Source: an uncultured Phycisphaeraceae bacterium (lineage in GTDB: Bacteria; Planctomycetota; Phycisphaerae; Phycisphaerales; Phycisphaeraceae). From it: 64,000 bases of DNA. The notes under the pieces were generated by a model. It made no database searches. It was not told the DNA's origin and saw nothing but the letters and a program-made list of their open reading frames with translations. The stretch covers positions 8,542 to 72,541 of the forward strand of contig CAZVBW010000001.1 in the NCBI GenBank assembly GCA_964625505.1, given 5' to 3'. Below are positions 1-64,000 of the stretch, piece after piece. The translations under genes were made by a program, and so were the position numbers. Positions within the stretch are counted from its first letter, which is position 1. Each line of letters starts with the position of its first letter.

Positions 1-583
1 TGCCCAGGTCCGAGCCACCACCGTCGCCGATCAACAGCTTGAGACTGGGCATCGGCACGGCATCGATCCGGCCGTAGCTGCGTCGCTGGGCGTTCCAGTC
101 GCCCCCGCCGATCGGCCCGCCGTGGCAGCCTTCCTGAGCCGTCTCATTGGGGCAGATGCGTCGGCTCTTGCCGTAGCCGCCGTTGAACCGCCGTTCCAGG
201 CGGGTCGCGCCCAGCGCGTCCATCCGGTCGGCGAAGTCCGGGCATACCAGCGGGTTGTTGGCCCACTGGTCATCGATCGACAACTCGGGCCGGGGCCCGG
301 CGGGCGGGAAGTCGGCGAGTTTCGGGACCTGCAGGTACTCGCCGAGGAAGAAGAACCAGTCGCCGTTGTCGACCCCGCCTGCGTTGGTGGGCATGATCCA
401 ACCGTCGAAGTCGCTGGCGTAGTTGTGCGTGGCGATGGTGATCTGCCGCAGCTGCGACAGGCAGTTGACGCGGCGGGCCGCGGCCCGGGCCGACCCCAGC
501 GAGGGCAGCAGCAAGGCGATCAGCAAGGCGATGATCGAGATCACCACCAGCAGCTCAATCAGCGTAAAGGCGCGACGATTCAT
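1..583 (-). CDS. Prepilin-type N-terminal cleavage/methylation protein, DUF1559 family (partial; C-terminus runs off the window start)
   Basis: Absent from the ORF track because the window edge truncates it. The reverse complement from ATG (comp. 581-583) reads [54 protein letters not shown]. The frame is still open at base 1 (...[15 protein letters not shown]). FTLIELLVV is the canonical prepilin methylation motif. Confidence 0.85.
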
Positions 584-607
584 CGGTGGACTCCGGACAT
601 GGAAGAA

Positions 608-633
608 AGCCCGCGGACGTCAATCCGCGGGCT
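608..633 (-). terminator. Hairpin between the PEP-CTERM gene and the downstream DUF1559 gene (terminator/attenuator-like)
   Basis: On the minus strand: AGCCCGCGG-attgacgt-CCGCGGGCT (9 bp stem) followed by TTCTTCC. It lies in the 61-nt gap between the stop at 645 and the start at 583. Confidence 0.45.
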
Positions 634-644
634 TGGCGTGTGGC

Positions 645-1589
645 TTAGCGGCGACGACACGGCAGACCGCCCGAGGCGGACTTCCGCTGACGCTTCAGCA
701 GGCAGAGGGCCCCGGCGCCCATCAGTGCCAGCGACGCGGGTTCGGGGATCGCGTCGTAGACGACCGAGACGTTGTCGAGGGTCATCGTGGCCGGACCGTT
801 CTCGGCGAAGTTGGAGTCGAACACATCGTCGTCGTCGCGGTTGCCCAGGGCAATGGTGTCGAGTGTGAAGCTGAAGTCTTCCCAGTTGCCGCTTCCCGAG
901 GGCAGGCTGATGACCCCGGGGTTGGAGTGGGTCACGCCGTTGACGGTGGCCAGAATCGAGACCTCGCTGGCACCGGAGCGGGTGAAGTCGATGCTGATGC
1001 TGTTCTCGCCGTTGTTGTTGACGGTGAGGCTGCCGCTGGGGTTGCTCGTCGAGCCGACGCCATCGCTGGTGATGAGGGTGTCGGATCCGCCGGAGTTGGG
1101 GCGGTTGGCGGACACTTGGCCGGCGCCACTGCCGCCGGTGGTGAGGTCGAGCCGGAAGCCCTCGAACGCCCGATCGTGCGGGCCGGTGGTGTTCTGGTTG
1201 CTCGAGGCAAGCGTGGCGGAGTTGGAGCCGAACAGGCCGATGACGAAACGATTGAACTGGGTTTCCGGATCGACGTCCAGGTCCAGGTCCATCGACAGGA
1301 CGATGCTGTCGCCGACGTTGGCCAAAGTCGTGGCGTCAAAACCGCGAAACACATGGGCCCCCCCCGGCACGGTGCCGGCGTCGCCGAGGCTGAACTGCAC
1401 CGCTCCGGTCGCACCGACGGTGACGTTGGTGCCTGAGGGGTTGGTCCCGCTGCTGGCGTAGAACCAGCCGGTCGTGGAAGGGTTGGGGTCGTTCAGGACA
1501 CTGACGGGCACCGCGTGGGCCGCGGGGCCGATCAGGAACGCACCGGCGGCCAAGGTCAGGGCGGCGGCGGGGGTGGTGATGGACTGCAT
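645..1589 (-). CDS. PEP-CTERM sorting-domain secreted protein (S/T/G/N-rich beta-type domain)
   Basis: The N-terminal signal peptide is MQSITTPAAALTLAAGAFLIGPAAHA. The C-terminus IPEPASLALMGAGALCLLKRQRK has the PEP motif, a TM helix and a basic tail. A GGAGG RBS precedes the ATG. Confidence 0.85.
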   Translation of the reverse strand: MQSITTPAAALTLAAGAFLIGPAAHAVPVSVLNDPNPSTTGWFYASSGTNPSGTNVTVGATGAVQFSLGDAGTVPGGAHVFRGFDATTLANVGDSIVLSMDLDLDVDPETQFNRFVIGLFGSNSATLASSNQNTTGPHDRAFEGFRLDLTTGGSGAGQVSANRPNSGGSDTLITSDGVGSTSNPSGSLTVNNNGENSISIDFTRSGASEVSILATVNGVTHSNPGVISLPSGSGNWEDFSFTLDTIALGNRDDDDVFDSNFAENGPATMTLDNVSVVYDAIPEPASLALMGAGALCLLKRQRKSASGGLPCRRR

Positions 1590-1717
1590 GGGGACCTCCA
1601 GGAAGGGGCGGGGGCGGAAGAAGCGAGCGATACGCTCAACGATGCATCAATAGATACCCCGTGGATGGAGCCGATGGTTGACGTGTACGACAATGCGCGT
1701 GTAGTTTTGCGTCAAGT

Positions 1718-2854
1718 ATGCCGGTCATCCAGGTCTATCTGACGGAGGGGTCGCGTCGGCTGCTCGAGGGGGTGGGTCGTTTCGCGCGTGAGCGGCCGGC
1801 GTGGAGCCTGGCGCGCGGTGACCGGGACCGGGCTATCGATACGCAGGCGCGGCGTGCGGGCGCGGCGGGGTTGCTCGGGGTGTGGAACGGTTCGGAGCGG
1901 GTGGCCCAGCAGGTGGCGCGGCTGGGGTTGCCGGCGGTGGACATGTACGGCCCGACCGGCGGGTCGATGCCGATGGTGACGGTCGCCGACGATCGGGTCG
2001 GGCAGTTGGGGGCCGAGCACCTGATGGACTGCGGGTACCGCCGGCTGGCGTTCTGCGGGTTGGATCAGCGTTGGAGTCTGCTGCGGCAGCGGGGTTTTGT
2101 GGGTGCAGCGCGACGGGCCGGGGCGCCGTGCACCACGCTGGGCGGCGGCCGGGCCGGGGAGCGGAAGGTCACGTGGTCGGCGTTGCACGGCGGGGACCTG
2201 CTGGGCAAGTGGCTGGCGAAACTCAAGCGACCGGTGGGGCTGATGGTGGCCAGCGACCCGCTGGGCCGCCGGGTGCAGGATGAGGTGGGCCGGCTGGGTT
2301 GGAGCGTGCCGGACCAGCTGGGGCTGCTTGGGGTGGACAACCGGCTGGACGCGTGCCTGTTTGGCAGCGTGCCGATGAGTTCGATCGACCGCAACGAGGT
2401 GACGGTGGGTTACGAGGCCGCGCGGCTGCTGGACCAGATGCTGGCGGGCGAACCGGCGCCGGAGCAGGCGGTCGAGATCGAGCCGGTCGGCGTCATCCCG
2501 CGAAAGAGCACCGAGGGGGTGCCGTTTACCGACCCGGACCTGACGGCGGCGTTGCAGTTCATGCGGGCCCACGCCGACGAGGGCATCGGCGTCGAGGACG
2601 TGCTGGACGCGAGCACGATCAGCCGGCGGACGCTGGAGCGGCGGTTCGTCGAGGCGATCGGGCGGACCCCCGCCGCGGAGCTTCGCCGGCTGCGGCTGGA
2701 GCGGGCCCGCGAGCAGATCATCAGCACCGACATGCCGCTGGTCGAGGTCGCGGTCCGCAGCGGCTTTGGCTCGGTGTCGCATCTGAGCAAGGCCTTCAAG
2801 TCGGCCTACGGCGAGCCGCCCAGCGACTACCGGGCCCATCGCCGGCGACGCTGA
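1718..2854 (+). CDS. XylR-like transcriptional regulator (periplasmic-binding-like sensor domain plus AraC-type HTH)
   Basis: The C-terminal AraC HTH reads ISRRTLERRFVEAIGRTPAAELRRLRLERAREQIISTDMPLVEVAVRSGFGSVSHLSKAFKSAYGEPPSDYR. The N-terminal region is LacI/PBP-like. Confidence 0.8.
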   Translation: MPVIQVYLTEGSRRLLEGVGRFARERPAWSLARGDRDRAIDTQARRAGAAGLLGVWNGSERVAQQVARLGLPAVDMYGPTGGSMPMVTVADDRVGQLGAEHLMDCGYRRLAFCGLDQRWSLLRQRGFVGAARRAGAPCTTLGGGRAGERKVTWSALHGGDLLGKWLAKLKRPVGLMVASDPLGRRVQDEVGRLGWSVPDQLGLLGVDNRLDACLFGSVPMSSIDRNEVTVGYEAARLLDQMLAGEPAPEQAVEIEPVGVIPRKSTEGVPFTDPDLTAALQFMRAHADEGIGVEDVLDASTISRRTLERRFVEAIGRTPAAELRRLRLERAREQIISTDMPLVEVAVRSGFGSVSHLSKAFKSAYGEPPSDYRAHRRRR

Positions 2855-2956
2855 CCCCGCGGCAGGCGGTGGGCGGCGACCGGCGGGATTCAGAACACGC
2901 AGCGCTCGTAGCCGCCGCCCCGCGGTTGGGGATGGCCTCGCGGATCAGCCGCGGCA

Positions 2957-5716
2957 TCACCGCCGCTCCGTGACCAGGTCCGGAACCGGGTCGCCGATCT
3001 GATACAGGATCGGCCGGGCGCCCGGCGGCGTGGTAGTGTCCGTCGCCTCGTCCACGATGGCCGGGAACCGCATCACGAACGCCCGCCACAGGCGGTTCCG
3101 CGGGCTGAGGGCCCCGAACGAGTCCTGGGTGAACTGCGGCTCGTCACCCAGGTTGGTGATCAGGATGTCCGAGCTCTGGCCGCGGATGCGGAACATCGGC
3201 TCGCCGTCGGCGTAGGGCCCGCCGATGCCGGCCATGCCGTGGACGCGGACGTGCGAGCTGTCGTTGATCTCCAGGAACACGCCGTGCATCTCCTGCTTGA
3301 TGCCGTAGACGTCGACATGCCGGGCGTTGCGGAACTCGGCCTGGGCGTCCGAGCGTTTGTGCTGGATGTGCAGGTGATAGACCTCGAAGCGGTTGACGGT
3401 GTCCTCGACCAGCAGGGTGCGGTGGTCGCCCGAGACCGGGTCGTAGCCGTGGTTCCAGAACTGGAACCATTGGCCGCCGCCGTTGCCGCGGACCTGGACC
3501 AGCGAGTGGTTGAGCGGGCTCAGGTCGTACTCGCCGTTGGGACCCGGGCCGTTGCCGTAGTCGCCAAAGCCCTCGGGATCGGGGATTTCCCACCCGACGC
3601 GGGGGTCGAGCCGGCCGTCCTCGGAGCGCTGGTGGTTGGCGTGGACGAACTCGCGGTCCAGACCATAGTGGTCGAACAGGATGAAAAACTCCCACCAGTT
3701 GGTGTGCACGTCGTACTTCACCTCGACGCCGCGGACCTGCCCCAGGCCCGACCGCCACTCCAGCCCGTAGACGCCGATGGGCTCGGGGTCGTGCTGGTCG
3801 TAGGTCCGGTTGACGCGCAGCCCGAGAAAGCCAATGCGGGTCCGGTCGTCCGCGGCGTCGTGGGTCCGCACCAGCGGCAGGCCCACATTGGCCGGGTCCT
3901 CGTTGCCGCCAAACCGCCCGCGGGACGCGGTATCGACAGCCATGAGCTGACTGATCTTGTGGTGCACCCCGATCAGCGTCTGGTCGGGCAGCAGCTGCAG
4001 CGTGTCGCGGATGACGTACACGCCCTTGGGGACGAACACCACCCCGCCGCGCCCGGCCGCGGCGATGGCGGCTTGCACGGCATCGGTGTCGTCGGTGTCG
4101 CCGTCGCCGACCGCGCCGTGGTCGCGGATGCTGACGATGCCGGGCGTATTGAACGTGGGCCAATCGCCCAGGTGGTGCCGCGTGGTCAAGCCCTCGGGCG
4201 GGGCGGCAGTCGGGGCGGCGTCCAGGTGGTGATCCCCGACCCGCTGGCCGTCGATCCAAACGCCCTCGTCGATCGAGACGGTGACCTCCTCGCGCTGGCC
4301 GTCGCGGTCCATGTCGATCCTGGCCGTACGGGTCGCGCCGTTCCAGCTGTGGATGGCCAGGGCCGCCTGGCGGACGTGGGTCCAGCCCGTGTCGTCCACG
4401 TCCAGCCGCTGGTCAAAGATATAGCTCGCGTTCTCGACGAAGCAGTTCTCCAGATAGAAGCTGCGCTGCGTGTCGATCACGGTGTTGATCGGGTCCGGGG
4501 CCGGGTACTGGACGGTCGATTCGATCAGCGCCAGCGAGTTGGCGAATGGCTCACGCCACCAGCGCTCGCGGAGGCGGATCACCGGCCCGGGGCGGTCGGT
4601 GCGGATGTCTGCGCCGACCACGGTCAGCGGGCCGCGGACGTTGGTGTCCAGCGCCCACTCGGACTGGTTGATGAGCGTGGCGCCGGTGATCGTGGGCCCG
4701 GGCTGGGCGTCGTTGCCGTAGACCGGCGAGTCTTCGTGGGCCGTCGCGATGCCGACCCGGCCGCCGATCACGGTCACGTCGAACATCCCCCCGCCCGAGC
4801 CGAGGACCCCCGTGACCCCGCCGATCCCGCCCTCGGCATGGATGGTCACGTCCTGCAGGCTCGAACCCTCGGGCGCCTGGAAGCTCACGCCCCACGCCCC
4901 CGGGTTATCGCCCAGGACAATATCGACACCAGCGACGAGTTGGGCGTAGTTCTTGGTGCTCGCCGCGTGCCGCACCGGGTGGCGGTCGACGCGGATGTTG
5001 CTCGGCTTGAACACGTACACCACCGGGTGGGCGTCGTCTGGATCGGTGTAGGTCCCGTCGGCGAGGATCAGCCGCGCCCGGCGGTCGGCACCCACGGTCT
5101 GGCCCACCAGCTGACAGCCGTACAGCTCCCTGTCGCGGACCTCGCCGCCGGCGTGGCGGATGTGGGCTTGGGCCAGCATCAGCGTGTGGCGGACGTGGTA
5201 ATCGCCGGCCGGTAGATAGGTCACCAGCTGGTGGTCGCGGGCGAAGTCGATCGCGTCCTGCAGCCGGTCCGTGTCGTCCTGGCCGTCATCGGGGATGACG
5301 TTGAACGGTTCGGCGGTCACGTCGACGTACCCCAGGTCAGCCAGTTCCGCGTTACCCAGGCCCTCCGGCGCACCGGGCCGGTAGTAGCGACCCATGAACT
5401 CGGCGGGGTTGGTGCGGTCGGCGTCGGCGGGGTGGCGCGGGTGGCGGTCGCCGGGGTTGAAGTACGGCCGCCAGAGGTCCACGTGTTCGGGGACCATGCG
5501 CTCGTCGCCACGCTCGGGAGAGCTGTAGTAGTCGCGGACGACCTGCCACTGCGCGTCGGTCAGGCGCCAGTCATCAAAGCCATAGTTCTCGCCGGTCCCC
5601 GCCCGCTCGGGCAAGTTGGCGGTCCACTCGGCCATCTCGGCCGGCAGCTGCGCCGACGCGGTGAAGCTGCCGGCGGCCAGCATCAAGCCAGCGGCGATAC
5701 GTTTCGCAATATTCAT
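2957..5716 (-). CDS. Secreted glycoside hydrolase with two tandem pectate-lyase-superfamily beta-helix domains (GH55-like architecture)
   Basis: The signal peptide is MNIAKRIAAGLMLAAGSFTASAQ. There are two Pectate_lyase_3-type starts: DDGQDDTDRLQDAIDFARDHQLVTYLPAGDY and GAVGDGDTDDTDAVQAAIAAAGRGGVVFVPKGVYVI. Confidence 0.7.
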   Translation of the reverse strand: MNIAKRIAAGLMLAAGSFTASAQLPAEMAEWTANLPERAGTGENYGFDDWRLTDAQWQVVRDYYSSPERGDERMVPEHVDLWRPYFNPGDRHPRHPADADRTNPAEFMGRYYRPGAPEGLGNAELADLGYVDVTAEPFNVIPDDGQDDTDRLQDAIDFARDHQLVTYLPAGDYHVRHTLMLAQAHIRHAGGEVRDRELYGCQLVGQTVGADRRARLILADGTYTDPDDAHPVVYVFKPSNIRVDRHPVRHAASTKNYAQLVAGVDIVLGDNPGAWGVSFQAPEGSSLQDVTIHAEGGIGGVTGVLGSGGGMFDVTVIGGRVGIATAHEDSPVYGNDAQPGPTITGATLINQSEWALDTNVRGPLTVVGADIRTDRPGPVIRLRERWWREPFANSLALIESTVQYPAPDPINTVIDTQRSFYLENCFVENASYIFDQRLDVDDTGWTHVRQAALAIHSWNGATRTARIDMDRDGQREEVTVSIDEGVWIDGQRVGDHHLDAAPTAAPPEGLTTRHHLGDWPTFNTPGIVSIRDHGAVGDGDTDDTDAVQAAIAAAGRGGVVFVPKGVYVIRDTLQLLPDQTLIGVHHKISQLMAVDTASRGRFGGNEDPANVGLPLVRTHDAADDRTRIGFLGLRVNRTYDQHDPEPIGVYGLEWRSGLGQVRGVEVKYDVHTNWWEFFILFDHYGLDREFVHANHQRSEDGRLDPRVGWEIPDPEGFGDYGNGPGPNGEYDLSPLNHSLVQVRGNGGGQWFQFWNHGYDPVSGDHRTLLVEDTVNRFEVYHLHIQHKRSDAQAEFRNARHVDVYGIKQEMHGVFLEINDSSHVRVHGMAGIGGPYADGEPMFRIRGQSSDILITNLGDEPQFTQDSFGALSPRNRLWRAFVMRFPAIVDEATDTTTPPGARPILYQIGDPVPDLVTERR

Positions 5717-5764
5717 GTCGCAGTTCCTTTCTAATCTTGGTGAAGCGATTGCATCTCTTGACGA

Positions 5765-6577
5765 TCAGCCCGTAGGCTGCGCGACCGGCCAGCGGGATCT
5801 CGCGGCGTCCACACCCGCACGGCTGGCGAGCGCCGACTCCAGCGGCGGCATTTGCGGGCCGTCCCGTTCGACCACCACCCAGCCCGCATAGTCTTGCCGG
5901 TCCAGTTCCGCGAAGAACGCTGTAAATTCCAGGCCCGCCGAGCCGTCGCCGATCTCGGTGAAGGCCTCGCGGACCGGGTCCCAGTCCTTGAGGTGCACGT
6001 GCGTCACCCGCTCACCGTGCTTCCGCAGCATGGCCAGCGGGTCGGCCCCCGCGGCGATCAGGTGGCCCGTGTCGATGCATAGGTCCACGTCGGGCTTGTA
6101 CGCAAGCAGGCGGTCCAGTTCTTCGTCGGTCTCCACGATGCACTTGAGGTGCGGGTGGTAGCTCAGTCGGCAGCCGTGGTCGGCGGCGATCTTCGCGTGG
6201 GCGTCGAGGTTCTCGGCGAACATTTCGTACTCCCACTCGAAGGCGTGCCGGCGTTTGCCGGCGTTGAACCCGCCGCAGGTCATCAGCGTGCTCACGCCCA
6301 GCTGTCGGGCGTACGCGCAGCCGGTGCGGAACTTCTCGGTGGCCGGTGGGTGCGGGTTGAGCGTCACCGACGTGGCCAGGGCCGGGAGCCTCAAGCCGTG
6401 CTCATCCAGCAGCCGCTGCACCCGCCGCGGATCGCCGGTGCTTTCGGGATCGGCACCGAGCTCCACGCCGTCGTAACCGGCCTGGGCGACGTCGCGGCAG
6501 ACCCGCCGCAGGTCGAAAGGCTCGCCGCGCTGTTTGAACCAGCCGGCCCACGTGTTGACCTGGTGTCCGAGTTTCAT
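5765..6577 (-). CDS. Sugar phosphate isomerase/epimerase (xylose-isomerase-like TIM barrel)
   Basis: I start at the internal MKLGHQVNTWAGWF (ATG comp. 6575-6577) rather than the Arg/Pro-rich extension to 6724. There is an ATGA overlap with the upstream gene's stop. HVHLKDW and similar motifs are typical of the family. Confidence 0.8.
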   Translation of the reverse strand: MKLGHQVNTWAGWFKQRGEPFDLRRVCRDVAQAGYDGVELGADPESTGDPRRVQRLLDEHGLRLPALATSVTLNPHPPATEKFRTGCAYARQLGVSTLMTCGGFNAGKRRHAFEWEYEMFAENLDAHAKIAADHGCRLSYHPHLKCIVETDEELDRLLAYKPDVDLCIDTGHLIAAGADPLAMLRKHGERVTHVHLKDWDPVREAFTEIGDGSAGLEFTAFFAELDRQDYAGWVVVERDGPQMPPLESALASRAGVDAARSRWPVAQPTG

Positions 6578-7593
6578 GAAGGCGCCCCCGCGGTCTGCGG
6601 AGTCGGATCGCGGTCGACGTGGTGTGCGTGGACTTGGTCGACCTGGACGACGGCGTGGGTTTCGGCCGAGCGGAAGACCGCCTCGGCGACCCGCATCACG
6701 TCCAGGCCCCAGGCGGTGCCGCACCAGGGCTCATCGGCGCCGCGGATCGCGTCCAGCCAGCGGGCCCGCAGGTCCGCCTGTGGCGCCAGATCGACGGTCT
6801 CGCGGGACCCGGCCAGCGGGGCGTAGTACACGTCGTTGCCCCACTCATTGGTGGTCGCCCCGCCGGCGCTCCCGTGCAGGCCCTTGTAAAAGTTGGGCGT
6901 CGCGGCTCGCCAGGAACCCTCGTGCTGACCGACCGCGTGGTTGGTGAAGTTGAGCGTGACCCAGATGTGGTCGTTGGCCCGCAGGCCCGTGGTCTGGTCG
7001 GCCCGCGTCTGCGCGTAGACCGATTCGACCGGGCCGGCCAGGTACATCATCCAGTCCAGTTCGTGGACGTTGATCTCCAACAGCAGCCCGCCGGAGCGTG
7101 AGGCGTCGGCCCGCCAACCCGCGAGTTTCTCATCGGGCATGTACATCAGCCGGCGGGACCAGACGCTGATCACGTCACCGATCCGCCCGTCGTCGACGAG
7201 CTTCCGCATCGTCTGGGATTCGCGGCTCAGCCGCGGCGAGAACCCGACCGCCGAGGCCACGCCGGCCGCCTCGACCGCCTCGTGGATGGCCGAGGCCTCG
7301 CCGAAGTTCAGGCCCATCGGCTTCTCGCAGTACACGTGCTTGCCCGCGTCGGCGCAGGCCACGGCGTGCTCGGCGTGCAGGAAGTTGGGCGACGAGACAA
7401 CCACCGCATCGACGTCGCCCAGGAACTGCGTGTGGTCCTCGACGTGCCGGGCACCGACCTCGTCGGCCAGGGCGCGGCCCACGTCGACCGCCGGGTCGGC
7501 GATGGCCACGACGTCGACCCCGTCGGTCGCGTCGAAGCGGGTGGCGTGGCCGCGGGCGTTGCCCCCGGCTCCGATGATGCCAATACGGATCAT
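6574..7593 (-). CDS. Gfo/Idh/MocA family oxidoreductase
   Basis: The N-terminus has a Rossmann motif, MIRIGIIGAGGNARGH. The EKP motif is present (VYCEKPMGL). An AGGAGA RBS lies upstream. Confidence 0.85.
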   Translation of the reverse strand: MIRIGIIGAGGNARGHATRFDATDGVDVVAIADPAVDVGRALADEVGARHVEDHTQFLGDVDAVVVSSPNFLHAEHAVACADAGKHVYCEKPMGLNFGEASAIHEAVEAAGVASAVGFSPRLSRESQTMRKLVDDGRIGDVISVWSRRLMYMPDEKLAGWRADASRSGGLLLEINVHELDWMMYLAGPVESVYAQTRADQTTGLRANDHIWVTLNFTNHAVGQHEGSWRAATPNFYKGLHGSAGGATTNEWGNDVYYAPLAGSRETVDLAPQADLRARWLDAIRGADEPWCGTAWGLDVMRVAEAVFRSAETHAVVQVDQVHAHHVDRDPTPQTAGAPS

Positions 7594-7756
7594 GATCCGA
7601 TCGTCTCCTGCGGGATGGCCCCTGCGATTTCAGCGGCCTCGATGGCGAAGCGGTCCAGGCGGGGCGAGCGGACGGGCCGCGCCGTCACAGCCCAGCTGTC
7701 GGCCCAGGTCGTGACCGACCACGTCGACGGTGTTGGGGCGTTCGTCGGGCATCGGA

Positions 7757-10700
7757 TCACTCGGCGCGGGCCCGGCCGTCGGCGGTCGGGCCCGCGTCGG
7801 CGGGCCGGGCGGCGAGGAAGCCCCAGTAGTAGCTGGTGGGCCGGAGGGTCTGAGTGATGGTGTACTCATTCATGGCGGCCCACTTGTTGATGCCGACGTA
7901 GGCCTCGTGGCCCGGCCAGTCGCGGCTGTCGGGGACCATGTTGCGCAGGTGCCACTGGTGGGCCCAGTCGGTGTTGCGGGTAGGCCAGCCGGGGTCGGTC
8001 TGGCCGTAGACGGTGATGCCGTCGGGGAACGGCTGGCCCGAGGCGCGGCTGTCGATGTGCAGGACGCCGGTGGGGCCTTCGTGGCCCACGCCGGTGGTCA
8101 GGGTGATGTTCATCGGGTTGGCGCCGGCGGTGTAGTGGGCGGCGGCCAGGGCGCCGCGGAGGTATCGCACATCGCCGGTGAGCACGTAGGCCCGCGGCAG
8201 GATCGGGCCGACCACCATCTCGGGCGCTGACCAGTACGCGACGTAGCCGATCGGCGGCAGCGACGGGGCGAGTGACGCGAGCCCAAAGGCGTTGCCCTGC
8301 TGAAACTCCAGAGCCACGTCGGCCAGGGCCACCAGGGCGTCGCGGGCCCGCTGGCGCAGCTGCGGATCCGCCAGGTCGTCGGGCAGCATGGCGTAGGCGA
8401 ACAGGCCGTCGATGTTCCGCGGGGCGGCGTCGATCGCCGCGTCGGCTTGCTCGCGGAACGCGTCGTGATATCGGGCTTCGCGGGTCAGCCGGTACAGCTC
8501 GACGCTCGCGTCCAGCCGGGCTTCGGTCAGTTCACGTCGGGCGCGCTCGGGCCGGAATCGGCCGCCGGTGTCCATCCGGGCCTCGTAACGGGCGAGTTCC
8601 GCCCCGCCGTTGGCCTGGGCCCAGTCGAAGGCCCGGACCGTCGACGCGCGGTAGGTGGCCGCCAGGTCCGGGTCGTACGCCTTGAGCAGCCGGGCGGCCC
8701 GGGCGGCGTTGGCGGCGTAGATGTAGCTGCTCACCGGGTCCGGATCGAAAGCCGCGATGAGCAATGTCTCCTGCCAACTGGCCTCGCCGTCGCGGGGGTG
8801 GCCGGTCGACTCGACGCCCCCGCCCACGCCCCCGTGATCTTCCTGCAGCCGGCGGTACAGGTCGATGCCGAACAGAGCCTCGTCCAGCAGGTCGGGAAGG
8901 CCATTCTCCGCCTCGTCCGGCGGCAGGGCGAGTGCAAAGCCCTCGAAGAACTCGGGGAACAGGTCCAGCAGCTCCATGTGGGCGAAGCTCGCTTCCATGT
9001 GCTGGCTGCGGCGGTCCCAGTCGCCCGCGTCCATGTAGCCGCCCCACGCGTCCGGGTGCAGCGTCAGGCCCGAGACGTCGATCGGCTGTTCACCGTCGAT
9101 CTGCAGCTGCTCGCGGAGCCCGACGTTGATCGCGCCCGCCTCGCCCTCCAGCCGGGTCCGCCCGGAGCGGTACACCGGCACATCGTCCGGGTGCATGTTC
9201 CGCGGCCGGACGTACTCCGTGAACGGCCGGCCAAGCTCGATGCCGCTGCGGTGAGACAAAAACCCGTGCATGCTCGTCCGGAACGCGTCGGACCAGGTCC
9301 CCCGGTCGGCGATCTGGAACCGGTAGCTGGTCCCGATGCCCGGCACCAGCACGCGGTAGGTCCCCGGCTGGTCGAAGTCGTGGAAGTCCATCCAGTACAC
9401 GTGGGTGTGGGCGTAGTTCTTGGACTGCTTGAGTGCCTCGGGCTGATCAGCGGCAAAGCCCAGGCGGACCTGCCCGGTGTACACGGCGTTGCCGGCATCA
9501 TCGATGAGTTGGAACGTGTCGACCTCGTCGAAGGCGTGGGCCCCGCCGGTGCCCAGCCACAGCGAGAGGTAGGCCCGCTTGAACGGGTCGCCCGGGCGGT
9601 AGCCGATGTGGCTGGCGTGGACCGCCTCGCTGCGGGATTGCTCGGGGCGATGGGTGTAGTCGACGTGGTCGACCGCGGCGTTGATGCCGTGGAACACCAC
9701 GCGGTACGTTGCCCCCTCCCGCATGTCGTGGGGCAGCGCGAGGTACAGCTTGTGCTCCATCACTTGGTGATGCTCTGCGGCCTGGACGTCGCCCCGCTCG
9801 ATCGGGCGGCTCTTGCAGTGCACGGCGGTGGGCACGACCCCGTCGGCAAACCGCTCGTCGTCGTCGCTCACCACGCGGTAGGCCTGCGGGGCGTCGACCG
9901 ACTCGGTGACCAACCGTGAACCGACGAACCGGTCCTGCACCAGCAGTCGCTGATCGCTGCCGGCCGGCTGGATGATGAACCCGAGGGTCTCGGCCCGGCC
10001 GTCGCCGTCGGTGTCCCGCAGCAGCCGCTGGCCCTTGGGCCCGATGCGGACCTGCTCGCCGAAGCGGGCGAGGACCTGGCGGTTGTTGGTGGGCTCGATC
10101 ACGTCGCCGGGCTGCGGCTGGTAAGCCACGGGGGCCAAATGCTCGGTGCGGCCGGCCTCCAGCTCGATGCCGAGGATGTCGCGGTCCACCGCGCCGACGT
10201 GCACGACCCGCGGGCCCTGCGGGTCGGCCGGAACGCCGTCACGCAGCAGCGTCTCGCGAGCCCGGGCCTGGTCCTGCTGCTGCTGGGCCTGCCGCTGGGC
10301 CCGGCGCTGCTCACGCTGCCGCTGGGCGGCGACCGCGTCGGCCATCTCCTGGTCTTGGGCCACCAGGTGCACCGCCCGGGCCTGCACGTGCACCGGCCGA
10401 CGCCGCCAGTCGCCCTGCAGCTGCACCTGCTCAATCGAAGCCAGGTCCAGCCCGCCGTGCTCCCCCAGCGTCAGCGGGTTCTGCGGGACCACGCGGGTGA
10501 AGCCGTCGCCGGTGGCCTCCGCGAGCGGGTAGGTGTAGACGGCGCGGGTCCCGTCGCCGTCGGCGAAAAACACGCGGATGGCCTGCGCCTGATGGCCCGG
10601 CATGGTGCGGACCTCCAGCACGGGCACCCGCTCGGCCGCCCCTGCCAAGTCGGGAACCTGATCGAATCGAACGCCGCCGCGTGCCCCGGAAGCGCGGATC

Positions 10701-10879
10701 GTCGTGACGCCCGAGCCCAGGCGGACCGCGTCGTCGGCGAAGTCGCCGTAGGCGTGGCCCGCGGGCTGGTCCAGGCGGATCACGTCCGCCGAACCGGCCA
10801 CGGCGGGGAGGGTCAGCAGGCCGATCAGCCCCATCAGGCAGACGACGCGGTGCAGCGGTACGGTCATGGTGATGCTCAC
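7757..10879 (-). CDS. GH9-like glycoside hydrolase with CelD_N-type Ig domain and a long N-terminal extension
   Basis: A signal peptide follows MTVPLHRVVCLMGLIGLLTLPAVAGS (ATG at comp. 10867 or GTG at 10879). The GGYMDAGDWDRRSQH motif resembles DAGD of GH9. The C-terminus contains ...GANPMNITLTTGVGHEGP... and ...MNEYTI.... It is a paralog of 28867-31347. Confidence 0.7.
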   Translation of the reverse strand: MSITMTVPLHRVVCLMGLIGLLTLPAVAGSADVIRLDQPAGHAYGDFADDAVRLGSGVTTIRASGARGGVRFDQVPDLAGAAERVPVLEVRTMPGHQAQAIRVFFADGDGTRAVYTYPLAEATGDGFTRVVPQNPLTLGEHGGLDLASIEQVQLQGDWRRRPVHVQARAVHLVAQDQEMADAVAAQRQREQRRAQRQAQQQQDQARARETLLRDGVPADPQGPRVVHVGAVDRDILGIELEAGRTEHLAPVAYQPQPGDVIEPTNNRQVLARFGEQVRIGPKGQRLLRDTDGDGRAETLGFIIQPAGSDQRLLVQDRFVGSRLVTESVDAPQAYRVVSDDDERFADGVVPTAVHCKSRPIERGDVQAAEHHQVMEHKLYLALPHDMREGATYRVVFHGINAAVDHVDYTHRPEQSRSEAVHASHIGYRPGDPFKRAYLSLWLGTGGAHAFDEVDTFQLIDDAGNAVYTGQVRLGFAADQPEALKQSKNYAHTHVYWMDFHDFDQPGTYRVLVPGIGTSYRFQIADRGTWSDAFRTSMHGFLSHRSGIELGRPFTEYVRPRNMHPDDVPVYRSGRTRLEGEAGAINVGLREQLQIDGEQPIDVSGLTLHPDAWGGYMDAGDWDRRSQHMEASFAHMELLDLFPEFFEGFALALPPDEAENGLPDLLDEALFGIDLYRRLQEDHGGVGGGVESTGHPRDGEASWQETLLIAAFDPDPVSSYIYAANAARAARLLKAYDPDLAATYRASTVRAFDWAQANGGAELARYEARMDTGGRFRPERARRELTEARLDASVELYRLTREARYHDAFREQADAAIDAAPRNIDGLFAYAMLPDDLADPQLRQRARDALVALADVALEFQQGNAFGLASLAPSLPPIGYVAYWSAPEMVVGPILPRAYVLTGDVRYLRGALAAAHYTAGANPMNITLTTGVGHEGPTGVLHIDSRASGQPFPDGITVYGQTDPGWPTRNTDWAHQWHLRNMVPDSRDWPGHEAYVGINKWAAMNEYTITQTLRPTSYYWGFLAARPADAGPTADGRARAE

Positions 10880-10915
10880 GGGCTTGGACGATGCGTGGCG
10901 GGCTTGGACGCCTTG

Positions 10916-10986
10916 GCGAAACGGTTCGCGGTTGCACGCCCCGCCGAACAGCGTAGACTTAGCGAAACGTTTTGCAACCCCCGAGC
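10916..10986. promoter_or_regulatory. Two LacI-type operator-like near-palindromes in the divergent GH9-like/LacI intergenic region
   Basis: GCGAAACGGTTCGC lies at 10916-10929 and GCGAAACGTTTTGC at 10972-10985. Both are built around a central AAACG.TT core like LacI/CcpA-family sites. Confidence 0.4.
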
Positions 10987-11008
10987 GTATTCAAATGCGA
11001 GTGACCCC

Positions 11009-12112
11009 GTGCCGACCCTGATCGATGTGGCTAAGCGCGCTCAGGTGAGCGTCTCCACCGCGTCGGTGGTCCTGAACCCCGGTTCGCAGGCCAAACGTGT
11101 CAGCGCGCAGAAGGCCCGGCAGGTCCAGCAGGCGGCGCGGGAGCTGGGCTACATCCCCAACTACCACGCCCAGGCCATGAAGCGCGGCCGAGCCCAGGTC
11201 AGCGGGATCGTCTTCGAGGTCCCCGGCCGGCACGGGCCGCTGCAGAGCCCGCTGAGCAGCCCGTACTGGGGGACGCTGGTGGGCGGGATCGAGGCGGCGA
11301 TGCGGCGGGCCGGCTCGGCGGCGATGGTCGTGGGCCCCGACACGCATCGGTCGGCGACGGTGCGGGCGGTCGATGCGCTGCAGCAGCGGCAGCTGGACGG
11401 CGCGGTCCTGCTGGGGGCGGTGCTCAAAGCCGACGAGCCAGCGGTGATGGACCCGCCGATGCTGCCGATGGTGGTCGCGGATGCAACGCTCGATACGCCG
11501 CTGCCACGGGTCAGCTGGGACGAGCGGCGGGCGGTGCAGCTGGCGGTCGACCACCTCGCCCAACTGGGCCATCGCCGGCTGCTCTGGGTCCAGCCCTTGT
11601 CGCGGCAGGGCGTGCCGGAGCGTCGCCAGCGGGTCTTCGTCGAGGCGGCGCGGGCGGCGGGCCTGCGGGTCCGGGAGCTGGTGGTCCCGTACGTTCCGAG
11701 CACACAAAGCGGCGACCCGATCGCGCAGCTGCTCTGCGACGTGGAGCAAGCGGTCGTCCGGGGGTGGGCCGATTGGCGGCGGGCGGGCCCCGACGACCTG
11801 CCCACCGCCGTGGCCGGGTTCAACGACGTGACCGGCATCGGGGTGCTGCGGGCGCTGGCGGCCCTGGGGCTGAGCTGCCCGCGGCAGGTGTCGGTGCTGA
11901 GCTTCGACAACTTCCAGGCCGCGCTCGCCTGGCCGCAGCTGACCGCGGTGGACCACACGCTGGTGGACATCGGCCGGGCGTCGGTCGAGCTGCTGCACGA
12001 GCTCATCGACGGCGGCGAACCGGCGATCCGCGAGCACCGCGGCTACCGCCGGGACCTCGAGCCCACGCTGATCGTCCGCCAAAGCACCGGCCCCGCCCCG
12101 GAGCAGACCTGA
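11009..12112 (+). CDS. LacI family transcriptional regulator
   Basis: From the GTG start the protein reads VPTLIDVAKRAQVSVSTASVVLNPGSQAKRVSAQKARQVQQAARELGYIPNYHAQAMKRG, a LacI HTH. The upstream part of ORF 10139-12112 is antisense to the GH9-like gene and is rejected. Confidence 0.85.
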   Translation: MPTLIDVAKRAQVSVSTASVVLNPGSQAKRVSAQKARQVQQAARELGYIPNYHAQAMKRGRAQVSGIVFEVPGRHGPLQSPLSSPYWGTLVGGIEAAMRRAGSAAMVVGPDTHRSATVRAVDALQQRQLDGAVLLGAVLKADEPAVMDPPMLPMVVADATLDTPLPRVSWDERRAVQLAVDHLAQLGHRRLLWVQPLSRQGVPERRQRVFVEAARAAGLRVRELVVPYVPSTQSGDPIAQLLCDVEQAVVRGWADWRRAGPDDLPTAVAGFNDVTGIGVLRALAALGLSCPRQVSVLSFDNFQAALAWPQLTAVDHTLVDIGRASVELLHELIDGGEPAIREHRGYRRDLEPTLIVRQSTGPAPEQT

Positions 12113-13128
12113 TGCCCGACCCGCCCAACCCATCAATCGACCCCGTCCAAGCCCGCGCCGTGGTCGACCGCGGCGACGCGTCGCTGCGCCTGGAGCCGGT
12201 GACGCTGCGGGCCCTGGAGCCCGGCGAGGTGCGTGTCCGGCACACGCTCTCGTGTGTCAGCCCCGGCACCGAACTGCGGGTCCACGATCAGCACCGCGGC
12301 GACCCCGCCCCGACCGTGCCCGGCTACGCCCGCGTCGGGCAGGTCGAGGCCGTCCACGGCGACGCCCCGCTGCAACCCGGCGACCGCGTGATCGTCACTA
12401 AGAGCCTCGACTACGGCGGGCTCACCGCGCACTGGGGCGCCCACATCAGCCACTCGATCTGCACGTCGGCGACCGTGCTGCGGGTCCCCGACACGGTCAG
12501 CGACCGCGACGCGGTCCTCGCCCGGCTGTCCGCGATCCCGTTTCACGGCTGGCGGCTGATCGACCCGCAGCCGGGCACGACCGTCGCAATCGTCGGCCTG
12601 GGCGCGATCGGGATGCCCGCCGCCAAGTTCTTCGCCGACAGCGGCTGCCCAATGCTGGCCCTGGACCGCTCGGCCCAGCGGGTGGAGGCCGCCCGGGCCT
12701 GGGGCATCGACGCCGAGGTCGGCAACGGGCCGATCGGTGACCAGGTCAAACGACGCATGCCCGAGGGCGTGGACGTGCTGGTCGACGCGACCGGGGTGCC
12801 GGCGGTCGCGGCGGGCGCGGGCCTGGCGATTCGGATGCCCGCATGGCACGAGCCCAACGCCCGACCGGTGCGTTATCTCGTGCAGGGCAGCTACGCCGAC
12901 ACGCTGCCGCTGCCATACCAGGACCTGTTCATGCGTGAGGCGCACGTGATCTTCTCGCGCGACTGGGAACCGCAAGACCTGCGGCTGCTCCTGGAGCGGA
13001 TGGCCGACGGCGGCCTGAGTTTCGACCCGCTACCAACACACAACCTGTCGCCCGATGACGCGGATCAAGCGTATGACTTGTTACGCAAGGCGCAGACGCC
13101 GCTGACCGTGATATTTGACTGGGAATGA
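12112..13128 (+). CDS. MDR-superfamily (alcohol-dehydrogenase-like) oxidoreductase
   Basis: The ATG shares one base (12112) with the LacI stop in the sequence TGATG. The sequence includes MPDPPNPSIDPVQARAVVDRGD...LEPGEVRVRHTLSCVSPGTE...VAIVGLGAIGMPAAKF. This gives a GroES-like plus Rossmann architecture, and the classic GHE zinc motif is not evident. Confidence 0.7.
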   Translation: MPDPPNPSIDPVQARAVVDRGDASLRLEPVTLRALEPGEVRVRHTLSCVSPGTELRVHDQHRGDPAPTVPGYARVGQVEAVHGDAPLQPGDRVIVTKSLDYGGLTAHWGAHISHSICTSATVLRVPDTVSDRDAVLARLSAIPFHGWRLIDPQPGTTVAIVGLGAIGMPAAKFFADSGCPMLALDRSAQRVEAARAWGIDAEVGNGPIGDQVKRRMPEGVDVLVDATGVPAVAAGAGLAIRMPAWHEPNARPVRYLVQGSYADTLPLPYQDLFMREAHVIFSRDWEPQDLRLLLERMADGGLSFDPLPTHNLSPDDADQAYDLLRKAQTPLTVIFDWE

Positions 13129-13138
13129 CGAAGTCCGC

Positions 13139-14674
13139 ATGCCCGACACGCAACGCCCCAACATCCTGCTGATCTGCTCGGATGAGTACCGCGGCGACAT
13201 GATCGCCTGCAACGGACAGAACCCCGACATCCGCACACCACACATCGACGGCCTGGCCGCCCGCGGCGTCAACTTCCGCCAGCACTTTTGCAGCTTCCCC
13301 AAGTGCGTGCCCTCCCGCGTGAGCATGATGACCGGCCGGTACACCCACACCGACGGGTACCGCAACATCCACCAGCTGATGCCCCACGGCACTCCCGACC
13401 TCGCGTCGACGCTGCAAAATCACGGCTACGAGCTCATCGAGTTGGGACGCAACCACTGCTGGGAGCACATGCTCGCGGCGAGCCACGACCCGCCGACGCT
13501 CCAGCCGGGCCAGCGGGGCATCGCGTTTGATCACCACGCCTGGACCGCGCCGTTCAAGCCGATCTGGGAGAAGCACCTCGCCGAGCATCGGCAGCTCACC
13601 GAGCAACACCTCGAGGGGCTGGAGCGTGGCGAAGGGTTCGTGCGGTGTGACAATCAGAAGTGGGGTCCCGACTTGGCGATCACCGAACAAGTCGAGCACT
13701 TTCTTGAACACGTGCGGGAACCGGATCGACCGTTTTTCTGCCAGCTGAACTATGGCAATCCGCACCCGGGTTATGAAGTCGACCAGCCGTGGTTCTCGAT
13801 GTACGACACCGACGGGCTCACGCCGCTGCCCCGCAACGTGCCCGACGACGCGCCCTACTGCGTCACGCAGCAGCGGGCTGTCCGGACCGGCGACGCCCCG
13901 GAGGGCCTGTTCCGCGCGGTGCAGACCACGTACATGGGCATGTGCAGCCGGATCGATCAACTGGTCGGCCGGGTGCTCGCGGCCGTGGACCGGCTCGGCC
14001 TGGCCGACGACACGGTCGTGATCTTCACCAGTGACCACGGCGACTACGCCGGGCAGTACGGCCTGGTCGAGAAGTGGGACACGCACTTCGCCGACTGCCT
14101 GATGCAGGTCCCGATGGTTATCGCCGGCCCGGGCCTGGACCGCGGGACCACCGTCGAGTCGCTCACCAGCCACGTCGACCTCGCCCCGACGCTCTGCGAG
14201 CTGGTCGGCATCGACCCGTTCGCCGGGGTTCACGGCACGTCCCTGCTGCCCACGCTCGGCGGCGAGCGGGTCCGCGACGCAGTCTTCGGCGACGGCGGCC
14301 ACGAACCGGAAATGCGCCGACGCTTCAACCACTACGACGGCCAACACCCCACGCCCGCCGCCACGCCCGACCACTTCAAGCCCCGCCCCGACCGCAAGGC
14401 CGGCCAGGGCAACGGCAAGCAGGAGACCTACCGCCTGTTCCCGGACACCATGGCCCGGGCCAAGATGGTCCGCACCGACCGCTGGAAGTACGTCCACCGT
14501 CAGACCGGCGACCACGAGCTGTACGACCTCCACGCCGACCGCTGGGAACTGCACAACCTCTTCCCCACACGCCCCGCCGGCGACCCGGTCATCAACGACC
14601 TGCGGTCCCGCCTGCTGGACTGGTCCCTCGCGACCGATACCGATCGACCGCATCAGGAGAAGGTCGGCGCATGA
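13139..14674 (+). CDS. Sulfatase (Cys-type, formylglycine-dependent)
   Basis: PNILLICSDEYRGD is followed by the CxPSR signature in CVPSRVSMMTGRYTH. The length is about 510 aa. Confidence 0.9.
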   Translation: MPDTQRPNILLICSDEYRGDMIACNGQNPDIRTPHIDGLAARGVNFRQHFCSFPKCVPSRVSMMTGRYTHTDGYRNIHQLMPHGTPDLASTLQNHGYELIELGRNHCWEHMLAASHDPPTLQPGQRGIAFDHHAWTAPFKPIWEKHLAEHRQLTEQHLEGLERGEGFVRCDNQKWGPDLAITEQVEHFLEHVREPDRPFFCQLNYGNPHPGYEVDQPWFSMYDTDGLTPLPRNVPDDAPYCVTQQRAVRTGDAPEGLFRAVQTTYMGMCSRIDQLVGRVLAAVDRLGLADDTVVIFTSDHGDYAGQYGLVEKWDTHFADCLMQVPMVIAGPGLDRGTTVESLTSHVDLAPTLCELVGIDPFAGVHGTSLLPTLGGERVRDAVFGDGGHEPEMRRRFNHYDGQHPTPAATPDHFKPRPDRKAGQGNGKQETYRLFPDTMARAKMVRTDRWKYVHRQTGDHELYDLHADRWELHNLFPTRPAGDPVINDLRSRLLDWSLATDTDRPHQEKVGA

Positions 14675-14726
14675 GCCCAACCCACCGCCCCACCGCCCCA
14701 CTGCACCATCGGCCCGCCGGGGCCCC

Positions 14727-15200
14727 TTGACCCGACGCACCTTCCTCCAGGCCTCGGCCGCCGGGCTCGCGACCGCCTGGGCCTCGCCGCTTTTGGCCCA
14801 GGACCAGCCGGCCACGATAAGCGGACCCGCCGCCACGCCCGCCACCGGCCCCGCACCACCCAACATCCTGTTCATCCTCGCCGACGACCTCGGCTACGTC
14901 GGCCTGGGGTGCTTCACCCTCGCCGAGTCGCTCCGCCACGCCGGCTACCGCACCGCCTGCGTCGGCAAGTGGCACCTGTCCGCCTGGACCGACGGCTATT
15001 ACGACATGCTCTTCGAGCAGCACCGCGACGCCCACGGCTTCGACGTCGCCCGGCCCACCTACGACCGCCGACACCAGACCAGCGGCCGGTCCGCCGACAA
15101 AGGCGTCACCGAACACACCGACGCCGCCATCGACTTCATCAGTGACCACGCCCAGGGCCCGCCGTGGTTCTGCTACCTCGCCTACCAGCCGGTCCGCGGC
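14727..15200 (+). pseudogene. Sulfatase remnant: Tat signal plus N-terminal sulfatase fragment, with the CxPSR active-site segment and the C-terminal half missing
   Basis: The sequence is MTRRTFLQASAAGLATAWASPLLAQ...PNILFILADDLGYVGLGCF|TLAESLRHAGYRTACVGKWHL...PWFCYLAYQPV. The roughly 50 residues normally carrying C-x-P-S-R between LGC and the AGY..GKWH block are absent. Recognisable similarity ends near 15195. The rest of the ORF (to 15542) is Arg/Pro-rich and overlaps the convergent IclR gene. Confidence 0.55.
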
Positions 15201-15261
15201 CATCGGCGGGCGCGCCGCTTCGGGACCGAGACCGGGGGCCTCGGCACAAATCATCGACGAT

Positions 15262-16032
15262 TCAGGTTCGCGGCGTGGCCCGACGCAGCGCCGCCTCCAA
15301 CGCCTCGGCGGCATCGACGACCGCACCCGCTAAAGCCTCGGCGTCGAAATCGCCGGGCGACATCACCCGGTACGCCCCGATGGCCCCTGCGAACCGATTC
15401 AGCGGGTCGAAGATCGGGGCGGTCACCGCGAACAGGTCCGGTGCCAGCGGCGGTGGCAGGACGTAGCCCCGCTCCCGCGACAGCTCGAGGAAGCTCTCCA
15501 GATCATCCAGCGAGTCCCAGTACTGGCTGCCGTACTGGTTGAACGGATAGCGGTGACGCAGGTCCGCCACCGTGCCCTTGTTGGCGAACGCCTGCAGGGC
15601 CAGGCTGGATGCCTTGGCGTAGGGGTGCATGATCTCGACGTGCGGCCGTTGCACCAGGTCCGGCCGGGACGATTCAATCCGGGCCATCGAGTGCATCACC
15701 CCGTCGACCGGCTGCGTGAACGAGACGCCACAGCTCGGTAGATCACGCTGCAGTTCTTTAAGGGTGCTCACCGCCCGCGACAGGATGGATCGTTGCCCCT
15801 GGAGCTCCAGCATCGCCGCCACCGCCGGGCCGAGGACGTATCGCCCGCGGTCTTCGGCGGGCCGCACGAACCGCTTGGACGCCAAGGTCCGCATCAGATT
15901 GTGCACCGTCGAGCGATTGAGCCGAAGCTCGACCGCCACCTCCCGCGGCGTCAAACCCTCACCTGACCCGGCGAGCACCTCCATCACATCTAGCGCCCGG
16001 ATCACCGACTGAACCAGTTCGCTACGGGGCAT
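15262..16032 (-). CDS. IclR family transcriptional regulator
   Basis: The N-terminus is a winged HTH, VQSVIRALDVMEVLAGSGEGLTPREVAVELRLNRSTVHNLMRTLASKRFV. An IclR-type effector domain follows. Confidence 0.85.
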   Translation of the reverse strand: MPRSELVQSVIRALDVMEVLAGSGEGLTPREVAVELRLNRSTVHNLMRTLASKRFVRPAEDRGRYVLGPAVAAMLELQGQRSILSRAVSTLKELQRDLPSCGVSFTQPVDGVMHSMARIESSRPDLVQRPHVEIMHPYAKASSLALQAFANKGTVADLRHRYPFNQYGSQYWDSLDDLESFLELSRERGYVLPPPLAPDLFAVTAPIFDPLNRFAGAIGAYRVMSPGDFDAEALAGAVVDAAEALEAALRRATPRT

Positions 16033-16149
16033 ATGACATCAATGATAACGCTTCCGGACGGCTTTTCCGCATTCTTCCGGCTGTGCTCGCAATTCTCGAT
16101 ACTAGATACGCCGGACGCGTCTATTTTGGAACTGGCGTCAGCCCTTTCG

Positions 16150-16165
16150 CGGAGCACGTGCTCCG
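16150..16165. promoter_or_regulatory. 16-nt perfect palindrome CGGAGCACGTGCTCCG upstream of a PEP-CTERM gene and divergent from IclR
   Basis: The palindrome is perfect in the sequence. Its core GCACGTGCTC recurs at 27104-27113 upstream of another PEP-CTERM gene. Confidence 0.35.
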
Positions 16166-16228
16166 GCAGTCATCCTGGATGACCCCTGCTGAACCGTCAC
16201 CTTGCCCCGCCTTCTCAGGAGAACCCTC

Positions 16229-17005
16229 ATGTCGATTCGCCTCAACACCCATCTGTTCGCTGCGGCCGCCACCACGGCGTTGTTCACCACCGGTGCCTCC
16301 GCCGCCGTCGTGACCAACCTCAGCGGTGCAACCGTCACCTCGCTCGACGTCGACCGCGGCAGCACCGTCTACAACTACGACACCTCGGAGTTGATCAACG
16401 TCGAACTCACGGCTTTCGGCGGCAATAGCTCCGGCAGCTCTGATCTCTACTTCGCCGTGCCCGATGGCAGCGACCTCACCGTCCCCGCCCCCGGGACGCG
16501 AGCTGGCCTCGTCGAAGACTTCGACCTCTCAACCGGCCTGCTCAACCTCAACGGGGCTTCCACCTTTAGCTTTGACTCTGCGGTCGTCAATGACACGGGT
16601 ACGGACATCGTGATCTACGACATCGGCGGCGGGGACGATGTCACCCTCAGCGTCCCCGGTGGGACGAGCACGATCGTGAACCCCACGTTCGTGGATGCGG
16701 GCGTGGGGAATGTCAGCTCGGTACTCCGCGGCCTGGCCGCAGACGCGGACACGCTGACCGAGTTGGAGACCATTGCAAAGAACGGTGCCACAACTGGCAA
16801 CAGCAACCCACGGGCCTATTACGAAGTGGACCTCAGCACCTTTGAGATTGCCGACGGCGCCTCGGTGAGCTCGATCACCCTCACGGGCGAAGGCAACATC
16901 GACCCCGTGCTGATCGTCGGCCTGCCCGCCATCCCCGAGCCTGCCTCGGTCGCGCTGCTGGGCCTGGGCGGCCTGTGCCTGCTCGGCCGGCGTCGCACGG
17001 CCTGA
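16229..17005 (+). CDS. PEP-CTERM sorting-domain secreted protein
   Basis: An AGGAGA RBS lies 6 nt before the ATG. The signal peptide is MSIRLNTHLFAAAATTALFTTGASA. The C-terminus is IPEPASVALLGLGGLCLLGRRRTA. Confidence 0.85.
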   Translation: MSIRLNTHLFAAAATTALFTTGASAAVVTNLSGATVTSLDVDRGSTVYNYDTSELINVELTAFGGNSSGSSDLYFAVPDGSDLTVPAPGTRAGLVEDFDLSTGLLNLNGASTFSFDSAVVNDTGTDIVIYDIGGGDDVTLSVPGGTSTIVNPTFVDAGVGNVSSVLRGLAADADTLTELETIAKNGATTGNSNPRAYYEVDLSTFEIADGASVSSITLTGEGNIDPVLIVGLPAIPEPASVALLGLGGLCLLGRRRTA

Positions 17006-17280
17006 TCGAGCGAGCCATCTCTCAACTCGCGATGATCGGCGGCCGTGACTGGCTGCCGATTTTTTCTAGCCTTCAGCCGGTAGCTGAACTCGCTGGTGGC
17101 AGCGGTCAGCGCCGTCAATTCAGTGCCCTGCTCCCGCTGCGTCAGCAGCACCAGCGTCCCGAGCATTTGCTCGTGCGCTCGCTCCCAACCTTCCGGGTCG
17201 CCGGGCAGGACCTGGCCGTCTTCGACATAACCGCGTGTATCACCGGGCAGCCACGTGCCGTATGTGGTGGCGGTTGTCAT
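16819..17280 (-). pseudogene. N-terminal fragment resembling an IS200/RAYT-type (Y1) transposase-like protein; the remainder is missing
   Basis: MTTATTYGTWLPGDTRGYVEDGQVLPGDP... resembles the T.YG.WLPGD.RG.V N-terminus seen in planctomycete Y1-transposase-like proteins (from memory). Similarity is lost after ...EFSYRLKA at an A-run (AGAAAAAAT). The open frame then overlaps the 3' end of the convergent PEP-CTERM gene by about 186 nt. Confidence 0.3.
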
Positions 17281-17401
17281 CGTTGCGAGCAGCCGCCGCA
17301 CCACACCCCCGTTCGCCCCGGGCTGTGCCTGGGGGTAGTTCGCGGCGCAGCCGCGAAAGATCTCGAGGCCACCCCGGGCCGAGCCCGGGGCTGAAGAGGC
17401 G

Positions 17402-18259
17402 TCAATCCACCGACTCGCCGCCCACCTCGATGTTGCCTTCCTCGATGTCCAGCTCGGCGGCGGTGGCGATCTTCTCAATTTGCCCGTCGCGGATGTAGAG
17501 CACTCGGTCGGAGTTGGCGAGCATCTTGTGGTCGTGGGTGGCGGTGATGATCGTCACGCCCTCGTCGACCGAGAGGTTTTTCATGATCTCGATGATCTCC
17601 GCGCCCGTGTGCAGGTCCAGGTTGGCGGTCGGCTCGTCGGCGAGGATGATCGTCGGGTCATTAACCAGGGCCCGGGCAATGGCGACGCGCTGCTGCTGGC
17701 CGCCGGACAGCTCGTCGGGGCGGTGGTCCAGGCGGTGGCCCAGCCCGACCTGCTCGAGCCGGCGGGTCGCGGCGGCGTCGGCCTCCTCCACGGTCAATCC
17801 CCGGAACACCGCGGGCAGCGAGACGTTCTTCACCGCCGTCAGCGACGGGATCAGGTTGTACGCCTGGAAGACGTACCCGATGTAGTTGCACCGCACGTAC
17901 GCCAGCTGCCGGGGCTTGAGCTTGGTCAGCTCCAGCGGGCCGATGGTGACGTTGCCTTCCGAGGGCTTATCGAGCGCACCGATGATGTTGAACAGCGTGG
18001 ACTTGCCGGACCCGGAGGGGCCCATGATCGAGAGGTATTCGCTGCGGAAGATGTCCAGGCCCACGTCCCGCAGGGCGTAGACCTTTTCCTTGCCCTTGAG
18101 CGTATAGATCTTCGAGACGCCGCGGACGGTGATGAGCCTGTCGCCACGGGCGATCTGCCCGGCCGCGCCGGTCGGGCCGCCCACGGGGGCGTCGATCGTG
18201 TCGCCGGCTGTCACGTCGGCGGGGCGGGCGGGGTCGGCGGTGGCGGCGGGCGTGGTCAT
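17402..18259 (-). CDS. ABC transporter ATP-binding protein (MacB/LolD/FtsE-like)
   Basis: The Walker A motif is GPSGSGKSTL, the signature is LSGGQQQRVAIARAL and the Walker B motif is IILADEPT. An N-terminal extension of about 50 aa is low complexity. No permease gene is adjacent. Confidence 0.9.
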   Translation of the reverse strand: MTTPAATADPARPADVTAGDTIDAPVGGPTGAAGQIARGDRLITVRGVSKIYTLKGKEKVYALRDVGLDIFRSEYLSIMGPSGSGKSTLFNIIGALDKPSEGNVTIGPLELTKLKPRQLAYVRCNYIGYVFQAYNLIPSLTAVKNVSLPAVFRGLTVEEADAAATRRLEQVGLGHRLDHRPDELSGGQQQRVAIARALVNDPTIILADEPTANLDLHTGAEIIEIMKNLSVDEGVTIITATHDHKMLANSDRVLYIRDGQIEKIATAAELDIEEGNIEVGGESVD

Positions 18260-18286
18260 GGGGGCATGAGGATACCGCGGCGGGCC

Positions 18287-19222
18287 TCAGGGGCCCATGC
18301 CCACCAGGCGCGAGGAGTCACCTTCGTAGACCACGTGGCGGACGCCGTGGTTGTCATTGTCGGTGCGGATATTGGACCAGTCGGTGCGGGTCGCCAGCTC
18401 GATGGACCGGACCTCGCCGCCGTGGCGGAGGACCTGGTTGGCGCCGAGGTGCTTGGGGGAGTGCCAGTCGTACTGGCCGCCGCCGAGCCCGACGTAGTCC
18501 TCGTGGCCGCCGTAGACGCCCTGTTCGTAGGTTCGGCCCATGTCCGCCGCGAGCGGCAGGTAACCCGGCTCGGACTGGTCCAACGGGCGGATCCACCGCG
18601 GGATGCCGCCGCTGACCTGCCCGCCGCGGGACGGCAGGTGGTAGCTGATGTTGCGGTTGCCCGGCCACGTGGGGTTGAAGCCGGTCGCGGCGTCCCACTG
18701 GGCACCGGTCATGTTGCCGTGGTCCAGAAAGGCCGCGAAGTTCTCCCAATAGTTGAAATCAAGACTCTTGTCGTTGAGGTCGCGGTTGTTCGGGCACAGG
18801 AACATCTCCGGCGAGCCGTACGCCGGGGCCAGCATCGTCGGAGCCGGCCGGTTGTACCGCTTGCCGAAGCCGTCCATGTTGTGGGGCGTGCTGGTGCCGC
18901 CGAAGCCGGACTGGCGGGTCCATTCGTCCTGAAACTCGCCCGCGAACCAGGCGTCGTGCCCGTAGAAGTTGTCGGTGAAGTGGCTGACCGGAAACGCGCT
19001 GCGGCTGTCGGTCGCGTAGCTGTGGAAGGCGATGCCGATCTGCCGCAGGTTGCTGCCGCAGACCACCTTCCGCCCCGCCTCCCGGGCCTGCTTCAGACTC
19101 GGCAGCAGCAGCGCCACCAGCAGCGCGATGATGCTGATCACCACCAACAGCTCGACCAGCGTAAAGCCGCCCCGAGACCCGGCCCCATGGCCAACTGAAT
19201 CGCCCGCATGACGCTCGAACAC
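18287..19222 (-). CDS. Prepilin-type N-terminal cleavage/methylation protein, DUF1559 family
   Basis: The start is GTG. The sequence is ...[55 protein letters not shown]. It lies 27 nt upstream of the ABC ATPase gene. Confidence 0.85.
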
Positions 19223-19637
19223 GATAGACCTCCCGACCTGTTATCGACTGAAACAGCCAATTTCTTGGCGAACTGACTCATGAGTATAGCGGGGCACCCG
19301 CCGCAGAGCCACGATGTTTTCGGTGGGCCATGGGACGCCACCGGCGGTCAGGGCGTCGAAGACCGCTTCGAAGCGTCGGGGCTGGTGTGGGCGATCGTGC
19401 GTGCGTTGGGACGTGCGAGGGCGCGCGATCGTCACAGCCGGGCCGCCCCGCGGCCCGGGCCCAGCTGGCGATCCGCGGCCATCACCTCGCCACGGCCGCA
19501 CAAGCAACCCGGCTCTTGGCTCAACGTGCCGAGGGGCGGCACCCACCCCGGGCCGCCCCGCTCACCCCAACTGCTCCGACAGGCTGGGCGGGCGCTTGAC
19601 CCAAGGCGATCAGGATCACGCCGCCGCCGGCGAAGCA

Positions 19638-19671
19638 ACAAAAACGGGCCGCGTGCGAAGCAAGCGGCCCG
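19638..19671 (-). terminator. Rho-independent terminator after PEP-CTERM gene 19699-20445
   Basis: On the minus strand: CGGGCCGC-ttgcttcgcac-GCGGCCCG followed by TTTTTGTT. Confidence 0.65.
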
Positions 19672-19698
19672 GGTCAGTCTCTATAGAGTGCGAAGCGT

Positions 19699-20445
19699 TC
19701 AGCGGCGCCGACGCGTGAGCATCAATGCTCCGCCCGCGGCGAGCAGCGCGATCGACGCGGGCTCGGGGATCACCTCGAGCTGCACGTTGTCGAGCCGGGC
19801 GAACTCGGCGTTCGCATTCGGATTGCTGCTGAACTCGATCCAGAGCTGCTGGCCGATGCTGGCACTGAGCGGCGCCACCACCTCATCGGCAGGGTCGACC
19901 GTCTGGTACGTCGATGGGTTACCCGACACCGACCCGGACAGCAACGTGGTCTTCGTGCCGCCGAGCGTGTTGTCGCTGGTGGTGAAGAGGTAGTATTCAA
20001 AGGAATCGCCGGTGGCATCCCACGTTTGCGCAGCCAACCAGTCGAACGAGAGGTCGAGGATATCTCCATCCTGCACCACGTAGTTGGTGTTCAACAGGCC
20101 GCCGAGGACATCGCCACCGCCTTCGGCACCCATCACCAAGGAATGGCTGCCCTCGGACGCCAGCAGATTGTCGCGGGTTTGAATCGATTCGACGACGTTA
20201 GTACCGACCCCGTCGCCGGTCTGCCAGAAGCCCGCCGTGGCGTTGTCCGATGTCAGCTCGTTGCCCGAAGGACCAAACTCAAAGCTGCCGTTGCTGTTGT
20301 AAATGTCGCCGGGGCCGTTGGTGTAGCTGGGGTCGACCACGACCACCGCGGCGGCGGAGCCGGCTACCGCACAGGACAAGGCCACCGCAGAAGCGGAAGC
20401 CAAAGCGGCGACAGATGGGATGAGGGGGGTGCATTTGCTGGACAT
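19699..20445 (-). CDS. PEP-CTERM sorting-domain secreted protein (lectin/CBM-like body)
   Basis: I start at MSSKCTPLIPSVAALASASAVALSCA (ATG comp. 20443-20445, AAGGAG RBS). The C-terminus is LDNVQLEVIPEPASIALLAAGGALMLTRRRR. The 5' extension to 20718 is rejected. Confidence 0.85.
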   Translation of the reverse strand: MSSKCTPLIPSVAALASASAVALSCAVAGSAAAVVVVDPSYTNGPGDIYNSNGSFEFGPSGNELTSDNATAGFWQTGDGVGTNVVESIQTRDNLLASEGSHSLVMGAEGGGDVLGGLLNTNYVVQDGDILDLSFDWLAAQTWDATGDSFEYYLFTTSDNTLGGTKTTLLSGSVSGNPSTYQTVDPADEVVAPLSASIGQQLWIEFSSNPNANAEFARLDNVQLEVIPEPASIALLAAGGALMLTRRRR

Positions 20446-20528
20446 TCCAAATCTCCTTGGGGATTCACTCGGCCTGAGCTTCGACTCAGTTTCCAGAACC
20501 TTGGCGACCTTGCGCGACGACCATAAAG

Positions 20529-20583
20529 TCGAAGCGCTTCGAAGCTGCTGGTACAGTCTACGCCGGGGTCCGCAGGGTGTCAA
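20529..20583 (-). promoter_or_regulatory. Sigma70-like promoter TTGACA-N17-TAGACT plus a 14-nt perfect palindrome just downstream
   Basis: On the minus strand the -35 TTGACA is comp. 20578-20583. The -10 TAGACT is comp. 20555-20560, giving a 17-nt spacer. The palindrome TCGAAGCGCTTCGA at 20529-20542 sits in an operator-like position, about 85-140 nt upstream of the start at 20445. Confidence 0.5.
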
Positions 20584-20944
20584 CGTTTTCTTGTGACCCA
20601 ACCCGCGGTGCATCGCCGTGCCGAGACGCCGACGTCGCGCCTGTCGGGTGACCTGGAGCCGATCAACGATCCCCGTAACGGCTAGATGGCGACGGCTGTG
20701 GGGCGGGCGGTGTGCCACAGCTCGGCCGAGGGCCTATGGGTGCCCCGGAGCCGCCGGCTGTCGACACGCCTCACCGCCGCGTCGGCGAGGAGATACCCCA
20801 CCCGACCACCGCGACATCGATTGCTGCGCGGCTCTGTCTCTGACGAGCGTCATGAAGACAGGCGGAACTCACGCCGCCCGCCGCCGGCTTCAACGACGCC
20901 CGGCGACGGCTTGGCCACCGACACGTTCCGCGGCCCCACCCCGC

Positions 20945-22342
20945 TCACCCCGACTCCTCCGAGCGCCTGCCGACCTGGACCCGCAGCCGCGGGGCCGACG
21001 CCAACGCTTCGACCAGCCGCGGGATGTCCTTGCTGTGGATCTTGCCCGCCCGGCCGATCCGGCCCATCGACTCGATCGCCAGCCGCGCCACCGCCCCGTC
21101 CTTCCGCACGTGCAGCACCGCGTCCTGGTTCAGGCACACGCTCCGCTGCTTGCGATACTTGTGATACACCAGCCGCTGGTCGGTCACCAGCACGCCCGCC
21201 AGCCCCGCGTCGGTCGACGGCAGGTCCGGATCATTTAAGTACAGCGCAAAACTCTCGCCCCGCCCGAAACGCGCCCACGCCTCGATCCGCTTGCGGGTCT
21301 TGTCCGCCAGCGACGTCCATCGATCGTCGCTGAGCCGCTGGATGTCCCGGCTCAGCAGCGCGTGCTCGGGACCGACGCACCCGTTGACCCGCTCCAGCCA
21401 TTGCAGCGCCACCTCGCCGTGGGGCACCCGCACCTCGCAGGCGACCTTGCCGCCGGCCTGCTCCTTCGTCCAGGCATCGAGCGTGTGGTCGTCGCTGCGG
21501 TCCGACGCGTAGTACGCCAGCGTCTGATCGAACGGCCGGGCGAAGCCGTCCATCGACCCGATCGACTTCACCGCCGCGTGCCGGTCCGTGCCCCGGCCCA
21601 GCCGACGCTCCCGCTTGTGTTCCAGCGAGCGCGTCGACATCTCAGGGCCCCGGTACCGATCCGCAAACACCACCGGCCGGACCATCAGCGACCCCCCCGC
21701 CGCCGCCTCGCCCGTGAACACGCAACGCATCGGCAGCGACGCCCGGAACCGCTCGTCCCGCAGCCACCGACTGTCAAACGCCAGCGTCACCCCCTCCATC
21801 GTCACCTCCCGCACCGCCAGGTACGGCCGAGCCTTCACCGGGTCGATCTGCGTCGGATACGTCGCCTCACCGGGCGTCGGTGCCCCAGCCTTCCCCGCCG
21901 GCGCGGCCTTGGGCGGGGTACCGGCAGCCGCGTCCCGCGGCTCGGACATGTTGTCCCGCCAGACCGTGCGGTCTTCCTCGGGCCGACCCTTGGGGTCCAC
22001 TTCTCGCCCCACCGCGATACCCGCCACCGTCCCCCCGGCATCGCCGCCGTCGCCGCCACCGTCCACGCCCTCGCCGATGCCCAGCGGGTCGTCGTCCGCC
22101 GCCGTGGCCACGTGCATCTCACCCCCGCCCGTCGAGCCTCCAGCCTCGCCCGACTCCTCGTCTTCACGCAGCCGCTCGCTGCTGAAGCTCTCGGCCATCC
22201 AGTGCGAGACCGTCTCGTCCAGCAGGTCCCGCGGCGACGGGATCACGAACCGCCCCGTGCATTCACTGCACTTGGCCCGACGACCCGACGCTTCCTGAGG
22301 AACCAGCAGCGGGGCCTGGCAATGCGGACAATCGATCGTCAT
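20945..22342 (-). CDS. Zinc-ribbon (MJ0042-type) N-terminal protein with an acidic/Gly-rich linker and a C-terminal domain of unknown function
   Basis: MTIDCPHCQAPLLVPQEASGRRAKCSECTGRFVIP contains CxxC...CxxC. A low-complexity stretch GGSTGGGEMHVATAADDDPLGIGEGVDGGGDGGDAGG follows. The remaining roughly 300 aa match no family I recognise. Confidence 0.6.
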   Translation of the reverse strand: MTIDCPHCQAPLLVPQEASGRRAKCSECTGRFVIPSPRDLLDETVSHWMAESFSSERLREDEESGEAGGSTGGGEMHVATAADDDPLGIGEGVDGGGDGGDAGGTVAGIAVGREVDPKGRPEEDRTVWRDNMSEPRDAAAGTPPKAAPAGKAGAPTPGEATYPTQIDPVKARPYLAVREVTMEGVTLAFDSRWLRDERFRASLPMRCVFTGEAAAGGSLMVRPVVFADRYRGPEMSTRSLEHKRERRLGRGTDRHAAVKSIGSMDGFARPFDQTLAYYASDRSDDHTLDAWTKEQAGGKVACEVRVPHGEVALQWLERVNGCVGPEHALLSRDIQRLSDDRWTSLADKTRKRIEAWARFGRGESFALYLNDPDLPSTDAGLAGVLVTDQRLVYHKYRKQRSVCLNQDAVLHVRKDGAVARLAIESMGRIGRAGKIHSKDIPRLVEALASAPRLRVQVGRRSEESG

Positions 22343-22506
22343 TTCCACGGCGTGACTCCTCTGCGAACCAACCGGCACGCGGCAGCGCAAGACAGGACCC
22401 GGGCGCGCCGCAACGCCAGTCTACCAGTGCGTCTGAGAAGCCGAAGTCCGGGACGCAGCCGAAGCGTCGGATCAAACACCGCCGCGTCACCCACCGCGCC
22501 GTTCGC

Positions 22507-23244
22507 CTATACCAACACCGCCGACCGCTCCGCCGCCTCCGTCGGCCGGGCCGCCAGACCCGCTGCCCAGACCACCCGCGCCACCACCAGCGTCTGCCTG
22601 GCCCCCCAGTCGCTCGCGAACACCTCCAGCCCCAGCCGCACCCGCTGACCCAGCCGGACCAGCTCCACCCGCGGCGGCTCACCGGCCAGCTCATGGTCCG
22701 GGCCGTCCAGCAGCTCCAGCATGCTCACCAGCGGGGGCGTGATCACCGCCACGTCCGGCCGATCGTCCATCGCCTCCACCGCCGTCCGCCCGATCCCCGC
22801 CAGCGGCGCCTCCGCGCCGCACCGCAGTTCCCGCCACTGGTCCGTCGGCACCTGCAGTGTCAGGTGGCCCAAGGCCTGCCCCGGCTGGGCCTCGGCCCGC
22901 CCCGCCACATCGCTACGCACCGGCGCAACGCTCCCGACCGCGTGCCCGTCGATGATCAGCCAGTCGTCGCCCGGCCGGTCCTCCCGCGACTGCTCGGGCG
23001 GCCCGAGGTCCACCACGTCCAGCCACACCCGCCGGCCCGCCCGCCGACGACGCAGCACCCGCACCAGCCGCCGGCCCCCCAACGCCTTGGCATCCACCGC
23101 CACCTCCCGCCGCAGCGACGCCACGTCCTGCAGCAGGTCCGCCGCCAGCGACAGCCGCACCAGGCCCGGCTCGGAGCGGTCCCGTTCCAACCCCCGCACC
23201 GGGCCACGCACCTGCCGATCCACGTACAACCAGCCGTCCATCAT
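22507..23244 (-). CDS. Hypothetical protein
   Basis: The ORF composition is plausible (MMDGWLYVDRQVRGPV...) and is the least Arg/Pro-biased of the overlapping frames. I recognise no family. Confidence 0.4.
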   Translation of the reverse strand: MMDGWLYVDRQVRGPVRGLERDRSEPGLVRLSLAADLLQDVASLRREVAVDAKALGGRRLVRVLRRRRAGRRVWLDVVDLGPPEQSREDRPGDDWLIIDGHAVGSVAPVRSDVAGRAEAQPGQALGHLTLQVPTDQWRELRCGAEAPLAGIGRTAVEAMDDRPDVAVITPPLVSMLELLDGPDHELAGEPPRVELVRLGQRVRLGLEVFASDWGARQTLVVARVVWAAGLAARPTEAAERSAVLV

Positions 23245-23443
23245 CCCTCGGCCCTCTCCCACAATGGCGAACACAGACCGCGCCGATCAATCCTACTGCT
23301 GCGGCTGCCGGCATAAACCCCGCCCGCGCTTGCCCAGAATCACAATCCGGCGGCGGGCGAAGATTTTCTGGCACCGATGACGCGGCGCGGGTAAACTGGG
23401 AGGTTCGTTCCGCTGGATGGCTGGCGGGGCATCTTTGACAACT

Positions 23444-23834
23444 GGGGCCGACTGGCATCGACCGGACGCGTTCCGGTTCGTGGTTGCACGTCGAGGTCCA
23501 GGGACCTCGTTAATCCTCCTGGAAAACACTAAATGCCGACGATTCCATCGCCGGTCGGATCGGCTTCGCGCCGGCCCGCCTCGCTGCCTAACTTCGGTTA
23601 GCGCAGCCTCTGCCTCCCCGTCCAATCTTCCTGCGTTGGGCGGGGCAGGCACACTGACCAGCAGGATCGCCCGCGTCGGGCTGTCTCCGACGACGCGGGT
23701 TAAGAGCACCGGAGACTGGACCCGAGGCAGGGCGTCGCTGCTCGTCCGAGGGTCGAGATCAAATCAGCGAATACACGTGTAGACGCTACGGGCTGCCCGT
23801 CACGGCACGGGGGTTCGAATCCCCCCGGCTCCAC
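23444..23834 (+). ncRNA. ssrA: tmRNA (transfer-messenger RNA)
   Basis: The 5' GGGGCCG pairs with the 3' CGGCUCC, including the G3:U pair. The 3' end GGGGGUUCGAAUCCCCCCGGCUCCA is a tRNA-like T-arm and acceptor stem. The tag ORF at 23535-23591 encodes ADDSIAGRIGFAPARLAA followed by a stop, which is a canonical ...LAA ending. CCA is only partly encoded. Confidence 0.93.
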
Positions 23835-23851
23835 TGGTTCCGATGAGGAAC

Positions 23852-23900
23852 CCAGGCCGCCAAGCACGCGCGAAAGCGTTTGCCTGGCGGCCTTTTTGTT
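23852..23900 (+). terminator. Rho-independent terminator downstream of ssrA
   Basis: AGGCCGCCA ... TGGCGGCCT forms a stem followed by TTTTGTT. Confidence 0.6.
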
Positions 23901-23994
23901 GCGCCAGCAGGGAACCGCTGCTCAGATGGAGGCGGCGTTGCTTCGACTGGGGCTCGGGCAGGCCGTCGTCGCTGGGAAGCCCGCCGACGAGCCG

Positions 23995-25815
23995 TCACGC
24001 GCTCGCCATCGCTTCGGGGATCGATGCCGGGCCGGTTTGTTCGTGACTGTCGAGCCACTGGGCCATGCGGATGAACACCGCGGCGGTCCAGCCGTAGGTC
24101 GGGCAGCGCAGGCCCCGGCCGTCGTCGGCGGCGTAGTTCTCGTACATGCCCGGCTGCCGTGCGACGTTGCGGCAGAAGCGCTCGGCGACCTGGGCCGCGT
24201 GGTCCTCCCGGCCCGCGTCGATCAGGCCCCGGAAGATGATCCACGTCGGCGGTGCCCAGATCGGGCCGCGCCAGTAGCTGTCGCTGAGGAACTTCTCGCT
24301 CTGGGGCGACTCGGTCGCCGGGCCGAACGCCGTCAGCCACGGCCCGTCGGGCTCCAGCGCGTCGATGCAATGGTCCAGCAGCGGTTCGGGCAGCCGCTTG
24401 CCCAGCACGATCGGCAGGTAAGGCATCAGCGACATCGTCGGCTCGTGGTCGTGGTCGCCGCTGCGGGCCGACACGAAGCCCCCGTCGCGGACGCCTTGCT
24501 CCAGCAGCGCCTCGAGTTGACGTTCCGACCGGGCCTGCCACTGGGCGGCCTCGTCGGGCTTGCCGAGGATCTCGGCGATCCGGCCAAGCTGTTCGCACTG
24601 GATCACCAGGTACGCCGCCAGGTCCACGCCTTCGGTGGGCATGCCCTGATCGAACACCGTCGCGTTGTCCCAGCCCGAGTCGTTGCCGTGGTGGTACTGG
24701 CACATCCCGTCGCGGTCGTCGTCGCGGAAGCGGTACCACCAGTGGGTCCATCGGCTCATCGGCTCGTAGATCTCGGCGAGCCTGTCGCGGCACGCCTCGA
24801 TGCCCGCCGCGTCGATCAGGTCGCGCAGGACCAGCCCCTGCACCGGCGGCTTGAGGAAGCCGAAGTTGGCCTCGGCATCGTGCAGGTGATCGCAGATCTG
24901 CCCGCTGGGGGCCTGGTGATCAAAGTGCAGCATCAACTGGTCAAACGCCAAGTCCAGGTCCGCCGAGCCCACGCCCAGCGCCGCGAACGCGGCGTCCCAC
25001 GGCCAGGTGATGTTCATCCACAGCCGGCCCATGATGATCGCCGGACGTTGCAGCAGCCCGCGTGGGCCGACGCGGTGGTGCCAGAGCGTGTGCCACGCGT
25101 ACTCCGCGGCGGCCTGGAATTCCTCGGGGACCGATGGCATCTGAGTCATCCATGCCTCGATCTGCTCATGCTTGGCCCGCAGCGCCCGGTCGTACGGCGG
25201 GACGCGCAGCGCGGCCTGGTCGGGCTCGACCTCGTGCAGCGAGAACACCGCCTCCAGGGGCGACGCCGCGCCGTCCAGATGGATCGACGCGATCATCTTG
25301 GCCACGCCGTTTCGCGATTCGGATGCGGGGCTGTGCAGCCGTTCTTGCAGATGGACCCGCTCGGCTGAGCCGCTATGGACCACGGCCGTTTCGCCGGCCA
25401 ATGCGTCGTAGACCATCACGCAGTTGTCGTCGCGCTGGGCCCGCCAGCCCTGCGGCTTGCACCCCTTGAGCAGCACCGAGACGCCCCGACTCCGCATGGC
25501 GATCGCGTCGGTCCCGCAGAAGGTGAGTCGCGCTTCGCCCTGCTGGCTGATGAGGCGCAACTCGGCCGCCGTCGCCCGGACCTCATAGGGCAGCGGCTGG
25601 CCCGCCGCGTCGAGCAGCTGCACGTCGAACAGGTCGGTGTTCCCGCACCCGTACTGCTGCGAGGTGCCCCAGACACTGCGACGGCAGGACTGCAGGCGCA
25701 CCGGCCAGTGCTTGTCCGCACCATGCGGCGCCGCCGCCGGCGAGCGCACCTGCAGGAACGAACCGGCAGAGCTCCAAGCGTTGACGGTCAGATCGATTGG
25801 GAAGTTGTTACTCAT
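23995..25815 (-). CDS. GH63-like / MGH1-like (alpha/alpha)6-barrel glycoside hydrolase
   Basis: I start at MSNNFPIDL (ATG comp. 25813-25815), 5 nt after the LacI stop. Motifs HHGNDSGWDNATVFD, YWRGPIWAPPTW and MYENY are typical of the trehalase/GH63-like clan (from memory). Confidence 0.65.
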   Translation of the reverse strand: MSNNFPIDLTVNAWSSAGSFLQVRSPAAAPHGADKHWPVRLQSCRRSVWGTSQQYGCGNTDLFDVQLLDAAGQPLPYEVRATAAELRLISQQGEARLTFCGTDAIAMRSRGVSVLLKGCKPQGWRAQRDDNCVMVYDALAGETAVVHSGSAERVHLQERLHSPASESRNGVAKMIASIHLDGAASPLEAVFSLHEVEPDQAALRVPPYDRALRAKHEQIEAWMTQMPSVPEEFQAAAEYAWHTLWHHRVGPRGLLQRPAIIMGRLWMNITWPWDAAFAALGVGSADLDLAFDQLMLHFDHQAPSGQICDHLHDAEANFGFLKPPVQGLVLRDLIDAAGIEACRDRLAEIYEPMSRWTHWWYRFRDDDRDGMCQYHHGNDSGWDNATVFDQGMPTEGVDLAAYLVIQCEQLGRIAEILGKPDEAAQWQARSERQLEALLEQGVRDGGFVSARSGDHDHEPTMSLMPYLPIVLGKRLPEPLLDHCIDALEPDGPWLTAFGPATESPQSEKFLSDSYWRGPIWAPPTWIIFRGLIDAGREDHAAQVAERFCRNVARQPGMYENYAADDGRGLRCPTYGWTAAVFIRMAQWLDSHEQTGPASIPEAMASA

Positions 25816-26932
25816 GGATGCAAGCGGGGGCTGTGCTTTCGCGCACCACCAGTCGAGGTTCGATGACTTCGCAAAAATCACGGTGGGCGGCGATGGCCTT
25901 CTCGCCGCCGTCGGCAAGCGCCAGGACCAGTTCGCCCGCCTGGACACCCAGGTCGATCAGTCGGGCGTCCACGGTGGTCAGGCGTGTGTGCATGCGCGTC
26001 GGGTCCAGGTTGTCGAACCCGGTGACCGAGATGTCCTGCGGCACGCGGAGGCCGTGCCTGCTCAGGGCCCGGCAGGCGCTCACGGCGGTGATGTCGTTGA
26101 AGCAGACCACGCCGGTGACGCCCCGGCCGATGCCCTCGTGCCCGCGACGGTGCAGCCAGCGTTCCATCGCCTCCTCGCGGTAGTTCGCTTCGGCGAGCCG
26201 GTCGGGCGGATCTTCACGCTCCTTGCGGGGCTGGCCGTGGGTCCACGCCTCGGCCTTGATGCCATGTCGGCAAGCCGCGGCGAGGAAGTGTCGCTCACGC
26301 TGGGCGGCAATCTGATTGCTGCGTTGCCCATATTCGGGCCCCAGGTACAGCAGCTCGCGGTGGCCCAGTTCGTGGAGGTGATCGACCAGACGCCCGATCG
26401 CGTCCTTCGTGTCGTAAATGAACGAAGGCAACCGGGTCTCAACCGACGGCAACACCGCCACGATCGGCAGCGCAGGGCTGTCGCGGAGCGTCTGGGTGTT
26501 GTCCTCGACGAGGTTGCACGGCGGCAGCACCAGCCCGTCGATCCGCTTTTCTTCGACTTGGCGTCGGCCGCGAGCATTGGCCCGGCTGGTGGTGCTCGGG
26601 ACGATCAGCGCGAGGTTGTAGCCCGCGGCGTGGGTGGCCTGCTCGACGCCGGCGATGATCTCGCCGTAGAACGGCTGAAGCAGCGAGGACGGTTGGGTTG
26701 GCTCGGCGGCCGGGCCGTTCTGCTCGACGGCGACGCCCAGCGTTTCGGTCTTGCCGCTTCGGATCGCCCGGCGGTGGTACCCCGCGACGTAACCGACTTC
26801 CCGTGCAGCATTTCGCACACGCGCGGCACAATCGGCACTGATGCGCTCGGAGAGCTTGGTGCCATTGAGCACCCGCGAGGCGGTGGAGACGCTCACCCCC
26901 GCTGTTTCAGCCACATCCGACAAACTGGGCAT
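25808..26932 (-). CDS. LacI family transcriptional regulator
   Basis: MPSLSDVAETAGVSVSTASRVLNGTKLSERISADCAARVRNAAREVGYVAGYHRRAI is a LacI HTH. A sugar-binding domain follows. Confidence 0.9.
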   Translation of the reverse strand: MPSLSDVAETAGVSVSTASRVLNGTKLSERISADCAARVRNAAREVGYVAGYHRRAIRSGKTETLGVAVEQNGPAAEPTQPSSLLQPFYGEIIAGVEQATHAAGYNLALIVPSTTSRANARGRRQVEEKRIDGLVLPPCNLVEDNTQTLRDSPALPIVAVLPSVETRLPSFIYDTKDAIGRLVDHLHELGHRELLYLGPEYGQRSNQIAAQRERHFLAAACRHGIKAEAWTHGQPRKEREDPPDRLAEANYREEAMERWLHRRGHEGIGRGVTGVVCFNDITAVSACRALSRHGLRVPQDISVTGFDNLDPTRMHTRLTTVDARLIDLGVQAGELVLALADGGEKAIAAHRDFCEVIEPRLVVRESTAPACIHE

Positions 26933-27062
26933 CAGCGATAATTAGCACGCCGCGGCGGCTTTGGCAACAACAATCCGCGACGTGGGTGGGTGTAACGGGG
27001 TTGTGAAGCGGGTACGCGCCTTTCGATGACAGGCAAACTTCTTATCCGACCAGGCCGAAGGG

Positions 27063-27090
27063 TTGACAGCGAATCGGTGTGTGCTATCTT
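27063..27090 (+). promoter_or_regulatory. Sigma70-like promoter TTGACA-N16-(TGc)TATCTT upstream of a PEP-CTERM gene
   Basis: The -35 TTGACA lies at 27063-27068. An extended -10 TGCTATCTT ends at 27090. The element is about 77 nt upstream of the ATG at 27167, in a locally less GC-rich region. Confidence 0.45.
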
Positions 27091-27166
27091 TCGCACAAGG
27101 CGGGCACGTGCTCTGCCGGAATCTTGAGCTTTCATCCGAATTCGTCGAGGAACGAGGAACCTGCCC

Positions 27167-27973
27167 ATGTCAATCACCCGCCCTTTCAGCTCGCTGTCCG
27201 CCGCCGTCGCCGCCGCGGCCCTGTTCACGCCCGCCGCCCAGGCCGACCTGCTGGTCGAGTTCACGACCGCCGAGGGTTACACCTCGGGTTCGATCGGCGG
27301 ACAGGAGGTCGACGACTCGACCAGCAGCAACGTCGCATGGAGTAGCGGCTCCGGAGCGCCTCAGTATGCGGTCGATACGACCAACGACTGGGTGCAGTTT
27401 TCCAATAGTGTCGGGACGTTCAGCGGCGTCAGCACCGGCAACTTCGACAGCGCTCTGCTGGGCTTTGATCCGGCGAACCCGGGTGCCGGTTTCACCGTGA
27501 GTATTGATGTCGATTGGATTCAGAACACGGGCCAGGACAACGGAGGGGTCAGTGACACACAGCAGATTCGGTTCGAGATCCGCGATCCCGGCGGTAATCC
27601 TTACGCTGGTATCAACGTCAACGGTGACGGCACGCTGAAGTCGCGGTCTGGCGGCGACAGCAACAGCACCACCATTGCCGACATCTCCGGCGTCACCGGC
27701 TTCTCAACCGTTGACATGGCCGTCGACTTGGTCAACAGCAACGTCAGTTACAGCCTGGACGGCAACCCGGTGACCGGCTTGCAGGATGTCGCGTTCCTCG
27801 ACTCCTCAGCCAACGGCGACATCGGTCGGTTCGACTTCCGCCAGAACTTCGGCAACGCTGGCGAAGGCTTCGTCGTCCGCTTTGACAATCTGGCGGTTGT
27901 GCCCGAGCCCGGGTCGCTTGGACTGTCGGCCATCGGCGGGCTGTTGCTCATGGCCCGGCGCCGCCGGAAGTGA
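27167..27973 (+). CDS. PEP-CTERM sorting-domain secreted protein
   Basis: The signal peptide is [26 protein letters not shown]. The C-terminus is [30 protein letters not shown]. Confidence 0.88.
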
Positions 27974-28040
27974 GCCGAGCTTTCAGCTTTGGAACCGTTC
28001 GGGTGCTTGGATGTTCAGTCAACTTCAGGAAGGTGTGACG

Positions 28041-28805
28041 ATGCCACGGCGACAGGCCTTTACCCTCATCGAGTTGCTGGTTGTCATCAGCATCATCGCC
28101 CTGCTGATCGCGCTGCTGTTGCCGGCCCTGGGGGCGGCGCGGGAGGCGGCGCGGAGCGTGCAGTGCCTGTCCAACCTCCGGCAGAGTGGCATCGCCCAGA
28201 GCGTCTACGCCGCGGACCACGACGATTACGTGGTCATCATGGGGCAGAGCGGCACCTACAAGCCCTGGACCGCGATCTTCGAGAGAAACGGAATCCTGCC
28301 GGCTGACAACAATGATGCGACCCGATGCCCCAGCGAGCCGACGGAAGGGACGTCGCAGGCCGGTGAGGCCTACGGCATCACCACCGGCATCGCCAGCAAC
28401 TACGTCCGCCGGTCCGCGGCCCCCGGCGTCACCCCGGGGTCCAGCTACACGGTTGGCTCTTTCCCGGACGAGGATCGTCCTTACACGGTCTACCAGTTCC
28501 GCTTTCACCAGACCGACGGGGGGCAGGTCGAGAGCTACCTCAACCTGAACACCATCGGCAGGCCGACCAAGTATCTCGGCTTTGTCGACAGCTGGCGGCA
28601 GGCAACCGGGCGGCAGAACCACCAGCTCAAGACCAGCGGGATCGGCACCTACAACACCGGCGTGGCGATGCGTCACGGCGACCGGGCCCAGGCGGTCGCC
28701 TGGGACGGCCACGCCGAGGGCTACGACCGCCAGGGGTTGGCCGACCGCGGCTTTGACGAGGCGTTCGCCCAGGACGACGGCTACACGATCGTGGGCCTGC
28801 CCTGA
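28041..28805 (+). CDS. Prepilin-type N-terminal cleavage/methylation protein, DUF1559 / H-X9-DG family
   Basis: The N-terminus is [48 protein letters not shown]. The C-terminal [13 protein letters not shown] fits H-X9-DG. An AGGAAGG RBS is present. The ORF-track 5' extension (27786) overlaps the previous gene and is rejected. Confidence 0.88.
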
Positions 28806-28866
28806 TCGGCCGTCGGCGATCGAACCATCCCACTTCACCAACCCCCCCGCTCTCAGGAGAGGCAGA

Positions 28867-31347
28867 TTGTCGCTTACGACCCCCCGCAGGCTTTTGATTG
28901 CCCTCACCGTCGGCCTTGGGGCCCTGGGCAGCACCGCGCACGCGTCCGAGCCTGAAGCCTCCGACCCGCCGCCGACGGTCGACCACATCGGCCCGATCCA
29001 GCCGGACATGCTGCACCTCACGGTGCTCGAGGGCCGGGTGATCCCCGGCACCATCGAGCGGTACGAGCCCCAGCCGGGCGACCGGGCCCAACAGCGGACG
29101 CCGACCGAGTACGGGGCGCGGGCCCTGGACCGCGACGGTCAGACCATTGGCCTTGTCCTCGGCCGCGACGACTCGCACGTGCGCCTGCCCGACCGCTTCG
29201 AAGGTCAGCGGCTGGACCGCGCGTTGATCGACGAAGCTTCGAGCTACCGGCTCTCCACCGCCGAGGGCTCCGACGTGCCCGGGGTGGTGCGGGTCTACCG
29301 CAAAACCTCCGTGGACGACTTGAGCCTGCACAACCGTCAAGAGGGTTCGCAAGCCCAGCTGCGGCACCGCCTGTACCTGCAGCTGGACCAGCCGCTGGAG
29401 GTTGGGCGGACCTACACGCTGAACTTCGCCGACCCGCTCCTGGAGCCGGCCCGGTACGTGCATGAACCGCGAACCACCCGGAGCGACGCGGTTCACGCCC
29501 CGCACATCGGGTTTCGGCCGGGCGACCCGGCGAAGTTCGCCTACGTCTCGCTGTGGCTGGGCGAGGGCCCGGGCGTCGGCGGCGGCATCGACTTTCAGCC
29601 CGGCACGCCGTTCGAGGTGATCGACCAGGACAGCGGCGAATCGGTCTTCCAGGGCGAGCTGCAGCTGCGCCGCCGCGGCGATCAGGATGAGCAGGGCCGG
29701 ATGGTCGACTACCCCGACGGCCGGTTCAACTGGGCCAAGGTGAACGTCTACGAGGCGGACTTCTCATCGCTTGATCGGCCCGGCCGCTACCGGGTCTTCG
29801 TCGAGGGGGTGGGTTGTTCGTACCCCTTTGAAATCCGTGAGGACGTTTGGCGCGATGCGTTCCTGACAACGCTCGCGGGCATCTACGTGCACCGCAGCGG
29901 GATGCCCGTCGAGGTCACGTCGGTCGGCGGGGCTCGCTGGCACCGGCCGCGCGGGTTTCACCCGGACGACGGCGTGGTCGTTCGGCAGTCCACGGCGATC
30001 GTCAGCGACGCCGACTTTGACCGCCTCGTGCAGGGCGCAACCGAGCAGGAGGTCCCGGAGGCGTGGGGCGGCTACATGGACGCGGGGGACTGGGACCGGT
30101 CGTCCAAGCACCTGAACATCTCCTGGAACCTGCTGGATTTCGTCGAGCAGTTCCCGGAGTACGCCGGCTCACTGGACCTGCCGATCCCCGACAGCGCCGA
30201 GGTCCTGCCCCACCCGGCGTACGCCCAGGCCGACCTGCCAGACCTGCTGGACGAAGCGGTCTGGGGCCTGGACCTGTTCCGCCGGATGCAGCAGGACGAC
30301 GGCGGGGTCCGCGGCGGCATCGAGTCGGCCGCCCACCCCCGGCCGGGCGAGCCGAGCTGGCTCGAGTCGCTGGGCGTGTACGCCTGGGCCGTGGACGAGC
30401 GGTCCAGCTACTACTTCGCCAAGGTGGCCGCCAAGGCGGCCTGGGTGTTGCGGGATTACAACCCGCAGCTCGCCCAGCTGTACCACGACGCCGCCGTGCG
30501 GGCCTACGACTGGGCTCAGGCCCACCCGACCGAGTTGGACGAGGCCACGCTCCAGAGCGACTACCGCCGTAAGAAGCACCACGCGCCGGCGCTGGCCGCC
30601 GCCGCCGAGCTGTACCGCCTCACCGGCGAGACGCGGTATCAGGACGACCTGCTCGCCATCGAGCGAGAACCCGATGAAACCGCCGGCATGATCGCCGACC
30701 GCGACCTGACCGACCGCGACCAGCTCGACGCCGCCTGGACCTACATCCACACCGACCACCCGTCGGTGGATCAGGCGCTGCGCGAGACGGTCCGGGAGCA
30801 CTACCTCCGCACGACGATGGGCATGGCCCGGATCGCCAATGAGCGGACGGCGTTTGGTGTGCTGAAGTTCGGCTGGCACCCGTTCGGCGGGGCCGGGGCC
30901 GGTACCAACCCCAACGAGCGGACCGAGCACGTGGCCCGGGCGTACCTACTCACCGGCGACCCGGCGTACCGCGCGGCGGTCGTCCGGGGTGTCTCGCTGG
31001 GCCTGGGTGCCAACCCGCAGAACCTGGCCATGATCACCGGCCTGGGCCACCGCTCGCCCCAGCGCATCCTCCACGTCGACTCGCAGGCGGTGGGCCAGAC
31101 CGCCCCGGTGGGCATCGCGCTCTACGGCTGGAACCCGTCGACATCCGGCGTGCTCAGCCGGCACGGGCGGACGTTCAACACCGAGAACCAGCAGGCCATT
31201 GTGCCCGACTTCCAGACGTGGCCATATATGGAGAACTTCCACGCTCACCCGCGCTGGTGGCAGATGACCGAGTACGTCGTGGACCGCAACATGTCGCCGA
31301 CGAACTATCTGCTGGGCTTCCTGGACGCCCTGCCCGCCGAACGGTGA
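28867..31347 (+). CDS. GH9-like glycoside hydrolase with CelD_N-type Ig domain (paralog of 7757-10879)
   Basis: The TTG start lies 6 nt after an AGGAGA RBS. The signal peptide is LSLTTPRRLLIALTVGLGALGSTAHA. Motifs GGYMDAGDWDRSSKH, GANPQNLAMITGLGHRSP and MTEYVV are collinear with the other copy. Confidence 0.72.
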   Translation: MSLTTPRRLLIALTVGLGALGSTAHASEPEASDPPPTVDHIGPIQPDMLHLTVLEGRVIPGTIERYEPQPGDRAQQRTPTEYGARALDRDGQTIGLVLGRDDSHVRLPDRFEGQRLDRALIDEASSYRLSTAEGSDVPGVVRVYRKTSVDDLSLHNRQEGSQAQLRHRLYLQLDQPLEVGRTYTLNFADPLLEPARYVHEPRTTRSDAVHAPHIGFRPGDPAKFAYVSLWLGEGPGVGGGIDFQPGTPFEVIDQDSGESVFQGELQLRRRGDQDEQGRMVDYPDGRFNWAKVNVYEADFSSLDRPGRYRVFVEGVGCSYPFEIREDVWRDAFLTTLAGIYVHRSGMPVEVTSVGGARWHRPRGFHPDDGVVVRQSTAIVSDADFDRLVQGATEQEVPEAWGGYMDAGDWDRSSKHLNISWNLLDFVEQFPEYAGSLDLPIPDSAEVLPHPAYAQADLPDLLDEAVWGLDLFRRMQQDDGGVRGGIESAAHPRPGEPSWLESLGVYAWAVDERSSYYFAKVAAKAAWVLRDYNPQLAQLYHDAAVRAYDWAQAHPTELDEATLQSDYRRKKHHAPALAAAAELYRLTGETRYQDDLLAIEREPDETAGMIADRDLTDRDQLDAAWTYIHTDHPSVDQALRETVREHYLRTTMGMARIANERTAFGVLKFGWHPFGGAGAGTNPNERTEHVARAYLLTGDPAYRAAVVRGVSLGLGANPQNLAMITGLGHRSPQRILHVDSQAVGQTAPVGIALYGWNPSTSGVLSRHGRTFNTENQQAIVPDFQTWPYMENFHAHPRWWQMTEYVVDRNMSPTNYLLGFLDALPAER

Positions 31348-31581
31348 TGCCCTTCCAACAGGGGGGCGTTACCGGCTGTCTGGCGTCGATGACGCGGTGA
31401 GCAGCCAGACCTGTCACGGCCGGCCGGTGGCGGTAGCCAGCGCTGGTCCAGCGTCCGGGCTGTTGTCGCCGGGGTGATGAGGCTCTGGGTCTGCGCGTGG
31501 GGCCGTGGGGGCCGGCGGACCGGGGCAGGTGGGCTGTGCGTTGCTGGCGTTGGCGGTCATACTTGTGGGGTGAGCGGACCC

Positions 31582-32625
31582 ATGCCAGCTGCGGAACGCG
31601 GAGCGATCGCTCCGCCGGTGCGTCGGGTGCGGCGGCGGCGGGTGGCCAAGGGTGTGGTGATGCTGAGCCTGGGGGTGCTGGTGTGGCTGCTGGCCCAGTG
31701 GATGCTCTCCCCGGGCGAGTCCTCGCGGCTGCGGAGTTTTGTGTACCAGTCGAATCAGGTCTGGCTGACCGGGCGGATCGACATCGACCAGATGCCCACG
31801 GAGTACGCGATCTATGCCTCGGGGGCGTCGACGGTCGAGCCGTTTGGCCAGCCGCTGGTCGAGTCGATGGCGCGGATCCGCCAGACTGATTACGTGCGGG
31901 ACCACTTCCCGGAGTTCTATTGGGATCAGACCAGCGGCGACCACTACCTGGAGTTTGCCCGCGGCCCGCTGCACAGCTACTTCATGCGGGCCGACGAGCT
32001 GGCGGGCGACTGGGCGACCGAGCGGCGGGCGGCGGTGGTTGAGCCGCTGTTGGTCGAGGGCTGGCAGGGCAACGCGCCGCTGGATCGGCTGCGGCCGTGG
32101 CTGCCGGACCGGTTCCTGGAGCGGGCGGAGATCAGCCGGCGGATCGAGCGCCAGCTGGCGCAGCTGCACACCGAGCTTCGGCCCGACGGCGAACCGCTCT
32201 CGGCGGAGGCCGCGGCCCGTCTGGGTGAGATGGACCTGTACCTGGTGATGCTCAAGGCCCGCAAGCACGCTCGGGACCTGGCCGTCAGCGAGGGCATGCC
32301 CAGCCGGCTGGACAAGCTGGACCGGGCGCAGCAGGAGCAGGTGCTGCGGGGGCTCAAGGCGTACATCCGGCGGGAGGATCCGCGGCTGTGGCAGCAGCTG
32401 CACCTGGTGGACGCGACGGTCGGGCTGCTGGGCGTCCTGGACGCGTCGGACATTTACAGCAATCAGCTGACCCGGCCGATCCTCGCGGTCCGCGACAGCC
32501 TCGCGTGGGGTGGGCTGGTGCTGGTGATGCTGGGTCTGGGCACGCTGATGCGGCACTGGCACCGGACCGGGCCGCGTCGGACGGGGGCGGCGGGCGGCGG
32601 GGACAACGGCGACGGCGTGAGATAG
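31582..32625 (+). CDS. Hypothetical membrane protein (N- and C-terminal TM helices)
   Basis: The N-terminus MPAAERG...RRRRVAKGVVMLSLGVLVWLLAQWML and the C-terminus WGGLVLVMLGLGTLM are hydrophobic. The central region has ordinary composition. I recognise no family. Confidence 0.5.
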   Translation: MPAAERGAIAPPVRRVRRRRVAKGVVMLSLGVLVWLLAQWMLSPGESSRLRSFVYQSNQVWLTGRIDIDQMPTEYAIYASGASTVEPFGQPLVESMARIRQTDYVRDHFPEFYWDQTSGDHYLEFARGPLHSYFMRADELAGDWATERRAAVVEPLLVEGWQGNAPLDRLRPWLPDRFLERAEISRRIERQLAQLHTELRPDGEPLSAEAAARLGEMDLYLVMLKARKHARDLAVSEGMPSRLDKLDRAQQEQVLRGLKAYIRREDPRLWQQLHLVDATVGLLGVLDASDIYSNQLTRPILAVRDSLAWGGLVLVMLGLGTLMRHWHRTGPRRTGAAGGGDNGDGVR

Positions 32626-32721
32626 GGGTTGCCGGAGACGGGGGCAGCTTCGCTGCACCCGCTAAACGGGGATTGGGTGGGGGGCGAGGGGCGTGCGGGG
32701 CGACGCCCTAGGCTGTGGGCG

Positions 32722-33882
32722 ATGAGTGTGGTCCAAGCCCAAACGTTGCCGACGACGGTGGAGGATGCGGTCAACGCGCAGGTGCTGGCGGTGTCGGAGG
32801 ACCGGGTGCAGGGATTTGTGGTCGATCCGCTGGGTCGGATTGCGGAGCTGTCGGGGTTGCCGGTGGGTGTGGTGACCGAGCGGATCGCGGCGATGCTGCG
32901 GGCGGGGACGATTCGGCGGGTGCGGCAGACGCTGATCACGACGTCGCTGGCGCCGGGGGCGTTGGTGGCGTGGAAGCTGCCGCCCAAGCGGCTGACCGCG
33001 GGGTTTGAGAAGCTGCACGGGGACGATCCGTTTACGGGGCACGTGGTGACGCGGACGACGGACCGGGAGACGCCGGGCAGCGGGTATCGGCTGTGGACGA
33101 CGCTGAAGGTGCCGGTGGGCTACAGCCTGAAGAAGCATTGCGAGCTGCTGGCCGGCTGGATCGGGGCGGAAGACTTTGTGCCGCTGCCCGCGAAGAAGCT
33201 GTTTGCGTTGGGGGTAGGTCACATGCGTCGGCGGGGCCTGGAGCCGGGCAGCCGATCGGATGAACCCGGGCGGGTGCTAGATACCAAGATCGTTGAGCTG
33301 GACGAGCGGCAGTGGCGGGTGGTGACGGCGATGAAGCGGCCGTTTACCGCGGAGGAACTTGGGCCGGACCTTTGGACGTCGCGTGCCGAGGAAGCGGGGC
33401 TGACGCGGGAGGCGTTTATCGAGGCGGCGCAGCAGCTGGACGCGATGGGGATCGTCGGGCGGTTTTCGACGTTTCTGGAGCACGTGAAGCAGCACCGGGA
33501 TGGGTCGCGGGTGACGCGGTTCAACGCGTTGTTCCACTGGCGGGTACCCGAAGGTCAGCAGCTGGAGGCGGGGCGGGAGGTCGGCCGGCACCATTGCATG
33601 ACGCACGCCTACTGGCGTGAGGGCGGGCCGAAGTTTGCGGATGTGAATGTGATGGGTGTGGCGCACGGGCTGGACAAGCAACTGGTCCTGGACCACAAGT
33701 CGGCGATCGACGAGCACCTCGAGCAGGCGGGCATCCCGGTGCGGTACACGAACGTATTCTGGGGCGGGCGGAGCGAGATCAAGCCCAGCGAGATCAGCCC
33801 GCTGGCGTACCGGCAGTGGTGTGAGCAGCAGGGCATCGACCCGCGGTCGATGCGTGAGGATTTGGAGCACACGGATGTATAG
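32722..33882 (+). CDS. Two-module Lrp/AsnC-like protein resembling fused siroheme decarboxylase (NirD/L, AhbA/B type)
   Basis: There are two repeats of the pattern HTH-like segment, then ...ALVAWKLP... or ...ALFHWRVPEG..., then ...TH..R/YW.... This pattern is typical of NirDLGH/AhbAB proteins (from memory). Confidence 0.5.
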   Translation: MSVVQAQTLPTTVEDAVNAQVLAVSEDRVQGFVVDPLGRIAELSGLPVGVVTERIAAMLRAGTIRRVRQTLITTSLAPGALVAWKLPPKRLTAGFEKLHGDDPFTGHVVTRTTDRETPGSGYRLWTTLKVPVGYSLKKHCELLAGWIGAEDFVPLPAKKLFALGVGHMRRRGLEPGSRSDEPGRVLDTKIVELDERQWRVVTAMKRPFTAEELGPDLWTSRAEEAGLTREAFIEAAQQLDAMGIVGRFSTFLEHVKQHRDGSRVTRFNALFHWRVPEGQQLEAGREVGRHHCMTHAYWREGGPKFADVNVMGVAHGLDKQLVLDHKSAIDEHLEQAGIPVRYTNVFWGGRSEIKPSEISPLAYRQWCEQQGIDPRSMREDLEHTDV

Positions 33883-34114
33883 AAGATCGAACGGGCGACG
33901 GACCCGCGGATTCGGCTACGCCTCATCCGCGGCGTGGGTGATCGGGTTGGCGATGCTGCTGGTGGTGGGTTGCGAGGCCTACAGCGGCGATCGGTCCGAC
34001 AGCGGGCTGGACTCGGATGAGCTGCTGCCGGCTCCGGACTTGCCGGGCGAGGACCTGCCGGACCCGACGGACCCTCGGGTGGGCGGGCCCGGCGGCCGGT
34101 TCATTGGGCAATGA
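33875..34114 (+). CDS. Small lipoprotein (acidic, Pro-rich)
   Basis: The ATG overlaps the previous gene's stop (ATGTATAG). MYRRSNGRRTRGFGYASSAAWVIGLAMLLVVGCEAYSG contains the lipobox LVVGC. Confidence 0.5.
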   Translation: MYRRSNGRRTRGFGYASSAAWVIGLAMLLVVGCEAYSGDRSDSGLDSDELLPAPDLPGEDLPDPTDPRVGGPGGRFIGQ

Positions 34115-34136
34115 AGGCCAGGGGGAAGGACGAAGG

Positions 34137-35015
34137 ATGAAGGCAGAAGGCCCGGAGCGGTCGCCGGGTGACTCACCCGTGCGTCGGTATGTGTTGACGC
34201 TGGCGTATGAGGGGACGGGGTTTCACGGGTGGCAGAAGCAGGCGAATCCGGATGGGCCGGTGCGGACGGTGCAGGGGGAGTTGGACGCGGCGCTGGTGCA
34301 GGTCTTGCGGCAGCCGGTGAGCACCTTGGGGGCCAGCCGGACGGATGCGGGGGTGCACGCGATGGGTCAGGTGGTGCAGTTTGATGCGGCGACGCCGCTG
34401 CCGGTGGAGCGGATGGCGATGGCGATCAACAGCCGGTTGCCGGAGGACGTGCGGGTGGTGGGGGCGGCGGTGGCGCCGCGGCCGGACTTCCGGTGCATCA
34501 GCGAGCCGGTGTGGAAGCGGTACCGGTACCGGGTGGACGATTCGGGGCGGCCGGTGCTTTGGCGTCGGCGGTGGGTGCATGTGGTGCGGAGTCGGCTGGA
34601 CGTGGAGCGGATGAACGACGCGGCGGGCCGGCTGGTGGGGACGATCGACATGGCGGGGCTGGCGGCGGCGGGCCACGGCCGGGCGACGACGGTGCGGACG
34701 GTGCATCAGTGTGAGGTGGTGCGGGTGGGGGCGGCGGGGGATGAGGAGGGGGAGGCGGGGGAGGACGCGGCGGGGCGATCCGGGGGGGGGGGGGGCAGCG
34801 GGGAGGTGCACGTGGTGGTGCGGGGGGATGGGTTTTTGTGGAACACGGTGCGGATCATTGCCGGGACGTTGGTGGACGTCGGGCTGGGGCGTCTGGAGCC
34901 GGGGGTGGTGGATGAGGTGTTGGCGACGGGGGATCGACGGCGGGCCGGGCCGACGCTGCCGCCGCAGGGGTTGTGGCTGGAGCGGATTGCGTATGCGGGG
35001 GGGGAGCCGAGCTGA
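34137..35015 (+). CDS. truA: tRNA pseudouridine(38-40) synthase
   Basis: YVLTLAYEGTGFHGWQKQ and GASRTDAGVHAMGQVVQF (catalytic Asp motif) are present, as is FLWNTVRIIAG. A low-complexity insert includes a G14 tract. Confidence 0.9.
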   Translation: MKAEGPERSPGDSPVRRYVLTLAYEGTGFHGWQKQANPDGPVRTVQGELDAALVQVLRQPVSTLGASRTDAGVHAMGQVVQFDAATPLPVERMAMAINSRLPEDVRVVGAAVAPRPDFRCISEPVWKRYRYRVDDSGRPVLWRRRWVHVVRSRLDVERMNDAAGRLVGTIDMAGLAAAGHGRATTVRTVHQCEVVRVGAAGDEEGEAGEDAAGRSGGGGGSGEVHVVVRGDGFLWNTVRIIAGTLVDVGLGRLEPGVVDEVLATGDRRRAGPTLPPQGLWLERIAYAGGEPS

Positions 35016-35071
35016 GGCGTGGGCGGGGCTTTGGCTATGCCGAACGTGCTAAGCCGCGAGCGGCAACGGGA

Positions 35072-35997
35072 TCAGTCGAGCTCGTCGAGGGCGGCCTGGG
35101 CGACGGCGCGTTGGCGGAGCCATTCCTGGAACAGCTCGTCGGGCTCGTCGTAGTAGTCCAGCAGCTGTTCGTAAGCCCGGACGGCCTGGGGGTAGGCTTG
35201 GCTCTGGAGCAGCTGGTAGGCCCGGTCGTTCTGGCGGGTGAGTTCCTGGACCATCAGGTCCTGCACCTGCCGCCAGCGGCGTTCGTCCGCCTCGTTGAGG
35301 AAGTACGACCGCTGCGAGTGGGCCAGGGCCTGACGGTACTGGCGGTAGACGATGGGCAGCTCGCGTGAGCCGGCCAGCTGTTCGGGGGCGGCGGCGAAGA
35401 GGCGGCGGGCCTGTTCGACGGCTTCCTGGAAGCCGCGGTCGCCGCTGTCGATCGGGTCCAGTGGCTGGCGGATGGCGTCGTCGATCTGGTCGGCGGTGAC
35501 CGGCCGGATCCCCTCGGTCTGGACGCCGGGGTCGTCTTCCTGCTGGACGATGCTGAAGATGATGATCGCGAGGAGCATCAGCAGCACGTAGACGCCCAGG
35601 CCGACCCACAGCTTGGTCCGCGGCTTGTCCTCGCGGCTGGCGGCGGCGGGGTCGTCCTCGGGCTCGACCGGCGGGGGCGGGGCGTTGGCGGGGGCGCCGG
35701 CGACGGTGACGCGGAAGACCTCGGTCTCGCCGACGGTGACCACGTGCTCCTCGGCCATGGCGCGGGGCTTGGCCCGGACCAGTCGGCGGTCCAGTCGGGT
35801 GCCGTTGTCCGAGAGGTTGACCAGGTACCAGCGGTCGTCCTGGGCGTCCCACTCGAATCGGCCATGCTGGCGGGACATCTCCGGCAGGTCGACGACCAAG
35901 GCGTTGTCGACGTTGCGGCCGAAGCTGACCGGCGCGTCGGTGAGCAGCACGGTTTTGCCCGCGTCCTCGCCGGTCAGGATCTGGACCTGCAGGCCAT
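35072..35997 (-). CDS. FHA domain protein with a TM segment and a C-terminal helical (TPR-like) domain
   Basis: The start MNGLQVQILTGEDAGKTVLLTDAPVSFGRNVDNALVVDLPEMSRQHGRFEW...LVNLSDNGTRL is an FHA domain. The TM segment is LWVGLGVYVLLMLLAIIIFSIV. The start abuts the tadC stop (35998). Confidence 0.8.
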
Positions 35998-36912
35998 TCA
36001 TCCGAGCAGCGACCCCTGATTGATGTAGCGGATGAGCATGGGGGCAAAGACGATGGTGACCACGGCGATGAGGATCATCATCGACGGGATCAGGATCCGC
36101 AGCGATGCGGACGCGGACATCTTCTCGGCGCGGACGCCCCGCTGCATCCGGAGCATGTCGGCCTGCATCTTGAGGATCGACGCCAGCGGGGTGCCCAGCT
36201 TCTCGGCCTGGTTGACCGCCGCGACGGCCGACCGCAGGCTCTCCAGCGGGACACGCTCGGCCAGCCCGGTCATGGCCTCGGCGCGGGTAGACCCGAAGCG
36301 GATTTCGGCCAGACACACGCTCAGTTCCTGGTTGAGGTCTTCGTCGGGGTTGTCGCGGATGAGCGTTTCGACGGCCTCGGTGAAGTTGCTGCCCGCCGCC
36401 ATGACCAGGGCGACCAGGTCCAGGGTGTACGGCAGCTGCTTGCTGATGCGGGACACGCGGGCGGTCGCCGAGCTGCGGAGCGTGGTCAGCGGCAGCCAGA
36501 ACCCGGCGGCCATGAAGATCGGCACGACGATGGTCGCGGCGTTCATCGCCAGCAGCAGGTTGAGGCCCAGGCCCAGCAGCCCCCCGAGCACGCACGAGAG
36601 CACCGACAGCCCGACGTACTGGTCGACGCTGTAGCCGGCGATGTTGCCCGACGCGGAGAGGTCCTGCCAGACCCGCCGGCGCAGCGACGGCACCAGCTCC
36701 CCCAGCCTCGAGCCCAGGCGGACCGCGGGCTCCATCAGCGGCGCCAGCGCAGCGTTCTCGAAGACCGTCGCGCGGTCCACGTCCAGCGCCCGGACGATCT
36801 GCCGGTGCTGGGCGACCTGGGCCGCCGACGCCGGGCGGCACAGCAGCAGCCACACCACCGCGAACACGGCGGCGAAGACGACCAGCGAGATGACAAATTG
36901 CAGTGGGTCCAT
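35998..36912 (-). CDS. tadC: Type II secretion system F family protein (Tad pilus TadC-like)
   Basis: This is a T2SSF domain (KQLPYTLDLVALVMAAGSNFTEAVETLI...LGTPLASILKMQADMLRMQRGVRAEKMSASASLRILIP) with the typical TM topology. Confidence 0.8.
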   Translation of the reverse strand: MDPLQFVISLVVFAAVFAVVWLLLCRPASAAQVAQHRQIVRALDVDRATVFENAALAPLMEPAVRLGSRLGELVPSLRRRVWQDLSASGNIAGYSVDQYVGLSVLSCVLGGLLGLGLNLLLAMNAATIVVPIFMAAGFWLPLTTLRSSATARVSRISKQLPYTLDLVALVMAAGSNFTEAVETLIRDNPDEDLNQELSVCLAEIRFGSTRAEAMTGLAERVPLESLRSAVAAVNQAEKLGTPLASILKMQADMLRMQRGVRAEKMSASASLRILIPSMMILIAVVTIVFAPMLIRYINQGSLLG

Positions 36913-36976
36913 CAGCAGGGGTCAACTTAACCGGCGGCAAGCCTCGGGATGGCCATCCCCGGGCTTGACCAAGGCC

Positions 36977-37933
36977 TCAGATATCCACCGCCATGATCTT
37001 GCGGATCCAGAAAAACGCCAACACGATCAGGATCGCCACGCCGATGAGCATCAGCTGACCGAACCGCTCGGTGAACAGCATCGAGACGCCTTCGGGGTCG
37101 ATGACCCAGAAGATGCCAAGGAACACCACGGGCATCACCGCCATCATCCAGGCTTGGGTCCGGCCCTGGCTGGTCAGGGCGTCGAGCTTGCCCTCGAGCC
37201 GTTCGATCTCGCGGATCGACTCGCTGATGCGGTCCATCGACTCGCCGGTGTCGCCGCCGCGGAGCCGGTGCATCTCGATCGCGGTGAACGTCAGACGGTA
37301 CAGCGGCGAGCCGATGCGGTTGGCCGCCGACCGCATCGCGTCGTGCAGGTCGCGTCCCATGTGGTACTCGCGCATGATCTGGCCGAACTCCTGGGCGATG
37401 GGCCCGGTGTGGTTGTCGGCGACCAGTTGGATGGCCTGCACCAGGTTCAGCCCGGCCCGGACGCCCGAGGCGATGCTCGTCAGCCCGCCGACCAGCTGCC
37501 GCTCCAGCCGCAGCCGACGTTTCTGCTCCAGGTGCTTCATCAGCGCGTAGGGCAGGAAGAACGCCACCGCCGCGCACGCCAGGCCCCAGGTGACCGTCCC
37601 CACCACCAGCCACCCGAAGACGAACATGAGCCCCACCACACCCATCGCGAGGACAAACGCCCCCTGCGGCGGGACGTCCAGCAGCAACTGCTGACGCAGC
37701 ACGTGCTCGTACCGCTCAAGCTGCCGGCGGTACCAGCCCAGCCCCGGGCCGATGCCGTAGCGAACGAACAGGAACACCGCCAGACCCGCCGCGACGGAAA
37801 ACAGCACCGGGATGGCAAGCTCGGACGGCTGAGGCACGGGCACCAGTTTAAGCGAGCCGGACTCGGTGAGGCCGGTCGGGGTCGCCGACGCAGGCTCGGT
37901 TTGGGTGATCGCCCGATAACATGGCCATGACAA
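36977..37933 (-). CDS. tadB: Type II secretion system F family protein (Tad pilus TadB-like)
   Basis: This is a T2SSF domain (RQLVGGLTSIASGVRAGLNLVQAIQLVADN...GDTGESMDRISESIREIERLEGKLDALTSQGRTQAWMMAVMPV). The true start may be an internal GTG near 37843, because 37933 overlaps the divergent gene's start. Confidence 0.78.
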   Translation of the reverse strand: MSWPCYRAITQTEPASATPTGLTESGSLKLVPVPQPSELAIPVLFSVAAGLAVFLFVRYGIGPGLGWYRRQLERYEHVLRQQLLLDVPPQGAFVLAMGVVGLMFVFGWLVVGTVTWGLACAAVAFFLPYALMKHLEQKRRLRLERQLVGGLTSIASGVRAGLNLVQAIQLVADNHTGPIAQEFGQIMREYHMGRDLHDAMRSAANRIGSPLYRLTFTAIEMHRLRGGDTGESMDRISESIREIERLEGKLDALTSQGRTQAWMMAVMPVVFLGIFWVIDPEGVSMLFTERFGQLMLIGVAILIVLAFFWIRKIMAVDI

Positions 37934-40900
37934 AGGAGCTGGTCATGCTCGGATTCATGCAGCGGGTCATGTGGGGGGTGCTGGTTCTGGCGGCGGCGGT
38001 GGCCCCCGGACCGGCGATGGCCCAGGGGGTGCACACCATCACCGGGGTGGACCTGCTGGTCGAGGAGGGGACGCTGTGGACCGGGCGGACGGCCATGGTG
38101 CCGTTCCGGCTGGCCGAGCCGGCGGTCGAGGACATCCAGGTGCAGTCATGGGTGCTGGGTGAGGGGGCGTGGGTGACCCGGCCCGGGGAGGTGCTCGAGG
38201 GTCAACAGGTGGGGCACGTGCGCGTCTGGGCCCAACCGGGTGCCGAGCAGACGACGGTGCTGCTGCGTGTGGGCGATGCCCAGCAGGACCTGCGGCTGGC
38301 GGCGTCGCCTGCCGAGGCGTTGACGGCGGAGGGTCCGCGGGTGATCTCGCCGATCAACGACGCGGTGGTCTGGGGCCGGCTCGGCGTCGGCGTCGAACTG
38401 CCGCCGCGAGCGACCGACGACGGCTGGGCGGCGGACGGGCGGGAGGTCCGGCTGCGGCTGCCCGACGGCACGCTGCTGGAGGCGGACGAGGCGACGCAGC
38501 CGGCGGAAAACCCGCTGCGGCGCTTCGCGTTCACCGTGGACGCCGATGCGCTGGCCCAGGGGTTGCAGACGCTGGTGCCGGTGGTGGTGGGCGATGACGG
38601 GCAACCGGTGCCAGATGCTGGCGTCGACCCGGCCGGGGCGGTGCGGGTCCGGGTGATGCGGCCGGGGGTCGGGCAGCTGCGGGTCGAGGAGGCCGAGGCG
38701 AGGCGGCATCCCCGGCGGCCGGATCGGTACCGCGATCAGCCGCTGCGGGTCGGGCAGGACCCCGACGCGTCGGGCGGGGTCTACGTCAACAACGCCGGCG
38801 ACCAGCCCACGGTCGCCCTGCCGATCAAGCCCGACCGCGGCGGTTGGTATCAACTGATCGTCCGGGCCAGCGGCGACCCGGCGGCGGGCGTGATGCCGCA
38901 TGTCGGGGCGTATTTCGACAACAGCAACGACCCGCGGACCGGCGCGGCGGTGACGCACACCGACGGCTGGGCCCGCATTGCGGTGGGTCGGCCGTTCCAC
39001 TTGAGCGACGAAAAGCACATTGTGCTGCCGCGGTTCGCCAACGACTTCAACGCCGGCCGCGGCGTGGACCGCAACCTCCGGCTGGACACCGTTGAGCTAC
39101 TGCGGCTGCCCGGGTCCCCCGCGAGTTGGCCCGGCGACACTGCCGACCAGGACGACGCGCTAGCCGCCCCGGCCGACGACACGCTCTGGGTCGCCATCGA
39201 CCCGTCGCTGCACCGCGCGACCGCCGCCGGCGACTTGCCGGTCCAGGTCCGAACCCGCGTCACCCACCGCGGCGGCCAGCAGCCCCGCATCACGCTGCAC
39301 ATCAACGGGCAGCCCGCCCTCACCGGCGGCGGCGACCACATCCGCTTCGACGTCTCCCGCGGCCACCTGCAGCCCGGCGAGAACACCCTGGTCGCCCACG
39401 CCCAGCTGGCCGACGGCCGCACCGCCCGCAGCCAGCCGATCACCCTCCGCCTCGCCGACCACCCCGCCCGCCCCGAGCCGGTCACCATCCGCCGCTTCAA
39501 CGCCACCGACCCCCGCGTCACCGGCGTGCCCCGACGAAACGACCGGCCTAACGGCAACCGGCCCACCCTCGCCTTCAGCGCCAACGGCTCGGCCGACATG
39601 CCGCTGCCCGACGACGCCACCGGCCCGCACCGCCTGCTCATCAGCGCCCGCGGCGACGCCCACGAGGGCTGGCCCATCGCCCGGCTGGTCCTCCACCACG
39701 ACGGCCAGGAACAGCCACTCGGCGAGATCGAGGTCAACTCCGGCGGCTACCGCAACTTCTACCTCGACGGCCGGGTCGACCTGCCCGCGGGCCCCAAACG
39801 CCTCAGTGTGCGGTTCATCAACGACCTCTACGACGGCAATGATCGCGACCGCAACCTCTACGTCCGCACCATCCGCCTGGACCCCGTCCGCTCGGGCGAG
39901 GACCAGGAGCCGGTGGCCCGCATCCTCTATCCCTCGCCGCGCCAGTCGGTCTTCGGTGCCGACGCGGTCGTGTTCGAGGTCGCCGACGACCGCCAGGTCC
40001 GCGCCGCCGAGCTGGTCATCGACGGCGAACCGACCGGCCAGATCGTCGAGATCGACAACGGCATGGCCCGCCACGTGCTGCCGCTGCCGCTCCGCGTGCT
40101 CGACGCCGGCCGACACCGTCTCGCGGTCCGCGTGGTCGACTCGGCCCAGCAGACCGCTACCAGCGACCGCGTCGAGGTCCGCATCAGCCACGAGCCGCCG
40201 CCCCAGCCAGGCCCATACGCACGGGCGCTGCGGGTCCTGGACCGCTTCGGCTGGGGGCCCGAGCCGCGGGCGCTGGCGGACATCCTCGTCGAGGGGCCCG
40301 GCGACTACTTGCGCGACCGCCTGCTGGCCCCGCCCGACGAGCCGGGGTCCGTCAACGCCATGACCTGGGCCCGCATCCGCTACCCCGCGGACAACAACCA
40401 GGGCCACGTCGTCCGCCGGGCGCTGACCTACCAGCTCACCGAGCCCAACCCGCTGCGGGCCCGCTTCGTGCTGTTTGCCGACAACCACTTCAACACCTGG
40501 ATGCGCAAAGTCCGCCCCGAGAACAAGGCCCCCGAGCACAGCCGCTTCACCGCCCTGGGCATCGCTCCCATGGAGGACCTGCTCTGGGCCTCGGCGACCA
40601 GCCCCGCGATGCTCGTCTACCTCGATCAGCAGCGCAGCTTCGGCAACCGCATCAACGAGAACTACGCCCGCGAGATCATGGAACTGCACTCGCTGGGCGT
40701 CCACGGCGGGTACACACAGGACGATGTCACCCAGCTGGCCCACCTGCTCACCGGCTGGACCACCGCGCAGACCGCCCCACCCAGCAGCGGCAACGGCTTC
40801 CGCCCGCACCGTTTCGCCTATGAGCCGGTCGTCGCCGAGCCCGACGCCCAGCGCGTCTACACCCTCGCCCTGCCCGCAGCGACGGACCCGGCCGACCGGT

Positions 40901-41568
40901 TCGACCGTGTCCGTCTCGTCGTCGAGACGCTCGCCCGGCACCCGGCGACCGCCCGGTTCATGGCGACCAAGCTCGCCGAGCATTACGTGGCTCACCCGGC
41001 CGACGAAGAGCTCGTCGACGACATCGCCCAGGTGCTGCTCGCCAGCGGCGGGGACTTCCGCCAGGCGCTGCTCGCCCTGGCCGACCACCCGACCGTCGCC
41101 GACCCCCGCCTCGAGGAGCGGCTGGCCCACCCGATGCAGTTTGGCCTGCGGCTCTCGCGGACCCTGGGCGTGGACAACCCCGGCTATGTCGCCGACTATC
41201 TGGGCGCGGCGGGCTTTGGCCTGTTCGACCGCGACACCCCCGACGGCTACCCCGAGGAAGACCACGCCTACGCCGACTCCAACGCCATGCTCCAACGCTG
41301 GCGCCTGGCCGGCCGGATGCAGGGCCCGATGGTCCAGGCCTTCCCGGGGTTGCCCGAGTTGCCCGAGGACACCCCCGCCCCGGTCGTTCGGCGGTATTAC
41401 CAGCAGATGGTGGACCTCATGGCTGTCCGCCTCACCGGCAGGCTGCTCTCGGGCCGGTCTAACGAGGCGGCGCTGCAGGTGATGCTCACCTCCAACGCCG
41501 ACCGCGAGGCGCGACTCGTGCTGCTGGGCAGCCTGATTACGCAGCTGCCCGAGGCCTCGCTGCGGTGA
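37921..41568 (+). CDS. Giant DUF1800 family protein with an N-terminal extension of about 750 aa carrying CBM-like modules
   Basis: The signal peptide is ...MQRVMWGVLVLAAAVAPGPAMAQG. The C-terminal DUF1800 hallmarks are NHFNTWMRKV and REIMELHSLGVHGGYTQDDVTQLAHLLTGWT. Upstream, two modules end in FANDFNAGRGVDRNLRLDTVELL and FINDLYDGNDRDRNLYVRTIRL. Confidence 0.8.
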   Translation: MAMTKELVMLGFMQRVMWGVLVLAAAVAPGPAMAQGVHTITGVDLLVEEGTLWTGRTAMVPFRLAEPAVEDIQVQSWVLGEGAWVTRPGEVLEGQQVGHVRVWAQPGAEQTTVLLRVGDAQQDLRLAASPAEALTAEGPRVISPINDAVVWGRLGVGVELPPRATDDGWAADGREVRLRLPDGTLLEADEATQPAENPLRRFAFTVDADALAQGLQTLVPVVVGDDGQPVPDAGVDPAGAVRVRVMRPGVGQLRVEEAEARRHPRRPDRYRDQPLRVGQDPDASGGVYVNNAGDQPTVALPIKPDRGGWYQLIVRASGDPAAGVMPHVGAYFDNSNDPRTGAAVTHTDGWARIAVGRPFHLSDEKHIVLPRFANDFNAGRGVDRNLRLDTVELLRLPGSPASWPGDTADQDDALAAPADDTLWVAIDPSLHRATAAGDLPVQVRTRVTHRGGQQPRITLHINGQPALTGGGDHIRFDVSRGHLQPGENTLVAHAQLADGRTARSQPITLRLADHPARPEPVTIRRFNATDPRVTGVPRRNDRPNGNRPTLAFSANGSADMPLPDDATGPHRLLISARGDAHEGWPIARLVLHHDGQEQPLGEIEVNSGGYRNFYLDGRVDLPAGPKRLSVRFINDLYDGNDRDRNLYVRTIRLDPVRSGEDQEPVARILYPSPRQSVFGADAVVFEVADDRQVRAAELVIDGEPTGQIVEIDNGMARHVLPLPLRVLDAGRHRLAVRVVDSAQQTATSDRVEVRISHEPPPQPGPYARALRVLDRFGWGPEPRALADILVEGPGDYLRDRLLAPPDEPGSVNAMTWARIRYPADNNQGHVVRRALTYQLTEPNPLRARFVLFADNHFNTWMRKVRPENKAPEHSRFTALGIAPMEDLLWASATSPAMLVYLDQQRSFGNRINENYAREIMELHSLGVHGGYTQDDVTQLAHLLTGWTTAQTAPPSSGNGFRPHRFAYEPVVAEPDAQRVYTLALPAATDPADRFDRVRLVVETLARHPATARFMATKLAEHYVAHPADEELVDDIAQVLLASGGDFRQALLALADHPTVADPRLEERLAHPMQFGLRLSRTLGVDNPGYVADYLGAAGFGLFDRDTPDGYPEEDHAYADSNAMLQRWRLAGRMQGPMVQAFPGLPELPEDTPAPVVRRYYQQMVDLMAVRLTGRLLSGRSNEAALQVMLTSNADREARLVLLGSLITQLPEASLR

Positions 41569-41712
41569 GGCCGGGTCGCGGGTCGCTGGACCGAAATCGC
41601 ATCCCCCGCGACCCGCAACCCGCAACCCGACTTCCCTCTTGGCATCTGCCCCTCACTGACCGATAATCCCCAGAGCCCACCCGTCCCCCACCGCATCCGC
41701 CGGAGCCGACCC

Positions 41713-43035
41713 ATGCACATGACCCGCCGATTTTTCCTCAAGACCTCCGGCGCGATGGCGGTCTACTGCGGCGTGGCCCCGATGCAGTCGCTGGGCGGCG
41801 CGGCCCACGCCGTGCAGAACGCCGCCGGCACCACCACCACCGCCGGCAAGACCCTCGTGGTCATCTTCCTCCGCGGCGGCATCGACGGGCTGTCGCTCAT
41901 CGTGCCCCACGGTGACCCGGCCTACAACGACCTCCGCCGAAGCCTCCGCATCCCCCGCCCGGGACAGGAAGACGGGGCGCTGGACCTGGACGGGTACTTC
42001 AGCCTCAACCCCCGGGCCTCGGCCCTGATGCCCCTGTTCGACCAGCGGCTGGCCGTCGCCGCCCAGGCCGTGGGTTACGAGCACAACACCCGCTCGCACT
42101 TCGAGGAGCAGGACCGCTGGGAGACCGGCGTGATCGGCAACACGATCGGCGCCGACGGCTGGCTCAACCGCCACCTGCTCACCAGCCAGGGCCACGGCCC
42201 GGTCCGCGCCATCTCGCTGGGTTCGACCCTGCCCCGCATCCTCCGCGGCGACGCCGCCGCCTACGCGGTCCGCGGCCTGGACGACCTGGGCCTGCCGCTG
42301 CCCGACGCCGGCGGGGCCGACGTCGCCGCCGCCCTCGAACACGCCTACGCCGACGACGCCCGCGGCCAGCGCTCCCACGCCCGCGAGCTGGTCCACCAGG
42401 CCGGCCGCAGCACCCTCGAAGGCATCCGCGTCATCCAGCAGGTCGCCGCCGAGGACTACACCCCCGCCGCCCAGTACCCCGACAGCGGCCTGGGCCGGCA
42501 GCTCCGCACCGCCGCCCGGCTCATCAAAGCCAACATCGGCCTGGAAGTGCTCGAAGTCGACTACGGCGGCTGGGACACGCACAACAACCAGGGCTCTGGC
42601 GTCCAAGGCAACTACAACAACAAGGTCCAGCAGCTCGCCGACGCCCTGGCCGCCTTCGCCGCCGACCTGGGCGAACGGCTGGACGACACGCTCGTGCTGA
42701 CGCTCTCGGACTTCGGCCGAACCGCCCGCGAGAACGGCACCCGCGGCACCGATCACGGCTGGGCCAACGCCATGATGGCCATCGGCGGCCCCGTCGCCGC
42801 CGCGCCCAACGGCACGAACAACGCCCGGCCGCAGACCAACCTCAACCAGCGACGACCGGTCCTCACCGACTGGCCGGGCCTGGGCGCCGACCAGCTGTGG
42901 CAGAACCGCGACCTGCGCCACACCATCGACTTCCGCGACGTCCTCGCCGAAGTCGTCGGCAGCCACCTGGGCAACAACAACCTCTCCCGCGTCCTGCCCG
43001 ACCGCGAGTTCCGCCCCGTCGGCCTGATCGCGTAA
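41713..43035 (+). CDS. DUF1501 family protein (Tat-signal, sulfatase-fold-like)
   Basis: MHMTRRFFLKTSGAMAVYCG is a Tat motif. LVVIFLRGGIDGLS, GGWDTHNNQ and SDFGRTARENGTRGTDHGW are typical DUF1501 motifs. It is the canonical partner of DUF1800. Confidence 0.88.
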   Translation: MHMTRRFFLKTSGAMAVYCGVAPMQSLGGAAHAVQNAAGTTTTAGKTLVVIFLRGGIDGLSLIVPHGDPAYNDLRRSLRIPRPGQEDGALDLDGYFSLNPRASALMPLFDQRLAVAAQAVGYEHNTRSHFEEQDRWETGVIGNTIGADGWLNRHLLTSQGHGPVRAISLGSTLPRILRGDAAAYAVRGLDDLGLPLPDAGGADVAAALEHAYADDARGQRSHARELVHQAGRSTLEGIRVIQQVAAEDYTPAAQYPDSGLGRQLRTAARLIKANIGLEVLEVDYGGWDTHNNQGSGVQGNYNNKVQQLADALAAFAADLGERLDDTLVLTLSDFGRTARENGTRGTDHGWANAMMAIGGPVAAAPNGTNNARPQTNLNQRRPVLTDWPGLGADQLWQNRDLRHTIDFRDVLAEVVGSHLGNNNLSRVLPDREFRPVGLIA

Positions 43036-43065
43036 GCACCAAGCAAACCCCTCGCCGCAGCGGCA

Positions 43066-43169
43066 ATAGCCGGGCCGCTACGCGGCCCTGGCGCACCTCG
43101 CAATCAGCGACTGCATCAGGTACCACGCGCGCCGCAAGTCCTGCCAGGGCCGCGTAGCGGCCCGGCTAT
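43066..43169. repeat. 26-bp perfect inverted repeat with a 52-nt spacer (MITE-like or structured element)
   Basis: ATAGCCGGGCCGCTACGCGGCCCTGG at 43066-43091 is the exact reverse complement of 43144-43169. The element lies between the convergent DUF1501 and fliN-like genes. Confidence 0.8.
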
Positions 43170-43220
43170 CGAGTGCGTGCCGATGAACCTCGGGTCGTAA
43201 AGCCGACCCACCCCGGATCG

Positions 43221-43505
43221 CTATTGCCCGTCCTCTTCCCCGCCCAGCGCCGCCTGCAGCCGGTCCTCCGAACTCAGCACCCGGCTCACCCGCAGCCCGA
43301 AGTTCTCCCCCAGCTTCACCGCGACACCGTCGCCGATGGCCTTATTGTTCGCCATCACCGACAGCGGGTCCGCCGCGGCCTTGTCCAGCTCGATGATCGC
43401 CCCGGGCCCCAGCGCCAGCACCTCTTCACACGCCATCCGGCGCCGCCCGATCCTCACGATCAGCGGCACGCGGAGTTGAAGGATCGTCTGCGGGTCGGGG
43501 CGCAT
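43221..43505 (-). CDS. fliN: FliN/SpoA-domain protein (flagellar motor switch / T3SS sorting-platform family)
   Basis: The 94-aa sequence LRVPLIVRIGRRRMACEEVLALGPGAIIELDKAAADPLSVMANNKAIGDGVAVKLGENFGLRVSRVL matches the SpoA/FliN pattern. Confidence 0.75.
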   Translation of the reverse strand: MRPDPQTILQLRVPLIVRIGRRRMACEEVLALGPGAIIELDKAAADPLSVMANNKAIGDGVAVKLGENFGLRVSRVLSSEDRLQAALGGEEDGQ

Positions 43506-43726
43506 TCTCTCTAGCTATCGGCTCACCCGCCCCCGCGGCTTGCGGCAGCGGCCCGAATTGGGTCCGGGGTGCCACGGCCGCGTGCGGCCGTGCCTCCGAA
43601 TGGTTCCCGCGGCCCGCACTGCCGCACGCGGCAGTGGCACCCTTGCCATACTCGCTCGCCGCCTCTGAGCGCGACCGCTGCCCGCCTACGATCGGCGTGC
43701 GAGGCTTGCGGCAAGGTTTGACCGAA

Positions 43727-44302
43727 ATGCTCCGCCGCCGGGACCCGGCGGTCCGGCGGACCTGCCGGCTGATGGAGCAGCAGTTCTGGTGCATGGGCTG
43801 TGACGCCCGGCGAAAAGCGGGCAATCTGCTGCTCGCCTACGGCTTCGAGGTGCATCCCGCACCGCAGGACGCGGCCGACTCCTGCTACACCCACGGCGAA
43901 GGCGACCGCCGGCTTTGGCTCTGGCGGTTTGGCGCGGCCTGGTCGGCCTCGGGTGTGCTGCTCTACGCCGACCGGGAAGACGCCCGGCCCCGCCTGATCC
44001 CTGCGGACATGGGCCGGACGCTGCACCACGTGCACCAACCCGAGCCGCTGCAGACCCTGACCACCTCCACCCGGCCGCGGTTGATCGCCAGTCTCGGCAC
44101 GCGGTTCGCCGCCTACGAGCGGTGGGTCCAGGAGACCGCCGGGCCGCTGTACCGGGAGCGGTGCGTCGCGAGCTGGCGTCGGCCACGGGTGGTCGACGCC
44201 TTGGCGATGGCCGACGCGTGGCGGGCCGTCGGCCATGAGCCCGCGGATGACTTGCGCTCGACAGGGGCTCCGGCCGGGGGCGTGCTGGCGACCGTAGGAT
44301 GA
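43727..44302 (+). CDS. Hypothetical protein
   Basis: The ORF has ordinary composition from the ATG at 43727 (MLRRRDPAVRRTCRLMEQQFWCMGCDARRK...). I recognise no family, and the start is uncertain (GTG at 43634 is possible). Confidence 0.4.
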   Translation: MLRRRDPAVRRTCRLMEQQFWCMGCDARRKAGNLLLAYGFEVHPAPQDAADSCYTHGEGDRRLWLWRFGAAWSASGVLLYADREDARPRLIPADMGRTLHHVHQPEPLQTLTTSTRPRLIASLGTRFAAYERWVQETAGPLYRERCVASWRRPRVVDALAMADAWRAVGHEPADDLRSTGAPAGGVLATVG

Positions 44303-44309
44303 GTTGTTG

Positions 44310-45542
44310 ATGGATGTGGTGCTTCAACTACTTGCCGCGTTGTGGGCGGTGGTGCTGGAGGCGGCGCCGTGGTTGTTGTTCGGGCTGATCATCGCGGGGC
44401 TGCTGAAGGGGTTGATGCCGCAGGCTTGGCTGGCGCGGTGGCTCGGCGGCCGGGGGGTCGGGCCGGTGGTGCGGGCGGCGGTGATTGGGGTGCCGTTACC
44501 GCTGTGTTCGTGCTCGGTGGTCCCCGCGGCGGTGGCGCTTCGGCGGACCGGGGCGAGTAAGGGGGCCACGGTGTCGTTCCTGGTCAGCACGCCGGAGAAC
44601 GGCGCGGATTCGTTGGCGTTGACGTACGCGCTGCTGGGCCCGGTGATGACGGTGGCCCGGCCGGTGGCGGCGGTGATCAGCGCGGTGGGGGCGGGGCTGG
44701 CGACGATGTGGTGGGACCGGGATGACAGCGAGCCGGGGTCTGTGACCCCGGATTCGGGATGCTGCGGAGGCGCAGCGCCGGTCGCGTCGTGCTGCGACAG
44801 CGAGCCGGTGTCTGTGACACCGGATTCGGGGTGCTGCGGCGGCGCGGACATACCAGACGCTTCTCCGCCTGCGGCGGATCAGGGTCGGCTTCCGGGGGTT
44901 CCGGGGGTTCCGGGGGCTCGGGGGCTGGCGAGGCGGTCGGTCGATGGGGTGCGGTATGCGTTGACGACGTTGCTGGACGAGATCGGGCTGTGGCTGGTGA
45001 TCGGGTTGGTGCTGGCGGCGGGGGTGGCGGTGCTGGCGCCGCCGGACGTGATCGCGCGGTGGGGCAGCGGGCCGCTGGCGATGGTGCTGATGCTGGTGGT
45101 GGGGGTGCCGATGTACATCTGTGCGACGGCGTCGACGCCGGTGGCCGCGGCGCTGCTGCTGGCGGGGGTGAGCCCGGGGACGGTGCTGGTGTTCTTGCTC
45201 GCCGGGCCTGCGACGAACCTGGGCACGGTCGGCATCGTCCGCCGGGAGCTCGGCTGGCGGGCGACGGGGTCGTACCTGGGCGCAGTGGCGATCGGCTCGA
45301 TCGGGGCGGGGCTGCTGCTGGACTGGATGATCACGGCCTGGCAGTTGCCGGTCATGGCCCACGTCGGCGAACACGGCGAGATGCTCCCGGCGTGGCTGGC
45401 GATCGGCTCGGCCGCCCTGCTGCTGACCCTCGGAGCGTGGCGCGTCGCCGTCCGGCTGGGCCAACGCTTCACCCGCGCAGACACCGACGCCCCCCAGCCC
45501 TGCTGCAGCACCGACGAATCCCCCGCGCCCGCCTCCGCCTGA
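44310..45542 (+). CDS. Permease of the DUF318/ArsP-like family (putative metal transporter) with a Cys-rich central loop
   Basis: The sequence includes LEAAPWLLFGLIIAGLLKG...VIGVPLPLCSCSVVPAAVALRRTGASKGATVSFLVSTPE. The central loop contains two SEPG/VSVTPDSGCCGG units encoded by repeat elements. Confidence 0.75.
   Translation: MDVVLQLLAALWAVVLEAAPWLLFGLIIAGLLKGLMPQAWLARWLGGRGVGPVVRAAVIGVPLPLCSCSVVPAAVALRRTGASKGATVSFLVSTPENGADSLALTYALLGPVMTVARPVAAVISAVGAGLATMWWDRDDSEPGSVTPDSGCCGGAAPVASCCDSEPVSVTPDSGCCGGADIPDASPPAADQGRLPGVPGVPGARGLARRSVDGVRYALTTLLDEIGLWLVIGLVLAAGVAVLAPPDVIARWGSGPLAMVLMLVVGVPMYICATASTPVAAALLLAGVSPGTVLVFLLAGPATNLGTVGIVRRELGWRATGSYLGAVAIGSIGAGLLLDWMITAWQLPVMAHVGEHGEMLPAWLAIGSAALLLTLGAWRVAVRLGQRFTRADTDAPQPCCSTDESPAPASA
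44727..44893. repeat. Two family-A elements (44727-44758, 44799-44830) and one family-B element (44850-44893) inside the permease loop
   Basis: Family A is AGCGAGCCGG(G/T)GTCTGTGAC(C/A)CCGGATTCGGG. Family B is ATACCAGACGCTTCTCCGCCTGCGGCGGATCAGGGTCGGCTTCC. Other copies are at 52686, 55260, 60433 and 62803. Confidence 0.8.
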
Positions 45543-45563
45543 CCCCCCTTCCGCCTCCGCGCT

Positions 45564-47281
45564 TCAACCTTCTGCCTTGCCAAAGGCCTGCTCCGCCAGC
45601 GCGATCGCCCGCGCCAGCGCCGCCGCCTTGTGCACCGTCTCCTCGTGCTCCGCGTCCGGGTCGCTGTCCGCCACGATCCCCCCGCCCGCCTGCAGGTGAT
45701 ACGTCCACTGGCCCCCGTCCCCGCTCCCCCCGGCAGTGTCACTTAATTGACACTGCCCGTCGCCGGCCCCACTTCCGGGGGCGGGGGGCGGCAGCACCAC
45801 CATCGTCCGCAGCGCGATGCACATGTCCAGGTTCCCCGCCAGGTCCGCGTGACCCACCGCCCCCGCGTATGGACCCCGCCGGGTCGGCTCCAGCTCGTCG
45901 ATGATCTGCATCGCCCGGACCTTCGGCGCCCCGCTCACCGTCCCCACCGGCAGCGAATACCGCAGCGCATCCCAACACGTCAGCCCCCGCCGCATCAGCC
46001 CGCTCACCGTCGAACTCAAGTGCATCACGTGGCTGTACCGCTCCACCGCGAAGAGCTCCGGCAACTCGATCGTTCCCGGCGACGCCAGCCGACCGATGTC
46101 GTTGCGATGCAAATCCACCAGCATCACGTGCTCCGCCCGGTCCTTCGGGTCCGCGAGCAGCTCGGCTTCCAGCGCCGCGTCCTGCTGGGCCGTCGCCCCC
46201 CGCTTCCGCGTGCCCGCCAACGGCCGACTCGTCACCCGCTTGTGCTCGCCCGCCGCCGCGTCGGGCTCCCCCAAATGCCGGCGCACCGGCTCGTCCAATC
46301 CCTCGACCTCCCCCGCCCCCGCCGACTCAACCCGCACCAGAATCTCGGGCGAACTGCCCACTAACACCGCCCCCCGCGCCTGCAGATAAAACATGTAAGG
46401 CGACGGGTTCACCACCCGCAGCGCCCGATACGCCTCGAACGGGTCCACCCCGCTGCGAAGCTCGAACCGCTGGCTGGGCACCACCTGAAACGCATCACCC
46501 GCCGCGACGTACTGCTTCACCCGACGCACGGCCTCGCGATACCCGCGGTCCCCCATGCTGCTGGTCGGCATCGTCGGCGGCCCAGGCACCTGCTCGATCG
46601 ACCCGGCAGGCAACCGGTGCCCCTCGTCTGCCGACGGGTCCAGCAATAACCGCTCCAGCTCGTCCAGCCGCGCCTCGGCCGCCGCACGCTCGCTCCCATC
46701 CGCGCCAGCCCCATCGTCCGGGGCCGGGGTGTGCGTAATGGCCAGCAAGGTCTTATTCACATGATCAAAGACCACCAGCTCGCGGTACAGCTGCAGGTGC
46801 AGGTCCGGCAACCCCCGGTCGTCCCCCGGCGCCCCCGCGAACGGCAGCTTCTCCGGCTCGACGTACCGCACCGTGTCGTACCCCACGTACCCGACCCAGC
46901 CGCCGGTAAACGTGGGAAGGTCCGGCTGCGGCTTGGCCGAGTACCCCCCCGCGATCCGCGCGACCTCCGCCAACGGATCGGCCACCTCTCGACGCTCAGA
47001 CTCCGCACCCGCCGGCTCATCAATCAACTCATGCCCGTACGCCAGCACCTGCCGCACCGGCCGCGCCCCGAGGAAGCTGTACCGCCCCACCCGCTCGCCA
47101 CCCACCACCGACTCAAACAAAAAGCTCGGCGAGTCCCGAGCATCCGGCGCCACCAACCGCCGATACGCCAGCACCGGCGTTAACGCATCGGCAAACAACC
47201 GCCGCACTACCGGCGTCCAAATCGGGCTCCGACAATCGGCGGTCGGCTGCGGGGAATCGGACAGGTAGGGGGTGGTGCTCA
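45564..47281 (-). CDS. trpE: Anthranilate synthase component I
   Basis: Hallmarks are present: VVPSQRF, NPSPYMFYL, RPLAGTRKRG, LLADPKDRAEHVMLVDLHRNDIGR, PVGTVSGAPKVRAMQIIDELE and QAGGGIVADSDP. I take the ATG at comp. 47279-47281 (a TTG at 47291 is also possible). Confidence 0.92.
45732..45757. repeat. Perfect 9-bp hairpin with an AT-rich loop inside trpE
   Basis: GGCAGTGTC-acttaatt-GACACTGCC encodes QCQLSDT within an extra segment of about 25 aa between the conserved CIALRT and QAGGG blocks. Confidence 0.8.
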
Positions 47282-47378
47282 TGCGGCTCAACCGGGAGGG
47301 CTGCGGTATGCTAAATCCTCCAGCAGGGCGGTCCGGCCCGGGGAATTAGGGTGCGACGTATCAACAAGGGGCTCCGCA

Positions 47379-48215
47379 TTGACCGAACAGCCATCTGATG
47401 ACGCGGTTATCGCGACCACCGCCGTCCGACCAACCGCAGCCGTGCCTCCCGAACGTGCACGCTCGCCGTGGAGCTTGGCCGCCGCCGGCCTCGCCACCGC
47501 CGCCGCGATATTCGGCATGGCCTGGATCATCATCCACGCGACCTATCACTCCCGGTATGACGCACTCGATCAACAGGTGCAGCTGCAGCAGGGCGAGATC
47601 GACTCCCTTCAGGCCGCCTCGCGGCGACTCGATGGCGATCTCGACAGATCACGCGACGTGATCCGCGGGTCCTTGGACATCCGACTCAACGAAGTGCAGC
47701 GGCAAAACGAACGGATTCAGCAGGCCGTCAGCACCCTCCGCGAAGCGATGCAGTCCGCTGCCGAGTTCGACATCGACACCTCGCGAAGCCAAGATCAACT
47801 GGACGACGCGTGGGGTCGGTACGTGGGCACCTACGACAACAACCTCGAAGCCTACCGGGAGCTGCATCAGACCTTCATCGACGTGTCTGTGCAGACGGTC
47901 ACTGCCCTGGACAGCAGTATCGACCAGCTCGCCGAAGAGCACCGCCGCGTCCTCGTCGCGGCGGATCGACAGCAGAACGATCCCCCCCGAAGCGAAGTCA
48001 TCCGCAACCCCAACGGAACGATGACGATCATCTCCGGGGTGTCGATTGACCTAGCGGCCCGAGCCAGAGGCATGGAGCGGGACCTTCGCGGAGCCCGCGG
48101 GCTGCGAGAACGGACCCGCGAGACCCTTGAGGGCTGGCCCGACGCATCGCCATTCGATCATGCCGAAATGTTGGACCCGCAACCCGCCGACGACCGACCC
48201 GCTTCAACCCATTGA
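47379..48215 (+). CDS. Membrane-anchored coiled-coil protein (hypothetical)
   Basis: The start is TTG. The TM segment is WSLAAAGLATAAAIFGMAWIIIHA. A Q/E/R/L-rich heptad-like region follows (QVQLQQGEIDSLQAASRRLDGDLDRSRD...). Confidence 0.55.
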   Translation: MTEQPSDDAVIATTAVRPTAAVPPERARSPWSLAAAGLATAAAIFGMAWIIIHATYHSRYDALDQQVQLQQGEIDSLQAASRRLDGDLDRSRDVIRGSLDIRLNEVQRQNERIQQAVSTLREAMQSAAEFDIDTSRSQDQLDDAWGRYVGTYDNNLEAYRELHQTFIDVSVQTVTALDSSIDQLAEEHRRVLVAADRQQNDPPRSEVIRNPNGTMTIISGVSIDLAARARGMERDLRGARGLRERTRETLEGWPDASPFDHAEMLDPQPADDRPASTH

Positions 48216-48234
48216 CCCATACCACGGTGTATCG

Positions 48235-49236
48235 TCACCCCACCGACGCCCAAGTCCCCTCCCGCGCCCCGCGGTACACCGCGTCCATCACGATGCTGCG
48301 GTACGCCGCCTCCTGGGCCGTCACCAGCGGCACGTCATCCTTGCCCCCCACCGCCTCCAGGAACAAGTTAAACGCGTGCGGCCAGGCCTCGGGCAAGTTC
48401 TCCACCACGCCCTCCTGTTTGTCCCGGCCGTCGCCCCGCATGACCTGGTGCAGGTCGCCACCCTGGTGGTACAGCGTCCCGTCCAGCCCGCTGACCAGCA
48501 TCCGCTGCGGGTCGGCCATATCGACCCACCCGCCGCACAGCGTCGCGACCGCCCCGGAGTCAAATTTCAGCATCGCCTCGCCGTACTCGTCGATGTTGTC
48601 GTGTCGGCCGGTCGCCGTCCCGACCGCCCCGGTCGCCGCGACCACCGGATCACCCTCCATCCACCACAGACACAGGTCCAGCACATGCGTGCCCAGGTCG
48701 CCCAGCGCCCCGACCCCCGCCCGCTGCGGGTCGAGCATCCACGTCCAGTCTTCGAGCCACTGCGCGGTCACGCCGTTGTGGGCGTTGCTCAGCCGCAGCC
48801 GGGTCAGCTGGCCCAGCCGACGCTCCCGCACCGCGGCATGGGTGTACTGGGCCCAGGGCGAGCCCCGCATGAAGTAGCCGGTCTGGAAGATCACCCCCGC
48901 CTGATCGATCGCGTCCGCCATCTCCCGGGCGTCCTTCGCCCCGATGCCCAGCGGCTTCTCGACAAACAGGTGCTTGCCCGCATCGACCGTTGCCAGGACC
49001 AGCTCGCGGTGCAGGTCCGTCTGCGAGCAGATGACCACCGCGTCCACGCCGTCGCCCAGCGCCGCCTGATACGAGTCGACGACCTCCCCGCCGGTCGCCG
49101 CCTGCCGCTCGGCCGCGACCGCGGGGTCGGGGTCCCACACGTGGGTCACCTCCACGCCGTCAGCGGCACTGAGGATCTTCGCAAAGTTCGGGGTGTGGAT
49201 GTGCCCCCCGCCAATCAGTGCCATCTTGGTCATCAC
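48235..49236 (-). CDS. Gfo/Idh/MocA family oxidoreductase
   Basis: MALIGGGHIHTPNF is a Rossmann motif, and LFVEKPLG is the EKP motif. Confidence 0.85.
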   Translation of the reverse strand: MMTKMALIGGGHIHTPNFAKILSAADGVEVTHVWDPDPAVAAERQAATGGEVVDSYQAALGDGVDAVVICSQTDLHRELVLATVDAGKHLFVEKPLGIGAKDAREMADAIDQAGVIFQTGYFMRGSPWAQYTHAAVRERRLGQLTRLRLSNAHNGVTAQWLEDWTWMLDPQRAGVGALGDLGTHVLDLCLWWMEGDPVVAATGAVGTATGRHDNIDEYGEAMLKFDSGAVATLCGGWVDMADPQRMLVSGLDGTLYHQGGDLHQVMRGDGRDKQEGVVENLPEAWPHAFNLFLEAVGGKDDVPLVTAQEAAYRSIVMDAVYRGAREGTWASVG

Positions 49237-49380
49237 AGACTCCAGACACGCGGGGCAAGCCCCACGGCTAAATGATCAATGTAGCCCCTCCACCTCTTCG
49301 TGCCTCCGTGCCTCCGTCCCTCACCACTTCGTCTCTCCGTCTCTTATCTCTGCGTCTCTCCCCCCCGCCTATCTTCCCCC

Positions 49381-50970
49381 ATGCCCCGCCCCCTCATGCC
49401 GATCCTCGGCAACCAGCTGTTCCCCTGGGTCCGCCTCAAGCCCCACGCCGACGCCCACTTCTTTCTGGCTGAGGACCTGGAGCTGTGCACCTACGTCCGG
49501 CACCACAAGCAGAAGCTCGTGCTGTTCCTCGCCGCGATGCGGAGCTACGCCGACGAGCTCCGAGACCACGACGCCGACGTCCACTACGTGCCCCTAAGCC
49601 CCGCATGTACATGCGGGGCTCAAGCCGCCACCACCTACGAAGCGAAACTCACCGCCCACCTGCACCGCCTCCGCGAGCAGCACGGCAGCGATGCGGTCAG
49701 CCACGTCCGCCTGTGGGAGGTCGAGGACAAGTGGTTCGAGCAGCGGCTCGAGGCTTGGGCCGGTGAGCATGACCTGGACATCCAGTGGCTGACCTCCCCG
49801 ATGTTCGTCACCACCCGGCAGCAGTTCGAGGACTACCTCGATGAGGCGTCCGGGCCGTTCATGGCCAAGTTCTACGAACGCCAGCGCCGCCGGCTCAAGA
49901 TCATGGTCGACGACGCAGGGGCGCCCCACGGCGGGCAGTGGAGCTACGACCACGACAACCGCGAAAAGCTCCCCGACCACGTCGAGATCCCCGACGTGAA
50001 CTACGCCAACCCGACCCAGCACGTTCAAGACGTGATGAAGCTCGTCGGTGAACACTTCCGGGGGCACCCCGGTCAGCTCGATGACTGGTGGCTGCCGACG
50101 ACCCGCCGGCAGGCGTTGTCATGGCTTCGGCAGTTTCTGGACGACCGGTTCTATCACTTCGGACCCTACGAAGACGCCCTGAGCAACCGCGGGCCTTGGC
50201 TGTTCCACAGCGTGCTCTCGCCGATGATGAACATGGGCCTGATCACCCCGGATGAGGTCCTGGACCGGGCCGTGGCCGTCGCCGACGAAAAGCAGGTCCC
50301 GATCAATTCGCTCGAAGGCTTCGTCCGCCAGATCATCGGCTGGCGGGAGTTCATCCGCGGCATCTACCGCGAGTACAGCGAGAAGCAGGAGCAGGCCAAC
50401 CACTTCGGCGCCACCGGCAAACTCACCGACCACTGGTACGACGCGACCACCGGCATCCCCCCGCTGGACGACGCGATCCGCAAGGCCCAGCGCTTCGGCT
50501 GGACCCACCACATCGAGCGCCTCATGGTCCTGGGCAACCTCATGAACCTCACCGGCCTGCACCCCCACGAGGCCCACCGCTGGTTCATGGAGATGTACGT
50601 CGACTCCTCCGACTGGGTCATGGGCCCCAACGTCTACGGCATGGCCCTGCACAGCGACGGCGGCATCTTCGCCACCAAACCCTACATCGCCGGCAGCAAC
50701 TACCTCCGCAAGATGAGCGCCTACAAGTGCCCCCGGAAGCCAACCGCCGCGTCACTGCATGATGGGGAACCGGTCGATGGCACCGGCGAGGCGACATGGT
50801 GTGATGTCGTCGACGGACTCTACTGGCGCTTCATCGACCAGCACCGCGCGACCTTCGTGAGCAACCCCCGCATGTCCATGATGACCCGCACCCTCGACAA
50901 GCTGAAGCCCGACCGCCGAAAGCAAATCTTTGGTGCGGCCGAGCGGTTCATCGAGCGGGTGGTGAATTGA
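49381..50970 (+). CDS. Cryptochrome/photolyase-related protein (DPRP / COG3046 type)
   Basis: MPRPLMPILGNQLFPW...LAEDLELCTYVRHHKQKLVLFLAAMRSYADEL and the C-terminal WTHHIERLMVLGNLMNL, FMEMYVDSSDWVMGPNVYGM match the family from memory. I take the ATG at 49381. Confidence 0.8.
   Translation: MPRPLMPILGNQLFPWVRLKPHADAHFFLAEDLELCTYVRHHKQKLVLFLAAMRSYADELRDHDADVHYVPLSPACTCGAQAATTYEAKLTAHLHRLREQHGSDAVSHVRLWEVEDKWFEQRLEAWAGEHDLDIQWLTSPMFVTTRQQFEDYLDEASGPFMAKFYERQRRRLKIMVDDAGAPHGGQWSYDHDNREKLPDHVEIPDVNYANPTQHVQDVMKLVGEHFRGHPGQLDDWWLPTTRRQALSWLRQFLDDRFYHFGPYEDALSNRGPWLFHSVLSPMMNMGLITPDEVLDRAVAVADEKQVPINSLEGFVRQIIGWREFIRGIYREYSEKQEQANHFGATGKLTDHWYDATTGIPPLDDAIRKAQRFGWTHHIERLMVLGNLMNLTGLHPHEAHRWFMEMYVDSSDWVMGPNVYGMALHSDGGIFATKPYIAGSNYLRKMSAYKCPRKPTAASLHDGEPVDGTGEATWCDVVDGLYWRFIDQHRATFVSNPRMSMMTRTLDKLKPDRRKQIFGAAERFIERVVN
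49597..49620. repeat. 24-nt perfect palindrome (family E) inside the photolyase-related gene
   Basis: AGCCCCGCATGTACATGCGGGGCT has a second copy, AGCCCCGCATGTGCATGCGGGGCT, at 53641-53664 inside murC. Confidence 0.85.
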
Positions 50971-51056
50971 CGAGCCGCGACCGTGAGGGAGCGGACAGGC
51001 CCCAGCGGCACCGCGCGTGTCGTCTCCAACCTCCGCTCCCTGACGGTCGCGGCTCG

Positions 51057-52661
51057 TCAGACGACGCCGGCACTGCCGGTGGTGATCGGTTCGCTGACAT
51101 ACTCCCGGGGGTCGGTGACGTGGCCGGTGAGGGCGGAAGCAGCGACGGTGAGGGGGCTGGCGAGGAAGACGCCGGCGGACTTGTGGCCCATTCTGCCGGG
51201 GAAGTTCCTGTTGGTTGAAGAGATGCACGCCATCGGCTCGTTGAGTCGGCCGAAGGTATCTTGCGGTCCGCCGAGGCAGGCGGCGCAAGACGCCGGGCCG
51301 ATGAGGCAACCGGCGGCTTCGAGGGCGTCGTAGATGGAGGTGGTGGCTTTGCGGTCGCCGTTGGACGGACCCACCCCCGGAGGGGGTGGGCTTTCGCCGC
51401 CGCGGGCGAGGAGTTGAGATTGCGTGGGGATGGGGCCGGAGATGCCGGGGATGGCGGGGTTGCTGAGGGTGATGGGGACGCCGTCGCCGTTGGCGCTGCC
51501 GTTGGAACCCACCCCCGGAGGGGGTGGGCTTTCGTTGCCGTTCAGCGGCTCGCCGTAGAGGTTGAGCCGTTGCATGTCCCGATGGACCTCGGTGGACCCG
51601 GGCACCACATAGGTGGGGATCTTCACCTCGTTGCCGTGGAGGATGTTGGCGGCGAACAGCATGTCCGTGATCTTGCCGCCGGTGCATGAGCCGAGGTAGG
51701 CGCGGTCCAGCTGGACGTCCTCGCAGTTGCGGGCCAGGTCCTTGTTGTCCGGGGAGTGGGGCTTGGCGACCATGGGTTCCATGGCGGCGAGGTCCCACTC
51801 GTGCTCGAAGATGTACTCGACGCCGGGGTCGTCTTCGTAGACGGTCCAGTCTGGCCGTTTGGAGCGGTTGCGGACGTAGGCGAGGGTCTTCTCGTCGACG
51901 TCGCAGATGCCGTTCTTGCCCCCGGCCTCGATGGCCATGTTGGTCAGGGTCATGCGGTCTTCGAGCGACAGCGAGCCGATGCCGTCGCCTGCGAAGTACA
52001 TCGTCTTGTAGGTCGCGCCGCTGACGGAGATGTGGCCGATGACCGCGAGGATGAGGTCCTTGGCGGTGAGGTAAGACGGGATCTCGCCGTGGAAGGCGAA
52101 CTTCATCGTCGGCGGGGTTTTGAGCCAGGTCTTGCCGGTGCCGAGGGTGAACGCGGCGTCGGTGTTGCCCACGCCGGTGGCGAACATGCCCAGGGCGCCG
52201 GCGGTACAGGTGTGGCTGTCGGTGCCCAGCAACAGCTCGCCCGGGCGGACGTGGCCCTCCTCGGGCAGGGCCTTGTGGCAGACGCCCTTGTAGGACGTGG
52301 TCGACGGGTCGCGGTAGCTGGCGGGCATCCCCGAGTCGGGGTCGGTGTCGAGGAAGTCGGGGTCGTAGTACCAGGGCAGCTTGTGCTCGGCGACGAAGTC
52401 GCGGAGGGTCTGGACGTTGCGGTGGCACTTGCCGTCGGCGGTGAAGATGTAGTGGTCGGGGATGATGACCACGCGGTCGGGGTCCCAGACCTTGGCGTCG
52501 GGTCCGAACTCCTTCTTGAAGATCCCGATGGTCCCGGGGCCGCAGACGTCGTGGGTGAGCAGGACATCGACGTCGACCCAGACGTTTTCGCCGGGCGCGA
52601 CGTAGTCACGGCCGGCGTGGGCGGCGAAGATCTTCTGGGTCATGGTCATGGGTGCGGGCAT
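51057..52661 (-). CDS. leuC: Aconitase-family large subunit (3-isopropylmalate/homoaconitate dehydratase LeuC/HacA type) with an internal insertion of about 70 aa
   Basis: The sequence includes MTQKIFAAHAG, LLTHDVCGPG, GTDSHTCTAGALG, GSCTGGK, ASCAACLGG and STNRNFPGRMG. No small-subunit gene is adjacent. Confidence 0.85.
   Translation of the reverse strand: MPAPMTMTQKIFAAHAGRDYVAPGENVWVDVDVLLTHDVCGPGTIGIFKKEFGPDAKVWDPDRVVIIPDHYIFTADGKCHRNVQTLRDFVAEHKLPWYYDPDFLDTDPDSGMPASYRDPSTTSYKGVCHKALPEEGHVRPGELLLGTDSHTCTAGALGMFATGVGNTDAAFTLGTGKTWLKTPPTMKFAFHGEIPSYLTAKDLILAVIGHISVSGATYKTMYFAGDGIGSLSLEDRMTLTNMAIEAGGKNGICDVDEKTLAYVRNRSKRPDWTVYEDDPGVEYIFEHEWDLAAMEPMVAKPHSPDNKDLARNCEDVQLDRAYLGSCTGGKITDMLFAANILHGNEVKIPTYVVPGSTEVHRDMQRLNLYGEPLNGNESPPPPGVGSNGSANGDGVPITLSNPAIPGISGPIPTQSQLLARGGESPPPPGVGPSNGDRKATTSIYDALEAAGCLIGPASCAACLGGPQDTFGRLNEPMACISSTNRNFPGRMGHKSAGVFLASPLTVAASALTGHVTDPREYVSEPITTGSAGVV
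51370..51538. repeat. Two direct copies of hairpin CCCACCCCCGGAGGGGGTGGG (family D) 148 nt apart inside leuC
   Basis: The copies lie at 51370-51390 and 51518-51538. They share the flanks GTTGGA..AC and CTTTCG. Each encodes ESPPPPGVG on the coding strand. Confidence 0.85.
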
Positions 52662-52685
52662 GGCGGGGATTGTAGGTGCGTCATG

Positions 52686-52737
52686 AGCGAGCCGGGGTCT
52701 GTGACCCCGGATCCGGGTTCGCAGAACCCGGCTCGCT
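52686..52737. repeat. Full-length family-A element (closing stem plus two internal hairpins) in the divergent leuC/murC intergenic region
   Basis: The sequence is AGCGAGCCGGGGTCTGTGACCCCGGATCCGGGTTCGCAGAACCCGGCTCGCT. The outer stem AGCGAGCCGGG/CCCGGCTCGCT encloses the hairpins CCGGGG-tctgtga-CCCCGG and CCGGGTT-cgcag-AACCCGG. Confidence 0.8.
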
Positions 52738-52768
52738 TAAGAAGGCCGCGGCGGCCGATAGCATCCGT

Positions 52769-54277
52769 ATGACGCTGATGAGCTCGCCGCCGATGAACCA
52801 CGTGCCGCCCGCTGCCCCGTCGCTCGCCGGGCGCCGGCTGCACTTCTGCGGCATCGGCGGGTGCGGCATGTCTGGCCTGGCCCGCATGGCCGCCCAGCAG
52901 GGGGCCCACGTCACCGGCAGCGACCGCACCGCCTCGGCGGTTACGCGTGGTCTCCAGTCGGTCGGCATCGACGTGGCACTCGAGCAATCAGCGGACACCC
53001 TTCCGGGGGACGCGGACGTGCTGGTCGTCACCGCGGCGATCCCCGCCGGCCACCCCGAGCTGGCTGAGGCGCAGCAGCGGGGCATCGACGTCATCAAGTA
53101 CGCCCAGCTGCTGGGCCGGCTGATGATCGGCCGCACCGGCGTGGCCATCGCGGGGACCCACGGCAAGTCGACCACCACGTCCCTGCTGTGCCACCTGCTG
53201 CTGACCGCCCAGCTGGACCCGTCGTTCATCGTCGGGGCGAGTTGCCCGCAGATCGGCGGCGGCGCCCGCGTCGGCGGGTCCGGCGGGTCCGGGGGGTCCG
53301 GGGGGTCGGACGTGCTCGTCGCCGAGGCTTGCGAGTACGACCGCTCATTCCACGCCCTGCACCCGAGCGTCGCGGCGATCCTTAACGTCGAAGCCGACCA
53401 CCTGGACATTTACGACGACCTCGGGGCAATCGTCGAGGCGTTCGCGCGCTTCGCGTCGCTGCTGCCCCCGGAAGATGGGGCCGGCGGCGCCGGGGGGTTT
53501 TTGCTCATCAATCACGATGTGCCGTCACGGCAGGATATCGCCGGGGCGACCTCGGCCACCGTGCAGACGATCGGGTTTCATCCGCAGGCGGATTGGCGGA
53601 TCGAAGTGGACGGGCCGCGGGTGACATTGTCGCGAATCGAAGCCCCGCATGTGCATGCGGGGCTCAGGCTCGAGTGGACCCAGCCGATCCCCGGCGAGCA
53701 CATGGCATTCAACGCCGCCGCCGCCGCGGTGCTCGCCCATCGGTTGGGAGCGGGGTGGGACGCGATCCGCGAAGGGCTTGAAAGCTTCCGGGGGCTGCAG
53801 CGGCGGATGGACTGGCTCGGGCACCGGTTGTGTCAGCCGACGGATTTACATCCGCGGCTTCGGGCGACTGCGGTGCCGGTGATCGATGATTACGGGCACC
53901 ACCCGACGGAGATCGACACGACGCTGCGGGCGCTGCGGCAGCACCACCGGCCGCAGCGCTTGATCTGCGTGTTCCAGCCGCACCAGCACAGCCGAACGCG
54001 TCACCTGCTCGATGGGTTTGCCGGAGCGTTCAGCCAGGCGGACGTGGTGATCGTGCCGGAGATTTACTTCGTGCGGGACAGCGAGCAGGATCGCCGAGAG
54101 GTCACGTCGCAGCACCTGGTCCAGCGGCTCAGCGACCGGGGCGTGGACGCGATGCACCTGCACCCGTTCGAGGCCATCGTCGACCACCTGCACCGGCACA
54201 CGCGTCCGGGCGACTTGGTCGTGACGATGGGCGCGGGGCCAGTCGACCGCATCGCGCACGGGTACCTGCGTTCATAA
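52769..54277 (+). CDS. murC: UDP-N-acetylmuramate--L-alanine ligase
   Basis: Hallmarks are LHFCGIGGCGMSGLARM, VAIAGTHGKSTTTSL, EACEYDRSF, NVEADHLDIY and DDYGHHPTEI. I take the ATG at 52769. Confidence 0.85.
   Translation: MTLMSSPPMNHVPPAAPSLAGRRLHFCGIGGCGMSGLARMAAQQGAHVTGSDRTASAVTRGLQSVGIDVALEQSADTLPGDADVLVVTAAIPAGHPELAEAQQRGIDVIKYAQLLGRLMIGRTGVAIAGTHGKSTTTSLLCHLLLTAQLDPSFIVGASCPQIGGGARVGGSGGSGGSGGSDVLVAEACEYDRSFHALHPSVAAILNVEADHLDIYDDLGAIVEAFARFASLLPPEDGAGGAGGFLLINHDVPSRQDIAGATSATVQTIGFHPQADWRIEVDGPRVTLSRIEAPHVHAGLRLEWTQPIPGEHMAFNAAAAAVLAHRLGAGWDAIREGLESFRGLQRRMDWLGHRLCQPTDLHPRLRATAVPVIDDYGHHPTEIDTTLRALRQHHRPQRLICVFQPHQHSRTRHLLDGFAGAFSQADVVIVPEIYFVRDSEQDRREVTSQHLVQRLSDRGVDAMHLHPFEAIVDHLHRHTRPGDLVVTMGAGPVDRIAHGYLRS
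53641..53664. repeat. Family-E palindrome inside murC
   Basis: AGCCCCGCATGTGCATGCGGGGCT encodes EAPHVHAGL in frame. Confidence 0.85.
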
Positions 54278-54337
54278 AGCCGCCGCCGTCGGCGGCGCTC
54301 CGGGCGCGGCCACCGGCCGCGGCTTTATGTTGCGTGC

Positions 54338-54805
54338 ATGCGGACGGTCACCGTGAATACCCGAATCGCGGCGCCGCCGCAGCGGTGTTTCGACCTCGCG
54401 CGGTCGGTCGAGGCCCACGTGGCGTCGGCGGGCGACACCGGGGAGCGGGCGGTCGCGGGGAGGACGTCGGGGCTGCTCGAGCTCGGTGACGAGGTGACTT
54501 GGGAGGCCCGCCACTTCGGCGTGCGGCAGCGGCTGACAAGCCGGATCACCGCCTTCGACGCGCCGCACTACTTCCAAGACACGATGGTCCGCGGGGCATT
54601 GAAGTCGCTGGTCCACGACCACCACTTCGAGCCGACCCCGGACGGGCAAGCGACGGTGATGCGGGACGTGCTGGTCTTCGCCGCACCCGGCGGGCCGATC
54701 GGCTGGTTGGCGGAGCGGCTGGTGCTCGCGGGGCACTTGCGCCGGTTCCTGCAGCGGCGGGGCGAGGCGCTGCGGAAAATGGCCCAGCGGCCCACCCACG
54801 CCTGA
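54338..54805 (+). CDS. SRPBCC family protein (polyketide cyclase/START-like)
   Basis: The 155-aa protein begins MRTVTVNTRIAAPPQRCFDLARSVEAHV. The pattern ...WEARHFGVRQRLTSRITAFDAPHYF is typical of SRPBCC. Confidence 0.7.
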   Translation: MRTVTVNTRIAAPPQRCFDLARSVEAHVASAGDTGERAVAGRTSGLLELGDEVTWEARHFGVRQRLTSRITAFDAPHYFQDTMVRGALKSLVHDHHFEPTPDGQATVMRDVLVFAAPGGPIGWLAERLVLAGHLRRFLQRRGEALRKMAQRPTHA

Positions 54806-54826
54806 AGGCGTGGGCGTTGAATGACG

Positions 54827-55243
54827 TCACGTCACGTCGTTCTTGAACAGCTCGATGACCTCGCCGTCGGGGCCCTTGAAGAACGCGAGGCGGACGGGGA
54901 CTTCCGGCTCACCCGGGGCTTCGTTGGGGATGGTCACGTCCTTGGTCGGGACGGTGACCTCGCAGCCGTGGTCGACCGCCTTGGCGAGCATGGCGTCGAC
55001 GTCGTCGGTGCGGAGGGCCAGGTGGATGAACGAGCCTTCGCGGTTGATCGCCGGGTGGTTGGGCCGGCCGAACAGCTCGAGGTAGTTGCCGTCGCCGGTG
55101 TCGAGCATGGCCGCGTCGCTGCCGTCGCCGAGGGTCCAGCGGACCTTGACGGTGAAACCGAGCACGCCGGTGTAGAACTGCAGGGAGCGGACAAAGTCGT
55201 GGACGTTGGCCGCGACGTGGTGGATGCCGGTGATCTGTGCCAT
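54827..55243 (-). CDS. VOC family protein (glyoxalase/bleomycin-resistance fold)
   Basis: The sequence is MAQITGIHHVAANVHDFVRSLQFYTGVLGF...HLALRTDDVDAMLAKAVDHG...AFFKGPDGEVIELF. Confidence 0.85.
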   Translation of the reverse strand: MAQITGIHHVAANVHDFVRSLQFYTGVLGFTVKVRWTLGDGSDAAMLDTGDGNYLELFGRPNHPAINREGSFIHLALRTDDVDAMLAKAVDHGCEVTVPTKDVTIPNEAPGEPEVPVRLAFFKGPDGEVIELFKNDVT

Positions 55244-55259
55244 GGTTCCACTTTACGCG

Positions 55260-55286
55260 GAATCCGGGGTCACAGACTCCGGCTCG
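55260..55286. repeat. Family-A element copy (reverse orientation) overlapping the 3' end of the GT9 gene
   Basis: The reverse complement is CGAGCCGGAGTCTGTGACCCCGGATTC. Its loop TCTGTGA supplies the last codons ...SRSL and the TGA stop (comp. 55270-55272). Confidence 0.8.
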
Positions 55287-56526
55287 ACAGCGACGTCTGC
55301 AGCTCTTGCCACACCGCGTCCACCGGGACCCGTCGGATCAGCGCGTCATCATCCTTGCGTCGGCGGTAGTTGCTCATCTCCTCGGGCGTGAGGCCCGGGG
55401 GCTGCACGACCGACTCGGGCCGGCCGTAGGGACCGACGAGCGCCGGGTCGGTCGGTCCGAAGATGGCCACGGTCGGCACGTCCAGCCCCACCGCGAGGTG
55501 CAGCGGTGCCGAGTCGTTGCACACCACCGCCGACGCCCGGCGGATCAGCCCCATCATCTGCCCCACCGTCGTCCGCGGCCAAGTGGCATCACCTCCCAGT
55601 TCCCGCAGCACCACTTCCGCACGCGACGCCTCCCCCGGCGAAGCCAGCACCACCACCGGCCCCCGCCCCCGCCCACCCCGCAACGCCCGCCGCCCCAGCT
55701 CCGCGAACATCTCCGGCGGCCAGCACTTGCAACCCCACTGCGCCGTCGGCGCCAAAATCAGCGGGCCGACCTCTGGCCCCCTCTCCCTCGCAGGGAGAGG
55801 GCCGGGGTGAGGGTTGGGCTCCGCGTCGCCTGCATGCTTAGAACCTGCACGCACCCCTCCCCCACCCCCCCCCTGCAAGGGAGGGGGGGCAGCCGGGCTG
55901 GCCGCCAGTGCCCGCGGCTCAGCAGGAGCTTCGCCCTCCCGAACCGGCGCCGGCCGCGAACCGTGCCCGTGCTCCCCCAACCACCGATCCGCCCACGCCT
56001 GGTCCGCCTCCGCGACGTACAGCCGCATGTCGTGCACCGGCTCATGCCCGTCGGCCGCCAGCAGCCCCAACATCCGGTCCACCGTGTGCGGGGCACCGAT
56101 GCGGTGGCGATCCTTCCGGGGGCATGCCAGCCACGCCCCCTCCCGGGCATCAGCAAACCCCACCCGCCGCGGCGCCCGCGTGGCCCACGTCATCAGCCCC
56201 GACCGGGCCAGGCCCTGCAGGTCATACACCACGTCGTACCGCCCCCCCCGCAGCCGCTCCGCCAGTGCCTTCGCCGCCACCCGGGCCGACGCCCGCCCCG
56301 GCCAACCGCGCACCGCCGCCCGATCAAACGGCACCACCTCATCCAGCATCGGGTGCGACGCCACCGCCGCCGAGAACGCTTCATTGACCACCCAATCGAT
56401 CCGCGCCCCGGGCCACGTCGCCCGCAGCGTCGCCAGACACGGCACCGTCCGCGCCACATCGCCCAGCGCCGACGGGCGGATGATCAGGACACGTTCGGGT
56501 GAATCCATTCCCACAGTCTCACCCAT
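55270..56526 (-). CDS. Glycosyltransferase family 9 (heptosyltransferase-like) with an internal repeat-derived insertion
   Basis: RVLIIRPSALGDVARTVPCL...IDWVV and the C-terminal ...NDSAPLHLAVGLDVPTVAIFGPTDP are present. An extra segment of about 60 aa, PAPVREGEAPAEP...PLQGGGGGG...PHPGPLPARERGP, corresponds to the repeats at 55776-55892. Confidence 0.8.
   Translation of the reverse strand: MGETVGMDSPERVLIIRPSALGDVARTVPCLATLRATWPGARIDWVVNEAFSAAVASHPMLDEVVPFDRAAVRGWPGRASARVAAKALAERLRGGRYDVVYDLQGLARSGLMTWATRAPRRVGFADAREGAWLACPRKDRHRIGAPHTVDRMLGLLAADGHEPVHDMRLYVAEADQAWADRWLGEHGHGSRPAPVREGEAPAEPRALAASPAAPPPLQGGGGGGVRAGSKHAGDAEPNPHPGPLPARERGPEVGPLILAPTAQWGCKCWPPEMFAELGRRALRGGRGRGPVVVLASPGEASRAEVVLRELGGDATWPRTTVGQMMGLIRRASAVVCNDSAPLHLAVGLDVPTVAIFGPTDPALVGPYGRPESVVQPPGLTPEEMSNYRRRKDDDALIRRVPVDAVWQELQTSLSSRSL
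55776..55892. repeat. Two family-C hairpin elements inside the GT9 gene
   Basis: The first is CCCTCTCCC-tcgca-GGGAGAGGG followed by CCGGGGTGAGGGT (55780-55815). A degenerate C9/G7-rich version lies at 55854-55892. Confidence 0.8.
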
Positions 56527-56597
56527 CTGAAGCCGCGGGTGTCAACCCGTCGGCTCAGCCCGCCGAAGACGTCCACTCCATGTAACTTGCATCCACC

Positions 56598-57092
56598 ATG
56601 GCTGCAGCCCGCCGCGGCGTCTGGTTCTGGGTCCGCCTCGCCTGCATCGGCTCTGCCGTGGTGCTCAGTCAACTTGCATCGGTCGTGGGACCGAGCGACC
56701 CGTTGCCTGTGCCATGGCTTCCGCTGGGTGCCGCAGCACTGTTGTCCCTGCTGTTCATGCCGTTCATGCTGCTGGCGGTCATCGGCGTCCAGGCCGTCAA
56801 CCCCATGAGCGACGACCGGTGGTCGGTGCCCCGCCACGACACCAATCCCTTCCGCCTCGGCGATCCGCTGCACCTCTTTCACTTTGCAGCGTTTCTGATT
56901 ATTGGCTGCGGTATCGGCTCGATCGTGGGCGCCATCTGGGCCGGCTGGCTATCGCTCGGAATGGGCCTCTTTCAAGTGCTCGGCGGCCTAATGCTGCTGC
57001 TGAGCGTGCGGTGGTGCATCAAGGTTTACAAGCACAAGTATGTGCCTGAGGATGCAGCGGATTACTTGGAACAAGCGGGCGGCAGCCGCTAA
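56598..57092 (+). CDS. Hypothetical integral membrane protein (4 predicted TM segments)
   Basis: The hydrophobic segments are VWFWVRLACIGSAVVLSQL, LPLGAAALLSLLFMPFMLLAVIG, LFHFAAFLIIGCGIGSIVGAIW and LGMGLFQVLGGLMLLLSV. Confidence 0.55.
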   Translation: MAAARRGVWFWVRLACIGSAVVLSQLASVVGPSDPLPVPWLPLGAAALLSLLFMPFMLLAVIGVQAVNPMSDDRWSVPRHDTNPFRLGDPLHLFHFAAFLIIGCGIGSIVGAIWAGWLSLGMGLFQVLGGLMLLLSVRWCIKVYKHKYVPEDAADYLEQAGGSR

Positions 57093-57113
57093 GTAGCTGT
57101 TTCCCAACCTCGG

Positions 57114-57213
57114 GGGTGGCACTGATCCGCCTCAGGCGGAAAGTCCGCGGAGCTTGTCAGTGGGTCGAGCGGCTTCACTGACAAGCCGCAGAGCCGGCTT
57201 GTCAGTGCCACCC
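57114..57213. repeat. Compound structured element with nested and mutually exclusive hairpins
   Basis: The outer stem is GGGTGGCACTGA (57114-57125) paired with TCAGTGCCACCC (57202-57213). An inner hairpin is TCCGCC-tca-GGCGGA. GCTTGTCAGTG occurs twice (57152, 57197), flanking its complement CACTGACAAGC (57176). Confidence 0.75.
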
Positions 57214-57304
57214 ACGGAAGTTGGCGGCACCCATGGCCGTGAATGCTAAGCCGCGAGCGGCTTCGTTAAGCTGCGGCGACCGCCCGTCACGGATCCATCT
57301 GCCG

Positions 57305-58060
57305 ATGCCCACCGCGATCATCTCCGACATTCACGGCAACCTGGACGCGCTGGAGGTGGTGCTGGCGGACATCGAGCACCGGGGTCTGGACCAGATCGTG
57401 TGCCTGGGCGACATCATCGGGTACGGGCCGGACCCGCTGGCGTGTCTGGACCTGGTGCGGCAGCGGTGCGCGTTCGCGTTGATGGGCAACCACGACTTCG
57501 CCGTGCTGTACGAGCCGACGAGCTTCAACACCTCGGCCGAGCAGGCGGCGTTCTGGACGCGTCGGCAGTTCGAGCAGGAGCCGGACGGGGACATGCGTCG
57601 CTGCCGGTGGGAGTACCTGGGCAACCTGCTGGTGCGGCGGTGGGATGACGGGTGCCTGTGGGTGCACGCCTCGCCGCGTCGGCCGATCAACGAGTACATC
57701 TTCCCGGATGACGTGATCACCGCCCCGACGAAGATGCAGCAGATTTTCGACCGGGTGCAGACGCGGTGCTTTGTGGGGCACACGCACGTGCCGGGGGTCT
57801 TCACCGACGAGCCGGACTTCTACCCGCCCGGCGACCTGGGCGGGGCGTACAAGTTCCGCGATGACGAGAAGTGCATCGTCAACCCGGGCAGCGTCGGCCA
57901 GCCCCGAGACCGCGACCCGCGGGCCAGCTACGCGATCCTGCACGACGACCGCGTCGAGTTCGTCCGGCTGGAGTACGACATCGAGGCGGTGATCGAGAAG
58001 GTCAAGCGGGTGCCGGACCTGACGGATTTTCTCGGGCAGCGGCTGCTCGAGGGGCGGTAG
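57305..58060 (+). CDS. Metallophosphoesterase (calcineurin-like, YfcE/MPP family)
   Basis: MPTAIISDIHGNLDALEVVL, CLGDIIGYGPDP, GNHD and GHTHVP are the MPP motifs I-V. Confidence 0.88.
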   Translation: MPTAIISDIHGNLDALEVVLADIEHRGLDQIVCLGDIIGYGPDPLACLDLVRQRCAFALMGNHDFAVLYEPTSFNTSAEQAAFWTRRQFEQEPDGDMRRCRWEYLGNLLVRRWDDGCLWVHASPRRPINEYIFPDDVITAPTKMQQIFDRVQTRCFVGHTHVPGVFTDEPDFYPPGDLGGAYKFRDDEKCIVNPGSVGQPRDRDPRASYAILHDDRVEFVRLEYDIEAVIEKVKRVPDLTDFLGQRLLEGR

Positions 58061-58204
58061 GTAGATTCAATTCCGGGGGGCGTTTAGCCCGCGGTGTCAG
58101 CCGCGGCGGGGCGACCCGGCTTCGCCGGGAGCGCGGGCCAAGGCCCGCGGCTAAACAAGCGCCGAATCACCCGCCGGCGGTCATCGGACCGATAAGTCAC
58201 GGGT

Positions 58205-60250
58205 ATGGACCCGGCGATCTGGCGCGCGAACCTGGCGGCACTGCGACGGCGGCACCCGCTGGCGGCCGATGCCGTCGAGGCGGCAGAGCCCGCGTGCCTG
58301 CAGTGGGCCCAGGGGCGGGACGGGGCGGCGGTGGCGAGCATCGACCACGACGGCCGGCCGCTCGCGATGTGCAGCAAGTACGCCCCGCTCGACGAAGCCA
58401 GGGCCCTGATCGACCCGGTGGACCTGGACAAGGCGGCGTGCGTCGCCGTGCTGGGTTGCGGGGTGGGGCACCACGTCGCGGCGCTGGCCGATCGACTGAG
58501 CCGAAAGGCGGTGCTGGTGGTCTACGAGCCGGACGCCGGGCTGCTGCGGGCCGTGCTGGAGCGGGTGGACCACAGCGGCTGGCTGGGGGCGGACCACGTG
58601 GTGCTCATGGTCGGCGAAGAGGTCGACCGCGGGCAGCTGATCCGGCTGATCGAGCCGCGGGCGATGGTCGTGACCCAAGGCACACAGCTGGTCTCGCACC
58701 CGCCGACGCGTCGTCGGCATGCGGCCCAGCTCAAGGCCTTCGCCGACGAGCTGACCGCGGGCATCGACTACTGCCGGATGTCGATCGCGACGGTGCTGGT
58801 CAACGGCGTGCGGACCTGCCACAACCTCGCGATGAACCTGCCGCACTACACGGCCGGCGAGACGGTCAACGACCTCTACCAGGCCGCCGCCGGTCGGCCG
58901 GCCGTGCTTGTCGGGGCCGGGCCGTCGCTGGTGAAGAACGTCGACCTGCTGACCGACCCGGCGGTGCGGAACAACGTGGTGCTCATCACGGTGCAGACGT
59001 GCCTCAAGCCGCTGCTGGACCGCGGCATCCGCCCGGACTTCGTGACCGCGCTGGACTACTCAGCGATCTGCACGCGGTTTTACGAAGGGCTGCCGGACCT
59101 GCCCGACGTGACGCTCGTCGCCGAGCCCAAGGCCAACCCCGCCATCCTCGACGCGTTCCCCGGGCCGATCCGCATCTGCCGCAGCGAGTTCAACGACCAT
59201 GTGCTGGGCAACCCCGCCGACGGCGGGCTGAGCCGGCCGATGCGGCACGTCCCCGCCGGGGCGACCGTGGCCCACCTGTCCTTCTACGTGGCCCAGCTGC
59301 TGGGCTGCGACCCGATCATCATGATCGGCCAGGACCTGGGCTTTTCCGACGGCCTGTACTACGCCCCGGGCACGCCGGTGCACCAGGTCTGGTCCAGCGA
59401 GCTGGGCGCCTTCAACACCATCGAGATGATGGAGTGGACCCGCATCGTGCGGATGCGTGGCCACCTGTCCCGGCACGAGGACGTCCACGGCCGGCCGATC
59501 TTCAGCGACCAGCAGATGATCGCGTACCTGCGGCAGTTCGAGCGCGATTTCGCCGCCGCCCCGCAGACCGTTATCGACGCCACCCAGGGCGGGATGCCCA
59601 AGCTGCACACCACGCGGATGACCCTCGCCGAGGCGCTCGCCGAGCACGCGACCCAGCCCGTGCCGCCACTTCCGCAGGCCCAGCGAAACGTGGACGCCGA
59701 CCGACTGACGCGGCTGGGCCCGCTGCTGGATCGGCGGGTGGAGCAGGTGCAGCAGCTGGGCCGGACTACCCGGGCCTCGGTCCGCCTGCTCGAGCAGATG
59801 CAGGTCGCTCACGGCAAGGCAGACCAGTCCCGGCTCGCTTCGTTGTTCGCCAAGCTCAAGAAGCACCAGGCCCGGGTACACGGCGAACTGGGCGACGCCT
59901 TTGCCATCGTCAGCCTGATCAACAGCACCGGCGGGTTCGAACGCAATCGGCAGGACCGCCTGATCGACACCCACAGCGCCGACGGCCGCGACCGTGAAGC
60001 CCGGCAGATGCAGCGCGACCTGGCCAACCTCAAGTCGCTGCTGAGCGGTGTGGACGAGGCGGTCCGGATCCTCCGCGATGCGCGGGGGCGGGTGGCTGAT
60101 GTCTCGGCCTCCCCTCCCTCTCAGGGAGGGGCCGGGGGAGGGTCGAGCCGTCCCGCCGCCGATACGCCCGCGGCCCGTCCGCTGCGACCCTCACCCCAGC
60201 CCTCTCCCTGCAAGGGAGAGGGGGCCAAGCCGCTGAAGGAGGCCGCGTGA
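58205..60250 (+). CDS. DUF115 / motility-accessory-factor (Maf)-like putative nonulosonic-acid glycosyltransferase
   Basis: The central block is PAVLVGAGPSLVKNVDLL...VLITVQTCLKPLLDRGIRPDFVTALDY...GATVAHLSFYVAQLLGCDPIIMIGQDLGF. It matches the MptE-like/DUF115 core of Maf proteins (from memory). The C-terminal tail is repeat-derived. Confidence 0.65.
   Translation: MDPAIWRANLAALRRRHPLAADAVEAAEPACLQWAQGRDGAAVASIDHDGRPLAMCSKYAPLDEARALIDPVDLDKAACVAVLGCGVGHHVAALADRLSRKAVLVVYEPDAGLLRAVLERVDHSGWLGADHVVLMVGEEVDRGQLIRLIEPRAMVVTQGTQLVSHPPTRRRHAAQLKAFADELTAGIDYCRMSIATVLVNGVRTCHNLAMNLPHYTAGETVNDLYQAAAGRPAVLVGAGPSLVKNVDLLTDPAVRNNVVLITVQTCLKPLLDRGIRPDFVTALDYSAICTRFYEGLPDLPDVTLVAEPKANPAILDAFPGPIRICRSEFNDHVLGNPADGGLSRPMRHVPAGATVAHLSFYVAQLLGCDPIIMIGQDLGFSDGLYYAPGTPVHQVWSSELGAFNTIEMMEWTRIVRMRGHLSRHEDVHGRPIFSDQQMIAYLRQFERDFAAAPQTVIDATQGGMPKLHTTRMTLAEALAEHATQPVPPLPQAQRNVDADRLTRLGPLLDRRVEQVQQLGRTTRASVRLLEQMQVAHGKADQSRLASLFAKLKKHQARVHGELGDAFAIVSLINSTGGFERNRQDRLIDTHSADGRDREARQMQRDLANLKSLLSGVDEAVRILRDARGRVADVSASPPSQGGAGGGSSRPAADTPAARPLRPSPQPSPCKGEGAKPLKEAA
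60107..60225. repeat. Two family-C hairpin elements (opposite orientations) forming the 3' end of the Maf-like gene
   Basis: The first is CCCCTCCC-tctca-GGGAGGGG followed by CCGGGGGAGGGT (60111-60143). The second is ACCCTCACCCCAG followed by CCCTCTCCC-tgcaa-GGGAGAGGG (60187-60222). Confidence 0.8.
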
Positions 60251-61977
60251 CCCGCCGACGCATCGTGGCCCTGGTGGACGCCGACCCGCACCGCGGGCGG
60301 CTGGGGCACGCGCGGTCGCTCGGGGCGCGGCTGGGCCACACGACCGTGCTGGGCCAGACGCTGCATCGCATCGGGGCGGTCCCGGCGGTGACGGATGTGG
60401 TCGTGGTGCACCCGGCGGACGCGGCGCTGGAGATACCAGACGCTTCGCCGACTTCGTCGACTCAGCGTCGGCTTCCTATTGCCACTCATGCCGCATCCGT
60501 GCCGCACGACGACGGGGCCCGCCGACGCATCGTCGCTGCGCGTCAATGGGCCCACACCGCGTGGCGTGGCGGGCTGGGTCAGGCGACCGCTTGGGATGAA
60601 CTGTTGCCGGCCGACCCGTTCGCCGATGCGTTGGCGGCTAATGCTTCGGATGCCGATGTCGTACTGCTGCTGGGCGGCGACTGGTGCCTGGTCGATCCGG
60701 ACCTGACCGCATCGCTGATCGAGCGGTTTGAGCAGTCGCCCGAGGCGTTCAAGCTGGTCTTCGCGCAGGCCCCGCCGGGGCTGTCGCCGGTGCTGTTGCA
60801 GCCGGGGGTGCTGCGGGACCTGGCCGAGCACCGCGCGACGCTGGGCCGGGTGCTGGGCTACAACCCGAGCCAGCCGAGCCTGGACCCGATCGGCAAGGAC
60901 GTGTGTGTTGCGGTGCCGGCCCACGTCCGCGACCTGGGACGACGTCTGATCCACGACACGCCCCGGGCCATCGCACACCTCCGCGCCATCGCCGAGCACC
61001 TGGGCCCCGCCCTGCCGACCGCCGACGCCGACGCGATCGCCGACGCCTCCCGCGCTGTCGAGCTGACCTCCGACGCCTGGCGGACCCGCCGACTGCCCCC
61101 ACAGTGGTTCATCGAACTCACCCCGCACCGTGACGCCGCCGGGCCGATCACCCCGCAGCACCACGTGCAACCCGACCGCGGGCCGCTGGACGTGGCGCTG
61201 GCCCGCGACCTGTTCGCCGAGCTGGCCGAGGTCGGCGACGTGGCCGTGATGCTCGGCGGCATCGGCGAGCCGCTGCGGCACCCGCGCTGGACCGACATCG
61301 TCACCGCCGCCGCCGACGCCGGCATTGCCGCCATCGGGCTGACCACCGACCTGCTGGCCGACCGCGAGACCATCGCCCCGCTGATGGACCTGCCGCTGGA
61401 CGTGCTGCAGGTCCGCCTGAACGCCGACCGGCCCGACACCTACGCCCAGGTGATGGGTGTCGACCCGGCGAAGTGGGACCACGTGATGGGCCAGCTGCAG
61501 TGGCTGATCGACCAGCGGCTCAAGCGTGACGGTTCGCTGCGGGCTGGGCTGCCGTGGCTGGTGCCGACGCTGGTCAAGACAGCCGGCACGCTGCGGGACA
61601 TGGAGTCGTTTTTCGAGCGTTGGCTGCGCCTGGGCGAACACCCCGTGATCGAGCGTTTCGACACGGGCCTGGGCCGCGTGAACGATCTGTCGCCGGTCCC
61701 GATGGACCCGCCGCCGCGGGCCGCAAATCCGCATGCGGTACCGACCTGTGCCTATGTCCTGGCCGATGGCAGTGTTACCCTGTGCCTTGGAGACTGGCTG
61801 GGCGAGCGATCGCTGGGCCAGGCGGAGCAAGCCGGCGATCTGCTGAAGCATTGGCAGTCGCTGGCTCGTCCCGAGACGCGTCGGCGGCAGCGGGCCCTGG
61901 GGCTCACCGCCGGCTGCGAAGACTGGCTGCGGGGATGGGACACGCGGGCGGCCACCGCCCCACCGCGTGCGGCATGA
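60247..61977 (+). CDS. Fusion protein: SpsF/cytidylyltransferase-like N-terminal domain plus a radical-SAM/SPASM-like C-terminal domain lacking the CxxxCxxC motif
   Basis: The GTG start overlaps the Maf-like stop (GTGA). The N-terminus reads RRIVALVDADP...VVLLLGGDWCLVDPDL. The C-terminus reads WFIELTPHRDAAGPITPQ where a CX3CX2C would sit, followed by GGIGEPLRHPRW, GLTTDLL, LQVRLNADRPDTYAQVMG and ...CAYVLADGSVTLC. Confidence 0.55.
   Translation: MTRRRIVALVDADPHRGRLGHARSLGARLGHTTVLGQTLHRIGAVPAVTDVVVVHPADAALEIPDASPTSSTQRRLPIATHAASVPHDDGARRRIVAARQWAHTAWRGGLGQATAWDELLPADPFADALAANASDADVVLLLGGDWCLVDPDLTASLIERFEQSPEAFKLVFAQAPPGLSPVLLQPGVLRDLAEHRATLGRVLGYNPSQPSLDPIGKDVCVAVPAHVRDLGRRLIHDTPRAIAHLRAIAEHLGPALPTADADAIADASRAVELTSDAWRTRRLPPQWFIELTPHRDAAGPITPQHHVQPDRGPLDVALARDLFAELAEVGDVAVMLGGIGEPLRHPRWTDIVTAAADAGIAAIGLTTDLLADRETIAPLMDLPLDVLQVRLNADRPDTYAQVMGVDPAKWDHVMGQLQWLIDQRLKRDGSLRAGLPWLVPTLVKTAGTLRDMESFFERWLRLGEHPVIERFDTGLGRVNDLSPVPMDPPPRAANPHAVPTCAYVLADGSVTLCLGDWLGERSLGQAEQAGDLLKHWQSLARPETRRRQRALGLTAGCEDWLRGWDTRAATAPPRAA
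60433..60476. repeat. Family-B element inside the SpsF-like domain coding region
   Basis: ATACCAGACGCTTCGCCGACTTCGTCGACTCAGCGTCGGCTTCC encodes IPDASPTSSTQRRLP in frame. Confidence 0.75.
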
Positions 61978-61999
61978 GCACCAGCAGGAGGAACTGACG

Positions 62000-62755
62000 A
62001 TGAGCATCAAAACCCTGGGCGTCGTTCTCGCCCGAGCCGGCAGCAAGGGCCTGCCTGAAAAGAACTCCCGCCCCGTCGCCGGCAAGCCCATGCTCAGCTG
62101 GACGATCGAGCACGCCCTGGCCAGCCCGGCGCTGGACCGCGTGGTCTTGTCGACCGACGGCCAGGAACTGGCTCAGATCGGCCGCAAGCACAAGATCGAG
62201 GTGGTCCACCGCCCCTACGAACTGGCTCACGACACCGCCCCGGTCGACGCCGCCGCCCGCCACGCGGTGACTTCCATCATCGGGATGCACGAGCAGGTCG
62301 TGATCCTCTACGCCAATGTCCCGGTCCGCCCGGCCGACTTGGTCCAGCGGGCCGTCGACAAGCTCCAAGCCACCGGCTGCGACTCGGTCCAGTCCGTGTG
62401 CCCGGTCGGCAAGCACCACCCCTACTGGATGCAGCAGGTCCTGCCCGAACCGGGCGTCCGCGACCCCTCCGCCCACGCCGCCGGCCACGGCAGGCTCGAG
62501 CCGTTCCACGCCAATCAGGTCGACCGCCGGCAAGACCTGCCGCCGCTGTACGTCCTGGACGGCGGGATCATCGCCGTCCGCCGCGACAGCCTCTTTCACG
62601 TGGTCGAGGGCCAGCCGCACGCCTTCCTCGGCGACGACCGCCGGGCCATCATCACCCAGCCCGGCGAGGTCATCGACGTGGACAGCCCGCTGGAACTGCA
62701 CGTCGCCGAGGCCGTCCTCAACGAACAGCAAAACGCCGCCCGCGGCATCGCCTGA
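62000..62755 (+). CDS. Acylneuraminate (CMP-nonulosonic acid) cytidylyltransferase family protein
   Basis: An AGGAGG RBS precedes the start. The sequence is MSIKTLGVVLARAGSKGLPEKNSRPVAGKPMLSWTIEHAL...VLSTDG.... Confidence 0.8.
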   Translation: MSIKTLGVVLARAGSKGLPEKNSRPVAGKPMLSWTIEHALASPALDRVVLSTDGQELAQIGRKHKIEVVHRPYELAHDTAPVDAAARHAVTSIIGMHEQVVILYANVPVRPADLVQRAVDKLQATGCDSVQSVCPVGKHHPYWMQQVLPEPGVRDPSAHAAGHGRLEPFHANQVDRRQDLPPLYVLDGGIIAVRRDSLFHVVEGQPHAFLGDDRRAIITQPGEVIDVDSPLELHVAEAVLNEQQNAARGIA

Positions 62756-62766
62756 CGCCCCCCAAA

Positions 62767-62847
62767 GCCCACCCCTTCAGGGGTGGGCGGGTACCTGATG
62801 CCCCGAAGACGACGCCGATCCGCCTCAGGCGGAGAAGCGTCTGGTAT
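62767..62847. repeat. Family-D-like hairpin (62767-62788) plus a family-B element (62803-62847, reverse) filling the intergenic gap
   Basis: The hairpin is GCCCACCCC-ttca-GGGGTGGGC. The reverse complement of 62803-62847 is ATACCAGACGCTTCTCCGCCTGAGGCGGATCGGCGTCGTCTTCGG. Confidence 0.8.
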
Positions 62848-62857
62848 CCCTGTCCTC

Positions 62858-63988
62858 ATGCCCATCCCCCGCCGCATCGCCGTCGTCACCGGCACCCGCG
62901 CCGAGGCCGGCCTGCTGCGGCCGGTAATGCACGCCATCGCCGACCACCCGGACCTGCAGCTGCAGCTGGTCGTCGCCGGGATGCACCTGGTCCACTACAC
63001 GCACCGCGACCTGCCCTTCACCCCCGCCGCCGATGTCCCCATGCAGCACCCGGGCCACACCGGCCGGCTCGCCGACGCCCGGGCCCTGGGCCGCGGCATC
63101 GCCGGCTTCGCTGACGCCTTCGACACGCTGGACCCCGACGCGGTGCTCGTCCTGGGTGATCGCATCGAGGCCTTCGCCGCTGCCAGTGCCGCCAGCATCG
63201 CGGGCCACCTGCTGGTTCACATGCACGGCGGAGACCGCGCCCAGGGCGTCGCCGACGAGGCCATGCGCCACGCCATCACCAAGCTCGCCCACCTGCACCT
63301 ACCCGCGACCGCCCAGAGCCGACGCCGCATCCTCCGCATGGGCGAACCGGCCGACCGCGTCCACCGCGTCGGCTCACCCGCGGTCGACGGCCTGGGCGAG
63401 GTCCGCCCCGCCGACGACGCCCCCGCCTGCATCGTGATGCAACACCCCGTCGGCGACCCGCCCGACCTCGAACGCCAACGGATGCATGCCATCCTCAAAG
63501 CCACCGACCGCTTCACCCATACCGCATCCGCTTCTGCTGCCGGGGGCGGGGGCGGGGTCTGGGGCGGGGGTCGCCTGGTCATGGCCCCCAACGCCGACCC
63601 CGGCCGCGAAGGCATCACCCAAGCCATCACCGACCACGGCATCACCCCCGTCAACCACCTGCCCCGCGACCGTTGGCTCGCCACACTCAGGGCCGCCCGC
63701 GTCCTGGTCGGCAACAGCTCCGCCGGCCTCATCGAAGCGGCCGTGCTCAAAACCGCCACCGTCAACATCGGCCGCCGCCAGGCCGGCCGCGAAACCCCCG
63801 CCAACGTCATCAACCTCGCCAGCACTGCCACCCACGACATCACCGCCGCCCTCGACCACGCCCTCACCCTCAACCTCACCCGCCTCCGCCACCCCTACGG
63901 CCGCGGCGACACCGGCCCCCAAACCGCCCACCTCCTCGCCACCCTCAACCTCCAATCCCTCCCCCGCACCAAGCAAAACAGCTACTAG
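62858..63988 (+). CDS. UDP-N-acetylglucosamine 2-epimerase (hydrolysing, NeuC/LegG-like)
   Basis: RIAVVTGTRAEAGLLRPV, VLGDRIEAFAAA, HMHGGDRAQGVADEAMRHAITKLAHLH, VGNSSAGLIEA and NIGRRQAGR follow the NeuC pattern (from memory). There is a Gly-rich insert. Confidence 0.75.
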   Translation: MPIPRRIAVVTGTRAEAGLLRPVMHAIADHPDLQLQLVVAGMHLVHYTHRDLPFTPAADVPMQHPGHTGRLADARALGRGIAGFADAFDTLDPDAVLVLGDRIEAFAAASAASIAGHLLVHMHGGDRAQGVADEAMRHAITKLAHLHLPATAQSRRRILRMGEPADRVHRVGSPAVDGLGEVRPADDAPACIVMQHPVGDPPDLERQRMHAILKATDRFTHTASASAAGGGGGVWGGGRLVMAPNADPGREGITQAITDHGITPVNHLPRDRWLATLRAARVLVGNSSAGLIEAAVLKTATVNIGRRQAGRETPANVINLASTATHDITAALDHALTLNLTRLRHPYGRGDTGPQTAHLLATLNLQSLPRTKQNSY

Positions 63989-64000
63989 CAAGGGCGAAGG

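Follow-up and report, generated by a model that had tools for sequence, protein, structure and literature searches.

The archetype locus lies within a 64-kb stretch of DNA, analysed as a whole and referred to here as the window. It consists of a co-directional string of three genes, PEP3, DUF3 and GH9b, facing away from a LacI-family regulator and a GH63-like gene:

23995–25815, − strand: GH63/MGH1-like six-hairpin glycosidase (PF22422, 1.1e-47), co-directional with the LacI gene
25808–26932, − strand: LacI-family regulator (LacI + Peripla_BP_1/3), divergent from the likely PEP3 operon
27063–27097, + strand: promoter-like site TTGACA-16-TATCTT (10/12 hexamer matches, TG extension)
27063–27097, + strand: 18-bp palindrome TGTGCTATCTTTCGCACA, overlapping the promoter-like site, candidate LacI operator
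27167–27973, + strand: PEP3, 268-aa secreted PEP-CTERM protein, archetype copy
28041–28805, + strand: DUF3, 254-aa prepilin-type DUF1559 protein (N_methyl 31.3 bits, SBP_bac_10 23.8 bits)
28868–31347, + strand: GH9b, secreted CelD_N + GH9 glycosidase (PF00759, 1.7e-25; PF02927, 2.6e-7)

PEP3 and DUF3 (pair 3) open the string that leads to GH9b, with gaps of 67 nt and then ~60–90 nt and no terminator-like site inside it; GH9b starts at a TTG codon (28868), or at 28894 in the JGI call. On the opposite strand, the LacI gene and the beginning of the GH63-like gene share 8 nt. The palindrome occurs once in the window, with 0.09 occurrences expected by chance. PEP3, the pilin gene and GH9b likely form an operon, divergent from the LacI–GH63 unit. 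GH9b keeps the catalytic DAGD and Glu motifs, matches the PDB entries of CelD, CbhA and BoGH9A (1e-19 to 1e-16), and is a true paralogue of a second window enzyme, GH9a (35% identity over 841 aa).

Three gene pairs in the window

The original prediction had placed three same-strand PEP-CTERM/DUF1559 pairs within 31 kb, and profile matches and a motif scan recovered all of them at these positions. Besides pair 3, the relevant features are:

1–583, − strand: DUF1, prepilin-type DUF1559 protein truncated at the window edge (N_methyl + DUF1559/SBP_bac_10)
645–1589, − strand: PEP1, 314-aa PEP-CTERM protein that opens a probable operon, divergent from the AraC/PBP regulator
1718–2854, + strand: sugar regulator with AraC-HTH and periplasmic-binding domains, divergent from pair 1
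7757–10867, − strand: GH9a, 1036-aa CelD_N + GH9 protein, divergent from a second LacI gene (11009–12112)
16202–17005, + strand: PEP4, unpaired PEP-CTERM gene, divergent from an IclR regulator (15262–16032)
17402–18259, − strand: LolD/MacB-type ABC ATPase, directly 3′ of DUF2
18287–19222, − strand: DUF2, prepilin-type DUF1559 protein, 27 nt before the ABC ATPase gene
19699–20445, − strand: PEP2, 248-aa PEP-CTERM protein

As predicted, a signal peptide and, towards the C-terminus, a PEP motif are present in each of PEP1, PEP2 and PEP3. The motif is followed by a transmembrane segment and an Arg-rich tail. The three proteins score 22.1, 26.4 and 23.8 bits, respectively, against TIGR02595 (cutoff 16) and 24.7, 19.6 and 23.4 bits against PF07589 (cutoff 20.7), PEP2 thus falling slightly below the Pfam cutoff. 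The same-strand gene that follows each of them matches N_methyl and DUF1559/SBP_bac_10 above cutoff, at an intergenic distance of 61 nt (pair 1), 476 nt (pair 2) or 67 nt (pair 3). Similarity among the PEP bodies is confined to their last 33–83 residues, with no detectable relationship of the PEP1, PEP2 and PEP4 bodies to that of PEP3, and the pilins are alike only across their N-terminal ~60 residues. The H-X9-DG label suits DUF3 (motif at residue 212) and DUF1 (254 aa at full length on the source contig) but not DUF2, in which the exact motif is absent.

A six-frame motif scan of the whole 64 kb returned three prepilin-type and four PEP-CTERM genes and no more, all confined to the first 31 kb, and a PEP-CTERM gene precedes each of the three pilin genes. 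The fourth PEP-CTERM gene, PEP4, had been overlooked earlier and has no pilin partner. When gene order was permuted, assuming four PEP-CTERM and four pilin genes among 50–70 genes, at least three co-oriented PEP→pilin adjacencies arose in 2e-5 to 1.4e-4 of random orders, placing the adjacency within the window beyond random expectation. Among the window ORFs scanned, a part of all ORFs, we found no exosortase or prepilin peptidase gene.

The gene surroundings differ between pairs. Pair 1 opens a co-directional string that continues beyond the window: genes for proteins of 690 aa and 1231 aa, the latter with a weak GH42-like match, precede a GH29 fucosidase gene at the end. Regulators and further glycosidases or sulfatases had been announced for all three pairs; pair 1 (AraC/PBP) and pair 3 (LacI) have both a regulator and glycosidases, whereas pair 2 has no glycosidase, since the ABC ATPase gene lies directly downstream of DUF2. 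Likewise, two pairs were said to adjoin paralogous GH9 enzymes: pair 3 does abut GH9b, but GH9a is 6 kb and four genes away from pair 1, in a separate transcription unit, and lacks its own PEP/pilin pair.

Predicted folds and related loci

The AF2 model of PEP3 is all-beta (pLDDT 70.8, pTM 0.71), and its Foldseek matches are sialidase lectin domains, PL7 lyases, CBM40 and BoNT Hc-N (E from 7e-8 to 1e-5). Modeled in this way, the PEP3 body appears as a concanavalin-A-like jelly roll resembling lectin and CBM domains; the carbohydrate-binding type of fold expected for the PEP bodies is thus predicted for PEP3, the one body covered. Its family is rare, with 26 matches among 1.84e9 representatives. 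The DUF3 model (pLDDT 75) shows an alpha1 helix at residues 9–59, then a beta domain. The DUF3 profile matches PilA, PilE and GspG over alpha1 only, the head domain has no fold match in the PDB, and DUF3-type proteins reach at most 33 bits against the GspG equivalog (cutoff 88.85).

The archetype layout recurs in a Phycisphaerae MAG (L007), with the GH63 and regulator genes on the minus strand and PEP→pilin→GH9 beyond them. Identities to the window proteins are 34% for the PEP-CTERM protein, 39% for the pilin and 52% for the GH63 orthologue, which occupies the same position as the window gene; the GH9 enzyme has GH9a as its closest window paralogue (41%, and 36% to GH9b). The regulator of pair 1 is 31% identical to the L007 regulator in the equivalent position. 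In a further MAG, one accession separates MGF1634214 (PEP-CTERM) from MGF1634216 (GH9), a spacing consistent with the PEP→pilin→GH9 order. PEP3-family members adjoin a GH9 gene in L098 and a GH63-like gene in L006, and such a homologue can adjoin a GH63-like gene in the absence of any pilin. A member of the family lies just downstream of a secretin/T2SSM-like cluster. The distant members P0007 and P0011 have neither a pilin nor a CAZyme as neighbour, and the nearest GH9b homologues (40–42%) come without a PEP/pilin pair.

We also approached the pairing from the pilin side. In both of two pilin homologues from cultured Phycisphaerales, picked blind to their neighbours, a PEP-CTERM gene lies directly upstream: Natronomicrosphaera hydrolytica has the order regulator→PEP-CTERM→pilin→DUF4838, and in P. 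corsica (Poriferisphaera), five PEP-CTERM genes surround a single pilin gene, with no CAZyme. The named homologues agree with an assignment of the window DNA to Phycisphaerae. Pairing as a general property of DUF1559 genes was not borne out, as none of 106 DUF1559-like genes sampled from Planctomycetota, Verrucomicrobiota and Lentisphaerota, about nine Phycisphaerae loci included, had a PEP-CTERM neighbour. In this three-phyla sample, 11 of 90 upstream neighbours were GntR/AraC-type sugar-binding regulators, and several downstream neighbours were CAZyme-type proteins. The proposed unit of binder, pseudopilin and hydrolase would fit pair 3, pair 1 and L007 but neither pair 2 nor P. corsica, which lack a CAZyme: the hydrolase partner of the pair is not fixed.

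Interpretation and alternative explanations

On balance, we lean towards a reading of the archetype as a sugar-regulated polysaccharide-utilisation operon, with the PEP/pilin pair as an accessory cassette specific to Phycisphaerales. Since related genomes also have the lectin–pilin pair, gene order and predicted folds suggest a lineage-specific device for polysaccharide capture. The LacI repressor, divergently transcribed with the GH63-like enzyme, would control PEP3→DUF3→GH9b. PEP3 would be exported by Sec and undergo exosortase cleavage at the PEP-CTERM signal; once displayed on the cell surface or matrix, it may bind the target glycan with its jelly-roll body. After processing by prepilin peptidase, DUF3 would use its conserved alpha1 helix to join a fibre like those of type II secretion or type IV pili. 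The function of the variable head would be locus-specific: docking the lectin or the glycan to the fibre or, alternatively, helping the cognate enzyme or the lectin to cross the outer membrane. The captured glycan would then be cleaved by GH9b and the GH63-like enzyme. Several CAZyme operons would carry diverged versions of this cassette, both partners retaining their sorting or assembly signals while the exposed domains diversify.

It is possible, if unlikely, that the two proteins form a couple for surface display or secretion that has nothing to do with glycan use in itself, the pilin being a cargo-specific pseudopilin or adaptor with which its PEP-CTERM neighbour crosses the outer membrane through a T2SS-like machine; CAZyme operons would then be one context among several. 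The persistence of pairing despite heterogeneous PEP bodies, the ABC ATPase after pair 2, the five PEP-CTERM genes around a single pilin in P. corsica and the PEP3-family member next to the secretin/T2SSM-like cluster all fit this explanation. However, four of the six pairs head strings with recognised or candidate glycan-active enzymes (GH9b, the L007 GH9, GH29 and DUF4838), with a sugar-type regulator divergent in three of these four and directly upstream in the other. Moreover, PEP4 and many PEP3 relatives lack a pilin, and the PEP3 family follows GH9 and GH63-like genes more faithfully than it follows the pilin.

We find it rather doubtful that the DUF1559 protein acts outside any fibre, as an alpha1-anchored subunit of the inner membrane that binds periplasmic oligosaccharides or tethers enzymes. 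The PEP-CTERM protein would then bind glycan extracellularly and independently, and the adjacency would therefore reflect co-regulation only, with no physical partnership of lectin and pilin. A head domain without counterpart among solved pilins, the low GspG equivalog scores and the many sugar-regulated operons that hold pilin paralogues without a PEP-CTERM partner would be accounted for; the class III signal, conserved Glu5 and long alpha1 helix are nevertheless the assembly determinants of fibre-forming pilins, and the tight PEP→pilin order is kept at 33–39% identity.

It appears improbable that PEP3 is not a lectin but a jelly-roll enzyme, a lyase or hydrolase of PL7 or GH16-like type, which would make the module two enzymes plus a pilin. 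Foldseek does return PL7 alginate and glucuronan lyases (target-normalised TM up to 0.54), and an RFEIR string in PEP3 resembles the PL7 R-x-E-L-R motif, but the closest homologues (P0002, P0003) do not conserve this string, no QIH or YFKAG-type PL7 motif is visible in PEP3, Pfam and NCBIfam return no catalytic-domain match, and the top structural matches are non-catalytic sialidase lectin domains. Finally, both paralogous families are very large and expanded in these bacteria (among the candidates examined, 7811 scored as DUF3 relatives; a published genome has 67 paralogues), and PEP4 is unpartnered, but a functionless adjacency produced by family size is very improbable given the permutation result for the three window pilins, the order kept at 33–41% identity in another lineage and the two positive blind look-ups.

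Comparison with known systems

Like the T2SS pseudopilins GspG-K, DUF3 has a class III signal peptide that includes Glu5, and its alpha1 helix is long and hydrophobic; the DUF3-family profile aligns to this helix in GspG and PilA. DUF3 differs from GspG in scoring far under the equivalog cutoff, in gene location outside any gsp operon and in its larger head (~190 aa), which has no PDB match. The PEP-CTERM proteins have the signal peptide, diverse S/T/G/N/D-rich bodies, PEP motif, transmembrane segment, basic tail and multi-copy occurrence of a family whose sorting by exosortase is classically tied to loci for EPS biosynthesis and to regulation by PrsK/PrsR (Haft et al, 2006; PMC1569441). Here they stand in catabolic CAZyme operons beside a prepilin-type gene, a linkage mentioned neither by Haft et al (2006) nor in other literature found.

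Pilin-like proteins with a proposed role in binding or attaching to complex glycans, and in supplying selfish uptake, also feature in the planctomycete “fishing rod” hypothesis of pilus-dependent glycan capture (Boedeker et al, 2017, as presented in PMC12078418) and in MUL2, a type IV-like pilus locus of Akkermansiaceae (PMC13174399); as described in these sources, neither involves PEP-CTERM proteins. MUL2 occurs as a single conserved locus that includes PilM and a pilin of archaeal type, whereas the window holds a multi-copy pair in enzyme operons, and no PilM-type gene is part of the module.

Bacteroidota polysaccharide utilisation loci combine SusC/SusD with a regulator and CAZymes. The module resembles them in its presumed substrate regulation, in encoding a putative surface glycan binder and a partner envelope protein beside the enzymes, and in carrying this pair in many diverged copies per genome. 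It differs by its PEP-CTERM and class III prepilin signals, with presumed exosortase and T2SS/T4P. Because profile searches of the window ORFs scanned found neither a TonB-dependent SusC-like transporter nor a SusD-like lipoprotein, the proposed non-Bacteroidota analogue of these loci stands as a functional analogy only.

The polysaccharide clusters of Verrucomicrobiota, Planctomycetota and Lentisphaerota come close in placing a prepilin-type paralogue, one of dozens per genome, inside a substrate-specific CAZyme cluster. In Verruconatronum alginivorum, most alginate-induced genes lie in a cluster with an embedded PulG-like pseudopilin, and another pseudopilin, separate from it, is over-expressed on alginate (PMC13274419). 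Unlike the 106 sampled pilin genes, the window has a PEP-CTERM jelly-roll gene first and the pilin second, an arrangement seen in Phycisphaerales loci only. PulG-like pseudopilin paralogues inside polysaccharide loci are thus already documented in the superphylum, and what is new is their PEP-CTERM partner.

PEP-CTERM and prepilin-type genes in the window and their putative operons

Pfam and NCBIfam scans combined with a codon-position G+C filter gave a consistent map of the genes of the window (G+C ~70%). A six-frame motif scan of the 64 kb detected four PEP-CTERM genes and three prepilin-type ones and no more, none of them beyond the first 31 kb.

PEP-CTERM (PEP1-PEP4) and prepilin-type DUF1559 (DUF1-DUF3) genes of the window
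645-1589, minus strand: PEP1, followed by DUF1
<1-583, minus strand: DUF1, 254 aa in full on the source contig
16202-17005, plus strand: PEP4, without pilin partner; divergent from an IclR regulator gene (15262-16032, minus strand) and convergent with the DUF2-ABC ATPase unit
19699-20445, minus strand: PEP2, followed by DUF2
18287-19222, minus strand: DUF2, 476-nt gap after PEP2; followed by a LolD/MacB-type ABC ATPase gene
27167-27973, plus strand: PEP3, followed by DUF3
28041-28805, plus strand: DUF3, 67-nt gap after PEP3

The Pfam/NCBIfam scans recovered all three PEP-CTERM/DUF1559 pairs of the original prediction at exactly these coordinates; its list of PEP-CTERM genes was right for PEP1-PEP3 and had missed a fourth, PEP4. 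Three co-oriented PEP-to-pilin adjacencies arose in only 2e-5 to 1.4e-4 of random trials (gene-order permutation, 4 + 4 genes among 50-70), and the pairing in the window is thus real and non-random. The PEP-CTERM bodies are alike in their last 33-83 residues only and the pilins in their first ~60 residues only, indicating that the pairs are not recent duplicates of one cassette. Upstream of the window, the source contig ends in a fourth DUF1559 gene (L094, 19490-20125, minus strand), whose upstream side is cut off.

In the archetype copy (pair 3), PEP3, DUF3 and the GH9 gene GH9b follow one another at distances of 67 and about 60-90 nt, no terminator-like site being seen between them, and a 234-bp region separates PEP3 from a divergent LacI gene.

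Features around the archetype copy
25808-26932, minus strand: LacI gene, overlapping a GH63/MGH1-like glycosidase gene by 8 nt; both transcribed away from PEP3
27063-27090: promoter-like site, TTGACA-16-TATCTT
27080-27097: TGTGC-N8-GCACA palindrome, overlapping the -10 element; sole occurrence in the window by pattern search
23444-23836, plus strand: complete tmRNA gene (Rfam 135 bits; ARAGORN tag peptide ADDSIAGRIGFAPARLAA), between a gene without assigned function and the GH63-like gene

The inverted-repeat finder returned no operator in the divergent region; the 5+5 palindrome was spotted by eye before the pattern search, weak evidence on which it may be considered a candidate operator. GH9b is composed of a signal peptide, a CelD_N Ig-like domain and a GH9 catalytic domain (PF00759 90.6 bits, PF02927 31.8 bits), with CelD/BoGH9A as PDB matches (1e-19 to 1e-16). 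The second GH9 of the window, GH9a (58.0 and 36.8 bits), is 35% identical to it over 841 residues. Both enzymes carry the GGYMDAGDWDR and (N/T)EY motifs, as does the GH9 of a related locus (L007, described below), the catalytic DAGD Asp pair and C-terminal Glu being assigned by motif position only. Two pairs had been predicted to sit beside paralogous GH9-like enzymes: the paralogy is genuine, but only GH9b abuts a pair, GH9a lying four genes away from pair 1 with its own LacI-divergent promoter.

Pair 1 is organised like the archetype copy. When the source contig, a 90.6-kb JGI metagenome contig, is read past the window edge, a regulator with AraC HTH and sugar-binding domains is seen to be divergent from PEP1, DUF1, proteins of 690 aa and 1231 aa (the second with a weak GH42-like match) and a GH29 alpha-L-fucosidase, in this order; PDB sequence searches with PEP1 and the two proteins downstream of the pair gave nothing useful. 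The hydrolase that was expected in each recurring unit is present at pairs 1 and 3 but not at pair 2, which runs into the ABC ATPase gene with no glycosidase. Elsewhere in the window (37909-43035, plus strand), a gene for a 1219-aa DUF1800 protein carrying a xylan-type carbohydrate-binding module (CBM60) is immediately followed by a DUF1501 gene; DUF1800/DUF1501 is a recurrent planctomycetal pair without known function.

The pilin-like and PEP-CTERM partners

DUF1-DUF3 all present a class III signal (G/A-F-T-L-I-E, Glu at +5) and a hydrophobic alpha1 helix, and score 24.8-31.3 bits with N_methyl (cutoff 21.2) and 24.5-26.2 bits with TIGR02532 (cutoff 16.3). Residues F7, T8, E11 and L12-V15 are invariant in 42 DUF3 homologues, and in the DUF3 family conservation is complete or almost so at a Cys pair, H212 and D222-G223-H224. 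The DUF1559 profile SBP_bac_10 (gathering score 23.3) matches DUF1, DUF2 and DUF3 with 40.4, 38.6 and 23.8 bits, over its first 30-100 positions only. The H-X9-DG motif attributed to these proteins is exact in DUF1 and DUF3, as well as in the pilins of loci L007 and L103, but absent from DUF2; the Poriferisphaera corsica pilin reads H-X10-DG, and no NCBIfam H-X9-DG model was among the matches.

In the structural model of DUF3 (pLDDT 75, 41 homologues), alpha1 is a helix of 51 residues that leads into a beta-rich head. The DUF3-family profile matches PilA, PilE, GspG and PpdD over alpha1 only. Note that Foldseek against the PDB gave no significant match, leaving the head without fold counterpart, and the term "pilin fold" thus refers to the alpha1 profile matches and the order of secondary structures. 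With the GspG equivalog model TIGR01710 (cutoff 88.85 bits), DUF1-DUF3 score 33.1, 29.2 and 25.9 over the N-terminal region only, and are not GspG equivalogs.

No prepilin peptidase was found among the scanned window ORFs. Two tandem T2SSF (TadB/TadC-like) genes (35998-37942) and an FHA-domain gene (region 35108-37942, minus strand) lie 4 kb from the archetype module and probably belong to a pilus/secretion assembly machine, for which neither ATPase nor secretin appeared among the scanned window ORFs. Further on (58196-63988, plus strand), MptE/Maf-like, radical-SAM/NTP-transferase, CMP-sugar synthetase-like cytidylyltransferase and UDP-GlcNAc 2-epimerase genes form a string whose predicted functions are typical of nonulosonic-acid (pseudaminic/legionaminic/sialic-like) protein glycosylation, and which might glycosylate pilins or S/T-rich surface proteins.

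On the PEP-CTERM side, the predicted sorting tails were borne out: PEP motif, transmembrane helix and basic/Arg-rich C-terminal cluster are recognised by TIGR02595 in PEP1, PEP2 and PEP3 (22.1, 26.4 and 23.8 bits; cutoff 16) and by PF07589 in PEP4 (24.9 bits), PEP2 falling slightly below the Pfam cutoff. The signal peptides also hold on inspection, with hydrophobic N-termini and AxA-type sites in PEP1-PEP4; an exosortase (EpsH/Xrt) gene was not found among the scanned window ORFs. The PEP3 family is rare, with 26 matches among 1.84 billion representative proteins in an exhaustive HMMER search. With PEP3 as query, a word-indexed search for homologues gave no match, not even PEP3 itself, though its exact sequence is on public contigs; low-complexity filtering possibly explains this miss, which is a caveat on negative searches for S/T/G-rich proteins.

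The AlphaFold2 model of PEP3, built on 12 homologues and of moderate confidence only (pLDDT 70.8, pTM 0.71), is all-beta. Foldseek yielded 155 matches at E<=1e-3 (best E 7e-8), the best 50 of which are predominantly ConA-like/jelly-roll domains. Targets include the BT_1020 and trypanosomal sialidase lectin domains, CBM40, PL7 lyases and botulinum Hc-N, with target-normalised TM scores of 0.47-0.54 to single-domain PL7 and CBM40 among the matches listed. The PEP3 body is accordingly modelled as a concanavalin-A-like two-sheet beta jelly roll, in which no conserved ligand-site signature could be assigned. The expectation of a carbohydrate-binding fold is in this way supported for PEP3. No such support exists for a "lectin" family shared by all partners, because in profile comparison PEP1, PEP2, PEP4 and the Natronomicrosphaera hydrolytica PEP-CTERM protein align with the PEP3 family only in the sorting tail/last strand.

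Conservation within Phycisphaerae and distribution across three phyla

The PEP-to-pilin module is conserved elsewhere within Phycisphaerae. In a Phycisphaerae MAG (locus L007), GH63-like and AraC/PBP regulator genes on the minus strand are divergent from PEP-CTERM, prepilin and CelD_N-GH9 genes on the plus strand. The PEP-CTERM protein (P0003) is 34% identical to PEP3, the pilin 39% to DUF3 and the GH63 52% to its window counterpart, while the GH9 resembles GH9a (41%) more than GH9b (36%). As the regulator family differs from the LacI of the window, the pair has been retained through a reshuffling of its surroundings. Another MAG encodes a PEP-CTERM protein and a GH9 with one accession between them (MGF1634214 and MGF1634216). 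For locus finding, a 13-sequence PEP3 alignment was too diverse and a 3-sequence version gave one metagenome locus. A 1166-aa GH9 is encoded divergently from one PEP3-family member (43% identity), whose metagenome locus ends after the PEP gene, and another member (41%) is directly followed by a GH63-like gene with no pilin between.

For two full-length DUF3 homologues of cultured strains, the look-up started from the pilin, its neighbours not being known beforehand. N. hydrolytica AB-hyl4 has the order GntR/PBP regulator, PEP-CTERM (269 aa), pilin, DUF4838 (1079 aa). In P. corsica KS4 (CP036425, L104 7215-12710), one prepilin gene stands amid five PEP-CTERM genes (178-247 aa) within 5.5 kb, with no CAZyme near this array; three of these proteins (191, 178 and 194 aa) seem to be paralogues, with a conserved N-terminal body sequence visibly in common.

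The pairing did not prove general. Scanning a genome collection with the pilin alignment gave 80 loci, 1.11 Mb in total, spread over Planctomycetota, Verrucomicrobiota and Lentisphaerota, in which none of the 106 prepilin-type genes has a PEP-CTERM neighbour, the motif detector and a purpose-built HMM agreeing; only a handful of PEP-CTERM genes occur across the 80 loci taken together. The distant PEP3 relatives P0007 and P0011 also lack the pair, and the module was in none of the nearest GH9b homologues checked (P0028, P0031, P0038), so that GH9b does not carry the pair along. The P0011 gene directly follows genes for a T2SSM-like protein, a secretin and a small zinc-ribbon protein (L011 1145-6409), which hints at a link between the PEP3 family and a secretin-based machine.

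The general feature is that pilin genes are embedded in sugar-regulated loci, not the PEP-CTERM pairing. Among same-strand upstream neighbours of pilin genes, 11/90 carry a Peripla_BP_3 sugar-binding regulator domain (9 with GntR HTH, 2 with AraC HTH) and 4/90 Laminin_G_3 domains; downstream neighbours include DUF4838, heparinase II/III, CBM9 and GH67-N proteins. A same-strand layout recurs, e.g. in L016, L026, L042, L050, L056, L069 and L092, of a ~360-390-aa GntR/AraC-type sugar-binding regulator, a DUF1559-like pilin and a large protein (600-1500 aa). Tandem pilin genes are common in the 80 loci (L014-L093).

Proposed role and comparison with known systems

We consider it moderately probable that the unit is a LacI- or AraC-controlled operon for a surface lectin, a fibre-joining pilin-like subunit and one or more glycosidases, which act jointly on one polysaccharide, capturing and degrading it. 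Gene identity, order and conservation form the observed part of this mechanism and the PEP3 fold its modelled part. The genes would be co-transcribed under their sugar-type regulator; the PEP-CTERM product would be sorted by an exosortase and displayed on the surface as a glycan-binding lectin; the operon-specific pilin-like subunit would enter a shared T2SS/T4P-type fibre via its conserved alpha1 helix and may contact the lectin; and, with the glycosidase(s), both would capture and break down the polysaccharide.

That the two proteins form an export couple for a specific cargo, irrespective of glycan use, is rather unlikely overall; this reading fits pair 2 and P. corsica better. Somewhat less probable still, the pilin-like protein could be a membrane-anchored periplasmic binder, adjacency reflecting mere co-regulation. 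We give little credence to PEP3 being an enzyme: it contains a PL7-like RFEIR string, but this string is not conserved among homologues, on which ground a PL7-type lyase was rejected and a non-catalytic binder is the better reading of the model. Adjacency by chance is hardly credible.

A bolder version of the lectin-pilin-glycosidase reading, speculative and on the improbable side, would make PEP-CTERM/DUF1559 pairs co-diversifying two-part glycan-capture devices with a function equivalent to that of SusD/SusC, the pilin of each operon docking its cognate exosortase-released lectin, through a variable head, on a retractable type IV/T2SS-like fibre. If true, a single uptake machine common to all CAZyme operons could receive from each of them its particular substrate specificity. 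A portion of the huge DUF1559 family would then have its first function, and PEP-CTERM proteins would gain a catabolic role. DUF1559/H-X9-DG and PEP-CTERM proteins are among the largest families without known function in Planctomycetota and relatives, and the pair bears on how these SusC/D-less bacteria capture and import polysaccharides. The evidence for its role is purely genomic and structural and the finding is lineage-restricted; a conserved pair at the head of sugar-regulated glycosidase operons is a concrete, testable handle on both families, and the same arrangement in the cultured N. hydrolytica AB-hyl4 and P. corsica KS4 opens it to experiment. Phycisphaerae are abundant on marine particles and algae, and the pair, should it prove a substrate-specific capture module, would aid the reading of glycan niches from their genomes.

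The scanned genes of the first 47 kb and of L094 comprise no SusC-like TonB-dependent transporter or SusD-like lipoprotein Pfam families, and the module is thus not a Bacteroidota-type PUL. The few papers that mention DUF1559, four in number, assign it no function, as had been supposed, and searches for DUF1559 with PEP-CTERM, for H-X9-DG, and for Phycisphaerae with pseudopilin found no link between the two families. Related ideas exist: a "fishing rod" hypothesis, as given in PMC12078418, has dedicated pilin-like proteins drawing polysaccharides into planctomycete cells, and Akkermansiaceae attach to fucose-rich glycans by means of a type IV-like pilus locus (PMC13174399). The cluster with most alginate-induced genes of Verruconatronum alginivorum includes a pulG-like pseudopilin that has 67 paralogues, and another pseudopilin is over-expressed on alginate, the authors suggesting type II secretion of lyases (PMC13274419). 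Overall, the broader pilin-glycan idea is already known and the window module is a Phycisphaerales-specific variant of a recurring superphylum design, its new element being the PEP-CTERM ConA-like protein directly before the pilin.

Follow-up and report, generated by a model that had tools for sequence, protein, structure and literature searches.

Palindromic repeats probably tolerated in frame within a variable loop of a Phycisphaerae LeuC/HacA-type gene

Introduction

Selfish palindromic DNA that persists in frame within coding sequences has been described above all in Rickettsia, and the scattered cases of intragenic REPs come mainly from Proteobacteria. A 64-kb stretch of DNA from an uncultured Phycisphaeraceae bacterium, analyzed here as a whole (64,000 nt; hereafter, the window), contains a gene for an aconitase-family enzyme with two copies of a short palindrome inside its reading frame. 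We asked where this extra segment came from, and whether it is simply tolerated by the enzyme or retained for a function of its own.

Results

Host gene

The gene and its insert are located as follows.

51057..52661, minus strand: intact aconitase-family LeuC/HacA-type large-subunit gene, 534 aa (profile matches, alignment, GC3)
51357..51545, minus strand: in-frame insert of 63 aa, residues 373–435 (alignment A1, loop-length survey of 117 orthologs, AlphaFold)

The encoded protein matches Pfam Aconitase PF00330 (E = 1.3e-81), NCBIfam NF001614 (434 bits; cut-off 385) and TIGR01343 hacA_fam (399.6; cut-off 385.7). With a full-length match above curated cut-offs, it is an aconitase-family LeuC/HacA large subunit at the family level; it scores below the cut-offs of the equivalog models LEU2 and HacA_Meth, and no leuD lies adjacent to the gene. 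The Fe-S ligand motifs GSCTGG and SCAACLGG are present and invariant, and the protein matches all invariant columns of alignment A1, which comprises 20 orthologs. The nearest solved structures are those of the M. jannaschii IPMI large subunit (4KP1 and 4NQY), and the best matches of the protein place the source organism in Phycisphaerae (Planctomycetota). The GC3 of the gene is 0.91.

One explanation would make the insert a product of repeat mis-assembly or the mark of a pseudogene, given that short-read assembly of metagenomic data can go astray at 28-nt repeats. However, a separately recorded JGI contig (L039), 99.98% identical over 10,123 nt, carries the same two-hairpin structure; relative to the window it has one SNP in the spacer (N to T). 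Since the structure is the same to the base in both records, an assembly artefact is unlikely. Decay is contradicted by the open frame, by a GC3 of 0.91 gene-wide and 0.90 in the spacer, and by the presence of every invariant family residue. Taken together, artefact or decay is very improbable.

Insert and its predicted structure

An earlier reading of this DNA (the first-pass annotation) had placed about 70 extra residues at 51340–51560. The insert is indeed present, but it comprises 63 aa (189 nt) at 51357–51545. The alignment to orthologs, which the annotation had proposed for defining the boundaries, sets them at residues 373–435 relative to the commonest ortholog form, between LNLYGEP and DRKATTSIY; SCAACLGG starts at residue 458, 22 residues past the insert. 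Compared with the nearest relatives, which already possess a 13–15-aa loop at the site, the window insert is ~48–50 aa longer. The site is a hypervariable loop of long standing in the clade, and 13–15 residues of the insert therefore probably predate its expansion.

In an AlphaFold model (mean pLDDT 71; input, a 20-sequence alignment), the insert site is a turn of domain 3 leading from helix 357–365 to helix 437–449. The flanking helices are modeled confidently and pLDDT is <50 across residues 376–434, suggesting that the insert-bearing turn of LeuC domain 3 is probably disordered. In the alignment with 4NQY, the insert site falls in a short unaligned stretch, chain residues 358 to 373.

An intein and a programmed frameshift were rejected as origins of the insert, since the reading frame runs through unbroken and the segment is of low complexity. 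A protein search with a 70-aa insert peptide scored no match, even to the entry of the protein itself; low complexity probably defeats the word index.

Hairpin units, flanks and spacer

Within and beside the insert, we distinguish the following elements.

51507..51533, minus strand: hairpin unit A, the N-terminal copy, with the palindrome proper at 51508–51528 (coding strand GAAAGCCCACCCCCTCCGGGGGTGGGT)
51369..51395, minus strand: hairpin unit B, the C-terminal copy, with the palindrome proper at 51370–51390 (27-nt core identical to that of A)
51483..51506, minus strand: local flank by unit A, GTCGCCGTTGG at 51483–51493, then the 12-nt near-duplicate CGCTGCCGTTGG at 51494–51505
51354..51364, minus strand: local flank by unit B, GTCGCCGTTGG, encoding NGD
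51396..51482, minus strand: spacer of 87 nt, encoding GVPITLSNPAIPGISGPIPTQSQLLARGG (direct reading, GC3)

The 21-nt palindrome CCCACCCCCGGAGGGGGTGGG occurs in exactly two copies (51370–51390 and 51508–51528); for matches with up to 3 mismatches the chance expectation is 0.04. The first-pass annotation had put the copies at 51370 and 51518, 148 nt apart: the former position holds, the latter is off by 10, and the true spacing is 138 nt, equal to 46 codons. Its description of two palindromes in the same orientation and reading frame, with shared flanks and each encoding ESPPPPGVG, is borne out by units A and B. They are direct repeats in one frame with 28 identical bases (34 nt at 94% identity), and ESPPPPGVG is encoded at residues 377–385 and 423–431, respectively. 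The view that the insert is built from these copies was right in that both are present; the two units together with the shared 12-nt flank make up less than half of the 189-nt insert, which also contains the 87-nt spacer.

In the mRNA, each unit is predicted to fold into a stem of 10–11 pairs (−22 to −25 kcal/mol), including a perfect stem of 9 bp with a 3-nt loop (z −3.8 to −4.2). Unlike these individual hairpins, which stand out in RNA folding, the whole insert folds no better than shuffles (z = −1.2) because of its G+C-rich composition. The GC3 of the unit is 0.56 vs 0.91 for the gene, a foreign codon usage that speaks for an acquired unit; the codon usage of the spacer is native-like (GC3 0.90).

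Beside unit A, GTCGCCGTTGG and CGCTGCCGTTGG together encode SNGSANGD, and the 12-nt near-duplicate is a slippage-type micro-duplication. The GTCGCCGTTGG flank occurs at both A and B and is absent from the dispersed copies of the unit in other genomes, which points to local duplication of the unit with its flank. The right flanks of A and B are similar over ~44 nt (local alignment P about 0.005), and the left flanks show no similarity (P = 0.56). The spacer contains 9-nt near-repeats (ATCyCCGGC), and its similarity to adjacent coding sequence, the rest of the window and the fetched loci is at background level; without its first 24 nt it scores 16 against the downstream gene, the window-wide mean being 16.8. 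A tandem duplication of the neighboring coding sequence, in which the spacer would descend from DRKATTSIYDAL or QRLNLYGEP and have decayed since, was rejected as the source of the whole insert; what is kept of that reading is that the unit and its 12-nt flank were most likely copied locally.

Such features raise the alternative that the loop grew in situ without a mobile element, through low-complexity slippage and tandem duplication, with the palindromes formed de novo by template switching and the hairpin pair derived from one local duplication. The micro-duplication adjoining unit A, the near-repeats and native codon usage of the spacer, and the 12-nt flank common to A and B but missing from dispersed copies, with its right-flank similarity, all agree with this account. 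Against it, the similarity of the spacer to adjacent coding sequence is at background level past ~44 nt, and the left flanks are dissimilar.

Copies of the unit elsewhere

The consensus of the unit is (G)AAAG-CCCACCCCC-NNN-GGGGGTGGG, ~26 nt long; with TCC as NNN it constitutes the recurring form of 25–30 nt, and the extent of the unit is 26–43 nt. The exact 21-mer has 17 matches in 596 Gb of species-representative genomes, 8 of the 17 in six Phycisphaerae MAGs. Found only once or twice per related MAG, the exact 21-mer sequence is not a high-copy family. Together with the AAAG flank, an exact match of 25–30 nt is found in L004, L007 and L011. Seven of the nine copies located in related MAGs are intergenic (L002, L003, L004 with two, L008, L011 and L013), most of them immediately 3′ of a gene or flanked by convergent genes. 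L007 carries an inverted unit pair in frame within valS, GAAAG-H1-AGAT-H2-CTTTC; the pair lies within a 25-aa insertion of ValRS, at a point corresponding to residues 603/604, which are neighbors in Thermus ValRS 1GAX. Uniqueness of the hairpin to the leuC gene, which the first-pass annotation had held to be fatal to its interpretation, is thus contradicted by the 25–30-mer, which lies between genes in L011 and L004 and is read in frame within valS in L007. Independent de novo origin cannot explain why the identical 25–30-mer turns up at unrelated places in three or more other genomes, and this weighs against growth of the loop in situ.

The window itself contains one further member of the family.

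62762..62788, plus strand: intergenic variant of the same hairpin family, AAAGCCCACCCCttcaGGGGTGGGC, with the palindrome match at 62768

This variant starts ~10 bases or less from the stop of a cytidylyltransferase gene ending at 62755. In total, the unit family has three matches in the 64-kb window (two in the LeuC gene, one at 62768) against 0.03 expected.

A metagenome scan with the 21-mer gave 21 matches, none with the CTTTCG flank and none from the source organism. Seven low-GC metagenome contigs were set aside: they share a conserved element unrelated to the unit, in which the 21-mer occurs by coincidence.

Several other genes within the same 64 kb carry in-frame palindromes: a GT9 heptosyltransferase, with a ~67-aa extra segment containing two of them, an ArsP permease, MurC and a photolyase-related gene. 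In MurC, alignment to PDB 9ir5 shows zero net length change at the site, so that not every intragenic palindrome in the window is a length insertion.

The same site in orthologs

We measured the segment from PGSTEVH to C[AS]ACLGG in 117 of the best 120 matches. It spans 35 aa in 79 of them, 41–54 aa in 33 and 72–98 aa in 5, corresponding to no extra residues at the insert site (79/117), 6–19 (33/117) and 37–63 (5/117). Most orthologs therefore lack the segment, and this, along with alignment A1, upholds the in-frame insertion in a LeuC/HacA gene reported by the first-pass annotation. The loop of the window is the longest among the 117.

Ortholog loop sequences are unrelated to each other, and the LeuC-site palindromes in other orthologs are unrelated to the window unit. 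Compared with shuffles, loop DNA folds with z = −3.1 in L041, −6.7 in L043, −4.3 in L044, −3.5 in L048 and −3.1 in L049; for L045, z = −2.2. In about 7 of 11 loop-bearing Phycisphaerae lineages, this LeuC codon position holds a strong stem-loop, and the stem-loops are unrelated in sequence. The arms of two of these palindromes are dispersed repeats: those of L044 are found again elsewhere in L044, L043 and L041, and an arm of L043 recurs in the intergenic region 49296–49321 of the window. Across lineages, at least three palindrome families unrelated to one another have come to occupy a single loop of this essential Fe-S enzyme. Short repeats, direct and tandem, are present in the L040 and L041 loops, which fits in-situ growth, but the dispersal of the L043 and L044 arms counts against it. 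As a complete explanation, we consider growth without a mobile element unlikely; as a partial account, it may describe how one acquired unit became two.

Possible selection for the hairpins

That hairpins recur at one site in ~7/11 loop-bearing lineages may mean that a structure has been selected for and not just tolerated. The hairpins would then be maintained as nucleic-acid structure, causing a ribosome pause before two Fe-S cysteine ligands, stabilizing the transcript, or forming an antisense intrinsic terminator that stops read-through from the convergent photolyase-related gene ending at 50970. Structure would be conserved without sequence ~20–80 codons before the Fe-S cysteine ligands, related intergenic copies lie directly past stop codons, and the identity of A and B (28/28) amid divergent surroundings fits hairpin selection, although it also fits gene conversion. 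Copy A, with its CTTTCGTT tail, is the sole terminator-like site that the plus strand yields in 50900–52800.

Yet 79/117 orthologs do without the insert, so the structure is dispensable for LeuC, and the hairpins vary in size (20–160 nt) and do not lie at exactly the same position. In the antisense terminator scan copy A passes and copy B, whose tail has only 3 T, fails; a single terminator-like site is what shuffles give (mean 1.0). The unit in L011 has its T-rich side on the non-transcribed strand. On the sense strand, where the hairpins are followed by UUCCAACGG or UCCGUCCAA, no intrinsic terminator is recognized. The fold of the whole insert (z = −1.2) is also unfavorable to selection, and Rfam yielded no family match for the hairpins, its sole result being a chance similarity to a plant-virus hairpin that stayed below threshold (20.3 bits; gathering score 40). 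Selection of the leuC hairpin, beyond mere tolerance, therefore seems improbable. If true, it would suggest that a nucleic-acid-level function was recruited from the palindromic-repeat pool of the genome, as a programmed translational pause for cluster insertion or folding, mRNA protection or an antisense terminator in a coding loop.

Discussion

Origin of the insert

We consider it likely that the leuC hairpins are REP-like dispersed palindromes of Phycisphaerae tolerated in a permissive LeuC loop, working in the manner of Rickettsia RPEs and standing outside that family. A unit would have landed in, or been copied into, the hypervariable turn of LeuC domain 3; the turn presumably tolerates added residues, so the unit could be read through in frame as the Pro/Gly-rich ESPPPPGVG. 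We infer that the unit is mobile in the source genome and spreads by copying, via transposition or recombination. A single acquisition in leuC, followed by local duplication of the unit with its 12-nt flank, would be the most likely course, and slippage may have lengthened the loop further. The insert is presumably neutral or nearly so for the enzyme, and the fold would act as a filter, with insertions persisting only at positions it can accommodate, such as this site.

Tolerance by a housekeeping enzyme, already proposed by the first-pass annotation, agrees with the retention of all conserved motifs; pLDDT <50 at residues 376–434, the intact catalytic motifs and the second contig support it. 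Counting against the REP-like reading, two of only three family members in 64 kb sit in the LeuC gene. No clean target-site duplication was found around the units: AACGGCAAC left of unit A and AACGGCGAC right of unit B are identical at 8 of 9 positions, neither abuts a unit, and AACGGC is also present between A and B.

The leuC case would extend in-frame tolerance of palindromes to free-living, high-GC Phycisphaerae (Planctomycetota), a known habit in a new phylum. These bacteria may serve as a natural system for studying where proteins tolerate insertions, how repeats create new disordered segments and whether hairpins are ever co-opted. A practical point for planctomycete MAGs is that palindromic inserts add to protein length and can misdirect gene calling and domain annotation.

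Comparison with known elements

Bacterial MITEs with in-frame intragenic copies include ERIC, Nezha and the Anabaena MITEs (PMC10969869, PMC3184786). The LeuC-site inserts of L041, L043 and L044 look MITE-type, being long single hairpins of 130–177 nt, in frame and with z = −3 to −7. The two window hairpins, 117 nt apart and 86% complementary, mimic MITE terminal inverted repeats, but their shared flanks show that they are direct repeats. No related transposase was identified within the 64-kb window.

With REPs, the leuC unit shares the 20–40-bp G+C-rich imperfect palindrome with a stable stem-loop, and the copies located in related MAGs recall their mostly intergenic placement, downstream of genes on the 3′ side or where two genes converge. 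Some REPs lie wholly inside ORFs, tRNA synthetase genes included (Di Nocera et al. 2013, PMC3733652), and REP clusters can encode tens of residues (PMC3733652). The inverted pair in L007 valS resembles REPIN doublets, whereas the leuC units are direct. The two large REP superfamilies carry a terminal GTAG or CGTC tag (PMC3733652); here the flanks read AACGAAAG...GGGTTCC and GGCGAAAG...GGGTCCG, and on neither strand does such a tag adjoin the palindrome. No RAYT gene was seen among the ORFs screened in the 64-kb window, and the literature searched yielded no description of such REP-like repeats in Phycisphaerae.

Rickettsia RPEs (Ogata et al. 2000), as summarized in PMC10969869 and PMC3733652, are ~100–150 bp long and encode a conserved peptide of ~30–50 aa. 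Like them, the leuC unit is palindromic, lies in frame inside an apparently functional housekeeping gene, adds a peptide segment at a tolerated position and belongs to a family also found outside genes; the leuC insert, too, is an in-frame insertion in a gene for an apparently functional protein. The Rickettsia likeness drawn by the first-pass annotation accordingly holds as a functional analogy and does not extend to size: the leuC unit is REP-sized, with 26–43 nt encoding 9–14 aa. Unlike the reduced intracellular alphaproteobacterium that hosts RPEs, the host here is a free-living, high-GC planctomycete. Size and host set the leuC unit apart from the described Rickettsia families, and a sequence relationship to them is not expected. 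The same phenomenon is documented in other phyla for both REPs and RPEs (PMC3733652, PMC10969869).

The leuC Gene and Its Insertion

The features referred to below are:

51057-52661, minus strand: leuC, encoding an aconitase-family large subunit
51357-51545: the insert within leuC (residues 373-435)
51507-51533: unit A, N-terminal hairpin copy
51369-51395: unit B, C-terminal hairpin copy

The leuC product (534 aa) matches the Pfam Aconitase family (E = 1.3e-81), scores 434 bits against a curated cut-off of 385 with NCBIfam NF001614 (aconitase/3-isopropylmalate dehydratase large-subunit family) and exceeds the curated cut-off of TIGR01343 (hacA_fam). Its scores with the LEU2 and HacA equivalog models fall below their cut-offs, so LeuC/HacA-type large subunit is the most precise name these profile matches permit. 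The best database matches all come from Phycisphaerae (Planctomycetota), e.g. Algisphaera, Mucisphaera and many Phycisphaeraceae MAGs. The G+C content of the window is 69.5%, and GC3 of leuC is 0.91. No leuD (small subunit) gene adjoins leuC in the window (50971-52661) or in the relatives examined. The neighbour of leuC in the window is a convergent photolyase-related gene; in two loci from other genomes (L040 and L041) leuC is followed downstream by a BrnT-toxin-like gene.

In an alignment of the protein with 19 orthologs (A1), the extra sequence is bounded to residues 373-435, between LNLYGEP and D-K-A-T-T-S-[IV]-Y. Segment length was surveyed in 117 of the best 120 database matches.

Table. 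Length of the segment from PGSTEVH to C[AS]ACLGG in 117 proteins.
Segment length: number of proteins
35 aa: 79
41-54 aa: 33
72-98 aa: 5

The window protein has the longest segment of the 117, with 63 extra residues; loop sequences at this site are unrelated between lineages. An in-frame insertion of about 70 aa, as proposed in the first-pass annotation, thus holds relative to the 79 proteins with a 35-aa segment, but it measures 63 aa, and the nearest relatives (P0002 and P0004, with an overall search identity of 73-75% and 81-82% across aligned columns) have 13-15 residues there already. Therefore some 48-50 residues are specific to the window lineage, a length close to that of a single 138-nt repeat period and a 12-nt micro-duplication combined.

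Among solved structures, the nearest are 4KP1 and 4NQY (E ~1e-94), of the isopropylmalate isomerase large subunit from Methanocaldococcus jannaschii, and the insert falls in a short stretch of 4NQY left unaligned between chain residues 358 and 373. An AlphaFold2 model built on A1 (mean pLDDT 71, pTM 0.75) places helices at residues 357-365 and 437-449, with pLDDT below 50 at residues 376-434. This agrees with a disordered excursion from a domain 3 helix-turn-helix, 22 residues before SCAACLGG. A second variable site of Phycisphaerae LeuC lies at A1 columns 290-313, between window residues 271 and 272, where four orthologs (P0016, P0061, P0082 and P0085) have an insert of ~16-22 aa (e.g. GSTFEGSSRHPDIPYADASG) that the window protein lacks.

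Two Hairpin Copies and a Probable Local Duplication

Across the whole window there are exactly two occurrences of the 21-nt palindrome CCCACCCCCGGAGGGGGTGGG (51370-51390 and 51508-51528), against a chance expectation of 0.04 matches with up to three mismatches. The observation of a two-palindrome insert is real; the second copy had been placed at 51518 and the spacing given as 148 nt, both of which are corrected here (the spacing is 138 nt, or 46 codons). As had been noted, the copies are direct repeats in the same codon phase, each encoding ESPPPPGVG (residues 377-385 and 423-431); they have 28 identical bases in common, or 34 nt at 94%. The perfect match between the units may stem from recency, gene conversion or selection. 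In the mRNA each folds into a stem of 10-11 pairs (-22 to -25 kcal/mol, z ~ -4 against shuffles). An assembly artefact is not accepted as the source of this structure, because the same two hairpins are present in JGI contig L039 (sample 3300040788), which was recorded separately and is 99.98% identical over 10,123 nt; one of its two differences from the window is a non-synonymous change within the spacer.

The coding strand of the insert runs ...CTG AAC GGC AAC, GAAAGCCCACCCCCTCCGGGGGTGGGT, TCC AACGGC AGCGCC AACGGCGAC and an 87-nt spacer, followed by GAAAGCCCACCCCCTCCGGGGGTGGGT, CCG TCC AACGGCGAC and CGC AAA GCC... The 27-nt unit GAAAGCCCACCCCCTCCGGGGGTGGGT has a GC3 of 0.56 and codons unusual for the genome (CCA, CCT, GGT, GAA), and the GC3 of the spacer (GVPITLSNPAIPGISGPIPTQSQLLARGG), 0.90, resembles that of native coding sequence. 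The shared flanks reported earlier are borne out on the right: TCCAACGGC...GAC follows both units, with a similarity above chance (P ~0.005), and dispersed copies in other genomes lack this flank. A 12-nt micro-duplication (NGSA/NGD) adjoins unit A, and 9-nt near-repeats lie within the spacer. Of the 189 nt of the insert, less than half belongs to the two units, even when their shared flank is counted.

Because NGDGVPITLSNPAI and NGDRKATTSIYDAL are 70% identical at the DNA level, the flanking coding sequence might have undergone a 138-nt tandem duplication, with later decay of the redundant halves. This explanation was dropped, as the left flanks are dissimilar (P = 0.56). Nor does the spacer resemble a decayed copy of the downstream gene: without its first 24 nt it scores 16 there, against a mean of 16.8 for random places in the window. 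Because the left flank and the spacer are at background, the locally duplicated part would be the unit plus ~12-16 nt, not the surrounding gene.

Dispersed Copies of the Unit

The exact 21-mer has 17 matches in 596 Gb of species-representative genomes, and 8 of the 17 lie in six Phycisphaerae MAGs, a strong enrichment given the small size of the clade. Including the AAAG flank, exact matches extend to 30 nt (L007), 28 nt (L011) and 25 nt (L004).

Table. Copies of the 21-mer in fetched loci of other genomes.
L011: 45 nt 3′ of the ileS stop codon
L002 and L013: between convergent genes
L003 and L004 (two copies in L004): directly 3′ of a stop codon
L008: intergenic
L012: copy also present

In L007 (Phycisphaeraceae MAG, JBBDMX010000014.1) an inverted pair, GAAAG-CCCACCCGC-TCC-GCGGGTGGG-AGAT-CCCACCCCC-GGA-GGGGGTGGG-CTTTC, lies within a valyl-tRNA synthetase gene (1030-4332) in a frame other than that of leuC (PTPGGGG). 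Compared with Thermus ValRS 1GAX, this enzyme carries two insertions, both in frame. The pair lies in one of them, 25 residues (query 791-815) between residues 603 and 604, adjacent in 1GAX. The other, of ~80 aa (query 413-507), contains PLSLGERAGVRG...SPQPSPSEGRGG, a sequence characteristic of the repeat family CCCTCTCCC/GGGAGAGGG.

A third family member in the window, AAAGCCCACCCCttcaGGGGTGGGC, stands directly 3′ of a stop codon (62762-62788), and a degenerate hairpin pattern gives 3 matches in the window against 0.03 expected. The hairpin is thus not unique to leuC. Since identical 25-30-mers at unrelated loci of different genomes cannot arise independently, these matches imply some copy mechanism. 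A metagenome scan for the 21-mer returned no copy from the window's organism.

The 21-mer also occurs in seven low-GC metagenome contigs (32-40% G+C; L018, L022, L023, L026, L029, L036 and L038) with a common conserved block of >100 nt, in which the hairpins CCCACCCCCGCCGGGGGTGGG and CCCACCCCCGGAGGGGGTGGG lie side by side. More hairpin copies are scattered over these contigs, L029 having as many as 6 matches. The block has no relationship to the unit of Phycisphaerae, and Rfam gave no match at the gathering threshold for L029 and L018. In a Firmicutes MAG (L009), an identical 21-mer at 6213-6233 follows a LeuC homolog, whose tblastn match stops at 6193, after a gap of ~20 nt. Its stem is longer there and an A-run comes after it; it is presumably a coincidental terminator hairpin.

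Other Palindromes at the Same LeuC Site

Loop DNA of ten other loop-bearing orthologs was fetched and each loop folded.

Table. Loop folds in other orthologs.
L041 (P0058): z -3.1, single long imperfect hairpin
L043 (P0086): z -6.7, single long imperfect hairpin
L044 (P0118): z -4.3, single long imperfect hairpin (130-177 nt across these three)
L048 (P0056): z -3.5, short loop, stem-loop of at least 7 bp
L049 (P0012): z -3.1, short loop, stem-loop of at least 7 bp
L045 (P0016): z -2.2, short loop, stem-loop of at least 7 bp

The z-scores of the remaining four loops (L040, L042, L046 and L047) are not significant, and L040 has direct repeats instead of a hairpin. Further copies of the L044 insert arms lie at another place in L044 (12281), in L043 (17633) and in L041 (1013-1092). 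One arm of the L043 insert has a 26-nt exact match (CTTCGTGCCTCCGTGCCTCCGTCCCT) at 49296-49321 of the window, in the intergenic region between divergent genes, 5′ of the photolyase-related DPRP gene, where only a single arm is present. This one turn of LeuC has therefore been occupied by at least three unrelated palindrome families, namely CCCACCCCC, GAGGGGCC and one of the ACGAAG-octamer type.

Other In-Frame Palindromes in the Window

Perfect hairpins with a stem of 8 bp or more and a loop of 3-9 nt were sought throughout the window. A GT9 heptosyltransferase (55270-56541, minus strand) is a second window enzyme with an in-frame palindrome-bearing insert: between its two domains it has ~67 residues beyond E. 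coli WaaC (query 151-260 against WaaC chain 149-191; window 55700-55960), reading ...PAAPPPLQGGGGGGVRAGSKHAGDAEPNPHPGPLPARERGPEVGP... and containing the palindromes CCCTCTCCCTcgcAGGGAGAGGG-CCGGGGTGAGGG (55779) and CCCCCCCTgcaagggAGGGGGGG (55867). The CCCTCTCCCTcgcAGGGAGAGGG family, CCC(C/T)CTCCCT-NNN-AGGGAG(A/G)GGG-CCGGGG, has more copies at 60111 and 60200, within the last 50 codons of an MptE-like open frame (58196-60250); this region is either a C-terminal extension or intergenic.

An ArsP-type permease (44298-45542) carries a duplicated DSEP(G/V)SVTPDSGCCGG segment on the hairpin CCGGGGTCtgtGACCCCGG, the tandemly duplicated Cys-rich segment at 44724-44843 being DSEPGSVTPDSGCCGG...DSEPVSVTPDSGCCGG. 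The same hairpin recurs in the divergent leuC-murC intergenic region (52684-52736), followed by a second one, CCGGGTTCgcaGAACCCGG, inside a larger palindrome AGCGAGCC...GGCTCGCT. A 30-nt palindrome with a 10-bp stem, AAGCCCCGCATGTRCATGCGGGGCTCARGC, i.e. AAGCCCCGCATGT(A/G)CATGCGGGGCTCA(A/G)GC, lies in two genes (49595-49626 and 53639-53670) and is read in two frames, as LSPACTCGAQ in DPRP and EAPHVHAGLR in MurC; in MurC it causes zero net length change relative to PDB 9ir5. MurC also has a GGSGGSGGSGGS run (53273-53308), part of which is a ~9-aa insertion relative to 9ir5, the closest solved MurC.

Interpretation and Comparison with Known Systems

The recurrence of hairpins at this one site may reflect tolerance or function. 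In a simple scan for terminators, copy A and its CTTTCGTT tail qualify on the plus strand, facing the convergent photolyase-related gene. However, most orthologs lack the insert, copy B fails the scan, shuffles also yield one terminator-like site and Rfam gives no family match; we therefore consider a functional role very unlikely. The most economical explanation is one in which several families of small palindromic repeats, REP-like or MITE-like, reside in Phycisphaerae genomes. Copies landing in permissive, disordered protein loops, such as the LeuC turn, would persist in frame. This turn would have acquired a single unit, probably copied once locally along with its flank, and the loop would also have grown by slippage. 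The leuC case is not surprising in itself and matters mainly because it leads into a pattern that spans the clade.

In the literature searched, no description of in-frame palindromic inserts was found for Phycisphaerae. Comparable behaviour is known for Rickettsia palindromic elements (RPE) and intragenic repetitive extragenic palindromes (REP; catalogue of Di Nocera et al., PMC3733652; also PMC10969869 and PMC3184786). The initial interpretation, a tolerated palindromic insertion resembling RPE, is largely right. The leuC unit resembles RPE in residing in frame but is far shorter, and it behaves like intragenic REPs but has neither of the tags, GTAG or CGTC, that mark the large REP superfamilies; it therefore belongs to neither family as defined.

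Follow-up and report, generated by a model that had tools for sequence, protein, structure and literature searches.

Background

Maf enzymes are the main bacterial route by which sialic-acid-like sugars are placed on flagella, and the way in which they choose donor and acceptor is poorly understood; a helper protein, GlfM, has been recognized only recently. The Maf systems considered here for comparison are those of Magnetospirillum magneticum (5mu5 in the PDB), Aeromonas caviae (Maf1), Campylobacter jejuni, Clostridium botulinum and Geobacillus kaustophilus. Residues E324 and D415 are critical in the M. magneticum enzyme (bioRxiv 10.1101/2020.06.03.131540). GlfM is a four-helix-bundle specificity factor required by Maf-2 of Shewanella oneidensis (bioRxiv 10.1101/2023.12.03.569772), i.e. 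a precedent for a Maf partner encoded in cis and for the interconversion of two-part and fused forms.

The window, i.e. the whole stretch of DNA analysed here (64,000 nucleotides from an uncultured Phycisphaeraceae bacterium), carries at positions 58205–63988 four co-directional, tightly packed genes, g1 to g4, with the following features:

58205..60250, forward strand: g1, predicted Maf-family (MptE-like/DUF115) nonulosonic-acid protein glycosyltransferase, 681 aa
60095..60250, forward strand: C-terminal tail of g1 (residues ~631–681), non-conserved and disordered
60247..61977, forward strand: g2, putative Maf partner, 576 aa, with a degenerate cytidylyltransferase fold, a cysteine-less radical-SAM barrel and a SPASM/twitch remnant
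61967..62755, forward strand: g3, predicted CMP-nonulosonate synthetase (NeuA/LegF type), 262 aa
62756..62857: spacer between g3 and the probable start of g4, hairpin-rich, holding CCCACCCCTTCAGGGGTGGG and TCCGCCTCAGGCGGA (sequence read directly)
62783..63988, forward strand: g4, predicted hydrolysing nucleotide-sugar 2-epimerase (NeuC/LegG type)

The g1 protein resembles the known Maf enzymes in its three-domain fold, in the MptE-like central domain with the GxGPS motif and in the presence of both acidic positions of 5mu5; it is likewise encoded together with genes of CMP-nonulosonate biosynthesis in a flagellated host. In contrast to the known systems, the operon of Phycisphaerae is unlinked to flagellar genes, flagellin is a predicted acceptor, the sequence identity to 5mu5 is as low as 16%, the models for the N-terminal Maf domain (Pfam) and for PseD (NCBIfam) both score below their cut-offs, and g1 is always paired with or fused to g2, which no characterized Maf system has.

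Results and discussion

Organization of the operon

The region is a complete operon conserved across Phycisphaerae. All four ORFs are intact and exhibit coding-type GC3 (0.86–0.92), in agreement with the packed, co-directional arrangement described in the initial annotation. The genes g1 and g2 overlap by 4 nt (GTGA) and g2 and g3 by 11 nt, while the gap between g3 and g4 amounts to 27 nt or, with the later of two possible starts of g4, to 102 nt. The g4 product would comprise 401 aa from GTG at 62783 or 376 aa from ATG at 62858, and the latter is the more likely start, because homology begins there. The cluster had been thought to run off the end of the window; g4, however, closes with a stop codon at 63986–63988. 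The gene that follows (C1:72667–73905) encodes an HD-domain protein and is convergent. The eight downstream ORFs scanned, which cover ~9 kb past the window, encode an HD-domain protein, a PEP-CTERM protein, an AraC-type regulator, an RF-1-like protein, a CAAX protease, two DUF1559 proteins and one protein without a match, and none of them is a gene of nonulosonate synthesis; neither the synthase, which had been expected beyond base 64000, nor an aminotransferase is encoded there. A scan for promoters and terminators gave no signal beyond chance. Upstream of the operon there are genes for a phosphoesterase and, 1.7 kb away, a GT9 heptosyltransferase, and many N-methyl/DUF1559 proteins are encoded downstream. 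The phosphoesterase, GT9 and HD genes are absent from the related loci or occur there occasionally.

The Maf transferase

The conserved core of g1 spans residues ~30–630. The PF01973 model matches residues 207–382 with 116.7 bits (cut-off 34.6), while PF20157 (Maf_flag10_N; 17.2 bits, cut-off 23.5) and NF050051 (PseD; 49 bits, cut-off 670) remain below threshold. Profile A2 identified 5mu5 in the PDB (E-value 2.2e-9), with the N-terminal GLGLGY region aligned to that structure, and 5mu5 was also the sole significant fold match of the AF2 model of g1 (pLDDT 88.7; E-value 2.3e-17 over 721 columns; TM 0.44–0.47; 16% identity in the fold alignment). Residues D284 and D377 of g1, which align to E324 and D415 of 5mu5, are invariant in 33 sequences. 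Homology to 74 orthologues ends at about residue 630, and pLDDT is below 50 for residues 641–681. By its HMM and fold matches, g1 is assigned to the Maf family of transferases, with flagellin as the predicted acceptor.

The putative Maf partner g2

The g2 protein combines a cytidylyltransferase fold (aa ~1–280), a radical-SAM barrel (aa ~285–470) and a remnant of the SPASM/twitch domain (aa ~485–570). In Pfam, NTP_transf_3 (21 bits, cut-off 27) and Radical_SAM are both sub-threshold matches. Foldseek searches with the AF2 model (pLDDT 90.8) related the N-terminal half to the Leptospira cytidylyltransferase 6oew and IspD, and the C-terminal half, a partial TIM barrel with SPASM/twitch, to DesII, SkfB, SuiB, BtrN and MoaA (E-values 1e-9 to 1e-5); hhalign aligned the N-terminal half to a NeuA-like profile with 90.5% probability. 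The earlier description of this gene as an SpsF-like/radical-SAM-like fusion is thus borne out by fold matches and profile comparison alike. A recent duplication of g3 as the source of the N-terminal domain was rejected (BLASTP E-value 0.037).

The signature motifs of both halves are missing. The CxxxCxxC motif at the radical-SAM core position is absent from g2 and from all 118 close homologues, and the cluster loop is replaced in the family by a conserved ELTPxRxxxGPITPQH segment. In the hhalign alignment g2 has D, R and L in place of the NeuA signature residues R23, S26 and K27, and its position opposite K32 is variable. The seven-cysteine SPASM motif, which holds two auxiliary clusters, was found neither in g2 nor in its family; the C-terminal region of the family exhibits at most four conserved cysteines, of which most members keep three or four, while g2 itself has three cysteines in the SPASM region, with P495 and T554 replacing two of the four conserved ones. 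Conservation is nevertheless high, with ~20 invariant and ~40 nearly invariant residues in 32 diverse sequences, distributed over both domains, and g2 retains GG-x-G-E/D where radical-SAM proteins have 'GGE', and T-D-L where they have 'TNG'.

The top-scoring named family for g2 is the uncharacterized 'spiro-SPASM protein' TIGR04321, with a weak but near full-length match (54.4 bits at a cut-off of 250; model positions 78–483 of 510); no publication using the term 'spiro-SPASM' was found. The protein differs from that family in lacking CxxxCxxC and most of the SPASM cysteines. CxxxCxxC is present at the homologous position only in the relatives P0196 and P0199, which score 199–209 bits against TIGR04321. 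By sequence comparison, then, g2 is a distant relative of TIGR04321 and falls outside it. Another family, TIGR04347 (pseudo-SAM/SPASM, from haloarchaea), likewise consists of a radical-SAM/SPASM scaffold minus the cysteines of the SAM cluster, but its similarity to g2 is weak (E-value 0.0034) and its domain partners and genomic context are different. To judge from profile and fold matches, g2 descends from a radical-SAM/SPASM enzyme combined with a cytidylyltransferase fold, both catalytic signatures having been lost, and it is probably a non-catalytic, obligate partner of Maf.

The predicted sugar pathway and the synthase encoded in trans

The g3 protein matches PF02348 (68 bits, cut-off 22.6) and stays below the threshold of the PseF model TIGR03584 (88 bits, cut-off 205.7). 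Its top match in the PDB is the CMP-Neu5Ac synthetase of N. meningitidis (1eyr, E-value 3.4e-22), and R23, S26, G28 and K32 of the ARxGSKGxxxKN signature are invariant among 22 orthologues. The g4 protein exceeds the cut-off of TIGR03568 (NeuC_NnaA; 274.3 bits, cut-off 235.9), with the alignment starting at residue 30, and scores 60 bits with the non-hydrolysing WecB model; its top PDB matches are LegG (5xvs, E-value 1.5e-43) and human GNE (4zht, E-value 7.8e-36). The DUF115, NeuA and NeuC assignments proposed earlier therefore agree with the results of both HMM and fold searches.

A scan of the whole genome with PF03102 revealed a single synthase of the NeuB/LegI type, alone on contig C26, and none on the contig of the operon; another PF03102 match, on C59, was rejected as a second NeuB, being a DAHP synthase. 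The C26 protein possesses a SAF domain and matches the NeuB_NnaB model below its cut-off. The integrity of the gene is not certain because of a 22-aa in-frame insert between conserved blocks and a run of N at the 3' end. An integrase-like gene adjoins it. In all seven other genomes sampled from the same family NeuB is unlinked and all genes are retained; therefore, the split arrangement is old and maintained. In comparison with the NeuC-NeuB-NeuA and LegB-C-H-G-I-F pathways, the genome likewise has genes of the NeuC/LegG, NeuA/LegF and NeuB/LegI types, but its synthase is unlinked and, across the 80 related loci, the operon contains no dehydratase, aminotransferase or acetyltransferase.

Since the epimerase of the pathway is of the NeuC type, we infer a sugar of the Neu or Leg type rather than pseudaminic acid. 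For this genome Neu5Ac and legionaminic acid appear about equally likely; scores with PDB and NCBIfam entries were uninformative in this respect, as g4 is about equally similar to LegG and human GNE and NeuB stays below the NeuB_NnaB cut-off. A cluster on C58 encodes a LegC-family aminotransferase (above the cut-off), a PglD-like acetyltransferase/ATP-grasp fusion, a PglF-like dehydratase and a PglC-like transferase. LegC was tried and rejected as a key to the sugar type of the operon, since genes of this family above the cut-off occur in only 5 of the 74 operon-bearing genomes, the present one included, and none of them lies less than 10 kb from the operon.

Conservation, co-occurrence and fusions

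The conservation of the system was analysed with a phyletic table of 151 genomes from its class and a synteny sample of 80 related loci. In 78 of the 80 loci Maf immediately precedes g2, neuA follows g2 in 68, neuC is present in 60, and neuB is located between neuA and neuC in 12. Among the 151 genomes, all 74 that possess g2 also possess both Maf and NeuB, and in 33 of these NeuB belongs to the operon (~3 kb away or closer, between neuA and neuC). The initial annotation had made its reading depend on a synthase gene nearby, a demand which we judge too strict because NeuB accompanies the operon in 74/74 genomes and is part of it in 33; although no such gene is nearby in the present genome, the interpretation as a Maf-type nonulosonic-acid glycosylation cluster stands, in accordance with the HMM matches, the full-length fold match to 5mu5, the conserved catalytic acids and the synteny in Phycisphaerae.

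Maf and g2 are fused in a single ORF at loci L110, L111, L112 and L113, and 24 such fusions were found among the best 150 cluster representatives. Flagellin was identified in 73/74 genomes with g2 vs. 42/77 without it (Fisher p = 1e-11), and the operon and flagellin have apparently been lost jointly within families f3 and f8. All such phyletic co-occurrence is inflated by shared ancestry. The cysteine-bearing g2 homologue P0196 is encoded within a fliC-flaG-fliD-fliS-x-maf-rSAM-neuA-neuB-neuC block. The present genome encodes at least three flagellins, two of them complete and with S/T-rich central domains, one Maf and one NeuB.

Proposed mechanism and alternatives

We consider it probable that the operon, the NeuB encoded in trans and the g2 helper constitute a two-component system of flagellin O-glycosylation with a sialic-acid-like sugar; the initial annotation had left the target open, whereas the present evidence favours flagellin. 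In the proposed pathway, g4 would hydrolyse and 2-epimerize a nucleotide-linked N-acetylhexosamine, yielding a manno-configured hexosamine, which the NeuB/LegI-type synthase from C26 would condense with PEP; g3 would convert the product to the CMP-sugar. Transfer to protein would fall to g1, with Ser/Thr of the central domain in the ~500-aa flagellins as the most probable attachment sites. The likely role of g2, acting with Maf, would be to bind or position the CMP-sugar or the acceptor. Tentatively, one may go further and envisage Maf as dependent on a pseudoenzyme derived from a sugar-tailoring radical-SAM ancestor and inactivated doubly, the two forming a flagellin glycosyltransferase of two subunits or a single chain. 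The donor would then be CMP-Neu5Ac, because the conserved operon holds only NeuC, NeuB and NeuA. If true, this possible scheme would represent the first natural Ser/Thr-O-linked sialylation of flagellin.

With sugar pathway and Maf/g2 pair unchanged, the acceptor might be something other than flagellin, e.g. a DUF1559 protein resembling type IV pilins, a glycoprotein of the S-layer or cell wall, or a glycan linked to lipid or polysaccharide. Such a possibility is suggested by the lack of any flagellar gene less than 10 kb from the operon, both here and in all 80 Phycisphaerae loci, by the GT9 gene upstream and the N-methyl/DUF1559 genes downstream, and by the exceptional genome G109, which has a shortened Maf-g2 fusion and keeps NeuB and LegC, and in which flagellin was not detected. 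We regard it as quite unlikely, however, given that flagellin is present in all but one of the genomes with g2, that in families f3 and f8 the operon seems to disappear along with flagellin, that the homologous module of P0196 resides inside a flagellar filament operon, that the phosphoesterase, GT9 and HD neighbours are inconstant, and that flagellin is the substrate of all characterized Maf enzymes. As for g2, its many invariant residues, clustered in both domains, and the retained GG-x-G-E/D and T-D-L motifs would suit a working enzyme, which may carry out non-radical catalysis, i.e. a tailoring reaction or a second nucleotidyl transfer acting on the CMP-sugar or the transferred sugar; it would accompany Maf because Maf is specific for the modified donor. 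The cysteine-bearing relatives, presumably active, occur amid genes for methyltransferases, acetyltransferases, dehydratases and aminotransferases, and the three or four C-terminal cysteines of most members could hold one auxiliary cluster. Yet the three cysteines of the radical-SAM cluster are missing from 118/118 close homologues, the present copy has lost two of the four C-terminal ones, the CTP-binding residues of NeuA are replaced, and the repeated fusion to Maf, and not to NeuA, NeuB or NeuC, fits a subunit better, so that an enzymatic g2 seems rather doubtful.

A remnant operon, in which the move of NeuB to a different contig and the insert in its gene would have left the pathway non-functional in this genome, is highly improbable. 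The non-conserved tail of g1 and the position of NeuB, beside an integrase-like gene and reaching into a stretch of N, could be read in this way, but the four ORFs are intact with strong coding GC3, the insert in NeuB is in frame and falls between conserved blocks, and the seven related genomes keep all genes with NeuB unlinked.

Under the favoured reading of g2 as a partner of Maf in flagellin glycosylation, this protein would be a second Maf helper, unrelated to GlfM: a relationship between them was rejected because of the different fold, GlfM being a small helical protein without homology to the 576-aa combination of cytidylyltransferase and radical-SAM domains. It would also illustrate clearly how a radical-SAM enzyme can become a module without the cluster while relatives with the cysteines survive, and the orphan spiro-SPASM family would gain its first testable job. 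Our search of the literature returned no publication describing a Maf/g2 system or linking Phycisphaerae, flagellin and glycosylation, in line with the earlier remark that such a system is uncharacterized in planctomycetes; glycosylation of flagellin with nonulosonates would be extended to Planctomycetota. The operon is also carried by a cultured strain, ZRK32.

Operon organization and boundaries

The region 58205–63988 is a real operon with ordinary sugar chemistry. It is noteworthy for encoding g2, an apparent pseudoenzyme that is a new and widespread partner of Maf, and for bringing Planctomycetota into the range of Maf-type glycosylation. The four co-directional, tightly packed genes of the initial annotation were all recovered as ORFs with coding-type codon bias (GC3 0.86–0.92, GC2 0.41–0.53), with overlaps of 4 nt between g1 and g2 and 11 nt between g2 and g3:

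58205–60250, + strand: g1, Maf transferase, 681 aa
60247–61977, + strand: g2, Maf-partner fusion protein, 576 aa
61967–62755, + strand: g3, CMP-nonulosonate synthetase (neuA), 262 aa
62783–63988, + strand: g4, NeuC/LegG-type epimerase (neuC), 401 aa

The NeuC homology of g4 begins only at residue 30, and the ATG at 62858 (MPIPRRIAVVTG) is a more likely start than the GTG at 62783; with the ATG start, the g3–g4 spacer is 102 nt long (62756–62857). This spacer is filled by two hairpins, CCCACCCCTTCAGGGGTGGG and TCCGCCTCAGGCGGA, both of which fall within the ORF if the GTG is used. In the assembly (4.17 Mb, 182 contigs; the window is C1:8542–72541) g4 is followed by a convergent gene encoding an HD-domain protein and then by PEP-CTERM, AraC-type, RF-1-like, CAAX-protease and DUF1559 genes. 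Because the stop codon of g4 is inside the window and the next gene is convergent, the cluster ends there, and the earlier claim that it runs off the window end is incorrect. The neuC stop codon is immediately followed by a long inverted repeat rich in GAAGG/CCTTC (GAAGGCAGAAGG ... CCTTCTGCCTTC; C1:72530–72640), which extends past the window end and is perhaps a terminator or a further repeat element that the convergent HD gene shares.

The Maf transferase

The g1 protein belongs to the Maf family but is divergent. It passes the PF01973 (MptE-like/DUF115) threshold with 116.7 bits, and its matches to the Maf_flag10_N and PseD models are sub-threshold. A profile of 33 orthologues aligned both the N-terminal and the central domain with the Maf protein of Magnetospirillum magneticum (5mu5 in the PDB; E 2.2e-9), which was also the sole significant PDB fold match of the AF2 model of g1 (pLDDT 88.7; E 2.3e-17, 721 columns); the initial DUF115/Maf-like naming is thereby supported. 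Residues D284 and D377 of g1, invariant in the orthologue alignment, align to E324 and D415, which are reported to be critical in 5mu5 (bioRxiv 10.1101/2020.06.03.131540), and g1 is predicted to be a Maf with conserved catalytic acids. Its C-terminal ~50 residues (window 60095–60250) are predicted to be disordered and are conserved in none of the 74 orthologues.

Sugar genes and sugar type

The sugar genes are typical of their families, and the names first given to them, CMP-nonulosonate synthetase-like for g3 and hydrolysing 2-epimerase-like for g4, can be kept. The g3 protein passes PF02348, retains the ARxGSKGxxxKN signature and has the N. meningitidis CMP-Neu5Ac synthetase as its closest PDB match, while g4 passes the NeuC_NnaA equivalog (274 bits vs 236), with LegG and human GNE as closest PDB matches. 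The pseudaminic acid pathway uses PseG, whereas the epimerase encoded here is NeuC-type; pseudaminic acid is therefore disfavoured, and the sugar is of the Neu or Leg type.

The nonulosonate synthase had been expected beyond base 64000. This is wrong for the genome in question, because a whole-genome PF03102 scan places its sole NeuB/LegI-type synthase, with NeuB and SAF domains, on another contig (C26:22909–24150; locus L006, 10910–12151), where the gene is solitary, with an integrase-like gene just upstream. A second PF03102 match, on C59, was ruled out as a nonulosonate synthase and is a DAHP synthase. Compared to its orthologues, the C26 synthase contains a 22-aa in-frame insert (DGRGGGEIPDASSPSASQRRLP) between conserved blocks, the DNA of which includes a palindrome, and its ORF meets a stretch of N at the 3' end. 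The genome encodes the full NeuC/LegG, NeuB/LegI and NeuA/LegF set, with activities predicted from the families. It also contains a seven-gene sugar cluster (C58:6015–14221, locus L028), in the order:

gene 1: HAD phosphatase
gene 2: LegC-family aminotransferase (539 bits vs cut-off 420)
gene 3: PglD-like acetyltransferase fused to an ATP-grasp domain (582 aa)
gene 4: PglF-like dehydratase (Polysacc_synt_2)
gene 5: short PglC-like phosphoglycosyltransferase
gene 6: NDP-sugar dehydrogenase
gene 7: TviC-like epimerase

The product of this cluster could be a diacetamido-trideoxyhexose, supplied as the precursor of legionaminic acid or used instead for a lipid-linked glycan. On the other hand, Neu5Ac is favoured by the operon itself, since it is without precursor-modifying genes across the class. 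A DegT-family aminotransferase gene was found within 10 kb in 0/80 of the best 80 of 212 loci with a g2 relative. Of the 74 Phycisphaerae genomes with the Maf/g2 pair, no more than 5 have a LegC-family match above the cut-off. Class-wide operon content and the genome's own C58 cluster thus pull in opposite directions.

The Maf partner, a fusion of two apparently inactivated enzyme folds

The description of g2 as an SpsF-like/radical-SAM-like fusion agrees with its AF2 model (pLDDT 90.8, pTM 0.91), the N-terminal half of which matches the folds of the cytidylyltransferases 6oew (Leptospira) and IspD, and the C-terminal half those of the radical-SAM/SPASM-twitch enzymes DesII, SkfB, SuiB and BtrN. 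The profile-profile comparison aligned the N-terminal domain to the NeuA-like family (90.5% probability), with the CTP-binding signature residues replaced; a recent origin of this domain as a copy of g3 was rejected. None of the 118 homologues from the first search has CxxxCxxC at the radical-SAM core position, and a conserved ELTPxRxxxGPITPQH segment replaces the cluster-binding loop. The family has at most four C-terminal cysteines, two of which are missing from the copy studied here (P495 and T554 instead). As the folds are kept and both CxxxCxxC and the CTP-binding signature residues are gone, both halves resemble enzyme folds that have been inactivated.

Two relatives, P0196 and P0199, possess CxxxCxxC in its canonical form at precisely the corresponding position and score far higher with TIGR04321 'spiro-SPASM' (199–209 bits) than g2 does (54 bits), which makes g2 a cluster-less offshoot of this uncharacterised family. 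P0196 is encoded on a 53-kb metagenome contig (JGI 3300017991, 60% GC; block L114 1–17635), in the order flagellin, flaG, fliD, fliS; a TP0873_N-like gene, Maf, the radical-SAM homologue; neuA, neuB, neuC; methyltransferase, FemAB-like acetyltransferase; PseB-like dehydratase, DegT aminotransferase. This block, which also encodes a nitroreductase, is a candidate for the set of genes with which the active radical-SAM ancestor operates. Its flagellin shows 40% identity across the central domain to that of the genome studied here, which carries at least three genes for flagellin; two of these are complete and encode ~490–500 aa with 15–25% Ser/Thr in the central domains.

Co-inheritance with Maf and possible function

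A broader search for g2 homologues gave 864 cluster representatives at E ≤ 1e-30. The best 80 of 212 loci with a g2 relative in species-representative genomes were examined for context; almost all come from Phycisphaeraceae, Phycisphaerales or Planctomycetota MAGs, plus the isolate ZRK32 (CP066225, locus L093), a distribution on which the assignment of the organism to Phycisphaerae partly rests. Among these 80, g2 is immediately preceded by a Maf gene in 78 and has neuA downstream of it in 68; neuC was found in 60, neuB sits between neuA and neuC in 12, and a flagellin gene occurs within 10 kb in none. Among 151 genomes of the class, g2 and Maf co-occur in 74/74, and an additional genome, which is incomplete, shows just a fragment of Maf. 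NeuB is encoded in every one of the 74, by hand count no more than ~3 kb from g2 in 33; in all eight sampled genomes of the same family, including the one studied here, NeuB is unlinked.

Four genomes encode Maf and g2 as single ORFs (1222, 1449, 1206 and 944 aa), and fusions of the two also account for 24 of the top 150 among the 864 representatives; six of seven long representatives scanned have an N-terminal MptE-like and a C-terminal radical-SAM-like part. The g2 protein is strictly co-inherited with Maf, sometimes fused to it, and no longer carries the radical-SAM and cytidylyltransferase signatures. Such an obligate Maf partner is not described in the searchable literature; our searches found no publication with 'spiro-SPASM' and none combining Phycisphaerae, flagellin and glycosylation. 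To our knowledge, GlfM is the only known Maf helper, and it is a four-helix bundle unrelated to g2.

Flagellin is encoded in 73/74 genomes with the pair vs 42/77 without it, and some members of families f3 and f8 have neither, which suggests joint loss. The single exception, G109, has NeuB and LegC and no detected flagellin, which hints that another acceptor may be used; its 944-aa fusion (L112 6352–9183) combines a shortened Maf domain with g2. We propose that a CMP-activated nonulosonate would be transferred to flagellin by Maf and g2 acting together; g2 would have no catalytic role and would bind either the donor or the acceptor, or hold it in position. Or perhaps g2, in which ~20 positions are invariant and ~40 nearly so among 32 diverse sequences, still catalyses a non-radical tailoring step? 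The non-catalytic role would go with the loss of both signatures. In the class-wide scan, flagellin frames measure ~480–580 aa in genomes with the Maf/g2 pair and mostly ~275–430 aa in flagellated genomes without it (f5, f6, f14, f15).
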